Positions 1 through 64,000 of a DNA stretch of 64,000 nucleotides are shown here, piece by piece (the first letter of the stretch is position 1; each line of letters begins with the position of its first letter). This stretch comes from a virus. Both the position numbers and the translations under genes were made by a program. A model generated the notes under the pieces. The model worked only from the letters and a program-made list of their open reading frames with translations. It was not told the origin of the DNA and made no database searches. Location: positions 1 through 64,000 of IMG/VR virus record IMGVR_UViG_3300020418_000005. One strand, 5' to 3'.

Positions 1-554
1 TAGTTAGCTGCAGTTGTACCGCCACCAGTAGCATCGTTAAGTAAACCTGGGTTAGCATCTGTTGTACCACCGTCTCCTAGAGGAGAGATAGGATCGTTGA
101 ATGCTGCAGGTCCTTGTGAGTTACCTGAGAAGTTTGCATCTGGTTCGTTGTAAAGTGCTTCGTTACCAGCTCTTAGTGCTGCACCATTTTGCTGATAATG
201 TGACTTCATCGCAAAGATTAGTCCTGTAGGACCGCTCATTGGTTGTACACCACATATGTCGTATGCTACCAAGTTTGGCATAGCACGACGGATGAGGCTG
301 ATCATTACTGGGTCGAAACCAGCTAGACCGCCTGTTTTTGTATCAAGTCCAGAACCTGAGAGTGCGTTTGTACCAATGGCACCAACTGTGTTGGATGCTT
401 CATTGATCATACCACGCTCTTCTCTAAGTTGAGACTCTGTGTTTTCTAACAAAACAGCGGTAACTGCCTTTCTATAATTGTCTTTGATGGCACCAGCACC
501 TTCATGACTTAGAACAGGGTTCCACTTTTCTGTTAGAGCTTTTGAGTTAAACAT
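1..554 (-). CDS. g23: Major capsid protein gp23 (5' part; runs off the window)
   Basis: Not in the ORF track. Manual translation from the ATG at 554 gives MFNSKALTEKWNPVLSHEG...KAVTAVLLEN...GFDPVMISLIRRAMPNLVAYDICGVQPMSGPTGLIFAMKS, typical of gp23. Lies directly downstream of gp22. Confidence 0.97.
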   Translation of the reverse strand, partial: MFNSKALTEKWNPVLSHEGAGAIKDNYRKAVTAVLLENTESQLREERGMINEASNTVGAIGTNALSGSGLDTKTGGLAGFDPVMISLIRRAMPNLVAYDICGVQPMSGPTGLIFAMKSHYQQNGAALRAGNEALYNEPDANFSGNSQGPAAFNDPISPLGDGGTTDANPGLLNDATGGGTTAAN

Positions 555-586
555 TTGCTCTTATGAGAAAAATTGGGGGATATAAT

Positions 587-1762
587 TTATTGCCAGCGAT
601 TCATAGCATCAAGGTATTGTGCCATTGCTGGACTAATATCCTTATCTGATGCTCCTTCTACTGGAGTTTCGTCTGCAACTTCACTTTGTGTTACAGTTTT
701 TTCTGTGAAGTAAGACTCTTTGATAGTTTTCACTTTCTTAGAGAACTCCTCCTCAGTTGTAAACTCAACACCCTCAGCGAGTGCAGCGAGTTTGTCCTTC
801 TGAGTATCTGCCAATCCTTCTGAAACAGTATTCAGAATATTTGTTTTTGCAGTCTCATTTAGACGGGATTGTAATTTCACATTAGCTTTGACCTGTTCGT
901 CAAGCTTGGTTTCCATCTCACGAATAGAGTCAGCCATACCTTCTACCACATCAACTTTATCATCTGGGATAGAAATGTAGTGCTCCTCAAAGAGACCCTT
1001 AAGACCCGCAATGAAGTCTTCGGTGATCTCATTTCTTATTCCACGGTCAACAGCAACTTGATTTTGCTCCATCCATTGACCTATGGCGTAGTTCACTGTG
1101 CCATCTACTTCCTCGGAAAGCTCTGCCTTAGCAGTATCTACTTGCTTTTCGAGTTCTGTAGCAAAGTGTTCTACAAGCTTGTCGTACTCTTCAGAAAGTT
1201 TTGCCTTGATTGCTGCTTCAAAGATAGTCTTTGCTTTCTCGGCAAACTCTTTTGAGAGTTCTGTTCCCTCTAATAGGGCGTTGACATCATCGGAGACATC
1301 AAGGTCTTCGTATGATGGTTTGATTGGATATGTAACCTGAGAACCTGTTCCAGTTCCGTATGCTGCATCAGCACCAACTGTAGGTTGTTTACCCATATCA
1401 CCAGCATCACTAATGTTAGATGTTTGAGCAGACCCATCGCTTTGTGCTGCCTTGTCTCCTACAGGAGCGGCTGCCTTAGCACCTGGATTGTCTTCTCCAT
1501 CATCATCATGCTCATTAGGAGTTGTGGATGTACCACCTAAATCTGCAGGAGCAGATTGTCCATATGATTGACCAGCATCAACTTTAGGTGCAGGATCTTT
1601 TCCTGTACCATTTGATGTCTGTGCATCAGAAACTTGAGATGGTTCGCTACCTGTGCCTGGTATGACGTTTGCGGAAACAGTCGGCATAGGGTCGCCTTCC
1701 ACGATAGTCACTTTTTGCTCGGTAGCAAACTCTTCAAATTTTTCGTTAAGTTTATCTGACAT
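587..1762 (-). CDS. g22: Prohead core scaffolding protein gp22
   Basis: LSKEFAEKAKTIFEAA and FIAGLKGLFEEHYI motifs; acidic coiled coil; located between gp21 and gp23. Confidence 0.93.
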   Translation of the reverse strand: MSDKLNEKFEEFATEQKVTIVEGDPMPTVSANVIPGTGSEPSQVSDAQTSNGTGKDPAPKVDAGQSYGQSAPADLGGTSTTPNEHDDDGEDNPGAKAAAPVGDKAAQSDGSAQTSNISDAGDMGKQPTVGADAAYGTGTGSQVTYPIKPSYEDLDVSDDVNALLEGTELSKEFAEKAKTIFEAAIKAKLSEEYDKLVEHFATELEKQVDTAKAELSEEVDGTVNYAIGQWMEQNQVAVDRGIRNEITEDFIAGLKGLFEEHYISIPDDKVDVVEGMADSIREMETKLDEQVKANVKLQSRLNETAKTNILNTVSEGLADTQKDKLAALAEGVEFTTEEEFSKKVKTIKESYFTEKTVTQSEVADETPVEGASDKDISPAMAQYLDAMNRWQ

Positions 1763-1802
1763 TAGAGTTTACCTTAATAATTTTCCGTATAGTGATATGA
1801 AT

Positions 1803-1810
1803 TATTTATA
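1803..1810 (-). promoter_or_regulatory. T4-type late promoter TATAAATA for g22-g23
   Basis: Perfect TATAAATA on the minus strand, intergenic, about 40 nt upstream of the g22 ATG. Confidence 0.8.
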
Positions 1811-1813
1811 GAA

Positions 1814-2458
1814 TCAAAGATTTGAGAGGAAATGCTCAAAAACTTGGAGCGTTTTTGCCTCTACATCACGGCGACTTGCGTCACTCATTATCTGTTTATA
1901 TTTAGCAACTTCAGTTTCCTTTAGTATACCATTACACCAAACCCATTCTTTACCTTCCATGATTCCATTAACGAAAGCATCGGGTGCGGAGGGGTCTGCT
2001 ACTATATCTGCAGCAGTGGTGAGCATGAAGTCATCACGCACAACATTGCAACTTTCTGTTTTGTCGATGCTTCCCATACCACGTGAGGAAACACCTAACT
2101 GAACACCTTCACCAAGTAAGTTCTTAGCGATGTTACCCATTGGTGTATCTAGGATCTGTGCCTTACCAATAAAATTATTTCCCTCTGCTTTGAGTGAAGT
2201 AATTCTATGAGATACTCTATCAAGATTGATAGTAGGACCATCGGGATGTCCAAGTTCACCGAGAGCACGTTTTGATTTTACATACTCCTCATTGTATCTC
2301 TTAACCTCACGGTCAAGAACAGCGAAGGGGTACATACGACCATTGCGATTTTTTAACTCAGATTGTAAGAACACTCCTTCAATATAAAGAAGTTTCTTTC
2401 CGTTTTTCTCTTCTGTTATGAGTTTAACGTCTTCAATCGTTTCCGTTATCAGTTTCAT
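1814..2458 (-). CDS. g21: Prohead protease gp21 (start revised to MKLITE at 2458)
   Basis: LYIEGVFLQ, NRNGRMYP, ALGELGHP, GVSSRGMGS and DIVADPSAPDAFV motifs. Confidence 0.96.
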   Translation of the reverse strand: MKLITETIEDVKLITEEKNGKKLLYIEGVFLQSELKNRNGRMYPFAVLDREVKRYNEEYVKSKRALGELGHPDGPTINLDRVSHRITSLKAEGNNFIGKAQILDTPMGNIAKNLLGEGVQLGVSSRGMGSIDKTESCNVVRDDFMLTTAADIVADPSAPDAFVNGIMEGKEWVWCNGILKETEVAKYKQIMSDASRRDVEAKTLQVFEHFLSNL

Positions 2459-2657
2459 TGCTTGGTATCTCTGTCTCGGTTGGTTCATCAAAGAATGTAT
2501 TAGCAACCACTTTCTTGTAATCTGCCATTGCTTGAGAAGCTTTGCCAAATAACATGTCATGGATTGCATCAATTGCAGATGCTCGTTGGTTATTGTCAAT
2601 CTTATCGACAATATCTACAGCACCAAGTTCTTTGTTAACATCTGTATTTTCAGTCAT
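2433..2657 (-). CDS. Small acidic protein between portal and protease; probable prohead core protein (gp67/gp68 position)
   Basis: 74 aa starting MTENTDVNK, with ATAAATA just upstream. The assignment rests on synteny only. Confidence 0.6.
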   Translation of the reverse strand: MTENTDVNKELGAVDIVDKIDNNQRASAIDAIHDMLFGKASQAMADYKKVVANTFFDEPTETEIPSNETDNGND

Positions 2658-2676
2658 AATATTCTTGTAGCATTTA

Positions 2677-4368
2677 TTATTTATTATTATTTGTTGGTTT
2701 AGATGCGGAAAGTGGTGGTTTAGGTGCACGTTTCTCCTTATCTAACTCCCTTTCTACAGCGTCATCAGCCTGTTGTGCTTGAATTTCTGGAGCAAATGCA
2801 GTGTTCTGACGATCCATAGTGTCAAATGTATTGACATCTTGTGGTGACATAACTATACCAGCATCAATCTCTTGCTGCATCTCCTTATCTAACTCTCTCA
2901 TATCTCGATTAGTTTGACCAAGAACTTCCTTACGAATGTGTGCCACGGAGTAGTATTTGCCAACAAAAGGATCCATCTGTGTGACAGTTGCTATGCGTTG
3001 GTTAAACATCTCAATGTTCTTTAATTCATTGAAGTGATTGTCAAATAAGAAGTCATACTGTATATGCTCTTTCATATCTTCCCAATCTTCTGGAGCAATA
3101 ACTCCTTTTAGAATGAGTTGAGTCTTAAGCATATCTTGGAACATCTCACTAAATCTTTTGCGGAGACGACCAATGAACTTAGTAAACTTAAGTTCGTCAC
3201 GGAGAACCTCTGTTGTCTTACCAAGGTTAAATCCTTTGTTGTCATCTGTAAGACGAGATGGAGGTAAGTTTAAACTGTTGTATAATTTCTTTTTAAAATA
3301 CTCAACATCCTTGAGTTCACCTAAGTTCTGACCACCTGGCAATGTAGTAATCTCTGTTCCTCTGCCACCTTCTCTACGTGGTAACCAGAAGTCTTCGAGC
3401 ATACTCATATGCTTTTTGTCATCTCTCATCTCTCCAGTGTTAGCATCATATACTAACTTGTTCCTATAACGAGACATAACGTCACGGAGATACTGCTCCG
3501 CTTTTACCTTAGGTAAGTTACCTACGTCAATGTAGAATATTCTACGCTCAGGTGCACGAGAAAGTCTGTATATAACTAGAGAGTCCTCGATCATTCTCAA
3601 TTGATTGAGAGACTTGATTGCCTTGTGTAAGAAACCAAGAGTCATTCTCTTGTTTAAATCTTGTAGTCCAGAAGGGCAGAATGTAATAGAATCTATTGCC
3701 ATCTTGACACCTTGCGACAATGACATGTCACCAACAGGTCCTAAAACACCACCTTTATAAAAACCTTTTGGATTATAAAGGTAATAATCTACAAATGTTC
3801 CGTACTCAAACTCTAATGCTGTACCTTTTATTGCTTGACGTGCTAGAGAATCTTTTGGTGTTTGATCAATTTTTTGTCGAACCTTCTTGATCTTCATAGG
3901 ATCAATATAACGAAGTTCCGTAATACCTTTCTTAGGATTCTCTAGGTCTATAACTTTATGATAATATAATCTTCCGTCAATATACCAAGATCTGACAATC
4001 TCATGTGCTCGATTGTCAAAGTTTAAAAGTCTTTTGAGATATTCAAACTCATCTCTTACCTTCTTCTTGATACCCATTCCAGCATCAAGATTATCTAAAT
4101 TTATTTCAACGGGAGTGTCATGAGCATCACTCACAACAAACTCGTTTACTACTTCGTCTACTGCACTATCCACCTCAGGGTGTAGTGCCATATCACGATA
4201 ACGACGGATCATCTCATACTCATTACGAGCTTGATTGTCCGTATCCACATACGTTCCATAGTAGCCTCCTGCTGCTACAGCAATCGACTCCTCAGCATTA
4301 GGAGGGACAGGGGACTGACCCTTCTTTCCCTCCTTACGTTGTATTTGGAAACCAAATAATTGACTCAT
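2677..4368 (-). CDS. g20: Portal vertex protein gp20
   Basis: YRLSRAPERRIFYIDVGNLPK, MLEDFWLPRREGGRGTEITTLPGG and RDELKF motifs. Confidence 0.98.
   Translation of the reverse strand: MSQLFGFQIQRKEGKKGQSPVPPNAEESIAVAAGGYYGTYVDTDNQARNEYEMIRRYRDMALHPEVDSAVDEVVNEFVVSDAHDTPVEINLDNLDAGMGIKKKVRDEFEYLKRLLNFDNRAHEIVRSWYIDGRLYYHKVIDLENPKKGITELRYIDPMKIKKVRQKIDQTPKDSLARQAIKGTALEFEYGTFVDYYLYNPKGFYKGGVLGPVGDMSLSQGVKMAIDSITFCPSGLQDLNKRMTLGFLHKAIKSLNQLRMIEDSLVIYRLSRAPERRIFYIDVGNLPKVKAEQYLRDVMSRYRNKLVYDANTGEMRDDKKHMSMLEDFWLPRREGGRGTEITTLPGGQNLGELKDVEYFKKKLYNSLNLPPSRLTDDNKGFNLGKTTEVLRDELKFTKFIGRLRKRFSEMFQDMLKTQLILKGVIAPEDWEDMKEHIQYDFLFDNHFNELKNIEMFNQRIATVTQMDPFVGKYYSVAHIRKEVLGQTNRDMRELDKEMQQEIDAGIVMSPQDVNTFDTMDRQNTAFAPEIQAQQADDAVERELDKEKRAPKPPLSASKPTNNNK
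2678..2684 (-). promoter_or_regulatory. Late promoter ATAAATA overlapping the g20 stop
   Basis: TATTTAT on the + strand, about 20 nt upstream of the 2657 ATG. Confidence 0.55.
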
Positions 4369-4397
4369 CTACCTAGTCATAATAGTGCTCTTACTTA

Positions 4398-4404
4398 TAT
4401 TTAG
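4398..4404 (-). promoter_or_regulatory. Late promoter variant CTAAATA upstream of g20
   Basis: Intergenic; the same motif recurs upstream of g18, g13, the fibre gene and vrlC. Confidence 0.65.
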
Positions 4405-4413
4405 CAGAGTTAA

Positions 4414-5082
4414 TTATATGACTTTTCCGTTAGCGATCTCAGTCCTAGTTGATGCTGGTGCTTGTGATCCGCCTTTTGCCTTTTCTGCAGTGAAGTATGA
4501 GTACTGCCATTCAACAGTAAATTCTTCAATCTGATCGTTGCTGTCATATGCAAGATCAATCTGAGAAACATTAGTTGGGAAGCAATGATGCAATTGATAA
4601 GTTCTGATTGCAGAACCACCTTCTGTATCATCTTTTTCTAGTTGTGTGACAAATAGATTTGCCATGTAACCATCTCCACCACCATCTGGAAGAAATCTCT
4701 CAGCAGTGTTACCAGCGTGAGTATTGATTTCATTTGCCCATGACTCAAATAGAGCACGGATCTTGAAGTTTTTATCGTTAAAGAATGTAGCAGTCCATGT
4801 ATCAAAGGTGCGGTCACCAGCGATCTTAACTGTTCTACCTCTAAAAGGAACTTCGATTACACCCAAGTTTGATCCTGGTAATGCTGCAGACTTACAAAGA
4901 ACAGAAGTTAGTTCTTTACCCATAAGAACGCCAGCACCATCAGATGCTAACTCTCCTCCTGCTAGATCATTGATAGTTGCATCACTGAATCCTGCAGGAA
5001 ATTGGATGTCCACTGTGAACATATTAGGCTTAACGCCTTGACCAATGACTTGGAGAAACGAAGATACGTTGTTAGTTGCCAT
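4414..5082 (-). CDS. g19: Tail tube protein gp19
   Basis: LCKSAALPGSNLGVIEVPFRGR, AGDRTFDTWT, FPTNVSQIDL and IEEFTVEWQY motifs; follows the sheath gene. Confidence 0.96.
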   Translation of the reverse strand: MATNNVSSFLQVIGQGVKPNMFTVDIQFPAGFSDATINDLAGGELASDGAGVLMGKELTSVLCKSAALPGSNLGVIEVPFRGRTVKIAGDRTFDTWTATFFNDKNFKIRALFESWANEINTHAGNTAERFLPDGGGDGYMANLFVTQLEKDDTEGGSAIRTYQLHHCFPTNVSQIDLAYDSNDQIEEFTVEWQYSYFTAEKAKGGSQAPASTRTEIANGKVI

Positions 5083-5103
5083 TTGTTTTTACCTCTTGTT
5101 TAA

Positions 5104-7017
5104 TTATCTACCAACGACTTCGGCGAATGATACGCCTGTCTTCGTTGCTGTAACAGTCACGGTTACATAGTTGATAGAACGAGTTGGTTTCACATATATT
5201 TCTGCGACAAACTCATTTCTATCTATAATTTCAGCAGTATTGTTAGAGTCATCACAAACAACTAAGTAGTCTGTAACTCCTCTACGTGCTTGAACTTCAC
5301 TTAAGTATCCACTAAGTGCAGCGTTGAAACTTGCACGAGTTATACTATCGTTCTGCTCAAACAATACACCTTCTGCAAGTACTCTTGCTCTCTTCTCTAT
5401 GTTAAGGAAGAGACGTCTTACGTTGATACGATCAAACGCAGATGGAGAAGCGAGTGCAGTCTTGTCACCAAATAGGATAGGACCTGCACCAGGAAATGCT
5501 ACAACAGGGTTGATTGCTGAAGTATAAAGATCATCTCTTTGTGCTTTGTTAGGATTGAATGCAAGTTTAACTACATTTTGTAATCCACCTCTTGCGGTTC
5601 CTGCTGGAGAAATCCAGTCGTCACCAATAGTAGAAGTAGAAACACATAAACCAGCAATGTCTCCATTACATCCAATGTAACGATACTTGTCATTGAATCT
5701 ATCGTATGTGTATTTGATTCCACTGTCCTTAACAACATAAGAACTAGAACCAATACTCTCAAAGAAATCAATAGTCTTTGATAACTGAAGTGCAGGAGTT
5801 AGTGCGGAACCACCAGATGTAGCAACCTGAGCACCATTCCATGGTGAGATGAATGCGATGCAGTCTTTTCTTGTATTTGCTACAGCAGCAACACTACCAG
5901 CTTTAACTTTAGTGTCTGCCTCTGATCCCATTGATCCACCCATAAGAACAAAGTCTAAATCTGTTTCTTCTGTGTCTTGGAACAATGTATATGCCGCAGA
6001 AATTTCTCCTGTAGTATATGCGTAATCATCAGTACCACCTGATAATGCTCCACCAGCAGTCTTAAGAATTCTTGCAATCTTAATAGGAGCAGCAGATGTA
6101 GCACCGTAAGAAGCAACAGCACCACCAGGATCTTCTCCTAATGTAGTAAACTCAGCAGATGTCAATGCACCAGCGTAAATATATCCAGAGAATTCGTTAA
6201 CGTAATCCTTCCAGTAGATTGAAGAACCTTCTGGAGACTTAGCGTCAGATATCTTAGAGAGATATGTCATTCTCTCGACAATTGTGTTAGTTGATGTATC
6301 AACGATTGCAACGTGTACCTCATCCATTGTGATGTAGCGTTCTGTTGCAAATGCGGAACTACCTGGTCTAGGACCTACTTCTTTATATGTTAAACCAGTT
6401 GTACCAATTTGAGTTGCGTTCCAGTCTGAGTTAGTAAATGCTGCGGATGTATCTCCAGCTGCTGGAGTAGGAGCAGCAGTTCCTTGAATAATTCTAACTG
6501 TGTTTGCGTCAACAACTTCTACAACCTCATGTCCAACAGCAGCATCGTCAGTGTATGTACCACCAACTGATAAACCGTGTCCAGTTTTTGTAATTGTAAA
6601 GTCGGGACCTTTGTCCACAATAACAACATGAAGATTATTTCCGTCTGCACCAGCAGTACGAGCAATAAACTTTTCTGATGAACCAGCACCAGCATCATAA
6701 TCTTCTTTTGATCCAACTAATACTGCTGAACCATCTAAAGTTGCGTTGAGTACACCAGTTTCTGCACGAACAACAGAGAGTTGTCCACCGTAGCGGAGGA
6801 ACTCAGATGCTACTAACCAGTCACCAGCATTAGCCTCAGCTGGTGCTCCGAAGATATCAATTAATTCTCTTTCGGATCCTATATTTGTAATTTTGCCTAC
6901 AGGTCCACTGCGAAATGATGATGCAAATCCAGCACGAAGACCAGAAACACCAACCAAGACACCAGTAGATAGATCACGTTCTCTAATAACAACACCAGGC
7001 GAGACTTGACTTGCCAT
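5104..7017 (-). CDS. g18: Tail sheath protein gp18
   Basis: SPGVVIRERD N-terminus; WISPAG, GDKT, FDRINVRRLF, FEQND and IYVKPTRSINYV motifs. Confidence 0.97.
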   Translation of the reverse strand: MASQVSPGVVIRERDLSTGVLVGVSGLRAGFASSFRSGPVGKITNIGSERELIDIFGAPAEANAGDWLVASEFLRYGGQLSVVRAETGVLNATLDGSAVLVGSKEDYDAGAGSSEKFIARTAGADGNNLHVVIVDKGPDFTITKTGHGLSVGGTYTDDAAVGHEVVEVVDANTVRIIQGTAAPTPAAGDTSAAFTNSDWNATQIGTTGLTYKEVGPRPGSSAFATERYITMDEVHVAIVDTSTNTIVERMTYLSKISDAKSPEGSSIYWKDYVNEFSGYIYAGALTSAEFTTLGEDPGGAVASYGATSAAPIKIARILKTAGGALSGGTDDYAYTTGEISAAYTLFQDTEETDLDFVLMGGSMGSEADTKVKAGSVAAVANTRKDCIAFISPWNGAQVATSGGSALTPALQLSKTIDFFESIGSSSYVVKDSGIKYTYDRFNDKYRYIGCNGDIAGLCVSTSTIGDDWISPAGTARGGLQNVVKLAFNPNKAQRDDLYTSAINPVVAFPGAGPILFGDKTALASPSAFDRINVRRLFLNIEKRARVLAEGVLFEQNDSITRASFNAALSGYLSEVQARRGVTDYLVVCDDSNNTAEIIDRNEFVAEIYVKPTRSINYVTVTVTATKTGVSFAEVVGR

Positions 7018-7053
7018 TTAATTTTACCTCTAAGATATCATTTTATCTAGAAG

Positions 7054-7060
7054 TATTTAG
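7054..7060 (-). promoter_or_regulatory. Late promoter CTAAATA upstream of g18
   Basis: Intergenic; followed by a GAGGT Shine-Dalgarno sequence before the ATG. Confidence 0.65.
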
Positions 7061-7101
7061 ATATTTCTATCCCTCCACAGGGGAAACAACACACGAACAA
7101 C

Positions 7102-7335
7102 CTACCAGTCTGGATAGTGACCTTCCTTTATTTTCTTTTTACTCTTTCTTTTTGCTACTATTCTTTTGATTGTACAGTCCTTACACTCGTAAGAATATGC
7201 AGATGGTAAACCTTTCTTTTGTTTTCTTGACATGTAGAAATCTTCCAGTAGATTCTTGATCTGATTACAAGTTCTACATCTTCTATCTTTGAATAGTAAA
7301 TGTTCTAACTCAAATTGACTATCAAGATCCATCAT
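7102..7335 (-). CDS. Small zinc-finger protein (CxxC...CxxC)
   Basis: CRTC...YECKDC with a basic C-terminus; resembles the Zn-ribbon modules found at the N-terminus of phage endonucleases. Confidence 0.75.
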   Translation of the reverse strand: MMDLDSQFELEHLLFKDRRCRTCNQIKNLLEDFYMSRKQKKGLPSAYSYECKDCTIKRIVAKRKSKKKIKEGHYPDW

Positions 7336-7412
7336 AGTATTCTACCGCAGTTACATTTTTTTCCTTTATATTTTGAACATTTCCATTTTTTGCATTTCTT
7401 TTTCTTTTTCAC
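7332..7412 (-). CDS. 26-aa Lys/Cys-rich micro-ORF (MKKKKKCKKWKCSKYKGKKCNCGRIL)
   Basis: The GTG start overlaps the g17 TGA stop (GTGA), and its TGA overlaps the next ATG (ATGA), so it fills the gap exactly. Confidence 0.6.
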   Translation of the reverse strand: MKKKKKCKKWKCSKYKGKKCNCGRIL

Positions 7413-9058
7413 AGATCAGGAATCATGTAATCAACTGTTTCTTCTTTATCTCCATACCAGAAAGATCCATCCGCATCCACAAATGTATCATCTCCTAGAC
7501 CATCATCTATAAAACCAAATGGTGCCATGTCTTGTTCTATTTGATTTCGTTGTTCTTCATAAATTCTTCTTCTGACATCTTGGTCAGTCATTTCTTTAAA
7601 GTAGTCTTGCATGACTAACCATGCAAACAATACCATACACATAACAAGATCATCATGGTAACCTTCGTCTGCCTCCCATGCTTGCTTTCTTTGTATGAAT
7701 GTAGTAAGTTCTTGAAGAATATCGAAATCGGTAAACGTTAATTTATCTTCTTCTATAATTGCTTTTAGATTGGCACATCCAATTTTCTTGACAGTAATAC
7801 TCATCTTAACACCTAACTGTGTCTTTGTTCCTGAGAATCCTTGTCCTACTATCTGCCCTGCCCTACCTCTCATAGCACACATGAGTACGTTAGGATATTC
7901 TAGATCATAGTTAAGTGTTGCTGCTATCGAGTCTCCTATGTCATTTACCTCAACAAGTATATAAGGATTGTTATATTCCTTTGCTACTTGAAAGATGACC
8001 GAGGGAAACAGTACAGGTTTAATCTCATTATTTCTGTACTTCGCAACGATCTTGTACGGGAGAGTGGTGATATCAAACACGATGAAAGCAGAATAGTCGC
8101 CACCAATTCCTCTGGCAACATCAACAGTAATAATATATTCGTGATCCTCTTCTGCTCTCGCAAAAACATCAAGTCCTGCATTTGAATTAATTGGGTCATT
8201 GAACGGAATGCATTGTAATTTTGCTGGACTGATAAGTGTATCAGCAGACCCCAAGAAGTCGCATTCAAACTCTTGTGCAAATTGTCTCTTAGATGTATTC
8301 TTTATTGTCTCTTCTTTCCACTTCTTATCTCTGCCAGGTACTTGTGACCAATGAACTTCGTTTGTTATGTAACCGTTCTTATCGTTTCTAGCATCTTCCC
8401 ACATCTTATAGAAGTGGTTCATGCCATTAGGAGTGGATATGATTATGACTTTAGTTGATTTACCAGAAGTAATAGTAGGATATACCGATGCAAAGAATTG
8501 TTCTGCGACGTGGTTAGGGACGAATGCAAACTCGTCAAGGAATAGAATGTTGAAGGACATACCTCTAACTGCACTAGCAGACGTAGAAGCAGCCAATATT
8601 TTTGATCCGTTTTCGAGTTCGACATTACCCTTGTTCCATACTAAAATACCGTGTTGCATCCACTTTGGTAGATTTTCGTATGCTAGTTGGAGTCTTCCGA
8701 GTAGTTCCCTTGCAGTTGAAGCTTTGTTAGCGAGTATACCAATATTAACACTGTCATAGAAGATAGCGTAATATAAAAGGTAGGCCACAACAGTAGTACT
8801 TTTACCTGTTTGCCTAGGGAGTTTAGCAATGTTAAATCTATTTTCATGAAAGTCCTGTAAGATTCTTTTTTGAAAATCATACATGTCAAAAGGAACTAGA
8901 CCTTCATCAAGTGAGATGATTTTTATATAATGGGTAGCAAAATATATTGGATCTTTTCTACATTTGATCCATTCTTGTACTTGCTTCTTTGTAAATTGTA
9001 TAGGTGTACCCGCCTTCTTTAGGTTGGGATTACCTAGATATACATCATTAGTTGCCAT
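7409..9058 (-). CDS. g17: Terminase large subunit gp17
   Basis: Walker A PRQTGKST, Walker B ILFLDEFAF, STPNG, nuclease motifs DVARG and HDDLVM. No intein-sized insertion. Confidence 0.98.
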   Translation of the reverse strand: MATNDVYLGNPNLKKAGTPIQFTKKQVQEWIKCRKDPIYFATHYIKIISLDEGLVPFDMYDFQKRILQDFHENRFNIAKLPRQTGKSTTVVAYLLYYAIFYDSVNIGILANKASTARELLGRLQLAYENLPKWMQHGILVWNKGNVELENGSKILAASTSASAVRGMSFNILFLDEFAFVPNHVAEQFFASVYPTITSGKSTKVIIISTPNGMNHFYKMWEDARNDKNGYITNEVHWSQVPGRDKKWKEETIKNTSKRQFAQEFECDFLGSADTLISPAKLQCIPFNDPINSNAGLDVFARAEEDHEYIITVDVARGIGGDYSAFIVFDITTLPYKIVAKYRNNEIKPVLFPSVIFQVAKEYNNPYILVEVNDIGDSIAATLNYDLEYPNVLMCAMRGRAGQIVGQGFSGTKTQLGVKMSITVKKIGCANLKAIIEEDKLTFTDFDILQELTTFIQRKQAWEADEGYHDDLVMCMVLFAWLVMQDYFKEMTDQDVRRRIYEEQRNQIEQDMAPFGFIDDGLGDDTFVDADGSFWYGDKEETVDYMIPDL

Positions 9059-9061
9059 ACC

Positions 9062-9265
9062 TTATTTATCGTCAGGGTCTTCTAATCCCTTAAACACCAA
9101 TAACTCATCGCCATCTTGCACCTCTTTCATCTCAGGATGCATTTTTTTCTGTGGTTTCCTTACGTCTTCTAATACAGCACCTGTCATCCTCCACATAAAT
9201 GCAAAGGTTGCACCAACAACTGATGCAAACATAATACCAAATATGAATATGGTTATGTCATTCAT
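9062..9265 (-). CDS. Small membrane protein, DUF2973-like
   Basis: N-terminal TM helix followed by an HPEM...GDELLV motif. Confidence 0.65.
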   Translation of the reverse strand: MNDITIFIFGIMFASVVGATFAFMWRMTGAVLEDVRKPQKKMHPEMKEVQDGDELLVFKGLEDPDDK

Positions 9266-9458
9266 GATCTATATGAGTAAAAGAGTATTCTAATAACATA
9301 GCATAAAATTGACTCTTCATTTCCTCTAGATATACTTTATCATCCTTGTCGTATCCATTCTCTAGAGCAAAAGTAATTAGACGATGCATTGTTCTAGCAT
9401 CAGTAATGCCAATCTCTAAATGGATATTCCAATCATCAATAGGATCTTCTATGTTCAT
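9258..9458 (-). CDS. Hypothetical protein
   Basis: 66 aa; overlaps both neighbours on the coding strand. Confidence 0.65.
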   Translation of the reverse strand: MNIEDPIDDWNIHLEIGITDARTMHRLITFALENGYDKDDKVYLEEMKSQFYAMLLEYSFTHIDHE

Positions 9459-9688
9459 GAGTATTTGAAACAGTTGTTCTTTTCTCTTCCTTCTACATAT
9501 TTTTCTAATGCTTCTAATCTATCATCTTGTTTCGCAATACCATCTAGTTCTTGCTCAACTGCTGCCATAATATTAGAGTGCTCACCAATACCAACAGGAT
9601 TGTGTAAGTAAACATCAATATTAACTAGGTGTTTTTTGATCTCTCCATTAGCGGATGCTTTGAGAGCTTCAATCATTCTACTTTTCAT
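9455..9688 (-). CDS. Hypothetical phage protein (NPVGIGEH motif)
   Basis: 77 aa. I recognise YLHNPVGIGEHSNI as a motif of marine T4-like phage proteins. Confidence 0.75.
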   Translation of the reverse strand: MKSRMIEALKASANGEIKKHLVNIDVYLHNPVGIGEHSNIMAAVEQELDGIAKQDDRLEALEKYVEGREKNNCFKYS

Positions 9689-9693
9689 AATAG

Positions 9694-10155
9694 TTATTCA
9701 TTAAGTGTACCGAAAGACCTTCGTATTTCACGAAGTTCCTCGAAGTTCTTTTGTTTTGTACCCCCATCATATGCCCAAGCATATCCTTCTTCAATCATAT
9801 CTTCATTTAATGAAACTTCCTCATCACCCACATATAACCAACCAAGCAAGCGACCATACTTACCAACCCCGCCTTTAAGTTCAGTTCGTATAGTAAGTTC
9901 ATATTCTCCATCAATAGTATCCTCAAGTTTTTGTTTTAACCAATTAGTAGCATCTATTCCCAATGCCTTTTCTTCCAGATTTCTTGTTCTTTTCTCTGGC
10001 GTATCAACTCCTGCAACTCTAACTCTTTCTTTCTTGTATAAGTCAAACCCAAGATCAATGGTGACATCAATAGTATCGCCGTCAACAACACGATTTATCT
10101 CCGTAACTCTAAAATTGTAGCAGGATTTCCTACTTGGTGGTGTCATCGCTCCCAT
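9694..10155 (-). CDS. Thermonuclease (SNase-like) family nuclease
   Basis: VVDGDTIDV, RVAGVDTPE, GKYGRLLG and LNEDMIEEGYA motifs. Confidence 0.9.
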   Translation of the reverse strand: MGAMTPPSRKSCYNFRVTEINRVVDGDTIDVTIDLGFDLYKKERVRVAGVDTPEKRTRNLEEKALGIDATNWLKQKLEDTIDGEYELTIRTELKGGVGKYGRLLGWLYVGDEEVSLNEDMIEEGYAWAYDGGTKQKNFEELREIRRSFGTLNE

Positions 10156-10255
10156 CGTTCATCTCCATAAATGACATCTTTAGTATATAGTAGATGTACC
10201 AAGTCACTATTGCGACCAGTATACCAACCATCCATACGACTCCCCATACTACCAT
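10130..10255 (-). CDS. 41-aa single-TM peptide (MVVWGVVWMVGILVAIVTWYIYYILKMSF...)
   Basis: Manual translation. It fills the gap and overlaps both neighbours, and has a strong hydrophobic helix. Confidence 0.65.
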   Translation of the reverse strand: MVVWGVVWMVGILVAIVTWYIYYILKMSFMEMNDGSDDTTK

Positions 10256-10767
10256 GATTTAATATTAATGTCATACGCTATAGATATCCTTTCATCACTG
10301 GATAGTTTTGCTCTATGGTAGAGCATTGAATTAAATATTAATAAGTCTCCAGATCTAACTGGTAACTCGTAGAAACTAGAGTTGTAACAGTTCATATCAT
10401 ATACATCTTCAATAGGAACTTGTGATAAAAAATAATCTGAGAATGGAGAAAAGAATTGTATTACTCCATCTGTAGATAGTGGATAGTAAATAGCAGACAA
10501 AAAACTATTTCTATGATTGTGTGGTTCCTCTATATCTTTATTGATATTATAGTTGCACCAAATTTTTTTAATGTATAACTCTTTACTTTTACAAGTTGAG
10601 TTTAAAATAAGTTTGCCTTCTTTTAAGATACGAGAATTTAACTCTGACAATAATGGATCAGAGGTATCCAAATATCTTTGCTCTTTAAACTTAGATAATT
10701 TTTCGTTATCAATATCACTGAGGTGAAATTGAGATAACCCAACTCCAAATAATAAAGTATTAAACAT
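10249..10767 (-). CDS. 2OG-Fe(II) oxygenase-like protein (TIGR02466-type)
   Basis: WCNYN..PHNHRNSFLSAIYY, GDLLIFNSMLYH and ERISIAYD motifs. Confidence 0.85.
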   Translation of the reverse strand: MFNTLLFGVGLSQFHLSDIDNEKLSKFKEQRYLDTSDPLLSELNSRILKEGKLILNSTCKSKELYIKKIWCNYNINKDIEEPHNHRNSFLSAIYYPLSTDGVIQFFSPFSDYFLSQVPIEDVYDMNCYNSSFYELPVRSGDLLIFNSMLYHRAKLSSDERISIAYDINIKSW

Positions 10768-10872
10768 TTACACTAATATAGGATGTGCCCACGCTTGTGG
10801 TATGAGGAACGTTGCTGTTCCTATTATTAGACCAAACACTACACAGGTAGATTTAATTGGTAAGTTTTTCAT
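10768..10872 (-). CDS. 34-aa signal-peptide-like ORF (MKNLPIKSTCVVFGLIIGTATFLIPQAWAHPILV)
   Basis: Manual translation; abuts both ho1 and the oxygenase gene. Confidence 0.55.
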   Translation of the reverse strand: MKNLPIKSTCVVFGLIIGTATFLIPQAWAHPILV

Positions 10873-10877
10873 TTTTG

Positions 10878-11570
10878 TTAATTGGTAATGGAACCAGTAA
10901 TTACTTTCCAGAAACCTTTAAGTGCTGTCAATGCAGGGTATGGATCTTCAGATTTGATCTCATCAAACATGTACATATTCAATCTAAATGCATAGTTTGC
11001 CTCAGCAAATATAGCATTCTTCTGTGATTGATTTAGATTTAACACATCAAGTATTGCCCTGTAATTTGTTTTCCATTCTTTTGCATCATGAATCTCAGGA
11101 AACTCATAGAAATTTAGACCTTCTCCCGCAGGAGGATTAAGTGCACTCTTTGCTATTTTACATAGAATTTGTCCACCTGATAGATCACCTATGTACCTAG
11201 TATAATGATGAGCAAGCAGAAGATATGGATCTTGCTGTGCTAATTCACTAAGTCTAAAACAATAAGTATCACACGCTGGTGAAGGACCTATCTGTTCTTT
11301 CCAATAAGGACCGTAATAATATACTAGATCTTTTTCTAATGCCTGACTACGATCAAGTTGTGATTGCCATCCCTGTAATACTCTTACAGTTGGGTCATCA
11401 GCATCATGAATTAGTCTTTCCATGGTACTGTAAACATACCAGAAATTGGCAATGAGTTTACGATACTCCTCAGGGTCAACAACACCTCTAAGAAATCCTG
11501 CAACAAATTTTGTATTTTCTGCTGCTGAATGAGACTCCTTAGTTGCCTCTTTTAATTCTTTACTGAACAT
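10878..11570 (-). CDS. ho1: Heme oxygenase (auxiliary metabolic gene)
   Basis: LKEATKESHSAAEN carries the proximal His; LLAHHYTRYIGDLSGGQIL is the family signature; also EANYAFRLNM. Confidence 0.96.
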   Translation of the reverse strand: MFSKELKEATKESHSAAENTKFVAGFLRGVVDPEEYRKLIANFWYVYSTMERLIHDADDPTVRVLQGWQSQLDRSQALEKDLVYYYGPYWKEQIGPSPACDTYCFRLSELAQQDPYLLLAHHYTRYIGDLSGGQILCKIAKSALNPPAGEGLNFYEFPEIHDAKEWKTNYRAILDVLNLNQSQKNAIFAEANYAFRLNMYMFDEIKSEDPYPALTALKGFWKVITGSITN

Positions 11571-11582
11571 AATATTAATAGG

Positions 11583-11590
11583 TATTTATA
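11583..11590 (-). promoter_or_regulatory. Late promoter TATAAATA directly upstream of ho1
   Basis: Perfect consensus 12 nt before the ATG; contains the upstream gene's TAA. Confidence 0.7.
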
Positions 11591-11762
11591 CTACTTTGCC
11601 TGGCATATAGTCCATTTTATCTAAACATTCTGACAACATCTTCCCATACTCGTTGAACAGTTTATCGCCAGCAATATAACTTCTTTGTCTTCTCCAGATT
11701 GCTTCTGAAAGCATCTGTCTTTCTCTTTCAGAGAAAGTTTCAAATCTTGTTTTTATTTTCAT
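11586..11762 (-). CDS. 58-aa hypothetical protein (MKIKTRFETFSERERQMLSEAIWRRQRSYIAGD...)
   Basis: Manual translation; ATGA overlap with the upstream ORF. Confidence 0.7.
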   Translation of the reverse strand: MKIKTRFETFSERERQMLSEAIWRRQRSYIAGDKLFNEYGKMLSECLDKMDYMPGKVV

Positions 11763-11914
11763 GATTCAGATGGGGATAAAACTTGATCAGAATAAACTCT
11801 AAGTTTTTCTATCAAGTCGGCATATCTATCCCATATGTCCTCAGATCCTGTCTGTTCTTGAGCGATTAGACAAGCTCGTATTAGACAATGGATATCGCCA
11901 TTATTAAAACGCAT
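11759..11914 (-). CDS. 51-aa hypothetical protein (MRFNNGDIHCLIRAC...QTGSEDIWDRY...)
   Basis: Manual translation; coupled to the downstream ORF; AT-rich promoter-like region upstream. Confidence 0.7.
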   Translation of the reverse strand: MRFNNGDIHCLIRACLIAQEQTGSEDIWDRYADLIEKLRVYSDQVLSPSES

Positions 11915-11972
11915 AGTTCTACAGTTATTATACTATAATTATAGTCAAAAAGATAGTGTAGTTTACGCTTTG

Positions 11973-12284
11973 TTAGCAATTCCAAGCTCTTAGTGATTTG
12001 TTGATCCTACTATCAGGATCACTGGCAGTTTTCTTTGAAGTTAATTTCTTTTTCATTCCTTTCATTCTAGCACAAAAGGATGTCCGACGGGGATTTCCAA
12101 CCTTCTTGCTTGGTGCTTTAAGGTCAGATCCAGGATTTGCTCTTTCGTAAGACTTCCTTCCTTTCTCATTAAGTCCACCTTCTTTGTTCTTGCCAGCCTT
12201 CTTTGTCCAGGCTGCACCTTCTAAAATTCCGTTATCCTGCACATTGGCAGACTCAGCGAGTCTTTTAAATTCTTTGTATCTCAT
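11973..12284 (-). CDS. Basic protein, DUF6321-like; probable internal head protein
   Basis: GGLNEKGR, RRTSFCARM and SRINKSLRAWNC motifs. N-terminal MRYKEFKRLAE resembles the T4 capsid-targeting sequence. Confidence 0.75.
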   Translation of the reverse strand: MRYKEFKRLAESANVQDNGILEGAAWTKKAGKNKEGGLNEKGRKSYERANPGSDLKAPSKKVGNPRRTSFCARMKGMKKKLTSKKTASDPDSRINKSLRAWNC

Positions 12285-12308
12285 ATACCATGTCAGGGTC
12301 TATGCATT

Positions 12309-12315
12309 TATTTAT
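12309..12315 (-). promoter_or_regulatory. Late promoter ATAAATA
   Basis: Intergenic, about 25 nt upstream of the 12284 ATG. Confidence 0.6.
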
Positions 12316-12319
12316 GCAA

Positions 12320-12721
12320 CTATCTCTTGCCACCACCCATTTGTTTAAGCATTTTTTGTAATTCAGCAGTGCTACCAACGAACATAGCATTGTTAGTAAC
12401 ATTCTTAGGACCTTTTATTTCTTCATCAAGATCTTTCATTTTCTTATGTAAGTCTTGTAATTTCTCTGTCATGTCTGCAACATGTTTCATCGCCGCTACA
12501 GCAACTTCATATGCTCTAGGGTGACCACTTTCTTGTGCTACTTCCAATGCACCCTTCACCGCTTCTTGACCTTGGTCTATCAAAGAATATAATTCACCAC
12601 GAGTATATTCATAATCTTTTTGTTGATCATCTTCTTTTGATTTTACCTTTGGCAAGTTAGGTTTCTCAACATGTTCTACGTCCATGTTAAGAAGTTCCTC
12701 CATATTATCTTCTAGGTTCAT
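12320..12721 (-). CDS. g16: Terminase small subunit gp16
   Basis: DYEYTR, AQESGHPRAYEV and NNAMFVGSTAELQKML motifs. Confidence 0.95.
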   Translation of the reverse strand: MNLEDNMEELLNMDVEHVEKPNLPKVKSKEDDQQKDYEYTRGELYSLIDQGQEAVKGALEVAQESGHPRAYEVAVAAMKHVADMTEKLQDLHKKMKDLDEEIKGPKNVTNNAMFVGSTAELQKMLKQMGGGKR

Positions 12722-13518
12722 AAGAATTCAATCCCTTCATTAAATCCAAAGTCGTCACCAGCATCGACCAATGCATCATCTGCTGCATCAATGACACCAT
12801 CAGTATTGATATCAGTTTTTGCTTTGGGTGTATATGTTCTAGTGATAGCTCTACGACTAACTGCTGTATCACCAAGTGTTTCGTGTATGATTGCTTTCTT
12901 GATAACATCTGATGTGTTGTAAGGACCGTATAGATATGTCTTCATCTGGAAGTTAAGAGTGTAAACAATATATCTACGCTCGTAGAAACTATCATCCCAT
13001 GTATCCTCATATGATACATTGTTTAGAACAACAGCAATATCTTTCTTCTCATTCATATCAGGTATCATGTTGAGAGTAACACTGAATGATGGTTGGAAGT
13101 ATGGTAATATTTGCTCGGTGATTTGTAGGGCGTCGTCTTGTGACTTAGCAATTACGCCAAGTTCAAATGATAGGTTGTATGGTACAGGAACATACTGCAC
13201 TCTTACTTCACCACCATTGTTATTAATTATTGTTTTATACTTCTGAATAGGAGAAGTTTTACGGGTAGGATCGTAGTCAATGCTAGTCATTTCAAAGTAC
13301 AATCTTGGTAGAGTGATTGCTACTTTTCTATTGCTAGTATTTTCTTCTAGTCTTACAATAAATTTTTGTTTAGGACCGTATGCTAACGGTACTTTCATTT
13401 CTTCCAATACAGCACCAGTGCTTGGATCTGTACTCTTCATCGTAATATTATTGAAGAGTGTACCAAATGCTATTATGTTCTTACGAACTATCTGGTTGTA
13501 AAAGTGATTACCTAACAT
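12718..13518 (-). CDS. g15: Tail sheath stabiliser/terminator gp15
   Basis: FGTLFNNI, VPLAYGPKQKF, TLPRLYFE, PVPYN and EQILPYFQP motifs. Confidence 0.95.
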   Translation of the reverse strand: MLGNHFYNQIVRKNIIAFGTLFNNITMKSTDPSTGAVLEEMKVPLAYGPKQKFIVRLEENTSNRKVAITLPRLYFEMTSIDYDPTRKTSPIQKYKTIINNNGGEVRVQYVPVPYNLSFELGVIAKSQDDALQITEQILPYFQPSFSVTLNMIPDMNEKKDIAVVLNNVSYEDTWDDSFYERRYIVYTLNFQMKTYLYGPYNTSDVIKKAIIHETLGDTAVSRRAITRTYTPKAKTDINTDGVIDAADDALVDAGDDFGFNEGIEFL

Positions 13519-14408
13519 TATATGCTACCTGTAAAATTACCAAACTCACCGAATGGATTACGCTCTGACCAATCAACTATATTGTCAGCAGCATCTTCGA
13601 TTTGTCTATTTGCATCATACTCACTATTTGTATCCTGTAGTGTATCGAAGGTTGATACAACCCATACAGCACTACTGGTATTACCAGTAAGTGATTCGTT
13701 TGCTGCAAATGTTCCAGTTCTATTGATTACCTGTAGTATTCTTGTAGAACTATCCCATGACTTGACTTCTGCTGTTGTAGAAGTAGTACCACCAGTAACA
13801 GTCTCACCAGTAGTAAAGTCTCCTGTACCACCAACTCCCATTGTAAGAGCAATAGCAGTATCGAACAACTCTTCTATAGCATCTATCTCTGCAACACCAG
13901 TAGCAAGATCGTCTGAACCAACCTCGTATAGTTCTGCAGTAATTGCATAAAATTGAATCTTACCAAACTGGAAGAATGGTTCTTCCTTTCCGACATACTT
14001 AATTTCATACAAATCTTCTGTGAGAGGATAGTATAATAAATCCCCTTCATTAGGTCTACTAGGAACTGTGAGTTTTGCAGCCATACTATGTTCCGCTACT
14101 TCTTCATCCCATCTATTTGTAGACACACGAAAAATTATTTCGTCTGTAATACGTAAACCAAACTTACTTATAAATTCTGCATTGTCTCCAAAACCCATTA
14201 CATTTACAAGTAACATTTCAATTTGAAATTGATCTTGGAATTTAGTATATCTAACCTCGTCTAACGTGCCATCTGTTATAGCTGTTTTGGGTAGATAGTA
14301 TATGTCAGAACCAAAGAGTTTGATTTGCTCATCCACAAGATTCTGAACCAAAGTTTGTTCGCCACTGTGACCTTGGTGATAAGTTGGGAAGTAGGGACTT
14401 GTAGGCAT
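13518..14408 (-). CDS. g14: Neck protein gp14
   Basis: SKFGL, RPNEGDLLYYP, PFFQFGK and C-terminal NPFGE motifs. Confidence 0.93.
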   Translation of the reverse strand: MPTSPYFPTYHQGHSGEQTLVQNLVDEQIKLFGSDIYYLPKTAITDGTLDEVRYTKFQDQFQIEMLLVNVMGFGDNAEFISKFGLRITDEIIFRVSTNRWDEEVAEHSMAAKLTVPSRPNEGDLLYYPLTEDLYEIKYVGKEEPFFQFGKIQFYAITAELYEVGSDDLATGVAEIDAIEELFDTAIALTMGVGGTGDFTTGETVTGGTTSTTAEVKSWDSSTRILQVINRTGTFAANESLTGNTSSAVWVVSTFDTLQDTNSEYDANRQIEDAADNIVDWSERNPFGEFGNFTGSI

Positions 14409-14409
14409 T

Positions 14410-15222
14410 TTATCCGATCATATCCATTGGTGGTATAGCGTACTTACTGAGAACCTCACCTTCGATTTTCTCAATTTCTGCTAATGCGTCCATATAAAGT
14501 TCTCTACCATTAAGTGTTACACCGCCAGGTAATTGAACATTGTTATACTTGATCAAGTTCTGACCCCACTGTTTCTTCAACAATGAAGTAGCATATCTCT
14601 TTACAAATATATCATTATACATTTCGGTTGCATCATCTGGGTCTATCATACGATGAGCCTCTATCAACAGATTCTGTCCTTCTTGTAAGAAGTCCTTATC
14701 TATATCTAGATACAAACGATCACGACGCTGAGTATATCTAAACTGCTGGAATGAACCATTGTTTAAAACCATATCTAGAGTCTCTAGATATTGCTTGGTC
14801 ATATAGTAGTTTAAGATATCAAGAGATCCAAAGGCATACAAATCATTTAAGAATATTCTATATTCAATACCAAATAAGTTAGAACGAATAGAGTTACCTA
14901 CCATTCCAAATACCTTACTAATACCAGATACATGTGCTGGTATAGGTATAAAGTTTGTTGCTTCTTTCCAAGTGGTAGTTACACCAGCATCTACTTTAGT
15001 TGTATCAGTAGTTGCTGCAAGACGAGTTTTATCATCTGCAGTTATCTCGTGTACTAGATAACACCTCTCCATACCATTGTAACAATTCTCTTGAAAGAAC
15101 TGAAATGTGTCGTCAATTACATTGTTTACTTGCTCATCATCTACGTTAACTTGCAAGACAGGTTCACCTAATTGCCTCTTAGCATATGTAATCAATTCTG
15201 CTTTTGTACTTGGAGATGCCAT
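14410..15222 (-). CDS. g13: Neck protein gp13
   Basis: RQLGEPVLQVNV and KKQWGQNLIKYNNVQLPGGVTLNG motifs. Confidence 0.95.
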   Translation of the reverse strand: MASPSTKAELITYAKRQLGEPVLQVNVDDEQVNNVIDDTFQFFQENCYNGMERCYLVHEITADDKTRLAATTDTTKVDAGVTTTWKEATNFIPIPAHVSGISKVFGMVGNSIRSNLFGIEYRIFLNDLYAFGSLDILNYYMTKQYLETLDMVLNNGSFQQFRYTQRRDRLYLDIDKDFLQEGQNLLIEAHRMIDPDDATEMYNDIFVKRYATSLLKKQWGQNLIKYNNVQLPGGVTLNGRELYMDALAEIEKIEGEVLSKYAIPPMDMIG

Positions 15223-15246
15223 TACCCACTATAATCCCTTCATAGT

Positions 15247-15253
15247 TATTTAG
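15247..15253 (-). promoter_or_regulatory. Late promoter CTAAATA upstream of g13
   Basis: Contains the TAA stop of the upstream ORF; about 25 nt before the g13 ATG. Confidence 0.6.
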
Positions 15254-15450
15254 GAAGGATCAACGTTTGCGGGTGCTGCGTCAGGTGCTGGTGGTGTTTC
15301 TTGCTCTAAAAGACCTAGTGTTTCTAGTCCTCCTACAAGTTTTAATTTATATTCTTTTGCTTTTGCTAAATTCGTTTCTAACTCTGTTATCTGACTATCA
15401 GTCTTAGCAATTTGTTCTTCAAAGTTAGTTTTTAGTTGTGCTGGATCCAT
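15250..15450 (-). CDS. Small coiled-coil protein
   Basis: Heptad pattern plus a Pro/Ala tail; likely start is MDPAQL at 15450. Confidence 0.7.
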   Translation of the reverse strand: MDPAQLKTNFEEQIAKTDSQITELETNLAKAKEYKLKLVGGLETLGLLEQETPPAPDAAPANVDPS

Positions 15451-15455
15451 GGTTA

Positions 15456-15998
15456 TCAAGGTAAGAAATTAAAGTTTATTACGAATCGAGGTTTCTTTGT
15501 GGGTACGCTACTTGAATGATATCGTAGACCATCAAAGAAAACGCATCTACCTTTTACAGGAGATACTGTACTATTTATAGGGTATTCAGCAAGCGGTTCT
15601 CCGTACATTCTTTCGCTGAAATACGTGTCACCATCACTGTCTGATGCATAGTATAGACATACCAAATGTGGATCTGGTAAGTCAACATGCATAGAATCAT
15701 ACTCTTTTGTTCTCACACCTGGCGTCTGTAAAAAACATCTGCCACGTATGACTTTAGATATTGATATGCCTGTATTATAACATGCTTCAAATACTAATGG
15801 AAGAAACATTCCAGAGTATTTACTTGTAGAATTACCATTCAATATAAACATATGAGAGAAACCTACCAACTGACTCTCACCATCTTCACTAAGATTATCA
15901 TGATACACCCATCTAAAATCTGTATCATATCTCATAGTGCTTTCTAAAAGATTCTGATAGTTAGGATTGATGCAGTTGTCCTTAATAATGTTCTTCAT
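15456..15998 (-). CDS. 2OG-Fe(II) oxygenase
   Basis: HVD...H...R triad (MHVDLP, RYHSS, PRFVINF). Confidence 0.85.
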   Translation of the reverse strand: MKNIIKDNCINPNYQNLLESTMRYDTDFRWVYHDNLSEDGESQLVGFSHMFILNGNSTSKYSGMFLPLVFEACYNTGISISKVIRGRCFLQTPGVRTKEYDSMHVDLPDPHLVCLYYASDSDGDTYFSERMYGEPLAEYPINSTVSPVKGRCVFFDGLRYHSSSVPTKKPRFVINFNFLP

Positions 15999-16578
15999 CT
16001 ACACCCTCCACATTCCATATCAAGTTACCAGATACTGTTACCCTTTCTTTTTGTGTAGACTTAAAAGGATATACAGCATGTTTGGTTGTAGATGGAAACA
16101 TAAGTATTACACCGTTCCAAGTTTTATCTACTGGCAATACATCTGCTTCTAATTGAAACGCACCATTACTATTATGTGACTCTCTTTCTTCAGAACCATA
16201 TGGTATGTCTGTAAAAATTACAAAACTTACTATACCAGTGTGTGTATGTATAGGATTGTATTCATACTGTTGCTGGTAATTTACCCACAGGTTTCTCAGT
16301 CTTATAAAAGGAGTTACGTTTTTTGCTTCTTGAAAATCCCACGGGCATGTTTGATATACCTGTGACCACAACTGTGTAGATAGTCCAACAACATATTCTT
16401 CAAACTGTGGACTCCAATCAGATAGACTTGACTGTTGTTCTAATGCACCAGCAAGTTTATCATTGTAATTCCAAGTCTCTTCCTCCCTTCTTCTCTGTGT
16501 GTAAGAAAGTAATTCTTGATATAAATTTTGTGGCATTTTCTCTGATAGAAAAGAGAAACTATCTTGACTGTATATCAT
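15982..16578 (-). CDS. 2OG-Fe(II) oxygenase-like protein (HxH type)
   Basis: WVNYQ..YNPIHTH, FPSTTKHAVYPF and RVTVSGN motifs. Confidence 0.85.
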   Translation of the reverse strand: MIYSQDSFSFLSEKMPQNLYQELLSYTQRRREEETWNYNDKLAGALEQQSSLSDWSPQFEEYVVGLSTQLWSQVYQTCPWDFQEAKNVTPFIRLRNLWVNYQQQYEYNPIHTHTGIVSFVIFTDIPYGSEERESHNSNGAFQLEADVLPVDKTWNGVILMFPSTTKHAVYPFKSTQKERVTVSGNLIWNVEGVDEEHY

Positions 16579-17090
16579 GCGTATAAATCTGCACTTAAAC
16601 TATATCGTTTTTGATTTTGAATACCTTTGCCAGGTAAGTGTGGTAAGTTAGATGGAAAGATAAACCAAGTCAATTCTTTTTTAGGTAAAAAATATGGATC
16701 TCTTTTTGGCATAGGAAACATAGTAGTTCCAGACTCACCTAGTTTTATATACATTATACCAGATAATGTGAAAGGATTGTCTGGATTGTGTGAATGCATA
16801 TATGGTTCTATTGGATTATTATTCCAATCCACATACACCCATGAATTTATTTGGAAATCAAATATATCCATACCCCAATACCTAGAACAAGCATCATGAA
16901 ATGTCCATTTTAATTTTTTGATAATAGGTTCATCATACTCTAAGAAATCATCTTTACCATCAGTAAAGGTAAGTTTAGATACATGAGCCATGTTTTGAGT
17001 AAGAGAATCGTTTTCAATATTAGTATCAATAAACTCTATAAGTTTATCTGCGTCAATATCTACTGGATACTCTCTAATTCCTAATACCAT
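16575..17090 (-). CDS. 2OG-Fe(II) oxygenase-like protein (HxH type)
   Basis: MHSH, LSGIMY, IFPSNLPH and RYSLS motifs. Confidence 0.8.
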   Translation of the reverse strand: MVLGIREYPVDIDADKLIEFIDTNIENDSLTQNMAHVSKLTFTDGKDDFLEYDEPIIKKLKWTFHDACSRYWGMDIFDFQINSWVYVDWNNNPIEPYMHSHNPDNPFTLSGIMYIKLGESGTTMFPMPKRDPYFLPKKELTWFIFPSNLPHLPGKGIQNQKRYSLSADLYA

Positions 17091-17662
17091 TTTCTTGTAT
17101 TCTGTGCAATTATCTTATCGTGAATCTCAGGATCACAAAATGAGAAAGCAATAGTAGTTCTAATCTCATTACCTATTAGTGTGTTTGGTGGTTGTCCTTT
17201 ATGTAACCAGTTAGAAGGAATCAATGCACCTGTATTAGGTACGTATGGTGTGTGATGATATTCATCATCTGGTGTTTGACATACAAACTCACCACCCCAT
17301 TCTTGATCCCAATGTGGTTGATTAAAGTATATAAATGTCCAGACATTATGTTCTTCCCAGTCCTTATGAAACATTGTATTCTGTCCTGCTGTCTGTCCAT
17401 TAGCATGTATCTTACAGAGTTTGATATCTCTCCTAAGAAATTTCATTATCTTTAATCTAACTGTAGTAGCACACTTAGTAAATATCAAATCAGTTCTTAG
17501 TGGATGTTGCCATGATACTGGATCACCCTGTCCATAAGATGCATTATTAAATGTCCATGTAGCAAGTGAGTTCATAGATGGTGATCTACGATCAAAGTAA
17601 TCCCATAATGATATTCTCTCTTCTTGAGATAATACATTACGAATAACGTGAGGTTTATTCAT
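17081..17662 (-). CDS. 2OG-Fe(II) oxygenase
   Basis: NGQT..FHKD, WDQEWGGEF, WLHKG and RTTIAF motifs. Confidence 0.88.
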   Translation of the reverse strand: MNKPHVIRNVLSQEERISLWDYFDRRSPSMNSLATWTFNNASYGQGDPVSWQHPLRTDLIFTKCATTVRLKIMKFLRRDIKLCKIHANGQTAGQNTMFHKDWEEHNVWTFIYFNQPHWDQEWGGEFVCQTPDDEYHHTPYVPNTGALIPSNWLHKGQPPNTLIGNEIRTTIAFSFCDPEIHDKIIAQNTRKWY

Positions 17663-18192
17663 GCATCACCCCATATCTGAATTGTATATCTAAACTCAGG
17701 TGTATCATGTGCAACAGTAGTTACTAAGTGACTCTCACTACAGTCATTTAATACTAGCATATTTTGTTCTGGTAGAACTGCTCTGTAAACATCAGTTTTG
17801 TTTGGATCTTCATCTAAATTAAGATCAGCATGATCCATCCATACAAACCAACCACCAGCATTTGGATGCCAATGTTCATTTAGATATAGTGTTGCACCAA
17901 ACAAATGATGAGTGTCAGAGTGTACTCCAATACCAGCACCTGGTTGCCATACATTATATCTACATGTCAACTTTTTAAACTCTGGTGCGTGTGGTTTTAA
18001 ATGTCTTGATATTTCATCACTGAATACTTTAGGAATAGCAGTAGCAATAGTTGATCCATGAACACCTTGTCTTAAAAATGGTTTCCATGCAAAGTTACTA
18101 GAAGACCAGCAGTCAGTATTCAACTTAGATCTAAAGTCGTCTACACATGCGTCAAGTAATGATTTAGGTAAAAAGTTCTTTATAATTTTCAT
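17659..18192 (-). CDS. 2OG-Fe(II) oxygenase (prolyl-4-hydroxylase-like)
   Basis: VHSD, ATLYLNEHW...GG, SHLVT and RYTIQ motifs; start revised to MKIIKN (ATGA overlap). Confidence 0.88.
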   Translation of the reverse strand: MKIIKNFLPKSLLDACVDDFRSKLNTDCWSSSNFAWKPFLRQGVHGSTIATAIPKVFSDEISRHLKPHAPEFKKLTCRYNVWQPGAGIGVHSDTHHLFGATLYLNEHWHPNAGGWFVWMDHADLNLDEDPNKTDVYRAVLPEQNMLVLNDCSESHLVTTVAHDTPEFRYTIQIWGDA

Positions 18193-18752
18193 ACCCACCA
18201 AAGCCATCCAGTTATAATATATTTTTCATGCTCCTCTGATATCACACCTCTATGTTTATGTGTTAATCCAGCAGGAAAAATTAATGTTTTTCCTTTCTTT
18301 GCCTCTACAGTATATTCCTGATAAAAGAATTCAGTTCCTCCATTAGGAACATCATTTAGATATGTGATGTATACAAATGCTCTATCACACCCATCAGATC
18401 CTGATGCATCCACATGCCAAGTATAAAAACCATCACCTGGTTTATAGTATTGAATCTGTGGTAGTCTTTGCATTACAAATTCTTGATTGTGAATAGTCAA
18501 AGAGTTCAAGTAATTATCAATAAATCCATTTAACTCTTCTTGGTATAAATCAAATTTATAATCACTAGGTTCTCCTAGAGGACCTGCATCTTCAATAAAA
18601 AAATCTCTACTCTTTTTTACCTCAGGCATGACACTCCCACCACCTACACGACCAGCATAAGTCAAATCTATTTTATCGGCGTCTTTGTATAGATCTATAA
18701 GACGATCACATATACTAAGATCACTCAATGTATATTCTTTTATAAATCTCAT
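18189..18752 (-). CDS. 2OG-Fe(II) oxygenase (P4Hc-like)
   Basis: WHVD, YLNDVPNGGTEF, THKHRG and KYIITGW motifs. Confidence 0.9.
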   Translation of the reverse strand: MRFIKEYTLSDLSICDRLIDLYKDADKIDLTYAGRVGGGSVMPEVKKSRDFFIEDAGPLGEPSDYKFDLYQEELNGFIDNYLNSLTIHNQEFVMQRLPQIQYYKPGDGFYTWHVDASGSDGCDRAFVYITYLNDVPNGGTEFFYQEYTVEAKKGKTLIFPAGLTHKHRGVISEEHEKYIITGWLWWV

Positions 18753-19315
18753 TTATATGCAGGTCCTTGTGTCCACCCAACAAGAGAATGTCTAACACCT
18801 TTAGTCACTGGTTTAACTCTGTGTGGAGTATCAGCATGAAATATTATAACATCTTTCTTCTTTAATTGTACCACATTTTTTTCAGTTGTCTGTATCTCAA
18901 ATTCACCACCTTCAAAATCATCATTTAACATAACTGTAAAACTTATTTTACGTATCCTATTGTTAGGTCTTTTACCTTTTGTCCAACCCATCTCATCACA
19001 ATGCCAATCATAGAAATCACCTACATCATATTTTGTACGTTGTAGAGGTTCCATAAAATTTACATCTAAATTCCAATCACATTTGGTATTAGCAAAATGC
19101 ACAAGACCATCCATCATTGCATAGACTTCATCATTGTCTATCCAGCATAACTTTGAACTTCTATCTTTATTATGTTGTGCTTGATATTTGTTACCATCCC
19201 ATTGATCTGTCTTACCTGATTCATAATCTTGATATGGTTTTATTGCTTTTTCTAATTGTGGAAAGAAATCATCATCAAGATGGACTACCATGTATTGATG
19301 TTTAAATGAATTCAT
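18749..19315 (-). CDS. 2OG-Fe(II) oxygenase (PKHD/YbiX-like)
   Basis: FYDWHCD, RKISF, FEGGEF and HRVKPVTKGVRHSLVGW motifs; start revised to MNSFKH (ATGA overlap). Confidence 0.9.
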   Translation of the reverse strand: MNSFKHQYMVVHLDDDFFPQLEKAIKPYQDYESGKTDQWDGNKYQAQHNKDRSSKLCWIDNDEVYAMMDGLVHFANTKCDWNLDVNFMEPLQRTKYDVGDFYDWHCDEMGWTKGKRPNNRIRKISFTVMLNDDFEGGEFEIQTTEKNVVQLKKKDVIIFHADTPHRVKPVTKGVRHSLVGWTQGPAYK

Positions 19316-20994
19316 TTTTGTAATACCATAACATGTATACCATTCCACCAACCATTAGGATCTTCTGGAACTTTAGTTAGTATTTTTCTCTCAAATAATA
19401 AATTGAGTTTATGTTCTTTTATCCAGAACTCAGATGATTGCACAACACCCATAAAGTTTGCATCGTCAACAACAAGAATAAACTTGTCTGCAAATGCAGG
19501 AATTAAGAATGTAAGATTATCATACTGAGCTTGTGGATCGTGGTCTGCATCATAGAAAATTACATTAGGTTGTTTGTGTAAATCTCTAGGAGTTAGATCT
19601 TGAATTGTCTTAGCACAAAAATATTGTTTCTCTTGTAGTCCTGCCCAAAATATTTTCTTAGGATCTTCATATCCTTCTACTTCTACTTCATCTCTAAAAG
19701 GTGATATCTCTTTCTCAGAATAATTATCTATAGCAAATGATTCTACATCTCTATTCATAGTAGCAGCATAAAATGTGCTACCAGCATGAACTCCTAACTC
19801 CATGTAGATTGCATCAGGTTTAGATAATAAATTATTTAAAAAATGTCTTACTATATTAGATGACAGACCTTCATACTTATATCCTTCCTCTATAAAATTA
19901 CTTTCTCTCCTTGCTGCCTTATCAATAGATTCTAATACTAATTTAATATCGTCATCAAAATGTCTGTCGTTCTTTTTCATTCTAGATTGAACAACAGAAT
20001 CACAATAATTACAATCCCAACAGTCAAACTTACATGTCTTTATTTTTTCTCGCCATATATCAATTGGTCTCTCTTCTAAAGAAACGTCTTCAATATATTC
20101 ATTAAACTGTGGATGTAAAAGTTCTTCATTAGTTTTCCATCTATTAATAATAGACATACTTTCATAAAGACGCATAGCATTTTCTCTACCATGCATCTTG
20201 AATACATCTATACCAAGATCAATAAATTCTTCCCAGTCTTTCCTCCATGGAGGTATAGTTGCTGCTTTCAATGATGCTGCAGGATCTTTCTCATCCCATG
20301 TAGAACAAGATACTCTACTGATACTATCGTTAAAATATTGTGGGTCATCTTTCTCTCTTACCATATTATAATGGTAATGCTCTGGCATGATCGGGCATCC
20401 ACCCCAACACCACTCATTAGAAAGTAATGATATCTTGACAGGTTTACCTATAGATGCACAGTATTCTTTTGCTTTCTTAATTTTAAGTAGAGAATCTCTA
20501 TCACGCATAAGATCTCTGTCTAGATTGATATAATAGAATCCTGCCTTTGCAAGATTTACAATTTCATTTGGTCTAGTAACTTCTCTGAGTATAGTATTCT
20601 TTACTTTTAATTCTGGAAACTCTCTCTGTATCTGCCCAGTCAACATCCATGTTGTATGTGGTAGGGTAACTATACGAACACCATTGTCATACAAGAATCT
20701 AAAATTCTCAATAAAAATATCCAAGTTCTCTTGTGTAGGAGGAACTTGGATATTATTAAATGTTGCAGACAAAGGTATCCCAGTCTCCTGTGATACAAAC
20801 AAAGCATTTAAAGTTGTTTCTCTGATGTCACCATCAATTACGTCACCCATTGCATCTTGCGTAAAGGGTGGCATACGACAGGTAAAATAGATATCGTAGA
20901 TATATTCCTTATGTTCTTGTAGAAAAGGAATGAATTGGTTTACTACAAAATCCTCAGGTAATTTAGTATTAAGAGGTAGCGAGAAACTTGCCAT
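19312..20994 (-). CDS. Fusion of a peptidase-U32-family (putative Fe-S) domain and a class I SAM-dependent methyltransferase
   Basis: N-terminal part has INLDRD, NEWCWGGCP, VSC, DVFKMHGRE and CKFDCWDCNYC. C-terminal part has YMELGVHAGST, IFYDADH and VVDDAN (Methyltransf_24-like). Confidence 0.75.
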   Translation of the reverse strand: MASFSLPLNTKLPEDFVVNQFIPFLQEHKEYIYDIYFTCRMPPFTQDAMGDVIDGDIRETTLNALFVSQETGIPLSATFNNIQVPPTQENLDIFIENFRFLYDNGVRIVTLPHTTWMLTGQIQREFPELKVKNTILREVTRPNEIVNLAKAGFYYINLDRDLMRDRDSLLKIKKAKEYCASIGKPVKISLLSNEWCWGGCPIMPEHYHYNMVREKDDPQYFNDSISRVSCSTWDEKDPAASLKAATIPPWRKDWEEFIDLGIDVFKMHGRENAMRLYESMSIINRWKTNEELLHPQFNEYIEDVSLEERPIDIWREKIKTCKFDCWDCNYCDSVVQSRMKKNDRHFDDDIKLVLESIDKAARRESNFIEEGYKYEGLSSNIVRHFLNNLLSKPDAIYMELGVHAGSTFYAATMNRDVESFAIDNYSEKEISPFRDEVEVEGYEDPKKIFWAGLQEKQYFCAKTIQDLTPRDLHKQPNVIFYDADHDPQAQYDNLTFLIPAFADKFILVVDDANFMGVVQSSEFWIKEHKLNLLFERKILTKVPEDPNGWWNGIHVMVLQK

Positions 20995-21217
20995 AATCTA
21001 CGATCACTGCTTCCATATATAAATGTTCTTCACCAGGTTTATCTACTAAGATACCCTTGTGTGTCTCTGCTAGTTGCTCCAACTTTGATTGATCCAATTG
21101 TGGATATGTAATAGTGTCGCCACTTGTATCCCCTAATTCATACCTTTGCCATATAGCATGATGAATTACAGGCAATAGATCAAGATGTCTACTTGTTGGA
21201 TTAAAAAATCTATCCAT
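20969..21217 (-). CDS. Hypothetical protein (about 82 aa)
   Basis: Overlaps both neighbours; likely start is MDRFFNP. Confidence 0.65.
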   Translation of the reverse strand: MDRFFNPTSRHLDLLPVIHHAIWQRYELGDTSGDTITYPQLDQSKLEQLAETHKGILVDKPGEEHLYMEAVIVDYGKFLATS

Positions 21218-22046
21218 TTTCCCCTTGTAATTTGTATTGGTTTTCACCCTGTCCACTATATTTATGTTCTAACAGTTTAGGCATTACTATACCATCCTGT
21301 GCTAACTGTGCTTGTAACTTCGGTGCGATCATTTTATTTAGTTTGTCAATACCACCACCAATCATACCAGAATACTGAACAGCAACACCAAGTGTTTCTA
21401 CCTGATCTTCCTCTGGCATATCCATGATTGTAGTCATGTTACCAGAACCAATTCTACCATAAGAAATAATATCCATTGCTGCTTGTTTGCCCATACGAGC
21501 AATCCAATACATTCTTACTTCCTGATGATTCTCTTGACAATAATACTCTAAAGGATGCTCGTCGTCAACATATTTGTCAACAACATTTAAGAAATACTTT
21601 AACTCTAGTTCAGATTGCCTGAGTTTCCTTTTCCAAATACCAATATCATAATCATTTTTTTCCATATCAATTTGCATCAACTCTCTATCAAGTTCGTCAG
21701 GAAGCAATGGCATGTCCCTGTTCAATCTTTTTCTAAGAATCTCTGCCTTTCTAAGACTATTTCTATTCTCCATGTATGCATGATATCTAGTTTCTAGTTC
21801 CATCAATGCTTGACGGACTTTTCTCCATGGAGTTAATTGAGGGTCAGCAACAAAGTGCTCACACTCATACTCTGTCATACCACTATCAAAACGCATAGAT
21901 GCAGACAAGACATCAAAGTCTTTTTTAGTGAGTGCGAACTCGTCTACAAATGACTTTGATAAATGTATTTCGTTTGTGTCTGAACTTATTATATTTTTTA
22001 CGTCTGCAATTATATCTGAAAAATTAGCGTCAGAATTTAAAGACAT
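21210..22046 (-). CDS. Hypothetical helical/coiled-coil protein
   Basis: 278 aa with TPWRKVRQALMELETR and YWIARMGKQAAMDI..GRIGSGN segments; no function recognised. Confidence 0.8.
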   Translation of the reverse strand: MSLNSDANFSDIIADVKNIISSDTNEIHLSKSFVDEFALTKKDFDVLSASMRFDSGMTEYECEHFVADPQLTPWRKVRQALMELETRYHAYMENRNSLRKAEILRKRLNRDMPLLPDELDRELMQIDMEKNDYDIGIWKRKLRQSELELKYFLNVVDKYVDDEHPLEYYCQENHQEVRMYWIARMGKQAAMDIISYGRIGSGNMTTIMDMPEEDQVETLGVAVQYSGMIGGGIDKLNKMIAPKLQAQLAQDGIVMPKLLEHKYSGQGENQYKLQGENG

Positions 22047-22839
22047 AGGGTTCTACCTCATACTCTGGTTTGCGATCCCAGTCAGTATCAGATTTTGTTC
22101 TCCCCATCTCAATCGCTTGCTTTTGAGGCAACATGATACCAATGTGATCTTCATATAATATATTTAGGTCCCAAATTTCAGTGCAACTTTCAAATTTCTT
22201 TATTAGGATTTGATATTCTACTAGCATTGTAGATAGTTTATCTTCCCATGCTTCTGCATTTGCAAGTATCTTATTTGAAAGAGTGTCTTTGTCAATATGT
22301 CTTTCAGCAGATAGGTAGTCTAAGAAAGGAGTTTTACTACCACCTAGTCCTTTATTTTCTAACCATTCTCTTGCTTCATGCTTTTGGATTTCCCAAGATG
22401 CTACTTCTAGATCTGTAGTGTTCTTAAGATTCTTAAGACGTGTGTTGTATTCATCTTCAATAATTTCTTTTGCAAAATATATCATGAAGTCTACAACTTC
22501 TTTCTTAATTTCTGGTGTAAGTTCGATAGGAACTTTTAAAACTGGGTTAGCAGGAGTCCATGCATAACCAGCTGAATCAACCGATGCAGCAACCTTACCA
22601 AACGGTCTAATTTCTGAGAAGAAGTTTGATCCGTTATATGCTTGTGCTTTTGTAACTTCTAAGTATTTGTGTTCCCATTCTTTAGATATAGTTTGGAAAA
22701 CTGTTTCACTGACCTCTACACATGAGAAGTGCATCAACGAAAACATTTCGCTGTAGTGCAGTCTGGTATCCCCAGTAGCAGTCATGTTTACAAACTGTTC
22801 TGGATTGATTTCTTTTTCGTTGACGATTAAGTATCTCAT
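22030..22839 (-). CDS. Putative tail-fibre assembly/chaperone protein
   Basis: SWEIQKHEAREWL...TPFLDYLSAERHIDKDTLSNKILANA resembles tail-fibre-assembly helical domains; follows the putative tip protein. Confidence 0.55.
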   Translation of the reverse strand: MRYLIVNEKEINPEQFVNMTATGDTRLHYSEMFSLMHFSCVEVSETVFQTISKEWEHKYLEVTKAQAYNGSNFFSEIRPFGKVAASVDSAGYAWTPANPVLKVPIELTPEIKKEVVDFMIYFAKEIIEDEYNTRLKNLKNTTDLEVASWEIQKHEAREWLENKGLGGSKTPFLDYLSAERHIDKDTLSNKILANAEAWEDKLSTMLVEYQILIKKFESCTEIWDLNILYEDHIGIMLPQKQAIEMGRTKSDTDWDRKPEYEVEPYVFKF

Positions 22840-24125
22840 TATTGTGCTCGTTTAGCAGTTACAGAAGCGGATGCTGAACAGCAACCACCAGAAGATGTTC
22901 CATAATGTCCTTTTGGTCTAGTAGCAGCTGGCATATTTGTTTCAACGTCAGTGGAGTAATCCCACTTAGTTGTATGGTTGTTCTGCTGACCATCATATTG
23001 TCCCATCATGTATCCTTTGTCTTGACCCATCATCATATTTTCTTCACCATAAGCACGAACTTTAGTTCCGTTCTTAAGACCAGCTCCAGATGATCCACTG
23101 TATTTAGTCCAAGGTGATGTAACATTGTTACCAGTTCCACAGTAGAAGTGACCATACTTAGAAGGAAGTGGTTTACAAACTCCGTCAGGAGACATGTTAG
23201 ATGACCAACCAGCCCAACTATCGTTGGAATGATTGACGTAGTATCTACTACCACGGAAGGATGCCCAAGATCTATTCTCATCACCACAAGATGCAGTGTG
23301 GTCAGAACCAGAAGGTGAGTTACCTACCTGATACATGATCTCAGATGAGTAGTGAAGTTTACCTACAGCAGAGTTACCTCCACCTAAGTTGTAACCAAAC
23401 TGTTGTACCTGTGCAGTAGCAGTTGAGTTTCTATCTCGGTTAACTGGCATATTCCAACCACCAACAGTTGTATATCCCATAACTCCTCTAGGATCGTCTC
23501 CTTCCCAACCATATGGTGAGGTTGGAGAGTAAGTACCACCGCCTGGGTTTGATCCAGTAGTACCAAACATTCGTCTCATACCTGTGTGTAGGTTGATCGA
23601 GTCTGTAAAGTTAGAAGATCCCGTGAAAGAGTTAACGCAACCATGACCATACCCGAAGTAATCACTCCATGTACAGTCAGCGTAAGTAAGTGCTCTAGTT
23701 AGTTGTTCTCCACAATAGAAAGTAATATCATTTGCATGCCATGTTTTATTAACCGTTCTCCAAGGATTAGATCCTTTATACCCCGCCACCAGATAACCGT
23801 GTGTTATCAAACTTCTATATCTGAATCCTGTAAGAGGAGCAGATGCAACAGTCTGACCAGGATACGCCCAGAAAACACCGTTGCTTCCATCAGATACTAG
23901 ATAAGAACCTCTAGTTACATCAGCTGGTTCTGGAATACCACCACCAACTTCATCCCAGTCTGAACCATTCCAAATCTGTGCCTTACCTTCAGATGTATTG
24001 AAGATTAATTGACCTACGTTTGGTGATGCTGGTCTATTCGAGTTATTAAAAGATGGCAGTTTAAGACCTTGCGTCGTTAAACTCGCATTACCTGTTAAAA
24101 CTGTTCCAACTGTTAACTGAGACAT
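22839..24125 (-). CDS. Putative virion adhesin: fibre-type N-terminal module plus a repeat (beta-propeller/kelch-like) domain
   Basis: RPASPNVGQLIFNTSEGKAQIWNGSDW fibre module, then recurrent GYxxGG-like blades rich in G/S/Y/W. Confidence 0.6.
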   Translation of the reverse strand: MSQLTVGTVLTGNASLTTQGLKLPSFNNSNRPASPNVGQLIFNTSEGKAQIWNGSDWDEVGGGIPEPADVTRGSYLVSDGSNGVFWAYPGQTVASAPLTGFRYRSLITHGYLVAGYKGSNPWRTVNKTWHANDITFYCGEQLTRALTYADCTWSDYFGYGHGCVNSFTGSSNFTDSINLHTGMRRMFGTTGSNPGGGTYSPTSPYGWEGDDPRGVMGYTTVGGWNMPVNRDRNSTATAQVQQFGYNLGGGNSAVGKLHYSSEIMYQVGNSPSGSDHTASCGDENRSWASFRGSRYYVNHSNDSWAGWSSNMSPDGVCKPLPSKYGHFYCGTGNNVTSPWTKYSGSSGAGLKNGTKVRAYGEENMMMGQDKGYMMGQYDGQQNNHTTKWDYSTDVETNMPAATRPKGHYGTSSGGCCSASASVTAKRAQ

Positions 24126-24149
24126 GGTTACACTACTTTCCTATAAGTT

Positions 24150-24156
24150 TATTTAT
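24150..24156 (-). promoter_or_regulatory. Late promoter ATAAATA heading the adhesin-U32-oxygenase operon
   Basis: Lies at the only sizeable intergenic gap between 15250 and 25261; about 25 nt before the 24125 ATG. Confidence 0.6.
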
Positions 24157-24506
24157 GGTTTGGGATTGTTTTCTTTAACTTCTTTCACTTTCTCAAACCA
24201 CTTGGATGTTTCTTTGCCTGGTATAATACCAGCATCCATGTCATGATATAGCATATCCAATTGTTCTGCAAAATCTGGATACTCTTGTTTGCGAGCAAGA
24301 TCGTATGCAGTTGGTTCACGAACTATTTTTTGTAATTCATTTGTTGCTCGGTTGAATTCATAGTCAGCCTCGCCTAAACCTTTATCTATTTCTTCTAGAT
24401 ACTGCACCCACATGAAATCTTCATGTACCTCAAACTGGTCGTCTGATCCACCTTTCACGAACTGAAGTACAGTTCCGTTATGTTTATTTACAAGTACTTG
24501 ATACAT
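24153..24506 (-). CDS. Putative tail-fibre chaperone/assembly protein
   Basis: RKQEYPDFAEQLDMLYHD...WFEKVKEVKENNPKP is typical of genes following marine phage fibre genes; TAATG coupling to the upstream gene. Confidence 0.65.
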   Translation of the reverse strand: MYQVLVNKHNGTVLQFVKGGSDDQFEVHEDFMWVQYLEEIDKGLGEADYEFNRATNELQKIVREPTAYDLARKQEYPDFAEQLDMLYHDMDAGIIPGKETSKWFEKVKEVKENNPKP

Positions 24507-25261
24507 TAGGTATACTCCCATACGATTACGCAACCAGCACCACCGTTGCCATTATTATGTGCATATCCATTTTGTGAATAATATCCATAAGCACCACCAG
24601 AACCCCATTGTCCATGTGTGCTCTCTGCTCCATCGCTAGAGTTATGATGGTTAGATCCTGCCTTATGCCAAAATGTAGATCCACTACAACCTTCTCTATT
24701 AGAACCGTGTGACATTTCGCCAGGTCCGCCAGGTAGGTTTATATCTCCACCAGAGGCATCTCCACCTCTTCCTCCTTCATATGGGTTATCAGTGTAACCA
24801 CCTTGTCCACCAGAAGCAGAGCAATAGTTACCAAAAGATGAAGTTCCTCCAGATCCTCCTCTACCACCATTACGAGCATAACCACCGCCACCACCATATG
24901 TGTAGTTAACGCTGTTTACACCAGAAACATCAATGTATTTAATAGCAGTAGCTCCACCGCCACCACCAGCACCACGATAGTTGTTGTCATTACAACGACA
25001 ACCTCCACCACCACCAGTGACGTAAACTAATACATGATTACAACCAGATGGTTTTGTCCATGTACCAGATCCACCAGAGGTTGATCTATCTGCCCAGTTT
25101 CCATTCTGTGATGTATATGTTTTGATGCCAATTAAAGCACCAGGAGTTGTCATTTCAGAATAACCACTTCCATTCCATATTCTCAAATTATCGTTTTGCA
25201 GATCCATTATATTAACACCAGCGGTGTTTTGGATCTGGTCTACTTTTAAAATACCTGCCAT
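24506..25261 (-). CDS. Glycine-rich tail-fibre tip/adhesin protein
   Basis: MAGILKVDQIQ N-terminus, WTKPSG..VLVYVTGGGGG, GGTSSFG and GGAGCVIVWEY Gly-rich domain. Confidence 0.75.
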   Translation of the reverse strand: MAGILKVDQIQNTAGVNIMDLQNDNLRIWNGSGYSEMTTPGALIGIKTYTSQNGNWADRSTSGGSGTWTKPSGCNHVLVYVTGGGGGCRCNDNNYRGAGGGGGATAIKYIDVSGVNSVNYTYGGGGGYARNGGRGGSGGTSSFGNYCSASGGQGGYTDNPYEGGRGGDASGGDINLPGGPGEMSHGSNREGCSGSTFWHKAGSNHHNSSDGAESTHGQWGSGGAYGYYSQNGYAHNNGNGGAGCVIVWEYT

Positions 25262-25273
25262 CTTTAGATTCCT

Positions 25274-28200
25274 TTATACAATAGCCCAGTTACCACCACT
25301 ATTTATAGTGACTGTATAACCGTTAGCAATGGTGATAGGTCCTGCACTAACACAGTTAATGTTTGCAGGAATTGTTATATTCTCAGCAACAGTATTACTG
25401 TTTGACTTGAATATACCATAAGAGTCGATCCACTGTTTAACGCCATTAGCATATAGGAAACCGTTCTCTATGTTAGTATCTCCAGAAATATGTAACTGAT
25501 ATGTTGGATTAGTTCTATTAATTCCAACTCTAGATAATCTGTAAATATCTAGATTGTTAGATGCTTCTGTCCATCTAGATGTTACGAACTCAGAGTTGTT
25601 CTGGAACAACTGTCCGTTAATGTTCATATCACCTTGAACATTTAGATAGTAACTTCTAGTTGTGTTTGATTCAGAGTCAACACCAGATATTGCTGATGTA
25701 TTAATAGCAACTCTTCTGTCACCTCTAACATAAATTGCAGGAGTGCTATCCCAGTTCTGACCACCATTGTTTGTAGATGGTGTTATCTCAAACGCATTGT
25801 TATGACCAATCTGGTTACCAATTCTAAAGTTTCTTTGTGAGTTAGAACCTAAGAAGTATATTGGTGCACCAGAGTTATCATTAGCAGAATCTATATATGC
25901 ACCAGTAGTAAATCTTGCATTACCACCAACATCAAGAGTGTAACTTGGATTGTTATTATTAACACCAAGTCTTCTTTCAGCAACGATATCTCCAAATACT
26001 TTAAATCCAGTGAGTGCTTCTGATCCAAACAATTCCCATCCATCGTTCCATGGAGTACCAGAAATAGATCCATCTTGATGCTTATACTGGAATGTTCCTT
26101 GTTGAGTGTATCCTCCTTGATGATCACTAAATTTAATCTTAGCACCAACACCGTTACTACTGGTGCGAATTAGGATACCATCATTACCCTGTACGTGAAG
26201 TGTTGATGCTGGATTTGTAGTATTGATACCAACCTCATAAGCAGATACATCAACAAACAAAGCACCAGAAACATTAAGATCATTATTAACGTTAGTGAAA
26301 TTATTGAGGTTTGTAATACCAGCGACTGTAAGTCCAGAAGTACCACCAGTGATGTTCAATGAACCAGTCATTGTATCACCAGTCTTCAATACGTTAAGTG
26401 ATGCAGAACCAACTAAGTTTGCTGTAATTGTTCCAGCAGAGAAGTTACCAGATCCATCACGTTGTACAGCATAATTTGGTGTGTTGGAACTTGAGAATTG
26501 TATGTTACCTTGGTTCCAAACAACTTGGTTCTTAATTGTAAATCCGTCAGCATTTACAACATCAACGTTAAGAGAACCAGATCCTGCAGATGCATTACCA
26601 CCTGATGCTTCTATCTTAGCGTTGTAACTAGCAGCGAGCTGAGATGAGTTGAATAATATTCTAGGTGTAGTTGCGTTACCATCTTTTCTACCTAGTTGTA
26701 ACTGTCCAACACCACCATCACTATGTAAGTTACAAACTTCTAGTGTGTTACCATCTTCAATAGTAAAGTCATCAAACTCTACTCTGTTAGATGCAGTACC
26801 AACTGTTAGAGCACCAGCAAAATTACCAGATGTAAGTCTACCAATTAAGATTGTAAAATCATTGAAGTTATCATTAACATCATCATTTGTGATAACGTTG
26901 TCAATAACAAAACTACCAACACCCTGTGCGTTAGCATTGTAAAGGTTTACAGATGGGTTATTAGGATCGCCAGGTATGAATGGTGCTGTATTTAATATTT
27001 GACCTGAGACATATATTCTAAACTTAGGATCACCAGCAAATGCTTTGATCGTGACCTTATCTCTAAACTTAGTCTCACTAATAAATCTAGGAAGTCTATT
27101 ATCAGATAATGTTCCGTAGTTAATGTTTAATGCATTCTGATACCAAGCACCTTGTCTGTTGTCTAGTTTATCAGCATCCATTCCAGAATCAACACCATCA
27201 CTTAATGATGTCCATACCTTCGCCCATGAATTCCATGTGCTGACTCCATTACCAGAACCACGAAGATACATGTTGTCATCATTAGCAAATGCAAGTTGTC
27301 TTACACCACCAAACGATGCGTCAAAACCAGAGGCACCATTTCTTATAGTTAGAACTAAGTGCTTAGTAGATGTTCCAGTTCCAATACCTGTGTTAACAGA
27401 AGGATATGCAGTTCCTAATCCATTAGAACTGTTGAATACTGTGTTAGAAATAACACCCTCAACGAAACTGTTTGGATTTGGGTTAGAGGTTGGGTTGTTA
27501 GTACCAGTTTGTAATCTAATTGTGTTAGCAGAAGATCCACTAATATCAATACCATATATACCACCTAGTCTATCTTGTGGAACTTGTCCAGCGAATAAGT
27601 GGTTTGCATTGGTATAGTAATTACCTTGCTGTCCATCTAATAAGTCAGCATCCAATCCACTATCAGGACCAGTCTTAAGTTCAACAGATCCGTTTCCTGC
27701 TTGACCAATATTAAATTGTGATTTTTTATATCTGGAAACACCAATTGTTCCGTAGAGGTCAGCAGAAATTGTTAGGTCAGTAACCCTGTTAATATCAAGA
27801 GAAACGTTTGCATACTGTCTATTGACTGTACTTACTTTTGCATTTAATACTAAACTAGATCCACCACCAATTGATGATGGTGCAACTGTAATTGAGAAGT
27901 CAGCATTATATCCAGTACCACCATCAGTAACAGTAAGTTCTGTAACTGTATTACCAGAAACAACAATATTTGCTTTGAGTCCTGTACCAGTACCACCCTG
28001 TAAAGGTTGGTCAAAATATTGTCCGTTTGTAAATCCTGATCCGCCGTTTGCAATGATAACATCATCAACGAATCCACCCTGTGTAAAGGTAGACTCAAAT
28101 GTCATTGGTGATTCACCACGCTCAAACTCAATGATTGTTCCTAATGGAATATTTTGAGTAACTGGATTGTTCAATGCTATGGTTGTTAATCCAGCGGCAG

Positions 28201-31200
28201 TAACAACACCAGTGATACTTGTGTTTGCTTGAATACCAGCAATTCCTTGTAACACATCATGACCAATGAGAACGTCAGAGTTCGTGGTAAATACCATGGA
28301 TGACGATCCAGTATTACACTGTGATGCTAGTTTAGCAAAGTATCTTGTTTCAGCACCCTTAACTGACTGAACTGCTAATGCAAAGTTCTGGTCACCTCTT
28401 AAGAATGTGAATGAGTTTGCAGCACCACCTGATGCTAATCTATCTGTCTCAATAACACCTGATGTAATATCTGATGCAGCAATCTGGTTGGATGATAGAG
28501 ATACCCAGTTATTAACATTGAATGAAGATGTATTAATCGTTCTATTAATATTAACTGTATTTGCACTTGGTGTTGAACTATCATCAACAGTGTCTGTATC
28601 TTCAATCTTGATATTATTAACGATGTTACCATATAATCTACTCTCAATTAAAGGACTACCCTGTGCTTGTGTACCAGCACCTGGAGGAGCAGAGAATGTA
28701 ACAGTAGGTTGTGTGGTATATCCTTTACCACCTTTAAATCCATTGAACTCAACAATAGTAACAGTAACAACCTGACCATTTGCAATCGTACAAGTTGCAG
28801 CTGCTGATACAGCACCAGCTGCAGGGTTACCACCTGAGAAACTAACAGTTGGTGCAACAGTATATCCAGAACCACCATTCGTGATGTTGACTGTGTATAC
28901 AACACCTTGTCTATATTCTGTTGACTGTATACGACCACCAGATATACTACCCTCGAAGATATCTCCAATTGTAAATGCGAGACTGGTATCTACTGCAAAT
29001 CCTAAGAATAAACTTTCTAAGTCATTGTTCAAGATGAATGACTGTGATGTATCCTGTTGGATAGCGATGTCACCAGCAAGTGCACCCTCTAGAGATGTTC
29101 TTTCTGCTTGGTTAGCAACTGTAAATACACTGAATGGTCTTAGAGCAGGAATCTGGTCAATAGATATCTTACCAGAGTCAGTCAATTCAACTAGTGCTCT
29201 AGGAACAGCGTTGGTAGAATATGGTTTGTTGATGTAAGGTCCTAAAGAGTTAGTGATGTAGTCTCTAACCGCTTTCTGTGTAGGTAGTTTAGAGTCACTA
29301 GAGTTAGCACCACCCAATGTGTTAGATGCGTCAAAACCAGTAACAACAACGTCACCACCTTTTAGTTTCAAGAATTCAACTTCAGAGATTGTAACCGTAC
29401 CAGTGAAGGTAATAGCACCAGTTCTGTTTTCAATTCTAGCGAATGTACCAACCTTGAAGTCTCCAAGTTCGTCAGTACCAGAAACATATACACGACCATA
29501 TAATTCAGAAACCTGTTCATATGCCTCAATCTTAGTACCACCGTTCTCAGGTAGTGCTAGGTAGTTAGTACCTGATCCAGCAAATTCCCAAGTGTGTGAT
29601 GAGGAGTTAACGATAGATGGTCTATGTAACTTGATATTTTTACCAAGAAGAACACCAGTAGATACTGGGTTTCCTGTGTTCAGATCAGTAAGATCCATAC
29701 CTTGACCAGTACCATCATCAAATGTTAACTGTGCAGAGAATGGAGGACCTACAGTAACACCAGCAACAACATCAATAAAGTATTCTATATTTGTATTTGT
29801 ATTTCTATATCCGTCAATCTTACCAACATAATGCTCTAGTGGTTCTCTTCCTAATCCACTAACTGTAAGAATTGTTCTACCTGTAGGTGTAGCAGATACG
29901 TTACTGATTATACCTTGGTCAAATTCATAACACTCTGCTCTATATCCAACACCACGGAGAGCATATGTACCGAAGTTTGTAGCAGAGTTAGTAATGGAAC
30001 AATAACCACCTGACTCAGCAAGTACACCATCTTGACAGAAGATAACAAACACAGAAACCAACTGTGTATAACCATCGTTAATAACTTTATATCCAGTACC
30101 ACCAAAGGAGACAATCGTGAATGCAGATGCAACCATCGACTTACCCTGATTAGGGAAGGATGCAGTTCCATCTAGTTCAAGACCAGGAAATGGGCAGTTG
30201 GGTTGTTTAACTTTAGATCCATCAACCAGTGCACCACCACCTCCTAAGAAAGAGATAACAGATGCGTTCTGTGTATATGGAGATGCCTCAATAATTGGGA
30301 AGTCATCAAAGTCACCACGAATTGCTACTCTCCTATTAAATTCATCATATAAGAAACTATCAGGGTATGTAAAGAGTAGTGAAGCATCAAATAAAGTTCC
30401 ATATGTTCTTGGTGTAGAACCAGCAGCAGTTGTACCATCCAACACATCAGTCAATGTGCTCATGATTGTGTTGATAGATGTAGCAACTCCAGCACATAAT
30501 GGTGCAGCTCCTGCAGCGTATACAGATACAGAATTTGCATCCATTCTCTTAAACGTATGAGCAGCAGATGGTTGATGAATTATAGCACCAGTGCTTGCAC
30601 TTACAAATGTGTGAACAGATTGTGGATAATGTTGTATTGCATCAGCAGCTGCTGCTACAAACGTATGATTGGTTGTGTTAGATGATGTACCAACATTGAC
30701 TGTTAAAGTTCCTGTCTGTCTCTTAAGACCATTTGATGTTGCAGTAACGAAAGTATGTGTTCCTCCAAATGCAGTAATACCAACATTAACTTCAAATGTA
30801 TTATTAGTTTTGTTGAAAATTTGTAACCATCTACCACTAGCACGGTCTGTAGCACGTGGATATGTATGGTTGGTTGCATTACCATCTAGAGAACATGTAA
30901 ATGTTAATGAGTCATCATCAAATTTAACATAATCACCATCACTAAATCCATGACCATTACTGGTAACTACCATTACACCAGTGCTAGGTGTATATGTTGC
31001 ATTTGAGACTGTATGCTGTGATTCACTTACAGCAGTAATTGTTCTAGAAGTTCCAGATGCAGGATCAGAAGGTCTTGGATATGAATGGTTTGTAGCATTA
31101 CCATCTTGAGCACATGTGAATACCAATGAATTATCAACAATTACGATACCACGCCCAACTCCTAAACCATGCTGACCAACGGTCAAAATCATGTCACCTG

Positions 31201-34200
31201 TATTAGGATCATATTGTGCGTTTGTTGGAGTTAATAATTTATTAGCACCAGCTGCTCCTACATCAACAGTAATAGTTTCAGCTGATGTTGCTATGATTGG
31301 AATAGATCTTCCAGAAACATAATCAACTGATGCACGAGGATAAGTCTTTTGACTTTGATTACTATCCATCGTACATGTAAATGTAAGTGAATCATCAGCA
31401 ATAACAATTCCTTCATCTATAGTTAAATTATGAGATCCAATAGTTAAAACTAATAGACCAGTTGCAGAATTATAAACAGCGTTTGTTGGAGTAAATGTTT
31501 GGTTTGCTCCTGCTACACCAACATCAACTGTGATTGTAGTTGTAGTTACTGCAGTTACAGGTCTATTATTACCAAATGCTGGTTGTCCTTCTTGTGGATA
31601 ACTATGCTCTGTAACATTATTATCCATCGCACAAGTCATTGTTAATGCATTTTCAGCAATTCTAACTTCATTAGATGTCGTTACGCCATGACCAGAACCA
31701 ACTGTCAATTCTAATTCACCATTTGCTGGATTGTAAGAAGCATTTGTTGGAGATAATATTCCAGATGCAGCACTTGAAGTAGCATCAAGAAGTATATTCC
31801 AATCTTCAAACTTAGGAATAGGTGATGAGAGTTGCGTTGGATTGTAAATTATGATTGTTCCATTAGTTACAGAACCTACGTATGTGTGAGCAACACCAGC
31901 AGCAGGACCTGCATCTCCAACATTACATGTAATTGTTGTTGTAGTTCCGTTACTTACAAGGTTTGATATGTTAAAACTTTTTCCATAGGATGGATCTGTT
32001 TTTGCAGGACCAGGATGGTTTGCTGTTACACCGTTATATGTACATGAGAAATTAAGTGCCTCTTCTTTGAATGCGATTCTATCTCCAATCGAAACTGGAA
32101 TCAAAGGAGCAGGGAATGAAACAGTTAATTCACCTGATGTAGAATTATATGTTGAGTTATTTGGTGTAACCTCTAATACGTTTCCATCAGTCCAGTTACG
32201 CATTGCTGCGATAGCATATACTTTTGCTCTTCCAACAGCATATAAAGTTGGTGCACGTTGTGCTTCTTGAACACCAGTTAATTGTGTTCCTGTAAAGTAT
32301 GATTCAGCAGCAGTTAAAATACCATCATTACCACCTAACACTAAGTCTCTAATTAGACCATCTAATATTTTTCTAACATCTCTACGACATTTTCTTTCTG
32401 ATGTGTCATCAAGATTTAAAAATGGGAAGTAATTTACTGTATCACGTAATGCTTGATCTGCAATAAGAACTTTGTTTCTAGAAATTAGATATGCAGCATC
32501 TAGATATGTTCCACTAGCATTGTTAGCAATGACATCATTCCATAAGAATGCTAGAGTATCAATAGCAGATGTTACATCATTACAAGCATTTCCACTATTG
32601 TTAACACTACCATCTGCATTTAACAAAGCGGTATTTGTAATTACAGTGTCATCAAAGTATCTTGTTAGACTAGAATATTTTGGTGTATAGATTGGTTCTG
32701 TAGGAGTTCCAGTTCCAGTTCTCCAGTTTCTTACGCAATATATTGCTAACTGTCTAGCATATTCAATAGCACGAACATTTTCTATAATTTCATCATCAAT
32801 ATATGTTATCTTACCACCAACAATATACTTCTGAGCACCTTCAATAATGTTATGGTTTGTACCAAATTCTAAGTCTCTTATAAGAGCGTTGATAAAGTGA
32901 ATAACATCTTGCTTACATTGTGTATCACCATCATCTCCTGATGCACTATATGCACTGTATGCAGGATATATTTTATTACCAGCACTACAGGATAGAGTCA
33001 TTCCCTCTAGTTTTATGACATCATCTTCTGCTAATCCTGCTATGGGTGACGCAGTTGTAACAGTAGCATTACCTGTAACGATATTATCGTAAACAAAATT
33101 AGTTACATTAACAGTGGTTCCACCAAATGTTACTGTACCACCAGAAACATATGTGTGTTCTTGTCCAGTAAGTCCAACAAATATTTTAAATGTACTTCCA
33201 GAAATATCATAAACAGAATAATGGAATCTTGCAAACTGATTATTAACCTCACCAAGAACTTCCTCAGCAATAAACTCTCTGTTGTTACGAAGGAATGTAC
33301 AAGCGTCTTGGAATCTTCTTTCTACAGGAGTAGATAGCGGGAAACTGTTTGGAGAGTTTAGAAGTGAAAGTGTAATAGACTTTGAAAAAGTTTTTACAAC
33401 AGCAAATTGACCAGGATCTAGATTACCATCTGTGATCGCTGGCATCTTTTTAGGAATTACAAATCGTCTGCAACGACCATCAGCATCTTCAATTACTTTG
33501 TAAATTCTTTGCTTACCATTTAATACTGATAAATCAGGACTAGAAGTTGGTAGTCCTTCAATTAAAATTTCTTGACCTTCTTTAAACTCGTGAGTGTTAT
33601 TTCTACCAACCAATGCGTTTGTATAGAATACAATACCACCTAAATCTTCTGCATTACCAAACTGTGCATTTTGAAAACCACCTTGAGCAATACTAGGATC
33701 ACCTTGTAATGAGAAATCAATTCTAGAAATAGGTAATGATGAAACGTAATCTTCGTCAACAGATACAACTTCACCCTCAGCTCTAATTGATTTAAGAGAA
33801 TTTGTATTTAAAGTATTGACTGTAGCATTTCCTGTAAAGGTTTCTATTTGTGCTGTGAATGCATTGTTCCAACCAGTAGCACCTAGAAGAGGTACAAATG
33901 TTACTTCCCATGCTGTAGGAGTGTTGACATCATTAGGTTCAATTAAAGCAACTTCGTAATATCCAGTTGATGCAGTAAATGCTGGATTACCAGCGTCGGA
34001 AAGATATACATATGTTCCTGTAGGAATTGCACTTGTAGGATCTTGAGTATATGTAATTTTATTAGCAGCTGTTGTACCTGATGTTGTCAATGATTGTTGA
34101 GCACCAGTCGTAATTGAAACTACGTAATTAAATTGTTCACCTTCTACAAAAGAACCACTGACTAATTTAACATCAATAGTACCAGAGACATATGCACTAG

Positions 34201-35647
34201 CACCAGTTGTTTGAGCAAAATTAACAGCAATAATATCTGCCCTTGCACCAGTGTTAACACCAACAACTTGTAAACCAGTAGCTAAATTTGCTAAACCAGT
34301 GTTATCTTGGAAACCAACACGGAACTGTTGAGGTCCGAATATCTGATGACCTATAGGCCAAGATGTTCCAGCATCTCCATTTGCTTCTTTATCAATTATG
34401 ACTCTTTGCTTATCGTCAAAGACCATAGCAAAGTCCCAAGTAGCAACAGGGTCACCGTTAGAGTCAATCTTATCTCTATAGGTAACACCAATCACATAGT
34501 TCTTATCACCAAACTTAAATATATGTTTCTGTGGGTTAGCAGGACGAATGATAACCAAACGTAAGTTATCTCCAACAACTGATGCATCAGGAGGTAGTGA
34601 TATTGGGTTATCTTCTACATAGTCACCACCAGATACAATAATAGTTTCTTTAACGCCAGGTGTTGCCCATGCTAATTGTGCAGCTTTTTTAATACTTCTA
34701 ACTGGGTTTACAGCAGATCGACCATCGTTAAGGTCAGAACCAATCTGTTGTGAAACGTAAATACGACCACCAACGTCATTCGTTGCTAAGTTAAGGACGT
34801 ATTCTGTAGTTGCAATCTTGTCTGATCTGTCACCTAATAGAGGTGTAATAGATCTTGGAAACTCTCCTGCAGGTCCTGTCTCACTATATCCAAATGCATT
34901 AGTATCTACAACACGGAAACCAATATGTTTGAACTGTACTTCACCATTTAATGCAATACCATCTGTATGTACAGGAGCATCAGAACCTGTCTGTCCAGAG
35001 TTTAATGCTTGGTATACGTTTGCTCCAAAATATCTGTAAGCATTTGTCTGTAGAATAATATTTGGAGACCAAAGAGTACCAGAGTTATTAACAAATGTTT
35101 TTAAAGATGGTGCTCTAAATGCTGCGTTAGGAGTAACAAAATTGTCAATATCAAGGTTTAGGATTCTCGCAGTATCTGAGATGATAGAAGTTGAGGTTCT
35201 AATCGCACCGTTAATGTCAAGTTCAAAGTCTACAGTATCAAGAACTGCTGTTGCAGCAGCACCAACACCACCACCGCCTGATAAAGTAACAAGAGGTGCT
35301 TGTGTATATCCACTGCCTGGTTCGTTAACAGCAACAGAAACAACTTGTCCGTTAAAGATAAAGGCAGAACCTTGTGCTTGTACACCTCCACCTGGTGGTG
35401 CAGCAATTGTTACAGTTGGTGGTGATATGTATCCAGAACCACCAGCATCTATCTGAACGTCATTAACTCTCTGACCCGTTCTGTTGATACCAACACGTGG
35501 CAATCCTGTACTAGCGTCTAACTGCGTTCTTAGTATTTCTTTTTCATCAGAACCAGTCCCGCCTCTAACGGTAAGTTCATTGTCGCCGATAAGTTTCGGG
35601 TTGACGCCCCTAAACTTTTCTTTATCGGAATTAATATGAATTGCCAT
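25274..35647 (-). CDS. Giant tail fibre protein (3457 aa)
   Basis: GGSGY repeats, a pectin-lyase-like beta-helix segment, DADLLDG/DADKLD and RVGIN fibre motifs, and a C-terminal SAGPITI..TVTI..W.IV motif. Confidence 0.85.
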   Translation of the reverse strand: MAIHINSDKEKFRGVNPKLIGDNELTVRGGTGSDEKEILRTQLDASTGLPRVGINRTGQRVNDVQIDAGGSGYISPPTVTIAAPPGGGVQAQGSAFIFNGQVVSVAVNEPGSGYTQAPLVTLSGGGGVGAAATAVLDTVDFELDINGAIRTSTSIISDTARILNLDIDNFVTPNAAFRAPSLKTFVNNSGTLWSPNIILQTNAYRYFGANVYQALNSGQTGSDAPVHTDGIALNGEVQFKHIGFRVVDTNAFGYSETGPAGEFPRSITPLLGDRSDKIATTEYVLNLATNDVGGRIYVSQQIGSDLNDGRSAVNPVRSIKKAAQLAWATPGVKETIIVSGGDYVEDNPISLPPDASVVGDNLRLVIIRPANPQKHIFKFGDKNYVIGVTYRDKIDSNGDPVATWDFAMVFDDKQRVIIDKEANGDAGTSWPIGHQIFGPQQFRVGFQDNTGLANLATGLQVVGVNTGARADIIAVNFAQTTGASAYVSGTIDVKLVSGSFVEGEQFNYVVSITTGAQQSLTTSGTTAANKITYTQDPTSAIPTGTYVYLSDAGNPAFTASTGYYEVALIEPNDVNTPTAWEVTFVPLLGATGWNNAFTAQIETFTGNATVNTLNTNSLKSIRAEGEVVSVDEDYVSSLPISRIDFSLQGDPSIAQGGFQNAQFGNAEDLGGIVFYTNALVGRNNTHEFKEGQEILIEGLPTSSPDLSVLNGKQRIYKVIEDADGRCRRFVIPKKMPAITDGNLDPGQFAVVKTFSKSITLSLLNSPNSFPLSTPVERRFQDACTFLRNNREFIAEEVLGEVNNQFARFHYSVYDISGSTFKIFVGLTGQEHTYVSGGTVTFGGTTVNVTNFVYDNIVTGNATVTTASPIAGLAEDDVIKLEGMTLSCSAGNKIYPAYSAYSASGDDGDTQCKQDVIHFINALIRDLEFGTNHNIIEGAQKYIVGGKITYIDDEIIENVRAIEYARQLAIYCVRNWRTGTGTPTEPIYTPKYSSLTRYFDDTVITNTALLNADGSVNNSGNACNDVTSAIDTLAFLWNDVIANNASGTYLDAAYLISRNKVLIADQALRDTVNYFPFLNLDDTSERKCRRDVRKILDGLIRDLVLGGNDGILTAAESYFTGTQLTGVQEAQRAPTLYAVGRAKVYAIAAMRNWTDGNVLEVTPNNSTYNSTSGELTVSFPAPLIPVSIGDRIAFKEEALNFSCTYNGVTANHPGPAKTDPSYGKSFNISNLVSNGTTTTITCNVGDAGPAAGVAHTYVGSVTNGTIIIYNPTQLSSPIPKFEDWNILLDATSSAASGILSPTNASYNPANGELELTVGSGHGVTTSNEVRIAENALTMTCAMDNNVTEHSYPQEGQPAFGNNRPVTAVTTTTITVDVGVAGANQTFTPTNAVYNSATGLLVLTIGSHNLTIDEGIVIADDSLTFTCTMDSNQSQKTYPRASVDYVSGRSIPIIATSAETITVDVGAAGANKLLTPTNAQYDPNTGDMILTVGQHGLGVGRGIVIVDNSLVFTCAQDGNATNHSYPRPSDPASGTSRTITAVSESQHTVSNATYTPSTGVMVVTSNGHGFSDGDYVKFDDDSLTFTCSLDGNATNHTYPRATDRASGRWLQIFNKTNNTFEVNVGITAFGGTHTFVTATSNGLKRQTGTLTVNVGTSSNTTNHTFVAAAADAIQHYPQSVHTFVSASTGAIIHQPSAAHTFKRMDANSVSVYAAGAAPLCAGVATSINTIMSTLTDVLDGTTAAGSTPRTYGTLFDASLLFTYPDSFLYDEFNRRVAIRGDFDDFPIIEASPYTQNASVISFLGGGGALVDGSKVKQPNCPFPGLELDGTASFPNQGKSMVASAFTIVSFGGTGYKVINDGYTQLVSVFVIFCQDGVLAESGGYCSITNSATNFGTYALRGVGYRAECYEFDQGIISNVSATPTGRTILTVSGLGREPLEHYVGKIDGYRNTNTNIEYFIDVVAGVTVGPPFSAQLTFDDGTGQGMDLTDLNTGNPVSTGVLLGKNIKLHRPSIVNSSSHTWEFAGSGTNYLALPENGGTKIEAYEQVSELYGRVYVSGTDELGDFKVGTFARIENRTGAITFTGTVTISEVEFLKLKGGDVVVTGFDASNTLGGANSSDSKLPTQKAVRDYITNSLGPYINKPYSTNAVPRALVELTDSGKISIDQIPALRPFSVFTVANQAERTSLEGALAGDIAIQQDTSQSFILNNDLESLFLGFAVDTSLAFTIGDIFEGSISGGRIQSTEYRQGVVYTVNITNGGSGYTVAPTVSFSGGNPAAGAVSAAATCTIANGQVVTVTIVEFNGFKGGKGYTTQPTVTFSAPPGAGTQAQGSPLIESRLYGNIVNNIKIEDTDTVDDSSTPSANTVNINRTINTSSFNVNNWVSLSSNQIAASDITSGVIETDRLASGGAANSFTFLRGDQNFALAVQSVKGAETRYFAKLASQCNTGSSSMVFTTNSDVLIGHDVLQGIAGIQANTSITGVVTAAGLTTIALNNPVTQNIPLGTIIEFERGESPMTFESTFTQGGFVDDVIIANGGSGFTNGQYFDQPLQGGTGTGLKANIVVSGNTVTELTVTDGGTGYNADFSITVAPSSIGGGSSLVLNAKVSTVNRQYANVSLDINRVTDLTISADLYGTIGVSRYKKSQFNIGQAGNGSVELKTGPDSGLDADLLDGQQGNYYTNANHLFAGQVPQDRLGGIYGIDISGSSANTIRLQTGTNNPTSNPNPNSFVEGVISNTVFNSSNGLGTAYPSVNTGIGTGTSTKHLVLTIRNGASGFDASFGGVRQLAFANDDNMYLRGSGNGVSTWNSWAKVWTSLSDGVDSGMDADKLDNRQGAWYQNALNINYGTLSDNRLPRFISETKFRDKVTIKAFAGDPKFRIYVSGQILNTAPFIPGDPNNPSVNLYNANAQGVGSFVIDNVITNDDVNDNFNDFTILIGRLTSGNFAGALTVGTASNRVEFDDFTIEDGNTLEVCNLHSDGGVGQLQLGRKDGNATTPRILFNSSQLAASYNAKIEASGGNASAGSGSLNVDVVNADGFTIKNQVVWNQGNIQFSSSNTPNYAVQRDGSGNFSAGTITANLVGSASLNVLKTGDTMTGSLNITGGTSGLTVAGITNLNNFTNVNNDLNVSGALFVDVSAYEVGINTTNPASTLHVQGNDGILIRTSSNGVGAKIKFSDHQGGYTQQGTFQYKHQDGSISGTPWNDGWELFGSEALTGFKVFGDIVAERRLGVNNNNPSYTLDVGGNARFTTGAYIDSANDNSGAPIYFLGSNSQRNFRIGNQIGHNNAFEITPSTNNGGQNWDSTPAIYVRGDRRVAINTSAISGVDSESNTTRSYYLNVQGDMNINGQLFQNNSEFVTSRWTEASNNLDIYRLSRVGINRTNPTYQLHISGDTNIENGFLYANGVKQWIDSYGIFKSNSNTVAENITIPANINCVSAGPITIANGYTVTINSGGNWAIV
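30520..32175 (-). repeat. Five copies of a ~100-aa beta domain (TPTNAxY...FTCxxD...YP...TVxVG...HTFV) within the fibre
   Basis: Repeats are visible in the translation; the DNA sequences are diverged. Confidence 0.85.
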
Positions 35648-35687
35648 GTCGCAGTTTAACTCCCAGAACCTGTATTATCCTCAGTTA

Positions 35688-35694
35688 TATTTAG
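35688..35694 (-). promoter_or_regulatory. Late promoter CTAAATA upstream of the giant fibre
   Basis: Intergenic; a GGGAG Shine-Dalgarno-like sequence lies downstream. Confidence 0.65.
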
Positions 35695-35699
35695 CATCA

Positions 35700-36200
35700 T
35701 CAAACCCAAGCTAGACTAGTAACTCTGGTAGATGCTGCCCATTTAATTGTGGCAGTAGTACCAGCTCTAACTGTTGAATATGAAAATCTATTTGCAGCAC
35801 CTACGGGAACGATAGACCAAGTTTGACCTGAGGGAATGTCATCTTTAATCACAGTCTCCATTGTAGACATGACAGAAACGTTGCCACTACCATCGCAATA
35901 GACTGCAGACTCTAGTTTGTTAGTAAAAACAACTCCAGAATCATTAACTGCAATAATGTGACCAGTCACAAAATTCATAGTATTATTAGCAATAGGAATT
36001 TGAGTTCCTACACTATCCAATGCTAGAGATGCAGTATTAACACCTCTCAAAATATATGTTGTTGTATTGCTATCTGAGTATTGTGAATTTTTAATTTCAA
36101 GTGTGTTGAAATCTTTACCATTCCTAAGTTCATCAATAACTGCGGTTCTAGCAATAGAAAAACCACCAGTTGAATCAAACTTGTCTATAGTAGTTGCCAT
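35700..36200 (-). CDS. Putative virion structural protein (166 aa)
   Basis: Beta-rich composition; lies between structural genes. Confidence 0.7.
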   Translation of the reverse strand: MATTIDKFDSTGGFSIARTAVIDELRNGKDFNTLEIKNSQYSDSNTTTYILRGVNTASLALDSVGTQIPIANNTMNFVTGHIIAVNDSGVVFTNKLESAVYCDGSGNVSVMSTMETVIKDDIPSGQTWSIVPVGAANRFSYSTVRAGTTATIKWAASTRVTSLAWV

Positions 36201-36202
36201 TT

Positions 36203-39200
36203 TTATTTCTTAGTGATTGTTGATGAGAAGGTAATCTTCACTGAGTTAGTAGCAGGAACGTTTGCTCCTAACACTATATTTAACCTTGCTTCATTACCAG
36301 CGGTAAATTCAAACGAAGGAACAATGAGTTGATAATCTGTTCTCAAGTTACCATACTCAGTATGGAATACATCTGTGCCATCATCTGTGACACCAAATTC
36401 AATGAACTCTTTTTCACCATCTTGTAAGTTTTCTGCAACAACAACTACCTTCGCTCCTTTCGCAGTTGCAACTTCATATATGTTAGATCCACCATTGTTT
36501 GATGATCCCTTAGTTAATGTTATTGTCTCAGATAAGATTTTAACATCAGCAAGTTCAAACTCTTTTAGATCTCCATCAAAAACTTTAACACCATTATAAT
36601 TACCAGTTCCAAAACCAGTATTCAAATACACATCACCTTGATCATCTAATCTAAGAATAGGATCTACATAAACACCTGTAGAAACACCAAGATCAAAATA
36701 CTGTTTTGAAGTATGTAGGAATGTGCTTAGTGTATTTGTATTATCAAATGTAGTTTCTGCATTATTAAATGTCATCAAGTTTGCAGTAATCTCAAACTGT
36801 TGACTTGTCAGAGATCTAATTGTATCTACTGAATAGAAATCAAGTGCAGTTGTTGTTAACTGCATTGTATTACTTCCATCATTGTAGAAATACAAGGTGT
36901 TCTCATTTGCACCAGGTGCAGTCTCAGGAATTATATAAGTGTTTTGATCAACGTCTTTTACTCCACCAAGTGAACCCCAGTTAGTTCCATCATAACCTTC
37001 GTAAGTTAGAGTTGTAGTATTATATCTGATAGATCCTTGCTCAGCTGTTCCTCTCTCAGCAGTAGTTCCATTTGGAATTACAAGAGATGTTGGAGCATCA
37101 ACAATAACTCTCTTACCAGAGTTAGGTCTAAGTAACAGATCACTGATGTCTGTATTAATTACATTGTCAAATAATCTTAAATCGCCATTAATACTTAATG
37201 GAAGATCTCCTAGAGGTCCTATTCTTAACTCCTCAATATCTTCAAATGTTAGAGGAGCAACCGCTAATTGTGAATATGTAAGTTCTGCAGAACCATTTTG
37301 TAATGCACCAGATGTGTGAACTGGTTCATTACCACTTGTAGCGGTAGTACCAGCACCTGTTACTTCATATAAGTTATTTTTGTACTTAACATATTGACCT
37401 AAAGTTACAGGAGTATTCGCATTCCAATCAACATATGCAGGAGCAGATACGTTCACAGAACGCATCTTCTTCATGTTTACAAATTCTAAATGATTTGGTG
37501 TAACTCTAATTGTATTAATATTATCATTAATAAACCATAGAGTATTATCATTAGCACCAACAGTTTCCTCTGCTAAGATTGTAGTATTTCCATCTAAGTC
37601 TCTTACACCACCTAGAGATGACCATGATAAAGAGTTAGTACTATATCCTTCATACTGATTCGTATCTGTGTTATATCTGATACAACCATCTTTTACAATA
37701 CCAGCAGTAGGTCTCTCTGCTGTATTACCAACAGGAATAGCAATAGCAGTGTTGGTTAAGACATCAGCAATTCTTCCTGTATCAGGAACAACTAGAACAT
37801 CATATCCACCAAGAGATGATAGACTATTGTTAGAACTTAATAATTTAAGATAATCACCAACAGCAACAGCATCACCTTTTATTTCTCCAGTACCTGTAAT
37901 GTTACCACTCGTTGCTGAAATTTGAATTGTAGATCCTATATTAAGACCAGCAGCATCAACGACAAGACTATTTGTTAATGGATCTGTAACCGCAAGAGAT
38001 AGGTTTTCATTTGAAGCCGCAGTAATAGAACTTGTTACAGTAGCAGCAAGAGTTGCAGTCGCACTGACAGTTGCATTTGCAATGAGGGCAGCAGTTATAT
38101 CTGCATCTGGTGATACTAATTTTTGTACACTAAATTCACCATCATCTACTTTACCTTTTACAACTTCTTCTACAACAACATCAGTAACTGTTATCTCTAG
38201 ACCACTACCAAATGTCTTAGGGTTGTTTGTGCTGACAGTCATCACTGCCTCATCACCATCATCACCACCCTCGTTAATATGATCTGCGTTTTCTGTAGCA
38301 CAGAAATAGTAAAGATTAGGTGTGTCGTCAGCGATCTTAATTGTATGATTTGTTCCGTCTACAGTTACACCATTTGTGTATGTTGCACCAAAGAAATTAA
38401 ATACGACTGCTCCAGCAGTAGTTGGGTTTGCACTTAACGTAAGTGTGGTTCCGTTGACGACTGATAGTACAGTTGTACCATCAGGAATAATACCATCTCC
38501 AGATACTTTCTCAACAGCAAATCCTGCTTGAATACCAGTTGTCGAAGCGACTGTAATAGTTGGTGTATTAGCACTTAATGTTGTACTTACATTTTCAACT
38601 CTACTAGGTGCCCATCTACCATCAGGGAATTGAGATAAAGCAAATACATGACTACCATTTGAGTTATCACTTAAATCAAACGTATAACTGTTACCAGCAT
38701 ACACTGTCCAAGAAGGAGTCATTACTGCTCCGTTACCATCGTTAAGATCTATAAAGTAACGATATTCAGTAACAGCAGTATTAATATTATATGCTACTGT
38801 TGGGGCAGAGTCTTTTACAAGAGTAAATCCATCTTGAAAACCAAATGTATCACAAACAATATATGAAATATTATTGTTGGCATTGGTTTTAACTTTTTGA
38901 ACTTTAACTGGAGTACCAGCAGAAGTAATTGATGAAATTGTTAGCGTAATGTTATCAGCAGGAGTTGCTCCACCAACAGATGCACCTGGTAGTGTAACTG
39001 TATCATTCACTGCATAGAAGTAACCTTCAGATCCTGTGGTAACAGTTGCAGATAACACATCACCCACAGCGTCTCTAGTAACATCAAACGTTGCACTACT
39101 ACCATTTCCAGATGTTTGACTAGGTGCTACTGCAGTATATGTTTGGTTTGCACCACCAGCTACAGTTGTTGATGATGCAATCGTGCTTGCAAGTATTCCA

Positions 39201-41704
39201 CCACCCGCATCTCTAACTAAATCTCCTACACTAAATGTATTAGCTGGAAGAGAGGTGCTTGTAAATACAATCTTATCAACCTGTAAGTTAGTAACAGCAT
39301 ATACTTCTGGTTGTACAAGATCAAATGCACTTACATTTAAGACATCTCCTATTGTATAACCATTACCACCATCTACTATGGTTATTTCACTAGCAAAACC
39401 TAGAGTTCCAACAGTATACTGGAATCCAGTACCACCACCATACTCAGGTTCAAAGTTAACAACCATCGAACCAGCTAAAGTTGGTAGAATTGATATCTCT
39501 ACAGTTGTAGCATCTACAACTTGTGTAACTGTAGCTCCAGCAATAATTTCACCATTACCACTTTGTTTTACTACAACCATTCCAGCAACGATACCAGCAC
39601 TACTTGGAACTGTTAAGTAAGTTTGATTTTGATTAACAACCTTTAAATCTGCCTGACCTGGTTGTGTAGGTCCTGCAGACATCGTAAACTGTGTTGCACT
39701 GTCAACACTAGCAACAGTAACACCAGCAGGAATTTGTGCTGTGTTATTAATATTCTGAATTAACTCAACACCATCTCCTACTTCAATACCTGTTGTACTA
39801 GCAACAGTAACTTGTGGACTTCCTGCCTCAATAGTATCAACACTAATTGCAAGGTCGTTACCACCAGAACCTGGTTGAGCACCAGCAGCACCACCAAGTT
39901 GATTACCTGGTATATACAGTGTATCGCCTGGTAAGTATCCCTGACCCGCTGCAACAATGGTTACAGCATTATATGAATTATTTCCTTGTGCAAATATAAC
40001 CTCAACATTAACACGCAATCCAGAACCAGAGGAGTTTATATTTGAAACTAAAATATTGTTATATGTATTAGCACCACCCGCTGCAATACCACTATATTGT
40101 AATGCTGTTACACCAGCGTTAGAGTTGAATGTAACACCTAAAAATTCGAGTTCTCCTCTAGCATATGTTGAAACATTATTGACTGCAGTAGCAAGACTTA
40201 ATATTTCACCAGTTTGATATCCACTACCAAATGCAGATATCTGATCCAGTGCAGCAATCGCACCAAAGTTACCACCAAGAGTAATCTGTAAACCAGAACC
40301 TAATGTTGCAGCATCTGCACCGTTTACATCATATAAATCTGCAGCAGCAATGCTAATTACATCACCTACTGCATAACTCCCATCGCCAGGTGCGTTAACA
40401 ATAAACTCAGATACTGTACCACCAATAGTATCAACAACTAATTGGAATCCTGCCTGTTGTGAATTTGGATCAGTAAGAGTTAATGCACCACCTTGATTAG
40501 GGTGAACACTACATCCATAATATACAGTTAAATTATTAGGATTACTAGGGACTGCAAATGTTATTGTTTTTGTTGCCGCAGCAAAATAACCAGCAAGAAA
40601 GTTTGCTCCAGTTACAGTAACACCATCTAGTTCATATGTAACACCATCTGCAGCATCTAGAATAGTACTAGAATCATCTTGTACAGTGGATATAAAAGCT
40701 GGGTGTTGATTGTTTGTACTATCATCAAGATTGAAGACGTATGTTTTTCCTTTTAATAAGTTAAAATCTCCACCTTCAAATCCATCTATGAAATATTTGT
40801 TACCTAAAGAAGATTTAACTATAAATGTTTGTGTTCCTGCAAGAGGAATAGATCCTGTTAATACATCTCCTACTGTATAATTTGATGTTACAGATACAAA
40901 TTCACTACTATCAACTCCTCCAAATGGTTGTACACCACCATTCTGTACGTTGAGGTTAACCAACATACCAGTTCCATTACCACCTGTTAATGGAATACTC
41001 TTCCATATACCACTAGGATAGTTTGAACCAGACGTAACAGTAGCAGCAAAGGCAGATACAACCACATCAGCAGTCATCTGTGTACCACTACCACCTGTTA
41101 CATTGAGGTTTGTATATGAACCAGGAAAGTAGTTAATACCACCGTTTGTAATTGCACCCGATATCTGATCAACAGTAAAGTCAATAGTAGCACCAGTACC
41201 ACTACCACTACTAATAACAGGAATGTTTAAATAAACGCCAGGTGTATATCCACTACCTGGTTGAGTTATACTTCCACCAAATCCATCTATTGTTACACCT
41301 ACAGTTGCACCATCACCAGTACCACCTATAGCAGGGATTGCTGTATAAGTTCCTCCATCATAGTTAGAACCAGCATCTGTAAGTGAAATACCTAATGTAT
41401 CAAGACTGTTTTTCTCAATTACAAAGTCTCTATAATATTTGACACTTGCAGCAGCAAGATCTGATAATTTCTTTCCTGCACTAGCAAAACCTAGTATACC
41501 TGTACCATTACGGTATATTCCAAGCGAGACATCATTTACAAATGCTAAACTAGGAGCAGATACTAAACCATCTCCTAGTTTTAAGTTACCTGTTGAAAGG
41601 TCAGAACCTCCAGCAGTAACTGTAAATATTTGATTTCCTATTTCGTTTATCTTGACCCTTTGCTGTTCAAAGGTGTCAGTACGTGCTACATTAACTGCTG
41701 GCAT
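36203..41704 (-). CDS. Large virion structural/fibre-like protein (1833 aa)
   Basis: TDTFEQQRVKIN N-terminus, GSGY/GGTG repeats and a duplicated GTTAER..IRYNT..YEGY..W.SLGGV module. Confidence 0.8.
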   Translation of the reverse strand: MPAVNVARTDTFEQQRVKINEIGNQIFTVTAGGSDLSTGNLKLGDGLVSAPSLAFVNDVSLGIYRNGTGILGFASAGKKLSDLAAASVKYYRDFVIEKNSLDTLGISLTDAGSNYDGGTYTAIPAIGGTGDGATVGVTIDGFGGSITQPGSGYTPGVYLNIPVISSGSGTGATIDFTVDQISGAITNGGINYFPGSYTNLNVTGGSGTQMTADVVVSAFAATVTSGSNYPSGIWKSIPLTGGNGTGMLVNLNVQNGGVQPFGGVDSSEFVSVTSNYTVGDVLTGSIPLAGTQTFIVKSSLGNKYFIDGFEGGDFNLLKGKTYVFNLDDSTNNQHPAFISTVQDDSSTILDAADGVTYELDGVTVTGANFLAGYFAAATKTITFAVPSNPNNLTVYYGCSVHPNQGGALTLTDPNSQQAGFQLVVDTIGGTVSEFIVNAPGDGSYAVGDVISIAAADLYDVNGADAATLGSGLQITLGGNFGAIAALDQISAFGSGYQTGEILSLATAVNNVSTYARGELEFLGVTFNSNAGVTALQYSGIAAGGANTYNNILVSNINSSGSGLRVNVEVIFAQGNNSYNAVTIVAAGQGYLPGDTLYIPGNQLGGAAGAQPGSGGNDLAISVDTIEAGSPQVTVASTTGIEVGDGVELIQNINNTAQIPAGVTVASVDSATQFTMSAGPTQPGQADLKVVNQNQTYLTVPSSAGIVAGMVVVKQSGNGEIIAGATVTQVVDATTVEISILPTLAGSMVVNFEPEYGGGTGFQYTVGTLGFASEITIVDGGNGYTIGDVLNVSAFDLVQPEVYAVTNLQVDKIVFTSTSLPANTFSVGDLVRDAGGGILASTIASSTTVAGGANQTYTAVAPSQTSGNGSSATFDVTRDAVGDVLSATVTTGSEGYFYAVNDTVTLPGASVGGATPADNITLTISSITSAGTPVKVQKVKTNANNNISYIVCDTFGFQDGFTLVKDSAPTVAYNINTAVTEYRYFIDLNDGNGAVMTPSWTVYAGNSYTFDLSDNSNGSHVFALSQFPDGRWAPSRVENVSTTLSANTPTITVASTTGIQAGFAVEKVSGDGIIPDGTTVLSVVNGTTLTLSANPTTAGAVVFNFFGATYTNGVTVDGTNHTIKIADDTPNLYYFCATENADHINEGGDDGDEAVMTVSTNNPKTFGSGLEITVTDVVVEEVVKGKVDDGEFSVQKLVSPDADITAALIANATVSATATLAATVTSSITAASNENLSLAVTDPLTNSLVVDAAGLNIGSTIQISATSGNITGTGEIKGDAVAVGDYLKLLSSNNSLSSLGGYDVLVVPDTGRIADVLTNTAIAIPVGNTAERPTAGIVKDGCIRYNTDTNQYEGYSTNSLSWSSLGGVRDLDGNTTILAEETVGANDNTLWFINDNINTIRVTPNHLEFVNMKKMRSVNVSAPAYVDWNANTPVTLGQYVKYKNNLYEVTGAGTTATSGNEPVHTSGALQNGSAELTYSQLAVAPLTFEDIEELRIGPLGDLPLSINGDLRLFDNVINTDISDLLLRPNSGKRVIVDAPTSLVIPNGTTAERGTAEQGSIRYNTTTLTYEGYDGTNWGSLGGVKDVDQNTYIIPETAPGANENTLYFYNDGSNTMQLTTTALDFYSVDTIRSLTSQQFEITANLMTFNNAETTFDNTNTLSTFLHTSKQYFDLGVSTGVYVDPILRLDDQGDVYLNTGFGTGNYNGVKVFDGDLKEFELADVKILSETITLTKGSSNNGGSNIYEVATAKGAKVVVVAENLQDGEKEFIEFGVTDDGTDVFHTEYGNLRTDYQLIVPSFEFTAGNEARLNIVLGANVPATNSVKITFSSTITKK

Positions 41705-41897
41705 TTTGGATTAACTCTCTTAATAAGGACTTAAGTTCAGAGACTTCATTCTTCAACTTATTTATGTCATCCAATGCGGAACTCAGTTGTTTTGATTTGC
41801 GTCTAGACTCTATGGCAGAATCATCGACATTGATGATAGCACCAGTGTTTTGGTCTCTTACTAGACCATCATGTCCAGAAACTTTCACAAATTTCAT
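41691..41897 (-). CDS. Small conserved protein with a C-terminal coiled coil
   Basis: KVSGHDGLVRDQNTGAIIN motif plus heptad repeats; immediately downstream of the VrlC-like gene. Confidence 0.75.
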   Translation of the reverse strand: MKFVKVSGHDGLVRDQNTGAIINVDDSAIESRRKSKQLSSALDDINKLKNEVSELKSLLRELIQNASS

Positions 41898-41906
41898 ATG
41901 CGGAAA

Positions 41907-44900
41907 TTAGAATGCAGCGACTGCTCTTATATCTTGAACTTTAGGAACGTAGGAGGGATCTACTCCTTTCATTACAACCTTGATAGCGAATGATGAATAT
42001 TCTGGTAAATTAGAAGCACTATATTTTAAATCTTGATAAGAAGATTGTTTCTCTACAATACCTGATATAGTATTCTCACTTGTTGCTATATCAAAGACAT
42101 CTGGTTCTCCTGATGTATTGAAATATATCCAATCAATATCTTCAAAGTTCTCTTGACTAGAAGCTTTCTTAAATTTATAGAATACTTGAAGATCACTAAT
42201 ATCTCTAACATTTGCTAATAGATGTACATCAATAGCAGTTGCAGGACTTTGTATAGTAACTTCTTTAGTTACATACTTAGCAATAGCAGAACCATTTTTA
42301 GATGTATCCTCAGCAACAAAGTCCAATCCATCTGTATATAATACCTTTCCAACCTCAAGATATGCATTCTCTTCATCTGGTTGAGTAGGATATTTAATAA
42401 AGTCCCCTACACGGAATATATCAGGAAGTTGATCTCCAGTTACTGCATTTCTATTATAAAGAGCACTGTCTATAATTCTATCAGTAAAACTATCATTGAT
42501 AGGATTTACATCAACTCTTAATGTTAACTGCTGTGTTTGAGTATTCCAAATAGTTGCTTTACCAGTAATGACGTTATCATAAGTTTCATTCAATATGTTT
42601 GGATTACGTGCAACAATAGTAGATGCATCAGCGATAGTTGCAAATACTTGTGATGGATTTGAATCTACAGTAACACTTGTAAGATCTAATTGATTTCCTA
42701 ATGTTACTGTTTCTCCTTTCTTGAAGAATTGACTTGTTTTAACTCTAACATATACAACACTACCATTAACTCTTGCAATAGTACCAGTTGTTTTTGTAGT
42801 TAAACCTTTAATTGTTTGATCTGCTTGTAATTGTGTTGCACCATTACCAGCAAGATTAAATTGATATACAGGGAAGAATTCTATAATTTGATCTCTTCTA
42901 CCAAATCTATCTTCTTGTCCAGTAGCATTTTCAATTCTATTGCTTACTGTTTTGACAGTAGCACTTGACAAGTCTATTGCTGGACTTAAATGAGACACAT
43001 TAGACGATAAAGTCATTTTATATGTAAGTGACTGACTTACACTATTCAAAGTTTCATTAATACTAGATGCAATAAATTTTTGATTAGTAAAATAGTGTGG
43101 TTCATTTAAGAATGTCTTTTCATATTCTGATTCTGAATATGAAGTATAATTTGTTGTTGTAGAATCAACAGGAATAACATTAGTTGTCTTAACACTAGTA
43201 TCTAAAGTAGTTCCAGTAAATGTTAAGTATGATACTTGTGGATATAATGTTTCATATTTTCTATTGAAAGAAGCATACACAAAATCTCCACCTCCAACAG
43301 AGTTGCCAGCAGCTTGAGAACTTGATTGTATGTTATATGTGTCAACACCAGAATTACTTACTTGGAATAGTGTGCTATTTAAAATAGATGCAGTCACACC
43401 ACCAATTTCTGATGCACTTCTATAAAATACATATGACTTACCACTATCTTCAAATCCATGATCTCTATGAGATACTTTAACGATAGAGTTATTATTTTTG
43501 AATAGTTTAGAAGTAGAATTTGTATTTGCACTTGCATTAGTTTCAAATGGATTACTCTCTAACAATTCATATCCAAGACTTTCATTCTTAATTAAAAGTT
43601 CTGCTGGTCTAGATGTATTAAACTCTGCACGATACATTGTGAATTTAAGATCCTCAAATATATCCTCTGTCCAACTCTCAGTGTTTTGTGATCGGTAAAC
43701 CGAACCTAGTGAAGGTTGGGTTGTAATGACCGTACTTGTTGCTATGTCGGTTTCCCCTAACTTAGATGACCATAATTCATAGTCAATAGAATCTGTCTCA
43801 ATTACGAGAGCATATTCTGTATCATTTTGTAGATACACTGGATAATCAAATCCAAAATGTGTAGGAGTTGTTGATTGTGTAACACCCTCTGTATCAACCG
43901 CTACACCCATTCTAACTGCTGGTGTATCTATTTCTATAAAGGTTTCTATTTCACACCCTCCAGCACCATTTCCGACACCTTTCACAACAACTGATGGTGC
44001 TTCTGTATATCCAAATCCACTAAGTGCTATTTCAGCATTGTAAATTTTACCACCAGATACTTCAATACTTGCTGTAGCAGTAGATCCACCAGGTAATTGT
44101 GGACTTTCTATTGTTAGAATTGCACTGTCATAATTTTGACCAGGATTTGTAACTCTAATATCAGATAACTTACCACTATCCTTTGCAATAGCAAGAACAA
44201 AATCTGTACCGTCAGTTGCATTAGCAAGAGTTACAGATGGAATAATTAGATCTTCGTTTGGTAAGAATGATTTACCATTATGATTACTTAGAACAACAGT
44301 ATAACACTGTTCATTAGTGAGACTATATTTACCAGAGGCAGTAGCAACTAACTCTACATTATTTTTATCAAATACTTTAAGTATAGGACCTGATGCAGTA
44401 GAAGATGCACCAGTAACACTTTCATTTTTGTAAATTGCCATGTTACCACTAGCAAAACACTTAAGGAAAGTATTTGGTGTTAATGTTTTTTCACTGCCAG
44501 GTACAATATTTTTTGCTGGTTTTTCAGCATCTACATTTGTGATGTATGTTTTTACTGGTATGGTTGCACTTTTCTTATTAAAGTAAAGATCAACACCAGT
44601 TATAAAACAACCACCATCTAAGTTTTCTATCTTAAATGTTTGTGCAAGAGGATTAGGTCTTACAGGATTATCAGTATTACTTTCAATTAACTGTACACCC
44701 TCGTTAGATTTAAAGATAGATGGTTTTGTAGATACAATACTAGAAGGATTTTCTGGAAGAATACCAGTAGCATAGTACTTAACTTCTGTATAACTATCAA
44801 CATCTGTTTTTAATGCATTAGTAGCACTAGATGTAAATCTAAATGTTAAAGTTCCAACAGTAAAGTTTAATTCTTCTGCTGATGAATCATATCCAACAGT

Positions 44901-47900
44901 ATCAATATCTCCACCCCATATAGCATTTTCATTAGGAGGCGATCCTGCTGGTAAAATAATTAAACCAGATGCGTTACCATATTCATCTGTAGTTATAGGA
45001 CCGTTGAATGCTGATAGAGAGTTTCCTGCAATACCAGTATATCTAAGATCAGGATTAACCCAACGACTAATATCTCTACCCTCTAAGAAAACATATAGTC
45101 TTGTATTAGGTTTCATTCTACCAACCTTAAATTTGATAGGTTTACTTCTTGCAAAGAATGATAGAGATGTTGAAACTATATTATCACCAACAGTTTTAGT
45201 TTGTAATCCTTTACCAACTTCGTTATTTGATGGACTAATATTGGAAGAACTTCCAACTGAAGCACTTTGTACAGATGTATTAGCAACTTGTGTATTAACT
45301 TCTCCTAATGAATTAATTGCAGTAAAGGAAGATGATGCACCTACCCAGTTAATAACAAATGAATTATGTAAACTAGAGAAACTTTCTTTTACACTTTCTT
45401 TTGCCAAGAATATATTGAATAGATCTGTATTTGTATCTACAACAACTGGTTCTATACTATCGTCATACCATTGATCAATTGATGGAGACACATCACCATC
45501 ACCAACATATTGTAAAACAACAAATGGGTTTGGATTTACTGTAGCAGAAGCAAAACTATTTCCTAATAAAGATAGTGGAGAATATGGTAATGTCACCATA
45601 TGTCCTGTTTTCTTATATCCAGATACTGCTCTTTGATCTTCTCTTGTATTAACCTCTACCAATCCTACAGAATCTTCTTTAGATTGTGGACGTAAAACAG
45701 ATTGTTGAGCATCAATAGCACAACGATAATCTAATGATCTAAGACTACCAACTTTATGTGCTTCAAAATTATCTACAAAGAATCCAGACTTAAATCTGTC
45801 TAGACCAATCTCATCCTTAACTTGCATGTTAAGTGCTTGCTGTTCTAGTATGCTAAGTGTGGTGTAGTATTCTAATCTTTCAATACGCTTCTCTAATTTA
45901 CCAATGTCACGCATTGTGTAACGACGATTGTCTACAGGAGTAATTCTTACATCTTTACTTGTCTTAGTAAATGCAGGAATATATGCGTAGAATAAGGGTA
46001 CAGCATCTTCTAATGTATCTGGTTTGGTTGGATTGAGTGATGAGTTACCTTCTTTAACTATAAACTGACCTTTCTTATCTAAGAATATACCATCAATACG
46101 ATCTAAGTATTGTACTTGACTGAATGAGAATGTGTATTCTAAATTTCTATCGGGAGCAGGACTACTAGAAACTATAGCACCAGCACCAGAGAAAGATCCA
46201 GTTGTTACTTCTAAAGTAGAAGTATCAAGAAAACCAGGTATAATAGTGGAACTATCAACTTTAGGTCTGAAGTCTATTACATTTTTTAATTCTACAATAC
46301 CAAGAACAGATGAATCAAATGTTGGAATCTCATCTTCTGCGACTCCTGCTTCATGTAGATAACTATCAATAGTACAGAAATCACCTTGTGAATGTTCAAA
46401 GTAATCAAATGATATAACAAGTTGACCTGTAGTCTCTTCAAAACCAGGTTTTAAAACTATTCTAGAAACATCGTAAATTGTATCTCTTTGTCCATCATCA
46501 AATGTATATCTAGATGTTACATCAGTACCAGAAATTATATTACCAGCAGTGTCAATCTCAGGAGGTTGTGATGATGTTCCTTCATATATGTAATTTAATT
46601 TAAACGCATCTGCATAAGATAAAATTTCTACAACCTCTGTGTCATAATCTGTACCTCTTAATGGCACAACACGATCACCAGCAGATGTAACTGTAATTCT
46701 TTTGTTTCTAACTACAGTTTTAAGTCTTGGTTTTGCATTAGATACTTCTAAAGTTGCAGTCAACTTAAGTTTAGGGAATGTTCCGTTTGTAGGAATAGTA
46801 CCAAAGTATGTTGTTGGTAAACTTAAACTAATACTACCAGATGTAAGACCACTAGCAGTATCAGTAGCAGATGAGATACTTACAGAATCTTCACTAACAT
46901 ATACAATGTCACCTTCAATAATGTCAGGTGCATCGCCAGGATCTAAAACAGTAATAATATAATTCTCTTCACTAAATGCAGCAAATCTCTGTGTACCAAA
47001 TGGTAACTGTGCAGCAAATGTAATTGTACCACCACCTGTAGTTGCAGTAGTCACAAAATCTCTACGGAAATAATATTTAATCTTAGTGTCATTTCCACCA
47101 GCAGAAATTTTAGATACTTGTTTACTACCAGTTGAGTATAGTAATGTGCCACTTGTAGAATTGTCTACCTTTGGACGTAATCTAACAATACTTGCATTAG
47201 TGACTGCAGCGGGTAAAGCTGTATCTAGATAAATTCTAGATTTGTATGACCCTTCCTGTTGTGTAGCATACTGTACAATTGCTCTAACAAGATTATTGTT
47301 ATCATCAGAGAATTGTACAAGATCACCTTGTTGTACTTCTGTTGATGCATCTGCACTAAAACTTGTTGATTCAATAAATGTAGATCCTACTGAACCAAAA
47401 AATGAGTAGTCGGTTACAGTTTTAATTTCAGAGTATAGTTGACTATCAACAACAACGTCTGCCGAAAAAGTGTTTGCATTACCAGAACCATAAGAACAAC
47501 CTATAGATTTTACATTTTGAGGTGTATATGTTGTTACTGTATCTCTGTATAATACTACTTCAAGATTAGCTGCAGCAGAAGGATTAGCTGCTCCATCAGG
47601 ATTTATTGCAGATACAGCAGGAGGTTGTGCATATTCTATGTTTACAGCAGATCTATTACCAATAGCTGCTTTATAAATTTTACCATCTGTAGTTCTAGAT
47701 AATACAATTTTAGAACTATCAAATTCAAGACCATTAATTAATAAAGAACAACCTTCAGCATAACCTAATCCCCTATCTTGTACAACAAAATGTGATATTG
47801 TATTTTCTCTTGCAATTCTTACAGTGCTACCACTTTCATCTCTAATTGTTTCACCAGGTAAGAATCTACCAGATAGAGTTTTTACATATAGTAGTACACC

Positions 47901-50012
47901 TGTACTATAAACACCAGATGCAGTACCTTCTACAACACCATATGCACCACTGTTAATACCAAATACATACTTACCTTCATCAAATGCACCAGTGCCACTA
48001 GGAACTGACTCTAAAACTATTTTAGTAAAGAACTGTGGGTCAAAGTATGAAAATCCAAATGTTGTATTGTATGCACTAGTTCCTGCAGCAAGACGACCTT
48101 TAGATATCACAATGTCTGAATCTGAATTAAAACCAGATCCTCTTTGCTTTAAGAAGAAATTATTTGGTTTTACTTTACCAATTACAGGTGTGATAGTAGG
48201 AGAGTAATCTACAATAAATCCAAATTCATCTCCAGAGTTGTTAGTTTGAGCGTCTGCTTCAGTCAAAAATATTTTTCTATTAAATTCACCATCAGATAAA
48301 TCATATTCTAATAATAACTGTTCTAATTCATTCTTAGGACCATATACTGTGAGTTCTAAAAACTTAATGTTTGTCGATGAATTAACAAGTGGTTTATTTG
48401 TTTTGGCAAAAGATAATGTTTTAAAAGAACCAATTGCTGTTGGAGTGCCAACATCACTTCTTGTCTTGATATAATACAGAGTTCCAAATGTAGTTTGGAA
48501 ATTTGCATCTGTTACAGAACCTATAAGTGTAGTTGTGTTGGTTATCTGAAGTGTGATAGTTTTGATACCATCATCAGGAGTAAAGTTAATACCTCTTCTA
48601 CTAATTGTCTGTCTATGATCTGTAGATAATTCTGTATTGTTCAATCCCACAGAACCATCGTTAAATGTGCTGTATAAAAACACATCAGGATATGCAGTAA
48701 GATCGGATCCCTCTTTGTTTAAAGGAACACTACCAAATACATTAGTTACACTGAATGATGGAAGACCTTTAGATTTTAAATTTACATTGTCAGTAGAAAG
48801 ACTTTCTCTTGCCTTATTAATCTCAAGATACTTAGTTTCCTTATTAACTATCTCATAACCCTTGATGTATGCTTTACCTGGTCCTATGCTTGCAACCATT
48901 TTTTTAGCAGACTCAGATGCGTTATATCCGTTATACAAACCAAAAGCATCTAAGGCATATAAACCTCTATTACCATCTTTCTGTGCCCATTCTCGAACAT
49001 CCACTGAGAAATTATCTACAACATAATCTCCAGATTCATCAAATGTTCTACGAGCAAGTGTTTGTTCTAATACACTGAAATCTGTTGATTCAATTTTTCT
49101 CTGGATTACTCCTCTTGATACTGTAAGAAGTTGTATAAAATTCTTATCAGTAATTGCATTAAGAGCAAATTCTTTTAATACTAAGGATATTTTTAATCTA
49201 TGTCCGCCAGGTGCAGTATAGTTAGAAGAACCTATTGCATTGTCATATAAAGATGCATCTTCTTCTGGAGTTACAATTTCTTCTTTAATTGTAAAACCAA
49301 CTTTAGCAGATGGTAGATCAAAGTATTCATCTATAACTAATAGTTCTGAATCACAACGAACAAAATAACCATTAACAAAGTAAATACCTTCTTCTACCTT
49401 AACAGCAGAACCAAATCCCATGGCAGGACTTTCTAATGAAGTTACCTCACCTGAGTCAGGATCAGTTATTTTAATACTAGTCGGTAGAACACTACCATCT
49501 GTACCTACAACGAGTAAAGGAGTATTGACACCATCAACTACCTCTAGAGTCTCACCTTGTCTAAATGTAGTCTCAGTGTTAGACGAACCACTATTGACGT
49601 AATTTACAAACAAAGTATCTGCTGTGCTTTCTGTTGCCAGTTTCGTAGAAACTATTCTTCCCTTGACACCAGAAGTTAACCCAATAAGTTCTTCACCAAC
49701 TAATTGAGTTATATCGTATTTTTTATAAACAATATTGTTACTACCATCGTTTACTGCAACTTCTGAAACAGATGATAGTTTTACGTAATCTAATTTTGTG
49801 TTAAGTCCTACTTCACCAGGAATAACAAGTTCGCCTTGCTTAAAGGCATATTTTCCAAAGCTCTCTACTTGGTTTTGAAGAATTGATTGAACCTGTGTTA
49901 GTTCTCTACCTTGGATAGAATAGCCAGGTCTGAAAAGAATCTTATAAAAATTCTTTTTCGCATCAAAATCTTCGTAATATGGGCTTACGTTTAGGTTCGT
50001 CTTTTGAGGCAT
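41907..50012 (-). CDS. vrlC: VrlC-like / DUF4815 virion structural protein (2701 aa)
   Basis: NLNVSPYYEDFD..ILFRPG..QGRELTQVQSILQNQ, LARRTFDESGDY, YTMRDIGKLEKRIERLEYYT and PLAQTF motifs. Confidence 0.85.
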   Translation of the reverse strand: MPQKTNLNVSPYYEDFDAKKNFYKILFRPGYSIQGRELTQVQSILQNQVESFGKYAFKQGELVIPGEVGLNTKLDYVKLSSVSEVAVNDGSNNIVYKKYDITQLVGEELIGLTSGVKGRIVSTKLATESTADTLFVNYVNSGSSNTETTFRQGETLEVVDGVNTPLLVVGTDGSVLPTSIKITDPDSGEVTSLESPAMGFGSAVKVEEGIYFVNGYFVRCDSELLVIDEYFDLPSAKVGFTIKEEIVTPEEDASLYDNAIGSSNYTAPGGHRLKISLVLKEFALNAITDKNFIQLLTVSRGVIQRKIESTDFSVLEQTLARRTFDESGDYVVDNFSVDVREWAQKDGNRGLYALDAFGLYNGYNASESAKKMVASIGPGKAYIKGYEIVNKETKYLEINKARESLSTDNVNLKSKGLPSFSVTNVFGSVPLNKEGSDLTAYPDVFLYSTFNDGSVGLNNTELSTDHRQTISRRGINFTPDDGIKTITLQITNTTTLIGSVTDANFQTTFGTLYYIKTRSDVGTPTAIGSFKTLSFAKTNKPLVNSSTNIKFLELTVYGPKNELEQLLLEYDLSDGEFNRKIFLTEADAQTNNSGDEFGFIVDYSPTITPVIGKVKPNNFFLKQRGSGFNSDSDIVISKGRLAAGTSAYNTTFGFSYFDPQFFTKIVLESVPSGTGAFDEGKYVFGINSGAYGVVEGTASGVYSTGVLLYVKTLSGRFLPGETIRDESGSTVRIARENTISHFVVQDRGLGYAEGCSLLINGLEFDSSKIVLSRTTDGKIYKAAIGNRSAVNIEYAQPPAVSAINPDGAANPSAAANLEVVLYRDTVTTYTPQNVKSIGCSYGSGNANTFSADVVVDSQLYSEIKTVTDYSFFGSVGSTFIESTSFSADASTEVQQGDLVQFSDDNNNLVRAIVQYATQQEGSYKSRIYLDTALPAAVTNASIVRLRPKVDNSTSGTLLYSTGSKQVSKISAGGNDTKIKYYFRRDFVTTATTGGGTITFAAQLPFGTQRFAAFSEENYIITVLDPGDAPDIIEGDIVYVSEDSVSISSATDTASGLTSGSISLSLPTTYFGTIPTNGTFPKLKLTATLEVSNAKPRLKTVVRNKRITVTSAGDRVVPLRGTDYDTEVVEILSYADAFKLNYIYEGTSSQPPEIDTAGNIISGTDVTSRYTFDDGQRDTIYDVSRIVLKPGFEETTGQLVISFDYFEHSQGDFCTIDSYLHEAGVAEDEIPTFDSSVLGIVELKNVIDFRPKVDSSTIIPGFLDTSTLEVTTGSFSGAGAIVSSSPAPDRNLEYTFSFSQVQYLDRIDGIFLDKKGQFIVKEGNSSLNPTKPDTLEDAVPLFYAYIPAFTKTSKDVRITPVDNRRYTMRDIGKLEKRIERLEYYTTLSILEQQALNMQVKDEIGLDRFKSGFFVDNFEAHKVGSLRSLDYRCAIDAQQSVLRPQSKEDSVGLVEVNTREDQRAVSGYKKTGHMVTLPYSPLSLLGNSFASATVNPNPFVVLQYVGDGDVSPSIDQWYDDSIEPVVVDTNTDLFNIFLAKESVKESFSSLHNSFVINWVGASSSFTAINSLGEVNTQVANTSVQSASVGSSSNISPSNNEVGKGLQTKTVGDNIVSTSLSFFARSKPIKFKVGRMKPNTRLYVFLEGRDISRWVNPDLRYTGIAGNSLSAFNGPITTDEYGNASGLIILPAGSPPNENAIWGGDIDTVGYDSSAEELNFTVGTLTFRFTSSATNALKTDVDSYTEVKYYATGILPENPSSIVSTKPSIFKSNEGVQLIESNTDNPVRPNPLAQTFKIENLDGGCFITGVDLYFNKKSATIPVKTYITNVDAEKPAKNIVPGSEKTLTPNTFLKCFASGNMAIYKNESVTGASSTASGPILKVFDKNNVELVATASGKYSLTNEQCYTVVLSNHNGKSFLPNEDLIIPSVTLANATDGTDFVLAIAKDSGKLSDIRVTNPGQNYDSAILTIESPQLPGGSTATASIEVSGGKIYNAEIALSGFGYTEAPSVVVKGVGNGAGGCEIETFIEIDTPAVRMGVAVDTEGVTQSTTPTHFGFDYPVYLQNDTEYALVIETDSIDYELWSSKLGETDIATSTVITTQPSLGSVYRSQNTESWTEDIFEDLKFTMYRAEFNTSRPAELLIKNESLGYELLESNPFETNASANTNSTSKLFKNNNSIVKVSHRDHGFEDSGKSYVFYRSASEIGGVTASILNSTLFQVSNSGVDTYNIQSSSQAAGNSVGGGDFVYASFNRKYETLYPQVSYLTFTGTTLDTSVKTTNVIPVDSTTTNYTSYSESEYEKTFLNEPHYFTNQKFIASSINETLNSVSQSLTYKMTLSSNVSHLSPAIDLSSATVKTVSNRIENATGQEDRFGRRDQIIEFFPVYQFNLAGNGATQLQADQTIKGLTTKTTGTIARVNGSVVYVRVKTSQFFKKGETVTLGNQLDLTSVTVDSNPSQVFATIADASTIVARNPNILNETYDNVITGKATIWNTQTQQLTLRVDVNPINDSFTDRIIDSALYNRNAVTGDQLPDIFRVGDFIKYPTQPDEENAYLEVGKVLYTDGLDFVAEDTSKNGSAIAKYVTKEVTIQSPATAIDVHLLANVRDISDLQVFYKFKKASSQENFEDIDWIYFNTSGEPDVFDIATSENTISGIVEKQSSYQDLKYSASNLPEYSSFAIKVVMKGVDPSYVPKVQDIRAVAAF

Positions 50013-50048
50013 CTTACTCCGCCAATAATACTAGTATTCTCGTCATAT

Positions 50049-50055
50049 TATTTAG
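50049..50055 (-). promoter_or_regulatory. Late promoter CTAAATA upstream of vrlC
   Basis: Intergenic; a GGAG Shine-Dalgarno sequence precedes the ATG. Confidence 0.65.
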
Positions 50056-50071
50056 CGAAGTTTTTTAATGC

Positions 50072-51886
50072 TTAGAATTCAATTACTAACTTGATATCTT
50101 CGATCTGGTCAGGTGCACGAGTAATTAGTCTTCTATTCTCAACATAAATTACCTCACCTGAGTTATTTTCAATCTCAGGAGCAGCAAGTCCAGATGAGAA
50201 TGTAACACCTAATAGTGTAGAACCATATGAAGTATCTACGTTACCAGATGCAGTAGAAAGTTCTCCAGTAATTGCATTAGAACCATTAGACTCAAATGCT
50301 TTTACCACACCAGAATCTGTGTGTGCATCGTTTGTTTGGATATACTTAAGAACACCAGCAGTTGTAGAACCACTATCTAATGTCCATGATACAACTGTAC
50401 CATACGCTGTACCACCAGTTACAGTCTGAGTAATTTTCTCATCAACTGTGTAATCTGCAGAAGCACCTGTGATCTTGATTGCTTTCAATCCAGATAATGT
50501 GTCAGCAGTAGCAAATGTTGTAGTACCCCAGTTAAATGGATCTGAAATAATACCTATTCTACGGAAGTCGTTGTCTACAGGGAAGTCTCCAGAACCTTCA
50601 GAGTATGTAAGACGAATGTTAGTCATAACACGCTTACCATTGAGTTCTACTTCTTGATCAGAACCATGACCACCTTCTGGAGCCATGACTACTTCAATAG
50701 CACCAACAGCAGAAGCACCAGTTGTTACAGCAGATGATAAACCAGCATTAGAGAATAGGTTACCATTTCCTAATAGTACGTTACCATAAGTGTAACCTGA
50801 TCCACGTGCTTCGATCTCAGCAGATGTGATTGTACCAGCACCATTTGTTACAAACTTAACCTTACCACCTGTTCCGTCACCTTTAATACTTGTGTATAGA
50901 GTCTGTGAAGCAGGAAGACCTGATCCAGCATTCTCAATAAGTGCAACATCAACTGCACCAGCAACAGCGATACCAGCAACTGCAGTTCTACTTACGTTAG
51001 CAGGAAGAACGATTGGCATAAAGTCTGATGAAAGGAACTTAAGAACATCATCAGTAGGGATAGTATACATATACTTCCAGATGTATCCTGCACCAGTTGA
51101 CTCTGTGTAAAGACCAGTTGCTGAGTCATAGTTTCCACCAGCTACATATGGTTCTTCTGTTGCGTTCTGTCCTGTAGTGTTGCTAGGGTTCTCTCCATTA
51201 TAGAGACACTTAAATACTTCGTAGTATGAGTTCATTACATAGAACTTAGCTTCTGAAATGCTTGTAGCACCAGTTGCAGTTGATTTACCAATCTGTCCAC
51301 CGCCACCAGGTGTAGCAGAGTAATCTGGTTTCCACATATCAAACTTGGGGTTAGCAACTAAATCCCAGTTATAACGGCGGATAACTGTTCTTGCAAAAGA
51401 ATCAGTAATACGTTTGGCAGCAATTAATTCGTCGTATAGAGCAATCTTCTCTCTCTGATTATCTAGAGGAAGTGGTGGAACATCTTCTGTAGCGTAACGA
51501 TATACACCAGAGACTGCTGTAGCACCTGTGTCAGAACCACCAGATCCACCTGTTCTACCTTTTAATGCAGATCCTAGAGGAGGAGCAGAGTTAACACCAT
51601 TACTTCCAAAAACGTCGGTTAATAATAAAGCGGTGTCATATACTGCTGCAACTGTGGCACGAAAAGCAGTTGATCCATATGTACCCACATAGACTTCATT
51701 CCCGACCACGAAAGCCGTAGAGTTCTTGGTATGTATTTCCAGATATGCTTTCCACGGTTGTGGTCTACCCACAAAGAAATACATTCTTGATCTTTCCGCA
51801 CTGGTGTCTGTCGCACCTTCGGTTAAAGATTCTAAAAATTGTTTAGCGTTAAAAATTCTAAACTTATCAGAGATAATAGCAGCCAT
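50072..51886 (-). CDS. g8: Baseplate wedge subunit gp8
   Basis: FYVMNS..VFKCLYN, GYIWKYMYTI, GGHG, NDFRRIGII and YVENR..I.R..DQIEDIKLVIEF motifs. Confidence 0.92.
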   Translation of the reverse strand: MAAIISDKFRIFNAKQFLESLTEGATDTSAERSRMYFFVGRPQPWKAYLEIHTKNSTAFVVGNEVYVGTYGSTAFRATVAAVYDTALLLTDVFGSNGVNSAPPLGSALKGRTGGSGGSDTGATAVSGVYRYATEDVPPLPLDNQREKIALYDELIAAKRITDSFARTVIRRYNWDLVANPKFDMWKPDYSATPGGGGQIGKSTATGATSISEAKFYVMNSYYEVFKCLYNGENPSNTTGQNATEEPYVAGGNYDSATGLYTESTGAGYIWKYMYTIPTDDVLKFLSSDFMPIVLPANVSRTAVAGIAVAGAVDVALIENAGSGLPASQTLYTSIKGDGTGGKVKFVTNGAGTITSAEIEARGSGYTYGNVLLGNGNLFSNAGLSSAVTTGASAVGAIEVVMAPEGGHGSDQEVELNGKRVMTNIRLTYSEGSGDFPVDNDFRRIGIISDPFNWGTTTFATADTLSGLKAIKITGASADYTVDEKITQTVTGGTAYGTVVSWTLDSGSTTAGVLKYIQTNDAHTDSGVVKAFESNGSNAITGELSTASGNVDTSYGSTLLGVTFSSGLAAPEIENNSGEVIYVENRRLITRAPDQIEDIKLVIEF

Positions 51887-51926
51887 TGTTTTTCTGTTCC
51901 GACGTTATTGTAATATGTGCCTGAGT

Positions 51927-51946
51927 TATTTATACGTTTATTTATA
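51927..51946 (-). promoter_or_regulatory. Two tandem perfect late promoters (TATAAATA x2) upstream of g8
   Basis: TATTTATA at 51927-51934 and 51939-51946, within an 11-bp direct repeat TTATTTATACG. Confidence 0.7.
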
Positions 51947-54900
51947 CGATTGATATAGGTACTATCTCAGATCCAGACGCAATCTGATTATCACCATTAT
52001 GTCTAGTACAACCAGTGAAGCTGTTAGCAGTCTTACCAGTATACTTGATTATGCCAGTATATGTACCATTGTTATGTAAAAGATACCCTGTTGTTGGGAA
52101 GTAAGTTGTGTCTTGTACAACAATATCTCCGCCAATAGTTCCTACTGTAGAACTAATAGCAACAGGATTTTGTATTGATGGTAGTGCAAGATTAAACTTA
52201 TCTCCTGCCTTTGTAAAGGTAGATTTTGCTCTATCTACAAAGTCACCAAGAGTTAATGATGGGAAGTATGTTGATATATCAGAGATTGTTAGGTTAGATA
52301 CATCACAGGTTCCATCATCAAATGATATGTACTGCCAGTTTCCTATGTTAGGACCTACAGTAGTCTTAATGTAAGAACCGACATATTCGTTAGTTCCAAA
52401 TTTTTCGTTTCTTATCTCAATAATTGTTCCATCACGTTGAGTAACAGTATAGTTACCAAGAGCATTCTCAATCAAATCAACTTGGTTTTGATTTCTCTGT
52501 TGTACAGGATCATTGATGAATGCTGTTTCCTCATAACCATCTATTGCACCGCCAGGTGGAGGTACGATAAGAACTTCTACTGCTTCCTTAGTAATTTCTA
52601 AATCACTAGGACTGGTTACTTGTCTCTGTACTTTTCTTTCAAATCCAGAATCAACAAATCCAATGTTAATCATCTTAACATCACTTTCAGACTCAACCTG
52701 TAGTAATCCAGCAGATATAACTGTTACATCTTCAATCTGTCTGAGGTATGTTCCTGCAACCCAATCTTGTTCAGTAGTATTTTCATAACCTCTGATAATT
52801 TGATAGAATCTATCAGAAAGTTTCTTATTATAATAGACAATCTCATTACCAACCATCAATCTACCCATAGGAGCAAACTTAAATGTATCAGGAATGTAAG
52901 CGATGGTATCACCAATATTAAAGTCAAGATCCAAGTAAGCAGCATTCTCAAAGTAGTTAACATTGCTAATTGCATTGTTAGGAATCTCAATCTGTTGAGT
53001 TGCTGTGATTGCCTTAGATACAGTAGAAATAGAATTGAGAGATACAATATCTTGAATCTCTGCAGAGACAACAGTTGCTTCGTACGCAGGACCTTCAAAG
53101 ACTTGTACATCAGCAGCTGCGGTTGGTCTATTAGTATTAATTTCTACATAATCTCTTTCTGGGTCTAATGCACCACCAATAGAGAATACCTCTATTTCAT
53201 CAGGAGTAAACTCTCTTTCAAATTGAATCTCTGCACCACCATCAGGTGCTCTTACTGATAATGTACTAATACCTGTAATAGAACTAAGACCAGACTCATC
53301 AATCTCAGTAATGACTGAGAAAGCACTCATTCCACCACTTTCAACAAATGGACTAACCGCTACATTGATTAAAGAAACACCAACTTCCCTATCACTTAGT
53401 ATATCAAATCTTCTAGTTGTAATAACTTTAGGTGCTTTAGTATATCCAGAACCACCATCAATAAGATCAACACTAATAACTTGACCTTTACTTACAAGAA
53501 CATTTGCTCTTGCACCACCACCATTACCATCTAATGATTCAAACTTAAGTACAGGAGGTGTGAAGTATTGATATGCAGTTGGTTGTGTAAGTGGATTATA
53601 ACTACGCTGATTCCATGTAAGAGATATTACAGACCCATTTTCAATTTCTGCAACCACAGAAAGACCTTCTCCTCTCGTAATTCCAGTATAAGTCTCAACT
53701 GAGACTGCACCAAAGATATCATCAGATGTTTGTTCATTAGGTCTTCCATCTTTACTGGTAGTTTCAGTAGGAAGTTTTTTGATTCTCCTAAATTTATCCT
53801 CACCTTCAACTCTAATATTATCTTGATTAGAAAGATAAACAAAAGGTGCTTTATATGTTTTACCATAATTTGTTCCAGACCAATCAGCATTAGCATCTCT
53901 TAATATCTTTCTACCATCAGCATCTTTTTTAAAGTTTAAAATCTCATCTGCTATTTCTCCATCTGTTAGTACAAATGTATTATTATAGTTTCCTTTAGAT
54001 GCAAATGTATAATCTAAACCAGCCTCTATATTAGAGTTATGGCATTTTAGAGTAAACACCACTGTATTTCCAGTTCTGATTGGATTTGTAATCTCACCAA
54101 TTATATTTTTAGTATTATCTGCCCTTGTTTGCCAAACATGAATAGGATTACCAATTTTCTCATTCATCCAAGAATACTTAAGTAAAGTATCCATATTTTG
54201 TTGAGATGCAGTAAATGAGAATGTACCTTGACCAAAATAAGAATCTGGTGCAAAATCATATATGTTTAATATTTGACCTACGTCTCTACCATAGAGATAA
54301 CGTATATCAATTCTCATTTCTTTTTTGATAGAATCATGGAATGTGATGTTAGGACCTGATACTGTATATGCTTTTCCTTTTACTTGCAACACACCATCCA
54401 AGAACACATAGAGACTGTCTTCAGATTCTATGTTTTGTACAGTCATATCTTCCACATCAAGAATTAAGAAAGGACCGTTTCTAACACCATCTACTAAATC
54501 AAAATCAATAGTAAGTCTCTTGTAATTACCTACACCTATACCCACAACTTTTTCTACAGCAGTTGGTTCACCAATAGTCTTAGCACCTAAATCTTGATCC
54601 CATATAGGAGCAACATCAAATTTAACTACGTTAGGAATAACAGTTCTATCAATCCAGTATGCGTCTTGTAAAGGATAATTTTCTGTAAACTTAGGTCTTT
54701 GTAATACAGAATTTATAGTCAAGAATAAATCTTCATCCTCTTCTGTGTCTACTTCAGTATTATCATCCCAATATAATTCAAAATCTGTAGTCTCACCATC
54801 AATATAGTCAGGTAGACTTCTTGTTGTAGATTCTTCTTTGATAGTACCACTCAAATTATCGTATAAAGAATCCATCGCAGAGATTACAGTAGTACACTCT

Positions 54901-57900
54901 TCTGCAGGAAGTAAAGGATCACCAAGTATATTGTAATTAGAATATGTTACTGTGCCAGTCCAATTACCAGACTTATTCTGATTGACTGGTGTTTTCTCTA
55001 TTAGACCACGCCCTTCTGTAAGGATAGTATTGACAATACTATGGTATGTGTTAAGTGTACTCTCTACCTCTGCACATACAGGACTTAGTGAATCTACAAT
55101 AGCATTGGGATCAGTGGTTGGTAACTGGTTTCTCATTGCCTGTACCATTAGATCCTTAGCATAATTAAATGTCGCAACTGTCTCAGTTAGAGATCCAGTG
55201 ATATAATATAATTCTTCTCCATAAGGATATTCTTTCTTCTGATAATATAACTGTGCTGCTTCTACAATTTTGAAGTTACCACCCATCTTAAGATGATACA
55301 CATATGCGTCTAATATGAGACCAATGTCTCTACCACATTTACTACTGATAGTTCCCCAGTTTAATGATGGGTACTGTGCTTGTGCCCATGCGAGTGATGT
55401 AGAAATAATATATGCTCTGTTAGAACTAATCAATTGTCCTGCTTTATAGAACATACCTTTGTTCAATGCACTCCAACCAAACTTAGCTTGTGTTGTACCT
55501 GAGAAAGAAAGAGGTACTGTGACAGTTGCACCAGGTGGCACACTGAATGTAGATCCTAATGGAACTTGTGCAGTGCTAGTAGCAATAGAACCTGTGCTAC
55601 CTGTTCCAGTTACAGGAGTGGTTCCTGCTGGAGCACCTCCACCACCACCAGAGTTTGCTAGTGCTGCATTGTTTAGTGTTATTTGAGTCTCACTATCAAT
55701 AGATACAATCTTAGTTCCTGTTGGATATGATCTACCAGAACTTACAAATAGACCAATAGCAAGATTCTTAGTGCTACTGACAGTCATTGTTTTCTGACCT
55801 TGAACATATTCAATGTTTACATCAACAAAGTCCCAGTTTCTAATTGCAAGTTTTGCTAACCTAGTTGCGTATTCAAATATGTCATTAGACTCTGTTTTAT
55901 AATTCCTGATGTAAAGATAGGCACTACCAGAACTAAAGATAGATGCATAATCAATAGTTTTAACATTACCACCAAATCTTATATCATGTTGATAAGCATC
56001 TAAGATTGCTCTGATGTTTGCTTCATAGTCATCTTGTTTTGTTGCCCAATCTAATGATGGGTGTGTCGCTTTACCATATCCAACAGTCTCATTAACAATA
56101 AACTGCACATTTCTTTCTATTTGATTTGCAGCATCAATCCATGTTCCACCACGTTGGAATATATTTCTTACTTTTTTGAAGTATTTTGTGTTATATTGTT
56201 CTTCTTTAAATTTAAAGACCTTACCATAGAAAGTAACACCAGCAAGAGGTGGTTGAGAAAATACAATACTTCCAGAACTTAAACTATATGCAACGCCAGG
56301 TTCTTGTATAACTCCGTCAAGAGTTACAATCATATTTTTTTGTTTGTTGTCTGCTAGATTAAATGCTACACCATCTTTCTTAGTAGTGAATGTTGTAGTT
56401 CCTTGTAATCTTCCATCATTATCAAAATAACCATCAAATGATGCATCAAGTGTAAATTCAAATATCTCTGCTTCATTAAAATTAAAGTCACTTGTTGCTG
56501 CAGTACCAAAACCTTTACGTATTCTTTGGTTCTCTATTTTTTGTACAGTTTGTGTAACAGTTCTTCTAGAATTCTCAACTGTAATCTTATTCTTATCAGG
56601 ATCCCATAATTGTACAACACTAAAATGTGATGAGTCAGGAATACGTTTCTTAGGTAACTCAACTAAAGAACCTTGATCTGTTGTTTCTAAATTAGCAGTT
56701 GCTTCAAGATCTACTTGACCAAATAGTTTAAATCCAGCAGGGTGTGTAGTAGCTTTAATTAAATCACGCCACTGTTCAATAGATGTTCCTGATTTTATAA
56801 CATAAGAATAGTCTTGATAGAATGTGCTATCCAATATCTTTTGATTTTGTACACCTAGTTTTCCTTTGTCTGATTGATAGTAACCTAAGTTATCATAGAA
56901 ACTAGAAATCTCTTCATTAAATGTAGTTACAAAAACAGATTGAACAATTCCTGATACAGGCATCAATACAGATTCTATAGAAATGTTTTGACGAATGATG
57001 CCAGTAGAATTTGCTACCTTAAGTAAGTTAGATCCAAATCTCCATTCTACTACTGTTGCTCTGAATACTTCTACACCATTAATTTTTTGTACTACTTGCT
57101 CACCAATTCTAAAATTACCATTATAATCTCTAAGAGAAAGAACATAGTTAGAACGGAATGTAGATGATACAGTTTCATCTAAGTGGAATGCTCCACCATT
57201 AGATGTTATCCTTACACTTTGTGGTACACCTATAGTAGTGCTTTCTGCATATGCTTCGACATCACCTTCCACAATGAGAATTTCTGGTGCATATGTGTAT
57301 CCTTTACCTGTTTTTTCTACAGTGATAGATGTAACTTTTCCATCTCTAACTAAAACTTTGAACTTTGCGTCTGCACCATCTGATTTAGTAACTACAATTT
57401 TAGGATTTACATAGTTAGATCCTTCATTTGTAATGTCTACTCCTGTTATTGTCTGAGATGCTGTATCAAATAATACAGTCGCTGTTGCTCTGTAAGATTC
57501 ATTAGGATCAATACCAGTAATAATTGGAACTTTTTTATAATTGAGTCCTAAATTTATGATGCTGACCTTATCAATCTTACCGATAGCAAACTGACCAGTA
57601 GTAGTGTAAGAAATGGATCCAGAACCATCCCATAGAGGAGTGTTGATAACATCATAAACGAAACGATTTGGTGTAACATAATTGATAGTCTTAGTTCCTT
57701 GTAGAGGATCAGTTACTATTTTAAAGTATGCTCCTTCTGCATTTACTACATTCTTATTATCAAAGTAATAGAAGTTTGTAAAATCTGTTCCAACTTTTGT
57801 TTGGTAGTTATTAGTAGCAAGTCTAGAACCAAATCCAAACTTAACATCTGTAAATGCACCAGAGTTGCCAGGTAATACAGTAGATTCTAATTTCTCTACT

Positions 57901-60900
57901 GTAATTAAATTGTAGTTTCTACTTGGACTAATATCAAAGTAAGTCCCAGTGAGACTAGAATGAGACGTATCAAACTTATATTTGTAAAATTCTTGTAGAT
58001 CTATGTTAGGGTTAGGTACAAATGTACTATTGTCTTCTGAGAATTCAAATTTGTATACTACATCTTCAGCAGATCTAACAGAAACTAATCTTTGTGGTGA
58101 ACTTGTATCAAAGAAACTAGAACTTAATACAACCTTATTTGCATTAGTGTTCAATGTTGCATAATCATATACAATGATTATCTTATGTGTTACAGGATCA
58201 TATGATTGTATGTAACCTGATAATGAACCAGTAAAAATCTGATAATTGTTTGTGAAGTTATATTGAGCTTTGTAAAGAGATACTTCTTGTCCATCAAAAT
58301 GATCTACATCTGTAGTTCCTTCTTGTCCTCTTATTACAGAAATATCATTTGCATTAATACCAGAAATTTTTAAAATTTCTTGACCTATTTGTATAAGATC
58401 ATTTTCTGCAAATCCTTGTGCACTATCTACAGTAACTTTTGTTGCACCAGCAGCAATACCAACATGTCCAACATATAGAGTTAATCTTGCTGTTGATGTA
58501 GATGCACCAGACCTTACTAGATCTTCATCAGCAACTGATAGATAATCACCCTGTGCATATCCAACACCAGCATCTTGTATCTGTATGTCAGAAATTACCC
58601 CTGCATCAGAAACAGTAAAGATAGCAGTTGCTCCAGATCCCGATCCACCAGTAAGAGCAACACTAGTGTAAGTACCAGCTGTATAGTCAGCACCACCATT
58701 AAGGACTTCATATCTTCCTATTCCTGTAAAATTAATTTTTGTTTTTGCACTAGGAGGTAATAAAATTGCCTCTTGATATAACCTCTTTCTTACATAGTAA
58801 TTTTTGGTTTTAGTATTATCATTAGGATTAATTTCTATATCTACATTATCTCCAATTCCTAATCCATGTGGTGATGTTGTTTCTATTAAAGCAACACTTT
58901 GATTAACTTCAAACGGATTTAATCCATCACTAAGAGATGTAAGTCTTACAATTCTAGTTCCAGAAGTATTGAACAAATCACTAGACTGTAAGAAATAATT
59001 ATCATCTACAATCCATGTACCTGTCAAAACCTTGATCTGGACTACGTTTTGAGCAGAAGTTCCTTCTAATACCTCAGCAGTTGCAATAGGTGCATTGACA
59101 CCATCAGTCAAACTTAATGTAGCACCTTTTGTATAAGAACTTCTTTGATCTAGTAAAACATCAAATGTCTTAATTGCAGCAGAGAATGTACCAGTATTAT
59201 CAAACGTACCAGTTACATTTTTTAGTACAATTGTACTATCATTCTTAACTGTACCAACAATAGAACCAAATGCACCAGATGAAGGTTGAGTTAATGTATC
59301 ATCTGCAAACAAATATGCATTTTGAATAACTGTTAACTTAACAACCTTATCTTCTTTTGACTGTAAGTAGGATACAGTTTTACCTTTTACAGAAGATATA
59401 ATTGCTTCTGCTTCTGAACCTTGTGTTCCTGTATTATCAAAATATACTTGTGAATTTATAGAGAAGTTAGCAGAAGAATCTACTACTCTAACACTTTCCA
59501 CATTACCCTGTTTTACTTCTTCTATTTGTGCAAGGAATCCATCTCCATTACGTGGCATTCCTGCTTGGTAAAAACGTCTTGCTTTTTTAGGAATATCGTT
59601 TTGATTGATATTAGAATTGTAATTACTATCAACAGGTAACGAGTAAAAATTCTCTCCTAGAATGTATGGATATTGCGGTACTTGATTGCTATCAATAGTA
59701 AGGAAATAAGCATAAGTTCCTTGCGGAAAGTCTGGGGTAATACAAAATCTTCCATTGTTTTCATCTAGTGTGCCACTTTTGTGGGTATAGGTATAGTCAT
59801 TGACAAAAGTTCCAATAGGATATCTTGTCAAATCAGGTCCTTCAGAACGATTACCATTGATAGAATAACTAGATGTCATTCTAATAATAGATGACGTAGA
59901 ATCTAAAGGATTCTCATAACCAAACGCACCATATATTGGATTGCCATCATATGCAAAACCAATTATAGGTGAGTGTGATTTAGATGCTGGTTCTGTTCCA
60001 GCACTGTTTATATTGTCACTGAGTGAGACACGAAGTGCTTTCGGGTTTGCAGCATAACCATAACCATATTCTAGTACGTTATTATAGTTATCAAATACAT
60101 AACCGTTTTCTGTATCTAGTTTAGACTCTAATTTTTTGTATCTATTGAAATTCCATTCTTTAAGAAGAGGTATACCAGTCGCTCCATTACCTACTGGAAC
60201 TATGTCAACTATTACAGTATCTTGACTATAGAAATTACCTTCTGCAATTTTATTAAAACCAGTAATCTGTCCATCAGTATTGACTATTGCTTCAAACTCA
60301 GCAAATCTACCTCTACCAGCATTATCTCTAATTTCAATTTTTGGAGGAGAAGAATAAAACTCACCAGCATTATCAAGTATTAGACTTGTTACCTTACCAC
60401 CAGTAACCACAGCACGAACAGCAGCATTTCTACCAGATGTAATTATTATATCTGGAGTTCTAGGAAATACATCACTGGTGTCTACAGTTATGCTTTCTAC
60501 GACCTGTCCTGCTAATATTGCTCTTGCTTTATTAGGCACTTGATCTATCAATACAAAAGGTGGTCTTACATATCCAGTTCCACGAAGATCAACCTTGATT
60601 TGTTCTAACTTACCATATCTAATGCTTTCTGGATCTTTGTAACCATAGAAAGGTACACCATTTAATCCAATACCAACATCTCTTTTAGGTGTGGGATATG
60701 TTTCTGTAGTTCTAGTTGCTTGCTTTCTAATAATACGAAGAAGTTTCTGATCTAATACTGTTTGATTGACAACAGAACCATCTAAAATTTTATGTGATGG
60801 AAAACTAGAACTAGCAATATAATAATACTGATCGTCAGCAAGTATAGCAGATACATTTGTTGATACTTGATCTAATGATGTAGAGACTGCTGGTAACGTG

Positions 60901-62933
60901 GGAACATTAACTGCATTACCAGTTCCTAGTATCCATCTAGTCTGGTTTGTACCTACATTTACAATTTTAGAATCAGAAGTTTCAAAACCAGGATTTGATA
61001 CTTGTATCTTATCTCCTACAGCAGAGTATGGATGTGAATCTGATGGTTGTAAATTATATACAATACCCATTGTCAACAATGTGACACCAGAACCACTGAT
61101 GGTCACTGGTTTGTATACTGGTGTACCAACATCATGCTGTACAGCACTAAATGCTGATCTATTGTCTATAATAAATTGATTTACAGTCTTATCACTAAAT
61201 GTAATTGTTTCATTACCTATTAATACTGATCCTGTAGTATCCCAACCAATAGTAGAGAACACATCAACTCTATCTCCTGTTGATGCAGTTCCTGTTAATA
61301 CTTTCTCAAGTTGAGTCTTAGTTGAGACACCAAATGTACCATTAACTGTTTCTGATGCTAAAACTATGTTATAGATTATTTCACCATCTCTAGTTCCATC
61401 TGCATATACGTTATCTACAACAGCATCTGCATAGTCATATTCTTCTGTATCAGACTGAACAATTCTCTTTCCTATTAAACTTTTTACATCACCAGATACA
61501 ACCTTACACTTTAGTGCATATACATTTATCCAATCTGCATTAGATGATTTGTATGTAAAGTCTCTTGGTTTATATACCTCAGGTTTTATAATTTTTCTTG
61601 GTCTTGTATTAGCAACCAACTCCATATAACCTTCATCACCATCAAGACCTGACATGTAGCGATGATAAGCACAATAATAGTAAATCTTATTAGACTCATC
61701 AACATCCATCATGAACTCTGGTTGGAATTCATTATCGTAGTTTGTCTTAACTCCAAGAACAGGTTTGCTATTGTAATATAACTGACCACCAAGTAATGTA
61801 CCTTCTCTAGTGGTACTAAACTTCATAGGATGACCATCTGGATGGATAGGCATTGGCAAGTTAGAAGGGTCAGATTGATTCCATATAATTTGCCAGTTTT
61901 GGAAGATCCTTATTCCTTCTGGTGCAAAATAATATTTGCCATATTCAAAGTTACCAAATAACTGTGGTAATTTACCAAAGTTAATGTAGAAAATACCATT
62001 AGGGAATGTGTATACTGTACTAGCAGTAAATGTTGATCCTGTAGGACCTGTAACACTATCTCCAAGACTAAAACTGTTTGATACTTGTCTTAGATATACT
62101 CTTGTTATTTCGTTCTGATCATTTCTAACAACCTTTGCAATTTCACCACTAGCACCAGTTGTTTTAATTCTTTCACCAACTACAAATTGACCATTTGGAC
62201 TTGTAACGTCTATAGCGATATTATCAAACTCAGATTTTATAAACCATTCAAATTGTGCTAGATTGGTACGATCAAGAGGATCAAAGTCTTTATCAATAAG
62301 ACTATTAAAAATAAATTTAATAGAACTATCAGTTCCTTTTGCCTTATAAAAATTCTGTATGTTTTTTATTAAGGTTCTCTTATCAACACTCTCTCTAAGA
62401 TATTTCTCAGGAAAAGAACCTAGATACTGTTTCTCAAAATTCTTGACAAACGCATATAAGAAAAGATTACTGATATTGTAAACTTTTTGACCAGCAACAT
62501 GTGCAGATGCAGTTGTAGTCTCAAATTGAGTCTCATGATACAAATCACCAAGTTTTGTGTTACCACTAACACCTCGTGTGCAACCTTGTAGTGTAGTATC
62601 AGTTCTAGTTGCGTAAAATATTATCTCATCATCTATTCTGATATATCCTTCTGCCTTTGGAAAACTCGTTGCATCTTGTAATACAATTGTGTCGCTAGTA
62701 TCAGTGATACTAACATCCAAAGTATCAAACTGTCTAAGTAAGTTTTGTTCATAGTAATCAATGTCTGCGTATTTTTGAAGATTGCTAATAACATCTAACG
62801 TACCACCCTGTACCTCCTGATGCTCGTAATACTTTTCTACGAACTTAGTAAAAAGTTCATATTCTGTACTAATAAACTCAGGAAGTTGAGTCTCAATTAG
62901 AGTCGAGATTCGCTTTGTCTTAGCAACAACCAT
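51942..62933 (-). CDS. g7: Baseplate wedge initiator gp7-like protein (3663 aa, multidomain)
   Basis: IETQLPEF, IKNIQNFYKAKGT and DSTFYQDYSYVIKS..W...HPAG motifs; lies between g6 and g8; contains a YHYH-like domain. Confidence 0.85.
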   Translation of the reverse strand: MVVAKTKRISTLIETQLPEFISTEYELFTKFVEKYYEHQEVQGGTLDVISNLQKYADIDYYEQNLLRQFDTLDVSITDTSDTIVLQDATSFPKAEGYIRIDDEIIFYATRTDTTLQGCTRGVSGNTKLGDLYHETQFETTTASAHVAGQKVYNISNLFLYAFVKNFEKQYLGSFPEKYLRESVDKRTLIKNIQNFYKAKGTDSSIKFIFNSLIDKDFDPLDRTNLAQFEWFIKSEFDNIAIDVTSPNGQFVVGERIKTTGASGEIAKVVRNDQNEITRVYLRQVSNSFSLGDSVTGPTGSTFTASTVYTFPNGIFYINFGKLPQLFGNFEYGKYYFAPEGIRIFQNWQIIWNQSDPSNLPMPIHPDGHPMKFSTTREGTLLGGQLYYNSKPVLGVKTNYDNEFQPEFMMDVDESNKIYYYCAYHRYMSGLDGDEGYMELVANTRPRKIIKPEVYKPRDFTYKSSNADWINVYALKCKVVSGDVKSLIGKRIVQSDTEEYDYADAVVDNVYADGTRDGEIIYNIVLASETVNGTFGVSTKTQLEKVLTGTASTGDRVDVFSTIGWDTTGSVLIGNETITFSDKTVNQFIIDNRSAFSAVQHDVGTPVYKPVTISGSGVTLLTMGIVYNLQPSDSHPYSAVGDKIQVSNPGFETSDSKIVNVGTNQTRWILGTGNAVNVPTLPAVSTSLDQVSTNVSAILADDQYYYIASSSFPSHKILDGSVVNQTVLDQKLLRIIRKQATRTTETYPTPKRDVGIGLNGVPFYGYKDPESIRYGKLEQIKVDLRGTGYVRPPFVLIDQVPNKARAILAGQVVESITVDTSDVFPRTPDIIITSGRNAAVRAVVTGGKVTSLILDNAGEFYSSPPKIEIRDNAGRGRFAEFEAIVNTDGQITGFNKIAEGNFYSQDTVIVDIVPVGNGATGIPLLKEWNFNRYKKLESKLDTENGYVFDNYNNVLEYGYGYAANPKALRVSLSDNINSAGTEPASKSHSPIIGFAYDGNPIYGAFGYENPLDSTSSIIRMTSSYSINGNRSEGPDLTRYPIGTFVNDYTYTHKSGTLDENNGRFCITPDFPQGTYAYFLTIDSNQVPQYPYILGENFYSLPVDSNYNSNINQNDIPKKARRFYQAGMPRNGDGFLAQIEEVKQGNVESVRVVDSSANFSINSQVYFDNTGTQGSEAEAIISSVKGKTVSYLQSKEDKVVKLTVIQNAYLFADDTLTQPSSGAFGSIVGTVKNDSTIVLKNVTGTFDNTGTFSAAIKTFDVLLDQRSSYTKGATLSLTDGVNAPIATAEVLEGTSAQNVVQIKVLTGTWIVDDNYFLQSSDLFNTSGTRIVRLTSLSDGLNPFEVNQSVALIETTSPHGLGIGDNVDIEINPNDNTKTKNYYVRKRLYQEAILLPPSAKTKINFTGIGRYEVLNGGADYTAGTYTSVALTGGSGSGATAIFTVSDAGVISDIQIQDAGVGYAQGDYLSVADEDLVRSGASTSTARLTLYVGHVGIAAGATKVTVDSAQGFAENDLIQIGQEILKISGINANDISVIRGQEGTTDVDHFDGQEVSLYKAQYNFTNNYQIFTGSLSGYIQSYDPVTHKIIIVYDYATLNTNANKVVLSSSFFDTSSPQRLVSVRSAEDVVYKFEFSEDNSTFVPNPNIDLQEFYKYKFDTSHSSLTGTYFDISPSRNYNLITVEKLESTVLPGNSGAFTDVKFGFGSRLATNNYQTKVGTDFTNFYYFDNKNVVNAEGAYFKIVTDPLQGTKTINYVTPNRFVYDVINTPLWDGSGSISYTTTGQFAIGKIDKVSIINLGLNYKKVPIITGIDPNESYRATATVLFDTASQTITGVDITNEGSNYVNPKIVVTKSDGADAKFKVLVRDGKVTSITVEKTGKGYTYAPEILIVEGDVEAYAESTTIGVPQSVRITSNGGAFHLDETVSSTFRSNYVLSLRDYNGNFRIGEQVVQKINGVEVFRATVVEWRFGSNLLKVANSTGIIRQNISIESVLMPVSGIVQSVFVTTFNEEISSFYDNLGYYQSDKGKLGVQNQKILDSTFYQDYSYVIKSGTSIEQWRDLIKATTHPAGFKLFGQVDLEATANLETTDQGSLVELPKKRIPDSSHFSVVQLWDPDKNKITVENSRRTVTQTVQKIENQRIRKGFGTAATSDFNFNEAEIFEFTLDASFDGYFDNDGRLQGTTTFTTKKDGVAFNLADNKQKNMIVTLDGVIQEPGVAYSLSSGSIVFSQPPLAGVTFYGKVFKFKEEQYNTKYFKKVRNIFQRGGTWIDAANQIERNVQFIVNETVGYGKATHPSLDWATKQDDYEANIRAILDAYQHDIRFGGNVKTIDYASIFSSGSAYLYIRNYKTESNDIFEYATRLAKLAIRNWDFVDVNIEYVQGQKTMTVSSTKNLAIGLFVSSGRSYPTGTKIVSIDSETQITLNNAALANSGGGGGAPAGTTPVTGTGSTGSIATSTAQVPLGSTFSVPPGATVTVPLSFSGTTQAKFGWSALNKGMFYKAGQLISSNRAYIISTSLAWAQAQYPSLNWGTISSKCGRDIGLILDAYVYHLKMGGNFKIVEAAQLYYQKKEYPYGEELYYITGSLTETVATFNYAKDLMVQAMRNQLPTTDPNAIVDSLSPVCAEVESTLNTYHSIVNTILTEGRGLIEKTPVNQNKSGNWTGTVTYSNYNILGDPLLPAEECTTVISAMDSLYDNLSGTIKEESTTRSLPDYIDGETTDFELYWDDNTEVDTEEDEDLFLTINSVLQRPKFTENYPLQDAYWIDRTVIPNVVKFDVAPIWDQDLGAKTIGEPTAVEKVVGIGVGNYKRLTIDFDLVDGVRNGPFLILDVEDMTVQNIESEDSLYVFLDGVLQVKGKAYTVSGPNITFHDSIKKEMRIDIRYLYGRDVGQILNIYDFAPDSYFGQGTFSFTASQQNMDTLLKYSWMNEKIGNPIHVWQTRADNTKNIIGEITNPIRTGNTVVFTLKCHNSNIEAGLDYTFASKGNYNNTFVLTDGEIADEILNFKKDADGRKILRDANADWSGTNYGKTYKAPFVYLSNQDNIRVEGEDKFRRIKKLPTETTSKDGRPNEQTSDDIFGAVSVETYTGITRGEGLSVVAEIENGSVISLTWNQRSYNPLTQPTAYQYFTPPVLKFESLDGNGGGARANVLVSKGQVISVDLIDGGSGYTKAPKVITTRRFDILSDREVGVSLINVAVSPFVESGGMSAFSVITEIDESGLSSITGISTLSVRAPDGGAEIQFEREFTPDEIEVFSIGGALDPERDYVEINTNRPTAAADVQVFEGPAYEATVVSAEIQDIVSLNSISTVSKAITATQQIEIPNNAISNVNYFENAAYLDLDFNIGDTIAYIPDTFKFAPMGRLMVGNEIVYYNKKLSDRFYQIIRGYENTTEQDWVAGTYLRQIEDVTVISAGLLQVESESDVKMINIGFVDSGFERKVQRQVTSPSDLEITKEAVEVLIVPPPGGAIDGYEETAFINDPVQQRNQNQVDLIENALGNYTVTQRDGTIIEIRNEKFGTNEYVGSYIKTTVGPNIGNWQYISFDDGTCDVSNLTISDISTYFPSLTLGDFVDRAKSTFTKAGDKFNLALPSIQNPVAISSTVGTIGGDIVVQDTTYFPTTGYLLHNNGTYTGIIKYTGKTANSFTGCTRHNGDNQIASGSEIVPISIV

Positions 62934-62937
62934 TTAC

Positions 62938-64000
62938 TTACTCTTTATATGCAGTGAAGGATGAATTAGCAACGTCAACGTCAAGGTATACCTCACGCAT
63001 TGCTTTGATATCATTAGAAAGGGGTTTTACTCTTAGTGAAATACGATTATCAAAGAAACTTCCTTTAATAATTGTTAAGGCATACATCTTTAACTCACCT
63101 TTTACATAATCTATGTCGCCAATATCGCTGTCAAGGACAACCTTTTCACCAGTTACGCTATCTAGTCTATATAGGACAATTTTCTTATCCCTATCCTCAA
63201 CGTAAACATCAAAATTAGGATATTCAGTTACCCTAAAACCAGTAGATGACAATACAGGATCATCACAGTCCTCATCAAAGGCATTTTGGAAACATACCTC
63301 GTAATAGAATGTAGAATTTAACTGTGGGTAGAAGTCTTTTCTCATTATGACACTGGTGAGATTAGAATTGATACTCACATCAGCATCATCTATTACACCA
63401 ACAAATTTACTATACCTAAACTTGCCATTAAACTTCTCAGTATCACTTATATCAATATAAGACTGTATACTAGAAATTGTCTTATCTCTAATTTGTGCTG
63501 GTCTTTGATCAGTCATACCACCATTGTAAAAAATCTTACTTGTCATTTCAATATACAAAATAGATGGATCTACAATCTGTGGTTCTACAGATGCAACAAC
63601 ATACTTCTTAAGATCACTAACAATTTGTGATTTTGTTAATGATGTAAGGTAACTTGCGTCATTTGGTTTTAATACAATGAATACTTTTCCATATTGTGGA
63701 GGATCCTGATCCTCTCCACCAAATATAATGATATCACTTGTTGCTGGATATACTTTTCTTACAATTGCTTCATAGTCCTGTGCGGTCACTGCACGGTCTT
63801 GTGTGCCATATGCTTTTGGAGCAGTGTATTTTATCTTAGAAGTACTTTCTACTGCTTCACCACCCGAAGAGGCAGTGCTTGATGTAACTGTAGTTGTAAA
63901 AGCGTTAGGACTTACACCATTTGGATTTTGTACAACACCAGTAAAGACAAATGTCTTAACTCCATTACTTTCAGGACCTGAAGTTGTAACATATGATACT
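62938..64000 (-). CDS. g6: Baseplate wedge subunit gp6 (3' part; begins beyond the window)
   Basis: The frame stays open to the window edge (..IKYTAPKAYGTQDRAVTAQDY..GGED.DPPQYGKVFI). The ORF track's start at 63789 is internal. Confidence 0.93.
   Translation of the reverse strand, partial: VSYVTTSGPESNGVKTFVFTGVVQNPNGVSPNAFTTTVTSSTASSGGEAVESTSKIKYTAPKAYGTQDRAVTAQDYEAIVRKVYPATSDIIIFGGEDQDPPQYGKVFIVLKPNDASYLTSLTKSQIVSDLKKYVVASVEPQIVDPSILYIEMTSKIFYNGGMTDQRPAQIRDKTISSIQSYIDISDTEKFNGKFRYSKFVGVIDDADVSINSNLTSVIMRKDFYPQLNSTFYYEVCFQNAFDEDCDDPVLSSTGFRVTEYPNFDVYVEDRDKKIVLYRLDSVTGEKVVLDSDIGDIDYVKGELKMYALTIIKGSFFDNRISLRVKPLSNDIKAMREVYLDVDVANSSFTAYKE

Follow-up and report, generated by a model that had tools for sequence, protein, structure and literature searches.

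A probably late, exchangeable cassette of a propeller protein and a U32-like/methyltransferase fusion between the fibre and neck genes of a T4-like cyanomyovirus, with possible tailoring of tip proteins

Between its fibre genes and g13, the virus record IMGVR_UViG_3300020418_000005 carries a dense series of minus-strand genes in which a propeller-like protein is followed by a U32-like/methyltransferase fusion and seven 2OG-Fe(II) oxygenases. Do these genes form one system, and what might their enzymes modify? We analysed positions 1 to 64,000 of the record (hereafter the window), for which a sequence-only reading had proposed a late 13-gene operon that hydroxylates and methylates a virion protein or a ligand carried by it.

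Organization and boundaries of the gene run

An ATAAATA motif precedes the run, whose 12 minus-strand genes extend from 24125 to 15456 with an overlap of 1 to 26 nt at every gene junction, so that the order from adhesin to oxygenases and the overlapping starts and stops are as first described. Its genes and immediate neighbours are as follows.

24506..25261, minus strand: upstream neighbour, Gly_rich_2 fibre-type protein, 251 aa
24153..24533, minus strand: upstream neighbour, 126-aa protein
22839..24125, minus strand: p428, 428 aa
22030..22839, minus strand: p269, 269 aa
21210..22046, minus strand: p278, 278 aa
20969..21256, minus strand: p82/95, small ORF with an ATG at 21217 (82 aa) and a GTG at 21256 (95 aa)
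19312..20994, minus strand: p560, 560 aa
15456..19351, minus strand: seven oxygenase ORFs, ox1-ox7, 171-200 aa
15250..15459, minus strand: p69, small helical protein, 69 aa, phrog_580

The placement between fibre genes and g13 also stands, with the Gly_rich_2 fibre-type gene upstream and g13, g14 and g15 downstream, and on both flanks the gene chain carries on without a real break. The upstream 251-aa and 126-aa pair shows 50-99% identity to close relatives, compared with 95-99% for p428, and contigs from RNA libraries, in which no 5' ends are seen, diverge at 24166-24179; judged by these comparisons, the two genes are a separate mosaic module. At the other end, the p69 orthologue, where detectable, precedes g13 in nearly all relatives, with or without oxygenases. 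The 69-aa gene, earlier counted as a member of the system, therefore travels with g13 as part of the neck module and does not belong to the cassette. Within the run, p82/95 matches no known family, is poorly conserved and is missing from many relatives.

The propeller protein and its companions

The claim of a propeller-like adhesin is supported for its propeller part. Residues about 105-422 of p428 are predicted to form a six-bladed Kelch-type beta-propeller (pLDDT 78), which superposes on the Kelch domain of KLHL17 (6hrl) with a VIA Z of 30.4 (rmsd 2.4, 271 of 287 aa); the structure search returned five Kelch domains at Z 25-30. A Pfam search of p428 at E up to 10 returned no family, and hence no Kelch model match. 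Residues 1-74 form a short N-terminal module that recurs in other cyanophage proteins encoded at this position of the genome; p428 belongs to phrog_1417, and its N-terminus is shared with phrog_2415, phrog_1325 and phrog_7459. Relatives of p428 bear ILEI or Laminin_G_3 modules.

p269 (phrog_1604) belongs to no known family and has no match in Pfam. When its complex with p428 was predicted, an ipSAE of 0.69 was obtained, the best of three controls giving 0.00; this mark was attained by 58 of 80 solved complexes and by 2 of 110 mismatched pairs (contact agreement between runs at least 0%, partner pLDDT at least 75). In these models p269 is a predicted partner of the propeller that would bind its conserved face. 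p278 (phrog_1409) likewise has no known family. It matched 123 phage records, whose breakdown by organism and host equals that for p560, and its homologues adjoin a U32-like gene in Ralstonia phage RP12 (HMM E 5.5e-25) as well as in loci L158-L160. Judged by these neighbourhoods, no other gene accompanies the U32-like gene as faithfully as p278 does.

A U32-like barrel fused to a methyltransferase

p560 (phrog_1458; predicted model pLDDT 93) divides into two domains.

19945..20994, minus strand: U32-like TIM-barrel domain, residues 1-345, with seven invariant Cys
19315..19944, minus strand: Methyltransf_24 class I methyltransferase domain (Pfam), residues about 350-560

The earlier assignment of a U32-methyltransferase fusion holds in the form of a U32-like barrel joined to a Methyltransf_24 domain, the former recognised by fold. 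Both Foldseek and VIA place Mk0906 (5d88) first for the N-terminal domain, with a VIA Z of 16.6 (rmsd 3.2, 226 of 247 aa), 4 units above the other TIM barrels, the next of which scores 12.7. There is also a weak profile match, in register, to UbiU/UbiV/TrhP (probability 46%). In contrast, the Pfam U32 model (PF01136) matches neither p560, even at E up to 10, nor any of 59 homologues, and a six-frame U32 search of the whole record found nothing while control genomes were positive. In U32 proteins such as RlhA, TrhP and UbiU/UbiV, four conserved cysteines in a CX6CX15CX3/4C arrangement bind a 4Fe-4S cluster (PMC6747719). The seven cysteines that are invariant in the 59 p560 homologues do not fit this pattern, being arranged as C196-X3-C200-X29-C230 and C321-X3-C325-X2-C328-X2-C331 (CX3CX29C and CX3CX2CX2C), although p560, like that family, has invariant cysteines after the sixth strand region. 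All p560-family homologues of traceable source are viral.

The Methyltransf_24 model matches 15 of 15 members of the p560 family (best E 8e-8), the score of p560 itself, 25.9 bits, being just under the cut-off of 26.3. The family alignment shows an ELGxxxGST motif (the glycine-rich SAM motif) and an invariant DDAN, and in loci L158-L161 the two domains occur as separate adjacent genes. In known U32 pathways methylation follows hydroxylation, and p560 joins a U32-like domain to a methyltransferase; its fusion and its location among tail-fibre genes set it apart from the U32 family.

p560 may be read as a counterpart of TrhP plus TrmR, or of RlhA, that generates 5-hydroxy- and then 5-methoxy-pyrimidine in tRNA or rRNA of phage or host, or in phage DNA. 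In Bacillus, TrmR O-methylates ho5U, which counts in favour of this. The only characterised U32 reactions on macromolecules, moreover, yield ho5U34 in tRNA and ho5C2501 in rRNA (PMC6599085, PMC5727448). We nevertheless consider such a target very unlikely: the p560 domain fails the U32 model and differs in its Cys pattern, Pfam detects no RNA-binding domain in p560, the timing appears late (see below), and the linkage is to tip genes and not to tRNA or replication genes.

The seven oxygenases

The genes behind p560 were described at the outset as seven divergent 2OG-Fe(II) oxygenases, a description that Pfam and PHROG matches, motifs and pairwise comparison bear out.

18749..19351, minus strand: ox1, 2OG-FeII_Oxy_3, PKHD/prolyl-hydroxylase branch (Pfam 57.1 bits; PiuC E 2.4e-7; H117xD...H...R)
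18189..18752, minus strand: ox2, 2OG-FeII_Oxy_3 (Pfam 46.5 bits)
17659..18207, minus strand: ox3, 2OG-Fe(II) oxygenase (Pfam 30.7 bits; motif scan)
17081..17662, minus strand: ox4, probable 2OG-Fe(II) oxygenase (24.8 bits against a Pfam cut-off of 27; H99xD...H154...R)
16575..17090, minus strand: ox5, probable 2OG-Fe(II) oxygenase, HxH type (phrog_81, E 2e-8; hhalign probability 75 to the Oxy_5 cluster)
15982..16578, minus strand: ox6, 2OG-FeII_Oxy_5, HxH type (Pfam 40.7 bits; motif scan)
15456..15998, minus strand: ox7, probable 2OG-Fe(II) oxygenase (18.8 bits, below the Pfam cut-off; in cluster 0 with ox1 and ox2; H104xD...H161...R)

Four of them (ox1, ox2, ox3 and ox6) exceed the Pfam cut-off, ox4 and ox7 fall below it, and ox5 is assigned through phrog_81 and hhalign only. 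A candidate iron triad (HxD/H...H) and a distal R/K for 2OG were located in all seven by motif scan, as distinct from structural alignment, and the genes are apparently intact. They are mostly not alike, BLASTP detecting just two pairs among them. ox2 shares a cluster with the oxygenase found behind the U32-like gene of distant phages (hhalign probability 99.5).

Late-promoter motifs and timing

The minus strand of the window contains 12 copies of ATAAATA, mostly just 5' of starts, and the plus strand none. Three copies lie in or next to the run.

24150..24156, minus strand: ATAAATA late-promoter-like motif (CATAAATA), 24 nt upstream of the p428 ATG
21259..21265, minus strand: internal ATAAATA motif, inside the end of p278 and upstream of the 82-aa gene
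15572..15578, minus strand: TATAAATA/ATAAATA motif, inside ox7 and upstream of the p69 gene

The CATAAATA copy shares nucleotides with the stop codon of the 126-aa ORF before it, and in 24 of 26 non-redundant related loci the motif is found 22-51 nt upstream of the orthologous p428 start, its background frequency being 1 per 3044 nt. The internal copy before the 82-aa gene is kept in 19 of 27 non-redundant loci, and a motif lies no more than 150 nt upstream of the p69 orthologue in 22 of 24. None precedes the starts of p269, p278 or p560 in the related loci (0/40, 0/42 and 0/47). A TATAAATA-like box shortly 5' of a late gene, as in T4-type late promoters, thus appears to stand before p428. The P-HM2 orthologues, PHM2_098-101, were assigned to the Late class (PMC5082946, suppl. 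file 3), which together with the retained motif agrees with the late timing originally proposed and suggests that the cassette is late-expressed.

Conservation and exchange of the cassette

The full-length p428 matched 121 cyanophage records, p269 99, p278 123 and p560 123, and the 428-269-278-560 order persists at identities as low as about 25%. The co-occurrence anticipated for these four genes is therefore found, and by these searches 428-269-278-(82)-560 is a conserved unit with near-perfect co-occurrence in about 123 cyanophage records. The oxygenases, on the other hand, number 0 to 7 in relatives and are absent from 7 of 40 complete slots. In some relatives, L053 and L063 among them, the cassette itself holds oxygenases and Trp halogenases between p278 and p560, whereas in P-SSM4, Syn19 and S-RIM12 denV or small genes stand behind the cassette in place of an oxygenase array. 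On this distribution the oxygenases are a lineage-variable add-on, and because the conserved unit is smaller and the oxygenases vary, a fixed system of 13 genes proved too broad.

The coupling of enzymes to a tip-type gene recurs in other virus lineages. A separate lineage (L158-L161) carries two to three propellers, p278-like, p269-like, radical SAM, U32-like and Methyltransf_24 genes, all separate and in another order. In 28 of 29 loci of distant T4-like phages, a stand-alone U32-like gene has three Gly_rich_2 fibre-type genes on one side and a Trp halogenase on the other, the whole group preceding the neck genes, and in 16 of the 29 the U32-like gene is followed by an ox1/ox2-type oxygenase. 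The same coupling is seen in P-HM1 and P-HM2, which are classed in one species and carry alternative cassettes at the same site, each including a protein with the N-terminus of p428 and an oxidative enzyme.

The same variability could mean that the junction merely tolerates insertions, and that the propeller cassette, p560 and the oxygenases are mutually independent accessory genes that happen to be co-transcribed and have unrelated targets. The number and position of the oxygenases vary, the region is mosaic, and the P-SSM4 copies were regarded as transient genes, "prion-like" and "archaeal protease", by Sullivan 2005 (PMC1079782). In Syn9 and Sf-CH11, which lack the cassette, the fibre-to-neck slot holds other sets of oxygenases and halogenases, and may thus simply be a permissive insertion site. 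We find this explanation quite unlikely. Against it stand the identical organism and host breakdown of the 123 cyanophage records each for p278 and p560, the recurrence of the set of propeller, p278, p269, U32-like and methyltransferase genes in a second lineage, where they are arranged differently, and the fact that the oxygenase behind the U32-like gene in distant phages is of the same subfamily.

Related arrays and the possible target of the enzymes

Close counterparts of the unit are T4-GC 351-354 (P-SSM4 orf32-35, PHM2_098-101 and Syn19_043-046): p428, p269, p278 and p560 each have their orthologue there, and the gene order agrees. Annotation of these genes goes no further than "sericin-like" or hypothetical, and they are followed by denV or other genes and not by an oxygenase array. 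Sullivan 2010 attaches no "structural" flag to T4-GC 351-354, which counts against a place in the virion, though the three phages with virion proteomes may not carry the cassette.

Cyanophages have been on record as carrying tandem dioxygenase arrays since 2010 (PMC2938197). In its passages on Syn9, the study of Iyer, Abhiman, de Souza and Aravind describes an array of 10 dioxygenases and 2 halogenases and reads it as secondary-metabolite synthesis (PMC2938197). As far as that account goes, the window resembles Syn9 in that 2OG dioxygenases only distantly related to one another, and so brought together and not arisen by duplication, follow closely on cyanomyovirus fibre genes. It differs in being headed by the propeller and U32-methyltransferase cassette and in its halogenases, a search for Trp halogenase (PF04820) having found none in the record (74.8 kb, 39% complete). 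The proposed role differs as well, being metabolite synthesis for Syn9 (PMC2938197) and virion tailoring here.

A small-molecule pathway, although we think it unlikely, is a serious rival to virion tailoring. In such a pathway p560 and the oxygenases, with the halogenases and radical SAM proteins of relatives, would make or modify a metabolite resembling an amino acid or a quinone inside the infected cell, and the link to fibre genes would reflect shared late timing and position only. Besides the metabolite reading of the Syn9 array, UbiU/V offer a precedent in ubiquinone synthesis, where hydroxylation of the quinone ring is followed by O-methylation (PMC6747719). RP12 keeps the p278-like and U32-like pair with no detectable propeller, and a DUF401 permease-like gene lies beside its U32-like gene and two genes downstream of that in L160; the lack of a propeller and the nearby permease both point towards a small molecule and away from virion tailoring. 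Conversely, the cassette co-occurs near-perfectly with the propeller protein and is swapped along with it, no metabolite synthetase or scaffold gene was seen in the window, and late expression would presumably leave little time for a metabolite to aid replication.

Virion tailoring is our best reading, and we give it nearly an even chance: a late, exchangeable tip cassette of a T4-like cyanomyovirus, lying between the giant fibre and the neck genes, whose enzymes tailor tip proteins. By analogy with RlhA, TrhP and UbiU/V, the U32-like domain would bind an Fe-S cluster and hydroxylate a C-H position, the fused methyltransferase would O-methylate the resulting hydroxyl, and the 2OG oxygenases would contribute further hydroxylations. 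The most likely target would be the propeller of the cassette, the neighbouring distal fibre proteins or an attached group, modified in the cell during morphogenesis, with p269 and p278 perhaps serving as assembly or presentation factors. The narrower proposal, that p560 hydroxylates and O-methylates a side chain of the propeller or a neighbouring fibre protein that the 2OG oxygenases oxidise further, is doubtful. If true, it would give U32-type Fe-S enzymes their first protein substrate and provide the first phage to tailor its own receptor-binding proteins enzymatically, by exchangeable tip-plus-enzyme cassettes. Tailoring in general is favoured by the conserved linkage, the recurrent coupling of enzymes to tip-type genes, the late-type motif and the predicted p428-p269 contact. 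Against it, the substrates of characterised U32 enzymes are RNA or quinones, not proteins (PMC6599085, PMC5727448, PMC6747719); the varying oxygenase number, the enzyme sets in the slot of phages lacking the cassette, and the denV or small genes behind it in P-SSM4, Syn19 and S-RIM12 also count against it.

A partial parallel comes from the bacterial operons of beta-hydroxylase-type dioxygenases with tail-collar/collagen-like proteins in Iyer 2010. As outlined there, these are bacterial and carry sulfotransferases; no protein of the window contains a collagen-like repeat. As in the window, oxygenases are co-encoded with a fibre-like proposed substrate.

Organization and conservation of the cassette

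The window derives from a 74.8-kb IMG/VR contig, estimated to be 39% complete, of an uncultured T4-like cyanomyovirus, and its minus strand carries every sizeable gene. The cassette is preceded by four giant ORFs of fibre type (1833-3663 aa), then by a fibre-type Gly_rich_2 protein of 251 aa and a protein of 126 aa, and it is followed by g13 (head-tail adaptor, phrog_211), g14 (T4 neck protein) and g15 (tail sheath stabiliser). ORF analysis of the window returned the ORFs, gene order and overlaps as the sequence-only reading had given them: p428, p269, p278, p82 and p560 (genes named by their length in amino acids) are followed by seven 2OG-Fe(II) oxygenase genes (ox1 to ox7), and junctions overlap by 1-26 nt throughout, from the p428 start (24125) as far as 15456, where ox7 ends. 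The 69-aa gene p69, which had been counted as the last member of the system, accompanies g13 in relatives with and without oxygenases and therefore belongs to the neck module instead. The giant ORFs (3457, 1833, 2701 and 3663 aa) occupy most of the upstream 38 kb (window 25274-62933) and are without collagen-like repeats.

Linkage searches covered 50,697 phage records, with the following matches:

p560: 126 records, comprising 123 cyanophages and 3 Ralstonia jumbo-phage records (N-domain only)
p278: 123 records, with the same organism breakdown as p560 (77/38/8)
p428, full length: 121 records
p269: 99 records, at lower sensitivity

The order p428-p269-p278-(p82)-p560 is kept down to ~25% identity (80 IMG/VR loci). 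Together with the counts, this bears out the proposed co-occurrence of the 428-, 269- and 278-aa genes with the U32 gene and establishes the anatomy and linkage of the cassette. These genes had already been catalogued as T4-GC 351-354; a 2005 paper wrote them off as transient genes of 'prion-like' and 'archaeal protease' type (PMC1079782).

Probable late expression and the ATAAATA motif

The gene run had been proposed to be one late operon starting from a single motif:

24156-24150, minus strand: ATAAATA motif, 24 nt before the p428 ATG

The window has 12 copies of ATAAATA on its coding (minus) strand and none on the plus strand. Among non-redundant related loci the motif lies 22-51 nt upstream of the start of the p428 orthologue in 24 of 26 (background rate, one per 3044 nt), and this placement is kept even at 24-28% protein identity. 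No copy was found upstream of the 269-, 278- and 560-aa gene starts (0/40, 0/42 and 0/47 loci, respectively). The orthologues in phage P-HM2 are classed as Late, 098 falling in cluster E and 099-101 in cluster D (PMC5082946, suppl. file 3). Late timing is thus supported both by the conserved motif and by the P-HM2 expression classes. Two more ATAAATA copies bear on the single-operon claim: one precedes the 82-aa gene (19/27 loci), and the other, which lies within ox7, precedes the 69-aa gene (22/24 loci). Neither sigma-70 nor terminator signals rose above shuffled expectation. In the window, most ATAAATA copies precede a gene start by 10-60 nt, and these include a double copy at 51927-51945.

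Contigs from four metatranscriptome runs (seawater, two studies) span all of window 12000-26000 and bridge p560 to p428, ox2 to p560, and g13 to ox6. We take them as evidence of presence only, because contigs give no transcript, strand or 5' end and DNA carry-over is possible. Three of the four runs have contigs that diverge at 24179, leaving loose ends; in the fourth they stop at 24166, a short way upstream of the motif. Among close relatives p428 is 95-99% identical, whereas the neighbouring 126-aa protein falls to ~50%. Both observations indicate that the promoter region (window 24126-24180) is a mosaic or recombination boundary. Depth in the RNA libraries is lower at 24142-24608, but strains diverge over the same stretch, and we draw no inference from it.

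The propeller protein and its putative partners

The putative adhesin p428 was found to have the propeller-like fold that had been proposed for it: residues 105-422 of the predicted model (pLDDT 78) form a six-bladed Kelch-type propeller (Z 30.4, rmsd 2.4 over 271 aligned residues vs 6hrl), and residues 1-74 are a module common to other cyanophage proteins. Its relatives range from ~300 to 730 aa, some with ILEI or Laminin_G_3 lectin-type modules, a variability that would be expected of an exchangeable distal adhesin. p428 is recorded in no virion proteome, and T4-GC 351-354 are without a structural flag (Sullivan 2010). The p428 C-terminus (window 22839-22890) is a conserved tail with the consensus KGHYGQSSGxCxSAAAxVT and one or two Cys.

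The proteins p269 and p278 belong to uncharacterised PHROGs, and no relative of either was found in Pfam or the PDB. Sequence searches of the PDB with p560, p428, p269 and p278, singly or as profiles, yielded nothing informative; a protein atlas search gave no usable match for p278 and a weak lead only for p269 (HI1402_helical at 0.89). Complex prediction for p428 and p269 scored 0.69 (best of three controls, 0.00), a value attained by 58/80 solved complexes and 2/110 mismatched pairs; one of the three prediction runs scored 0.00, agreement between runs is at least 0% of contacts, and the partner pLDDT is at least 75. The predicted interface involves invariant propeller residues, and the modelling supports a putative binding of p269 to p428.

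The U32-like domain and methyltransferase of p560

The first 345 residues of p560 constitute a separate family. A search of 1.84 billion representatives gave 301 matches (E up to 0.001), and many of these matches are stand-alone proteins of 330-430 aa. The confident model of the domain (pLDDT 93) fits the U32 peptidase Mk0906 better than any other structure (Z 16.6, rmsd 3.2, 226/247 residues), and the TIM barrels ranked next lie four Z units lower. When profiles were compared, E. coli UbiU, UbiV and TrhP aligned with it weakly but in register (prob. 46%). U32 proteins bind a 4Fe-4S cluster via CX6CX15CX3/4C (PMC6747719); the p560 family has seven invariant Cys, but their spacing departs from this pattern, and it has no Pfam match. 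The domain is thus predicted to resemble a U32 enzyme in fold, and probably in working, while by that family's own model it is a non-member. The C-domain matches Methyltransf_24 in 15/15 family members tested. Of the proposed U32-methyltransferase fusion, then, the U32-like fold and the methyltransferase stand, whereas Pfam U32 membership does not.

That U32 enzymes are without any known protein substrate is among the strongest points against tailoring of a virion protein by the cassette. Modification of nucleic acids appears very improbable.

The oxygenases

Support from Pfam or PHROG was obtained for all seven oxygenases, though its strength varies, and a candidate HxD/H...H...R motif is retained in each; BLASTP similarity among them is confined to two pairs. 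The closest relatives of ox1 are PKHD-type hydroxylases (PiuC), with a weak similarity to prolyl hydroxylases. Collagen-like repeats were considered as a prolyl-hydroxylase target and rejected, as none of the 42 window proteins has a run of at least five G-X-Y repeats.

Contrary to what had been supposed, the oxygenases are not a fixed part of the system. In 33 of the 40 loci with a complete p278-to-g13 slot they number 1 to 7, and their position varies: several loci carry them between p278 and p560, where in L053 and L063 one or two Trp halogenases join them. Cyanophages without the cassette (Syn9 and Sf-CH11) hold halogenases and oxygenase arrays in the same slot. The slot could be seen as a mere insertion hot-spot, a reading that we judge quite unlikely. 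A DUF6445 protein (~220 aa; cluster 2) is frequent in the slot, with 26 ORFs in 40 loci (e.g., L053 8657-9322 and L066 11694-12404). DUF6445-type genes were left out of the oxygenase counts, since their hhalign probability as 2OG oxygenases is only 0.2-5%.

Cassette exchange and candidate substrates

P-HM1 and P-HM2, which are assigned to a single species, have flanking genes T4-GC 513, 514 and 517-519 in common. Between these flanks P-HM2 (L090 4333-8725) encodes the propeller, 099 and 100, then the U32-methyltransferase fusion, with ORFs 102 and 103 in addition. The P-HM1 counterpart (L162 6001-7977) consists of a 325-aa protein that shares the N-terminus of the propeller protein, a protein of 130 aa and a dioxygenase of the PhyH type. 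Each alternative tip comes with its own oxidative enzyme.

Cyanomyoviruses rank among the sea's most abundant viruses, and to our knowledge the substrates of their 2OG oxygenases and halogenases have been unknown for at least 15 years. The comparative pattern, i.e., a conserved late cassette pairing a propeller adhesin-like protein with a putative U32-like Fe-S/methyltransferase enzyme, enzymes interleaved in some relatives and whole-cassette swaps between near-identical phages, offers a testable candidate substrate in the co-inherited tip proteins, with P-HM1 and P-HM2 as a cultured pair on hand for testing. We infer that p560 may bind an Fe-S cluster and that the enzymes would hydroxylate and then O-methylate a protein target. 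Tailoring of a virion protein is the reading that we favour, tentatively and at somewhat under an even chance. Were a protein to be the target, the known chemistry of the U32 family would widen and phage variation of host recognition would gain a new layer.

Related gene sets in other lineages

An uncultured virus lineage (L160 1117-9662; also L158, L159 and L161) has two or three tandem propellers and split enzyme genes. Its propellers are accompanied by p278-like and p269-like proteins (order swapped), a radical SAM enzyme, a U32-like protein and a separate Methyltransf_24 protein; what is one fused gene (p560) in cyanophages is thus a pair of neighbouring genes here. Next come a 290-aa protein and a DUF401 permease-like protein. 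In Ralstonia phage RP12 the p278-like, U32-like and DUF401-like genes are consecutive and no propeller is detectable:

RP12 (L087) 6335-9056: ORF140, p278 homologue (HMM E 5.5e-25); ORF139, U32-like; ORF138, DUF401/CitMHS-type membrane protein

The missing propeller in RP12 and the recurrence of a permease-like neighbour are the other strongest points against virion tailoring. A small-molecule pathway is a serious contender, although an unlikely one beside the propeller-linked cyanophage cassettes; were it true, the cassette would mark a widespread, undescribed viral pathway. Tandem, unrelated dioxygenases accompanied by halogenases have been known in cyanophages since 2010, when they were interpreted as metabolite synthesis (PMC2938197). 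New here are the conserved late motif, the co-occurrence counts, the split-gene lineage with radical SAM, the P-HM1/P-HM2 swap, the p278/U32-like/permease core in RP12 and the predicted p428-p269 pair. In RP12 a small collagen-repeat protein, ORF143, lies 2 kb upstream.

A stand-alone U32-like gene (~410 aa) is found in 64 loci of other T4-like phages, which are interrelated and count as roughly one observation. There a Peptidase_S74 fibre is followed by three Gly_rich_2 proteins, one protein of 140 aa and the U32-like gene; a Trp halogenase comes after it in 28/29 loci, and the neck and gp15 genes close the order. Profiles of p278, p269 and p82 gave no match to the 140-, 245- and 325-aa neighbours of the stand-alone U32-like genes. 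An oxygenase of the ox1/ox2/ox7 subfamily (hhalign prob. 99.5%) follows the U32-like gene in 16/29 loci. L097 2463-11975 and 28 similar loci belong to non-cyanophage T4-like phages on contigs of up to 354 kb, and there a 2OG oxygenase precedes the Trp halogenase.

Follow-up and report, generated by a model that had tools for sequence, protein, structure and literature searches.

Locus architecture and gene neighborhood

The minus strand of the window (the whole stretch of 64,000 nucleotides analyzed, from the IMG/VR virus record IMGVR_UViG_3300020418_000005) encodes at 19312..20994 a protein of 560 amino acids that starts with ATG and belongs to PHROG 1458 (E 7e-229). The original prediction, which placed here a U32-like iron-sulfur domain joined to a methyltransferase, concerned a real open reading frame, and its observation on this region is confirmed, far beyond chance. 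The fusion gene is widespread among marine T4-like cyanophages and conserved, and all isolate genomes that were checked annotate it as 'hypothetical'; the cultured relatives that carry it include S-RIM2, S-CAM4, P-RSM1, Syn2, and P-HM2. At E≤1e-20, the protein has matches in more than 2,000 database clusters. Contigs from RNA libraries also contain the gene, which bears on its presence and bridging only and not on transcription level, strand, or transcript ends.

The AlphaFold model of the whole 560-residue protein has a mean pLDDT of 89.8 and shows two domains. The proposed boundary near residue 345 agrees with this model and with the existence of stand-alone relatives of both halves, which measure about 340-380 residues (the 1-345 type) and about 205-225 residues (the 346-560 type). 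All of the quoted motifs are found: NEWCWGGCP at residues 193-201, FKMHGRE at 265-271, and CKFDCWDCNYC (CxxxCxxCxxC) at 321-331. Searches of the fusion protein against NCBIfam, and of the whole protein and the N-domain profile against PDB sequences, returned no match. Matches of the whole model to pyruvate kinase were set aside as two-domain artefacts (rmsd about 23 Å).

Just upstream of the fusion gene lies a gene for a 278-aa protein of PHROG 1409 (21210..22046, minus strand), which had no match in Pfam, PDB-profile, and Atlas searches. This partner is directly upstream in 144 of the 160 fetched fused loci (142 by direct BLAST); in the Ralstonia jumbo phage RP31, a homologue immediately precedes the gene for a stand-alone N-domain, and another is located about 2 kb upstream in locus L005. 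A 95-aa open reading frame (20969..21256, minus strand) overlaps the end of the partner and the start of the fusion, with homologues in 56 of 80 close-relative loci. Further upstream, a 269-aa gene (PHROG 1604) and a 428-aa fiber-like gene rich in Gly, Ser, Tyr, and Trp (together 22030..24125, minus strand) overlap or abut in one run; in 92 and 110 of the 160 loci, respectively, they again precede the fusion. Downstream, seven tandem 2OG-Fe(II) oxygenase genes (15456..19351, minus strand; PF13640/PF13759) overlap one another by 4-40 nt. Of these seven, which the original prediction took as O2-dependent, six match 2OG-Fe(II) oxygenase Pfam models (E≤0.0032, four of them above the Pfam threshold), while the seventh reaches only E 0.16. 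The seven-gene array accompanies the fusion in close relatives only.

The N-terminal domain is a divergent U32-like barrel

Residues 1-345 (19960..20994, minus strand) form a U32-like (β/α)8 barrel followed by Cys-rich helices at the C-terminus, as supported by the domain model (pLDDT 93, pTM 0.92), fold comparison, and hhalign. The check proposed originally, AlphaFold and Foldseek on these residues, ranked the U32 protein Mk0906 (PDB ID: 5d88) first. VIA-align gave Z 16.6 with an rmsd of 3.3 Å over 226 of 247 residues, the next-best barrel having Z 13.2, and Foldseek gave E 5.7e-7 and a TM-score of 0.65 on the target. When three family alignments were compared by hhalign with 34 genuine PF01136 proteins, P was 6e-5, 1.6e-5 for the clade lacking the methyltransferase, and 1e-3 for another subgroup, versus 0.35-0.95 for reversed or unrelated control profiles; the hhalign probabilities were only 21-79% across the three alignments. 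The motifs matched in this comparison are colinear (N80 with N79, R160 with R153, C196/C200 with C181/C188, KxxGR with KxxGR, and C321/C325 with C304/C308). The nearest neighbors according to a protein language model are Atlas clusters in which about 20% of the members bear PF01136.

Formal family membership is a different matter. PF01136 (gathering score 22.4 bits) had no match in the fusion protein at E≤1, in 83 relatives at E≤0.01, or, at E≤10, in a six-frame translation of the phage record, whereas 10 of 14 control genomes were positive. A regular-expression search of the fusion protein with what we take to be the PROSITE-type U32 signature (E-x-F-x2-G-[SA]-[LIVM]-C-x4-G-x-C-x-[LIVM]-S) was also negative. 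The published four-Cys motif of U32 proteins, CX6CX15CX3/4C or, in the UbiV variant, CXnCX12CX3C, binds [4Fe-4S] (PMC6747719); its canonical spacing is absent, and the protein has instead C-x3-C-x29-C and a separate four-Cys cluster. The predicted U32 domain is upheld by fold, profile-profile comparison, and language-model neighbors, but not by Pfam or by the canonical Cys spacing; in the preferred explanation, it belongs to the U32 superfamily as a highly diverged member. The remark that such a protein is unexpected in a phage of an oxygenic host carries little weight, since Synechococcus has U32 genes of its own, as shown by a PF01136 match in the control genome of Synechococcus elongatus.

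Conservation was evaluated in 127 distinct fused homologues of 43-99% identity. Seven cysteines (C196-x3-C200-x29-C230 and C321-x3-C325-x2-C328-x2-C331) together with E194, H206, K266, G269, and R270 are each present in 127 of 127. The segment E194-W-C196-x3-C200-P...E-H206 (20377..20415, minus strand) follows the seventh strand, and its C196 and C200, alone among the invariant cysteines, align with the canonical four-Cys motif, namely with C181/C188, which form the CX6C pair in genuine U32 proteins. The third invariant cysteine, C230, is located within RVSC230S (20302..20316, minus strand) and is invariant in 49 diverse N-domains as well as in all 127 fused proteins. In the last barrel strand, FK266-M-H-G269-R270-E (20182..20202, minus strand) aligns, within high-confidence hhalign columns, with K251-x-x-G254-R255, a motif that is invariant in true U32 proteins. 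The C321-C331 cluster (20002..20034, minus strand) may form a second site for a metal or an Fe-S cluster; its C321 and C325 align with the C-terminal Cys pair C304/C308 of a true U32 subfamily. The UbiV ligands C39/C180/C193/C197 seemed to be matched by C39/C179/C196/C200, a correspondence that was dropped because C39 and C179 are not conserved across the family.

The C-terminal domain is of the O-methyltransferase type

Residues 346-560 (19315..19959, minus strand) constitute, by fold and motifs, a cation-dependent class I O-methyltransferase of the COMT/CCoAOMT/TrmR/TylF-SpnH types. The predicted methyltransferase is thus of the O-type (COMT, TrmR, sugar O-methyltransferases) and not of an N- or C-methyltransferase type. 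Apart from 5d88, nearly all of the 50 best VIA-align matches are O-methyltransferases (Z 13.3-14.9 over about 170-190 residues), headed by SpnH (14.9), COMT (14.8), TomG (14.7), MeT1 (14.5), and TrmR (14.1). Among Pfam models, the curated O-methyltransferase profiles (Methyltransf_3, TylF) had no match; only the generic Methyltransf_24 was found, at 23.6 bits (cut-off 26.3) in this protein and above the cut-off in relatives (e.g., 43.1 bits). The PDB profile match of the domain to YrrM is weak (E 0.0036-0.017), and some homologues carry the JGI name 'predicted O-methyltransferase YrrM'.

The SAM-binding motif I, YMELGVHAGST (residues 397-407; 19774..19806, minus strand), aligns with LEIGTAIGYS of YrrM/TrmR (PDB ID: 5zw3). 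F-Y-D482-A-D-H485 (19540..19557, minus strand) corresponds to FIDAAK of TrmR and contains a predicted metal-binding Asp and a His at the position of the catalytic base, while V-V-D510-D511-A-N513 (19456..19473, minus strand), the second predicted metal-binding motif, aligns with TDN of TrmR. G401, G405, D423, D482, D510, D511, and N513 are present in all 127 fused homologues and H485 in 103. Mean column conservation in this set is 0.74 for the N-domain versus 0.55 for the methyltransferase.

Fused, split, and methyltransferase-less forms

The fetched viral loci contain 162 fused open reading frames. In rare split forms (L168; L165/L182), the methyltransferase is encoded directly downstream of the N-domain, with overlapping ends. 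An independent instance of the association comes from a cellular MAG, where an O-methyltransferase of unrelated type (Methyltransf_2) is encoded two genes downstream of a stand-alone N-domain. In RP31, the genes adjoining the stand-alone N-domain do not encode the missing methyltransferase and are not paralogues.

The methyltransferase is absent altogether from a sister clade. Downstream of the U32-like gene of this clade, 53 of 70 informative loci have a tryptophan-type halogenase and 9 loci a gene of the O-carbamoyltransferase type. This clade was not found in isolated phages, where the matches are of the fused type with 25-31% identity.

Proposed function and alternatives

The best reading of the fusion, for which we see an about even chance, is that it hydroxylates and then O-methylates, converting a ring C-H to a methoxy group. 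On this view, an uncultured marine T4-like cyanophage encodes a tailoring enzyme that would complete two steps with a single chain. The seven invariant cysteines most likely serve as ligands of one or two iron-sulfur clusters. If TrhP, RlhA, and UbiU/UbiV are taken as models, the N-domain would oxidize an aromatic or heteroaromatic C-H with an oxygen atom that comes not from O2 but from another donor (in the known cases, prephenate), and the C-domain would cap the new hydroxyl with the methyl group of SAM. The 278-aa protein encoded immediately upstream probably acts together with the enzyme. The halogenase beside the methyltransferase-less clade provides a context of ring chemistry for this reading. 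The hydroxylase assignment builds on the genetics of distant relatives, because no in vitro hydroxylation by a U32 protein has been reported so far (PMC10990095).

The lack of a U32 protein with proven direct hydroxylase activity also favors another division of labor, in which the methyltransferase caps hydroxyls made by neighboring 2OG-Fe(II) oxygenases and the U32-like domain, instead of hydroxylating, for example transfers electrons, holds the substrate, or carries out a different redox step. The oxygenases are frequent neighbors that could provide the hydroxyl: seven such genes with overlapping ends come after the fusion, and in 58 loci, spread over all three clades, the U32-like gene has a 2OG oxygenase at most 100 nt away. 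We nevertheless consider this arrangement rather unlikely. Homologues of the seven oxygenases of the window are nearly missing from the more distant fused clade, and other 2OG oxygenases occur in only 28 and 31 of 80 distant-clade loci, yet the fusion and the N-domain residues are invariant even there; the N-domain is the better conserved of the two domains, and the stand-alone N-domain of RP31 has no oxygenases nearby. A phage counterpart of TrhP plus TrmR, acting on the pyrimidine C5 of tRNA, rRNA, or DNA (e.g., U34 to ho5U to mo5U), is improbable, even though two of the three characterized U32 systems (TrhP and RlhA) modify RNA pyrimidines, the C-domain has TrmR as one of its best matches in both sequence and fold, and trmR and trhP are operon partners with hydroxylase-TrmR fusions on record (PMC6599085). 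Neither an RNA-binding domain nor the C-terminal domain of TrhP was found by Pfam or in the AlphaFold model, there are no tRNA genes within the 64-kb window, and fiber genes surround the fusion in the majority of the 160 loci. Moreover, the sister clade pairs with an aromatic halogenase and not with RNA enzymes, and TrmR does not stand out among the matches but is level with sugar and catechol O-methyltransferases.

The spacing C321-x3-C325-x2-C328 is canonical for a radical-SAM-type cluster and invariant, the N-domain is a TIM-type barrel, and the L005 homologue is immediately preceded by a radical SAM gene, all of which would fit radical chemistry in the barrel. The fusion protein has no PF04055 match, however; its CX3CX2C is located at 321-328, after the barrel rather than after the first strand, the 50 fold matches listed include no radical SAM enzyme, and C321/C325 align with a Cys pair of a genuine U32 subfamily, so that radical SAM chemistry appears still less probable than nucleic-acid modification. 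Least probable is a protease that processes the nearby glycine-rich fiber proteins. Databases do label U32 as 'peptidase' or 'collagenase-like PrtC', and glycine-rich fiber-like genes lie upstream; but the characterized U32 proteins are Fe-S hydroxylation factors and not proteases, as originally stated (PMC6747719, PMC6599085, PMC10990095), the fused O-methyltransferase would have no role in proteolysis, and the nearby fiber proteins lack collagen-like GXY repeats.

For the preferred sequence of hydroxylation and O-methylation, the original prediction had considered RNA, DNA, or protein as the target. An aromatic side chain of a fiber-tip protein and an amino-acid-derived small molecule appear about equally likely, and tRNA less likely than either. 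If the target is a fiber protein, the enzyme would represent a new kind of virion maturation. In a more speculative extension, which we think is probably wrong, aquatic phages decorate the aromatic residues of their own fiber-tip proteins: the fusion would write methoxy groups and the VirX1-type halogenase of the sister clade would write halogens, the two being alternative 'pens' of a swappable cassette behind the fiber genes. If true, this would be an enzymatic virion modification that influences host recognition; a viral halogenase would have its first natural substrate, and a single-chain U32 hydroxylase amenable to study would be at hand.

U32 proteins have been described as almost exclusively bacterial and rarer in archaea (PMC10990095), and our literature search did not find a description of a viral U32. 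The more than 2,000 clusters represent a very abundant viral U32-like branch. The analysis offers a concrete biochemical hypothesis for a cyanophage gene of 'hypothetical' annotation, and the built-in O-methyltransferase, which would trap the product, possibly makes the fusion an easier single-chain system for U32 chemistry. In addition, it connects the gene with the as yet unexplained oxygenase/halogenase islands found in cyanophages and with the question of what VirX1-type halogenases act on in nature.

Comparison with known systems

The TrhP/TrmR precedent invoked in the original prediction is real. TrhP (YegQ in E. coli; TrhP1/TrhP2, i.e., YrrO/YrrN, in B. subtilis) and TrmR (YrrM) convert tRNA U34 to ho5U and then to mo5U, and yrrM-yrrN-yrrO form a single operon (trmR-trhP1-trhP2; PMC6599085). 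Both systems combine a U32-type protein with a catechol-type metal-dependent O-methyltransferase. The phage enzyme differs in being one polypeptide, with an N-domain beyond the reach of PF01136, seven invariant cysteines in another pattern, no TrhP C-terminal domain, and a context of viral fiber genes instead of translation genes. The TrhO-TrmR fusions of Phytophthora and Phaeodactylum resemble it in uniting a hydroxylase and an O-methyltransferase in one protein (PMC6599085), but their hydroxylase is the O2-dependent, rhodanese-type TrhO, whereas the phage protein has a U32 barrel.

UbiU-UbiV, the O2-independent ubiquinone ring hydroxylases, share the U32 barrel and have known [4Fe-4S] clusters, which in the phage protein are predicted. 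Ring hydroxylation in their pathway is followed by O-methylation by UbiG, and there are two clusters per functional unit (PMC6747719, PMC10990095). UbiU-UbiV is a heterodimer of two U32 chains with a four-Cys cluster each, while the phage protein has a three-Cys and a four-Cys site in one chain; in place of the UbiT/SCP2 partner it has the unrelated 278-aa protein. Mk0906 from Methanopyrus kandleri, although the best structural match, has 10% sequence identity, and relative to it the phage N-domain carries about 70 extra C-terminal residues with the four-Cys cluster.

With respect to genomic context, the dioxygenase/halogenase cluster gp40-gp54 of Syn9 is the same kind of island in T4-like cyanophages (Iyer, Abhiman, de Souza, Aravind 2010, PMC2938197). 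Islands of this type hold many unrelated 2OG oxygenases and tryptophan-type halogenases, and synthesis of secondary metabolites was proposed for the Syn9 cluster (PMC2938197). In the cyanophage halogenase VirX1, the active site is large and open, and the enzyme has no known natural substrate (PMC8407142). The description of the islands contains no occurrence of U32 and no mention of a U32-like/O-methyltransferase fusion; the tight link of the U32-like gene to halogenases and to the 278-aa partner goes beyond it (PMC2938197).

Relationship of the N-terminal domain to U32 proteins

The gene at 19312-20994 (minus strand) starts with ATG and encodes 560 aa, and its translation contains every motif quoted in the original prediction: NEWCWGGCP (residues 193-201), FKMHGRE (residues 265-271), and CKFDCWDCNYC (residues 321-331). 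The protein is most aptly seen as a member of a new viral branch of the U32 superfamily, highly divergent and joined to a metal-dependent O-methyltransferase. Formal Pfam membership of the N-terminal domain (residues 1-345) in U32 fails because PF01136 (Peptidase_U32) is matched neither by the fusion protein, nor by any of its 83 relatives, nor, at E<=10, by a six-frame translation of the phage record. The same profile matches 10 of the 14 control genomes, including Synechococcus elongatus, so the surprise at meeting an O2-independent enzyme in an oxygenic host has little foundation.

The AlphaFold models, confident both for the whole protein (pLDDT 89.8) and for the N-terminal domain alone (pLDDT 93.0, pTM 0.92), place Cys-rich helices after a beta/alpha barrel of eight strands. 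The top match is a solved U32 protein, Mk0906 (5d88), both in Foldseek and in VIA-align (Z 16.6, rmsd 3.3 A, 226/247 residues, 48,161 representative chains); the next barrel, MTHFR, lies 3.4 units lower (Z 13.2). A PF01136 gene from a Deltaproteobacteria MAG (L001:1456-2388, E 5e-32) led to 34 bona fide U32 sequences, with which the phage family aligns at P 6e-5 in hhalign, the methyltransferase-less viral clade at P 1.6e-5 (probability 79%), and a third subgroup at P 1e-3, against P 0.35-0.95 for reversed or unrelated profiles. The phage-family alignment is colinear across the barrel (N80 with N79 and R160 with R153 of true U32 proteins); it pairs C196/C200 with the CX6C pair C181/C188, K266-x-x-G269-R270 with the invariant K251-x-x-G254-R255, and C321/C325 with a C-terminal Cys pair. 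Among ESM-Atlas clusters, the nearest (scores 0.96-0.98) come from viruses and bacteria, contain PF01136 in 20% of their members, and include one auto-named 'Peptidase U32 (Fragment)'. Fold, profile comparison, colinearity, and language-model neighbours are four independent lines that agree: the domain is U32-like, distantly. The predicted U32 identity holds on these grounds, but not by PF01136 or by Cys spacing.

The published four-Cys spacing (CX6CX15CX3/4C, or CXnCX12CX3C in the UbiV variant; PMC6747719) is absent from the phage family, which has seven invariant cysteines of its own (C196, C200, C230, and C321, C325, C328, C331). These may plausibly form two putative metal sites within one chain. 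C39 and C179 were considered as UbiV-like ligands and rejected: both vary across the family, so the matching numbering is coincidental.

The methyltransferase domain and conservation of the fusion

Below 5d88, the top 50 VIA-align rows for the whole model consist almost entirely of cation-dependent O-methyltransferases, such as the rhamnosyl 4'-O-methyltransferase SpnH (Z 14.9), catechol O-methyltransferases (14.8), TomG (14.7), MeT1 (14.5), TrmR (14.1), and CCoAOMT (13.7). The family profile matches YrrM/TrmR (5zw3) weakly (E 0.0036-0.017): motif I aligns with LEIG...G, FYD482-x-x-H485 with FIDAAK, and VDD510/511 with TDN, positions that correspond to a predicted metal-binding triad and catalytic base. 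Fold neighbours and aligned motifs bear out the methyltransferase half of the proposed fusion; the fold does not discriminate among sugar, catechol, and ho5U substrates.

Among 127 distinct fused proteins from the fetched viral loci (43-99% identity), all seven cysteines are conserved without exception, together with N80, K132, T134, R160, R164, E194, H206, K266, G269, and R270 in the N-terminal domain and G401, G405, D423, D482, D510, D511, and N513 in the C-terminal one; H485 is kept in 103. Fused ORFs number 162 among about 240 viral loci. Split forms occur at three loci, which represent two contigs (L168; L165 and L182 being one contig), where the methyltransferase ORF lies directly downstream and overlaps the end of the N-domain ORF. 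This is a fusion/fission pattern: selection acts on both halves, and they are coupled in function.

In tblastn, the fusion protein is matched in 123 Synechococcus/Prochlorococcus myovirus genomes (identity <=57%), the underlying cyanophage gene being annotated 'hypothetical protein' among the matches listed; the N-terminal part alone is matched in three Ralstonia jumbo phages. The sole Pfam match is a sub-threshold Methyltransf_24 (residues 399-511, 23.6 bits vs a cut-off of 26.3), and NCBIfam gives none. PHROG 1458 covers the whole protein and PHROG 36869 the N-terminal domain, both without known function. Some full-length homologues already bear the JGI name 'predicted O-methyltransferase YrrM'; no database entry among the matches listed carries a U32 label or PF01136. 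The RefSeq start of the S-RIM2 orthologue (NC_020859; locus L006, 9001-10707) is about 47 codons late, so that the annotated protein (521 aa) lacks, among other residues, the first strand of the barrel, a conserved element modelled with confidence. Database relatives (P0145, P0006) show other architectures: in one, a GT2 glycosyltransferase is fused to the same methyltransferase family (709 aa), and in another, DUF7483 takes the place of the methyltransferase beside the U32-like domain (553 aa).

Genomic context

The source record, an IMG/VR fragment of 74.8 kb, is estimated at about 39% completeness. The fusion gene belongs to a minus-strand run (24125 to 15250) whose genes abut or overlap by 1-47 nt: a 428-aa Gly/Ser/Tyr/Trp-rich fibre-like protein, a 269-aa protein (PHROG 1604), the 278-aa partner (PHROG 1409), a GTG-started 95-aa ORF (20969-21256), the fusion gene, seven 2OG-Fe(II) oxygenase genes, and a 69-aa ORF. 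The 95-aa ORF shares 47 nt with the end of the partner gene and 26 nt with the start of the fusion gene; since 56 of 80 close-relative loci have homologues, it may be a genuine small gene. Exact late promoter boxes of the T4 type (TATAAATA, minus strand) lie at 25300-25307, upstream of a 251-aa Gly-rich gene, and at 15572-15579, within the first oxygenase gene; there is none directly before the fusion gene.

In two seawater studies, RNA libraries yielded contigs covering the entire block at about 97-99% identity; these bridge the boundary between oxygenase array and fusion gene (18032-19548 and 18600-20300) as well as those between the fusion gene and the 428-aa gene (20292-24179). They document presence in RNA libraries and are compatible with co-transcription, which is not proof of transcription or of a single transcript. 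In three runs from two studies, the contigs all share the same foreign continuation from 24179, just upstream of the 428-aa gene, which looks like a recombination or cassette boundary.

The partner, which has no recognisable family, is encoded just upstream in 144 of 160 fused loci (142 by direct BLAST); its start lies about 940 nt ahead of that of the fusion gene, with the 95-aa ORF in between in close relatives. In Ralstonia phage RP31, its homologue immediately precedes the gene for the stand-alone N-domain (ORF137 then ORF136), and in a locus binned to Bacteroidota (L005) it lies about 2 kb upstream of the U32-like gene, which directly follows a radical SAM gene. The seven O2-dependent enzymes of the original prediction do follow the fusion gene, but their homologues are nearly confined to close relatives; some 2OG oxygenase often adjoins the U32-like gene in all clades. 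Downstream of the fused gene, members of the more distant fused clade encode a membrane protein resembling DUF401/CitMHS (PHROG 14035; L170 9673-10722 and 33 other loci), a transporter-like gene that is odd within a phage structural region.

The methyltransferase-less clade (about 418 aa; 80 loci, L088-L167) is absent from isolated phages and found in metagenomes only. Of the 70 loci that extend far enough downstream, 53 have a gene for a flavin-dependent tryptophan-type halogenase (PF04820, E 1e-108) after the U32-like gene; a NodU/CmcH-type carbamoyltransferase gene follows in 9. The halogenase is VirX1-like (e.g., L089 9208-10833) and directly adjacent in 30 of its 53 loci. Upstream lie a 137-aa PHROG 1787 protein and tail fibres with S74 chaperone domains.

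Stand-alone N-domains also occur in cellular MAGs, in four different settings, one being that of L005 described above. In L004 (9932-13737), the U32-like gene is followed in turn by genes for an SBP_bac_5 protein, an unrelated O-methyltransferase (Methyltransf_2), and a histidine kinase, and is preceded by a 2.5-kb AT-rich region with short ORFs only. In the Deltaproteobacteria locus L001, it lies 3 kb from the true U32 gene; here, true U32, U32-like, asparagine synthase, B12-binding radical SAM, and FAD oxidoreductase genes share one strand (1456-16224), a set like a biosynthetic cluster. The same MAG carries two more U32-like loci, L003 and L002, the latter with the gene between those for a trypsin-like protease and a GT2 glycosyltransferase. 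The common thread of these neighbourhoods is ring or hydroxyl tailoring: halogenation, O-methylation, O-carbamoylation, and oxygenation.

Possible function and comparison with known systems

By analogy, the most economical mechanism would be hydroxylation of a ring C-H followed by O-methylation, a reading to which we give an even chance. The divergent U32-like domain fused to a metal-dependent O-methyltransferase speaks for it, although formal Pfam membership in U32 does not. Were it correct, an aromatic residue of a fibre-tip protein and an amino-acid-derived small molecule would be equally credible targets, each somewhat short of an even bet, while a nucleic-acid base would be rather unlikely.

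Literature searches combining U32 with cyanophage or phage returned nothing relevant. Iyer et al. 2010 (PMC2938197), in which 'U32' appears nowhere, described ten dioxygenases and two halogenases clustered in Syn9 and proposed secondary-metabolite synthesis. The active site of VirX1 from cyanophage Syn10 is large and accessible, and the enzyme has no known natural substrate (PMC8407142). The Bacillus precedent invoked originally is sound: in B. subtilis, the single operon yrrM (trmR), yrrN, yrrO makes mo5U34, and some eukaryotes carry TrhO-TrmR fusions (PMC6599085). In UbiU-UbiV, prephenate is the oxygen donor, and the proposed mechanism is a two-electron oxidation of the aromatic ring with the Fe-S clusters as electron relay. 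Both UbiU-UbiV and TrhP1-TrhP2 use two chains, whereas the phage protein would hold its two putative metal sites in one.
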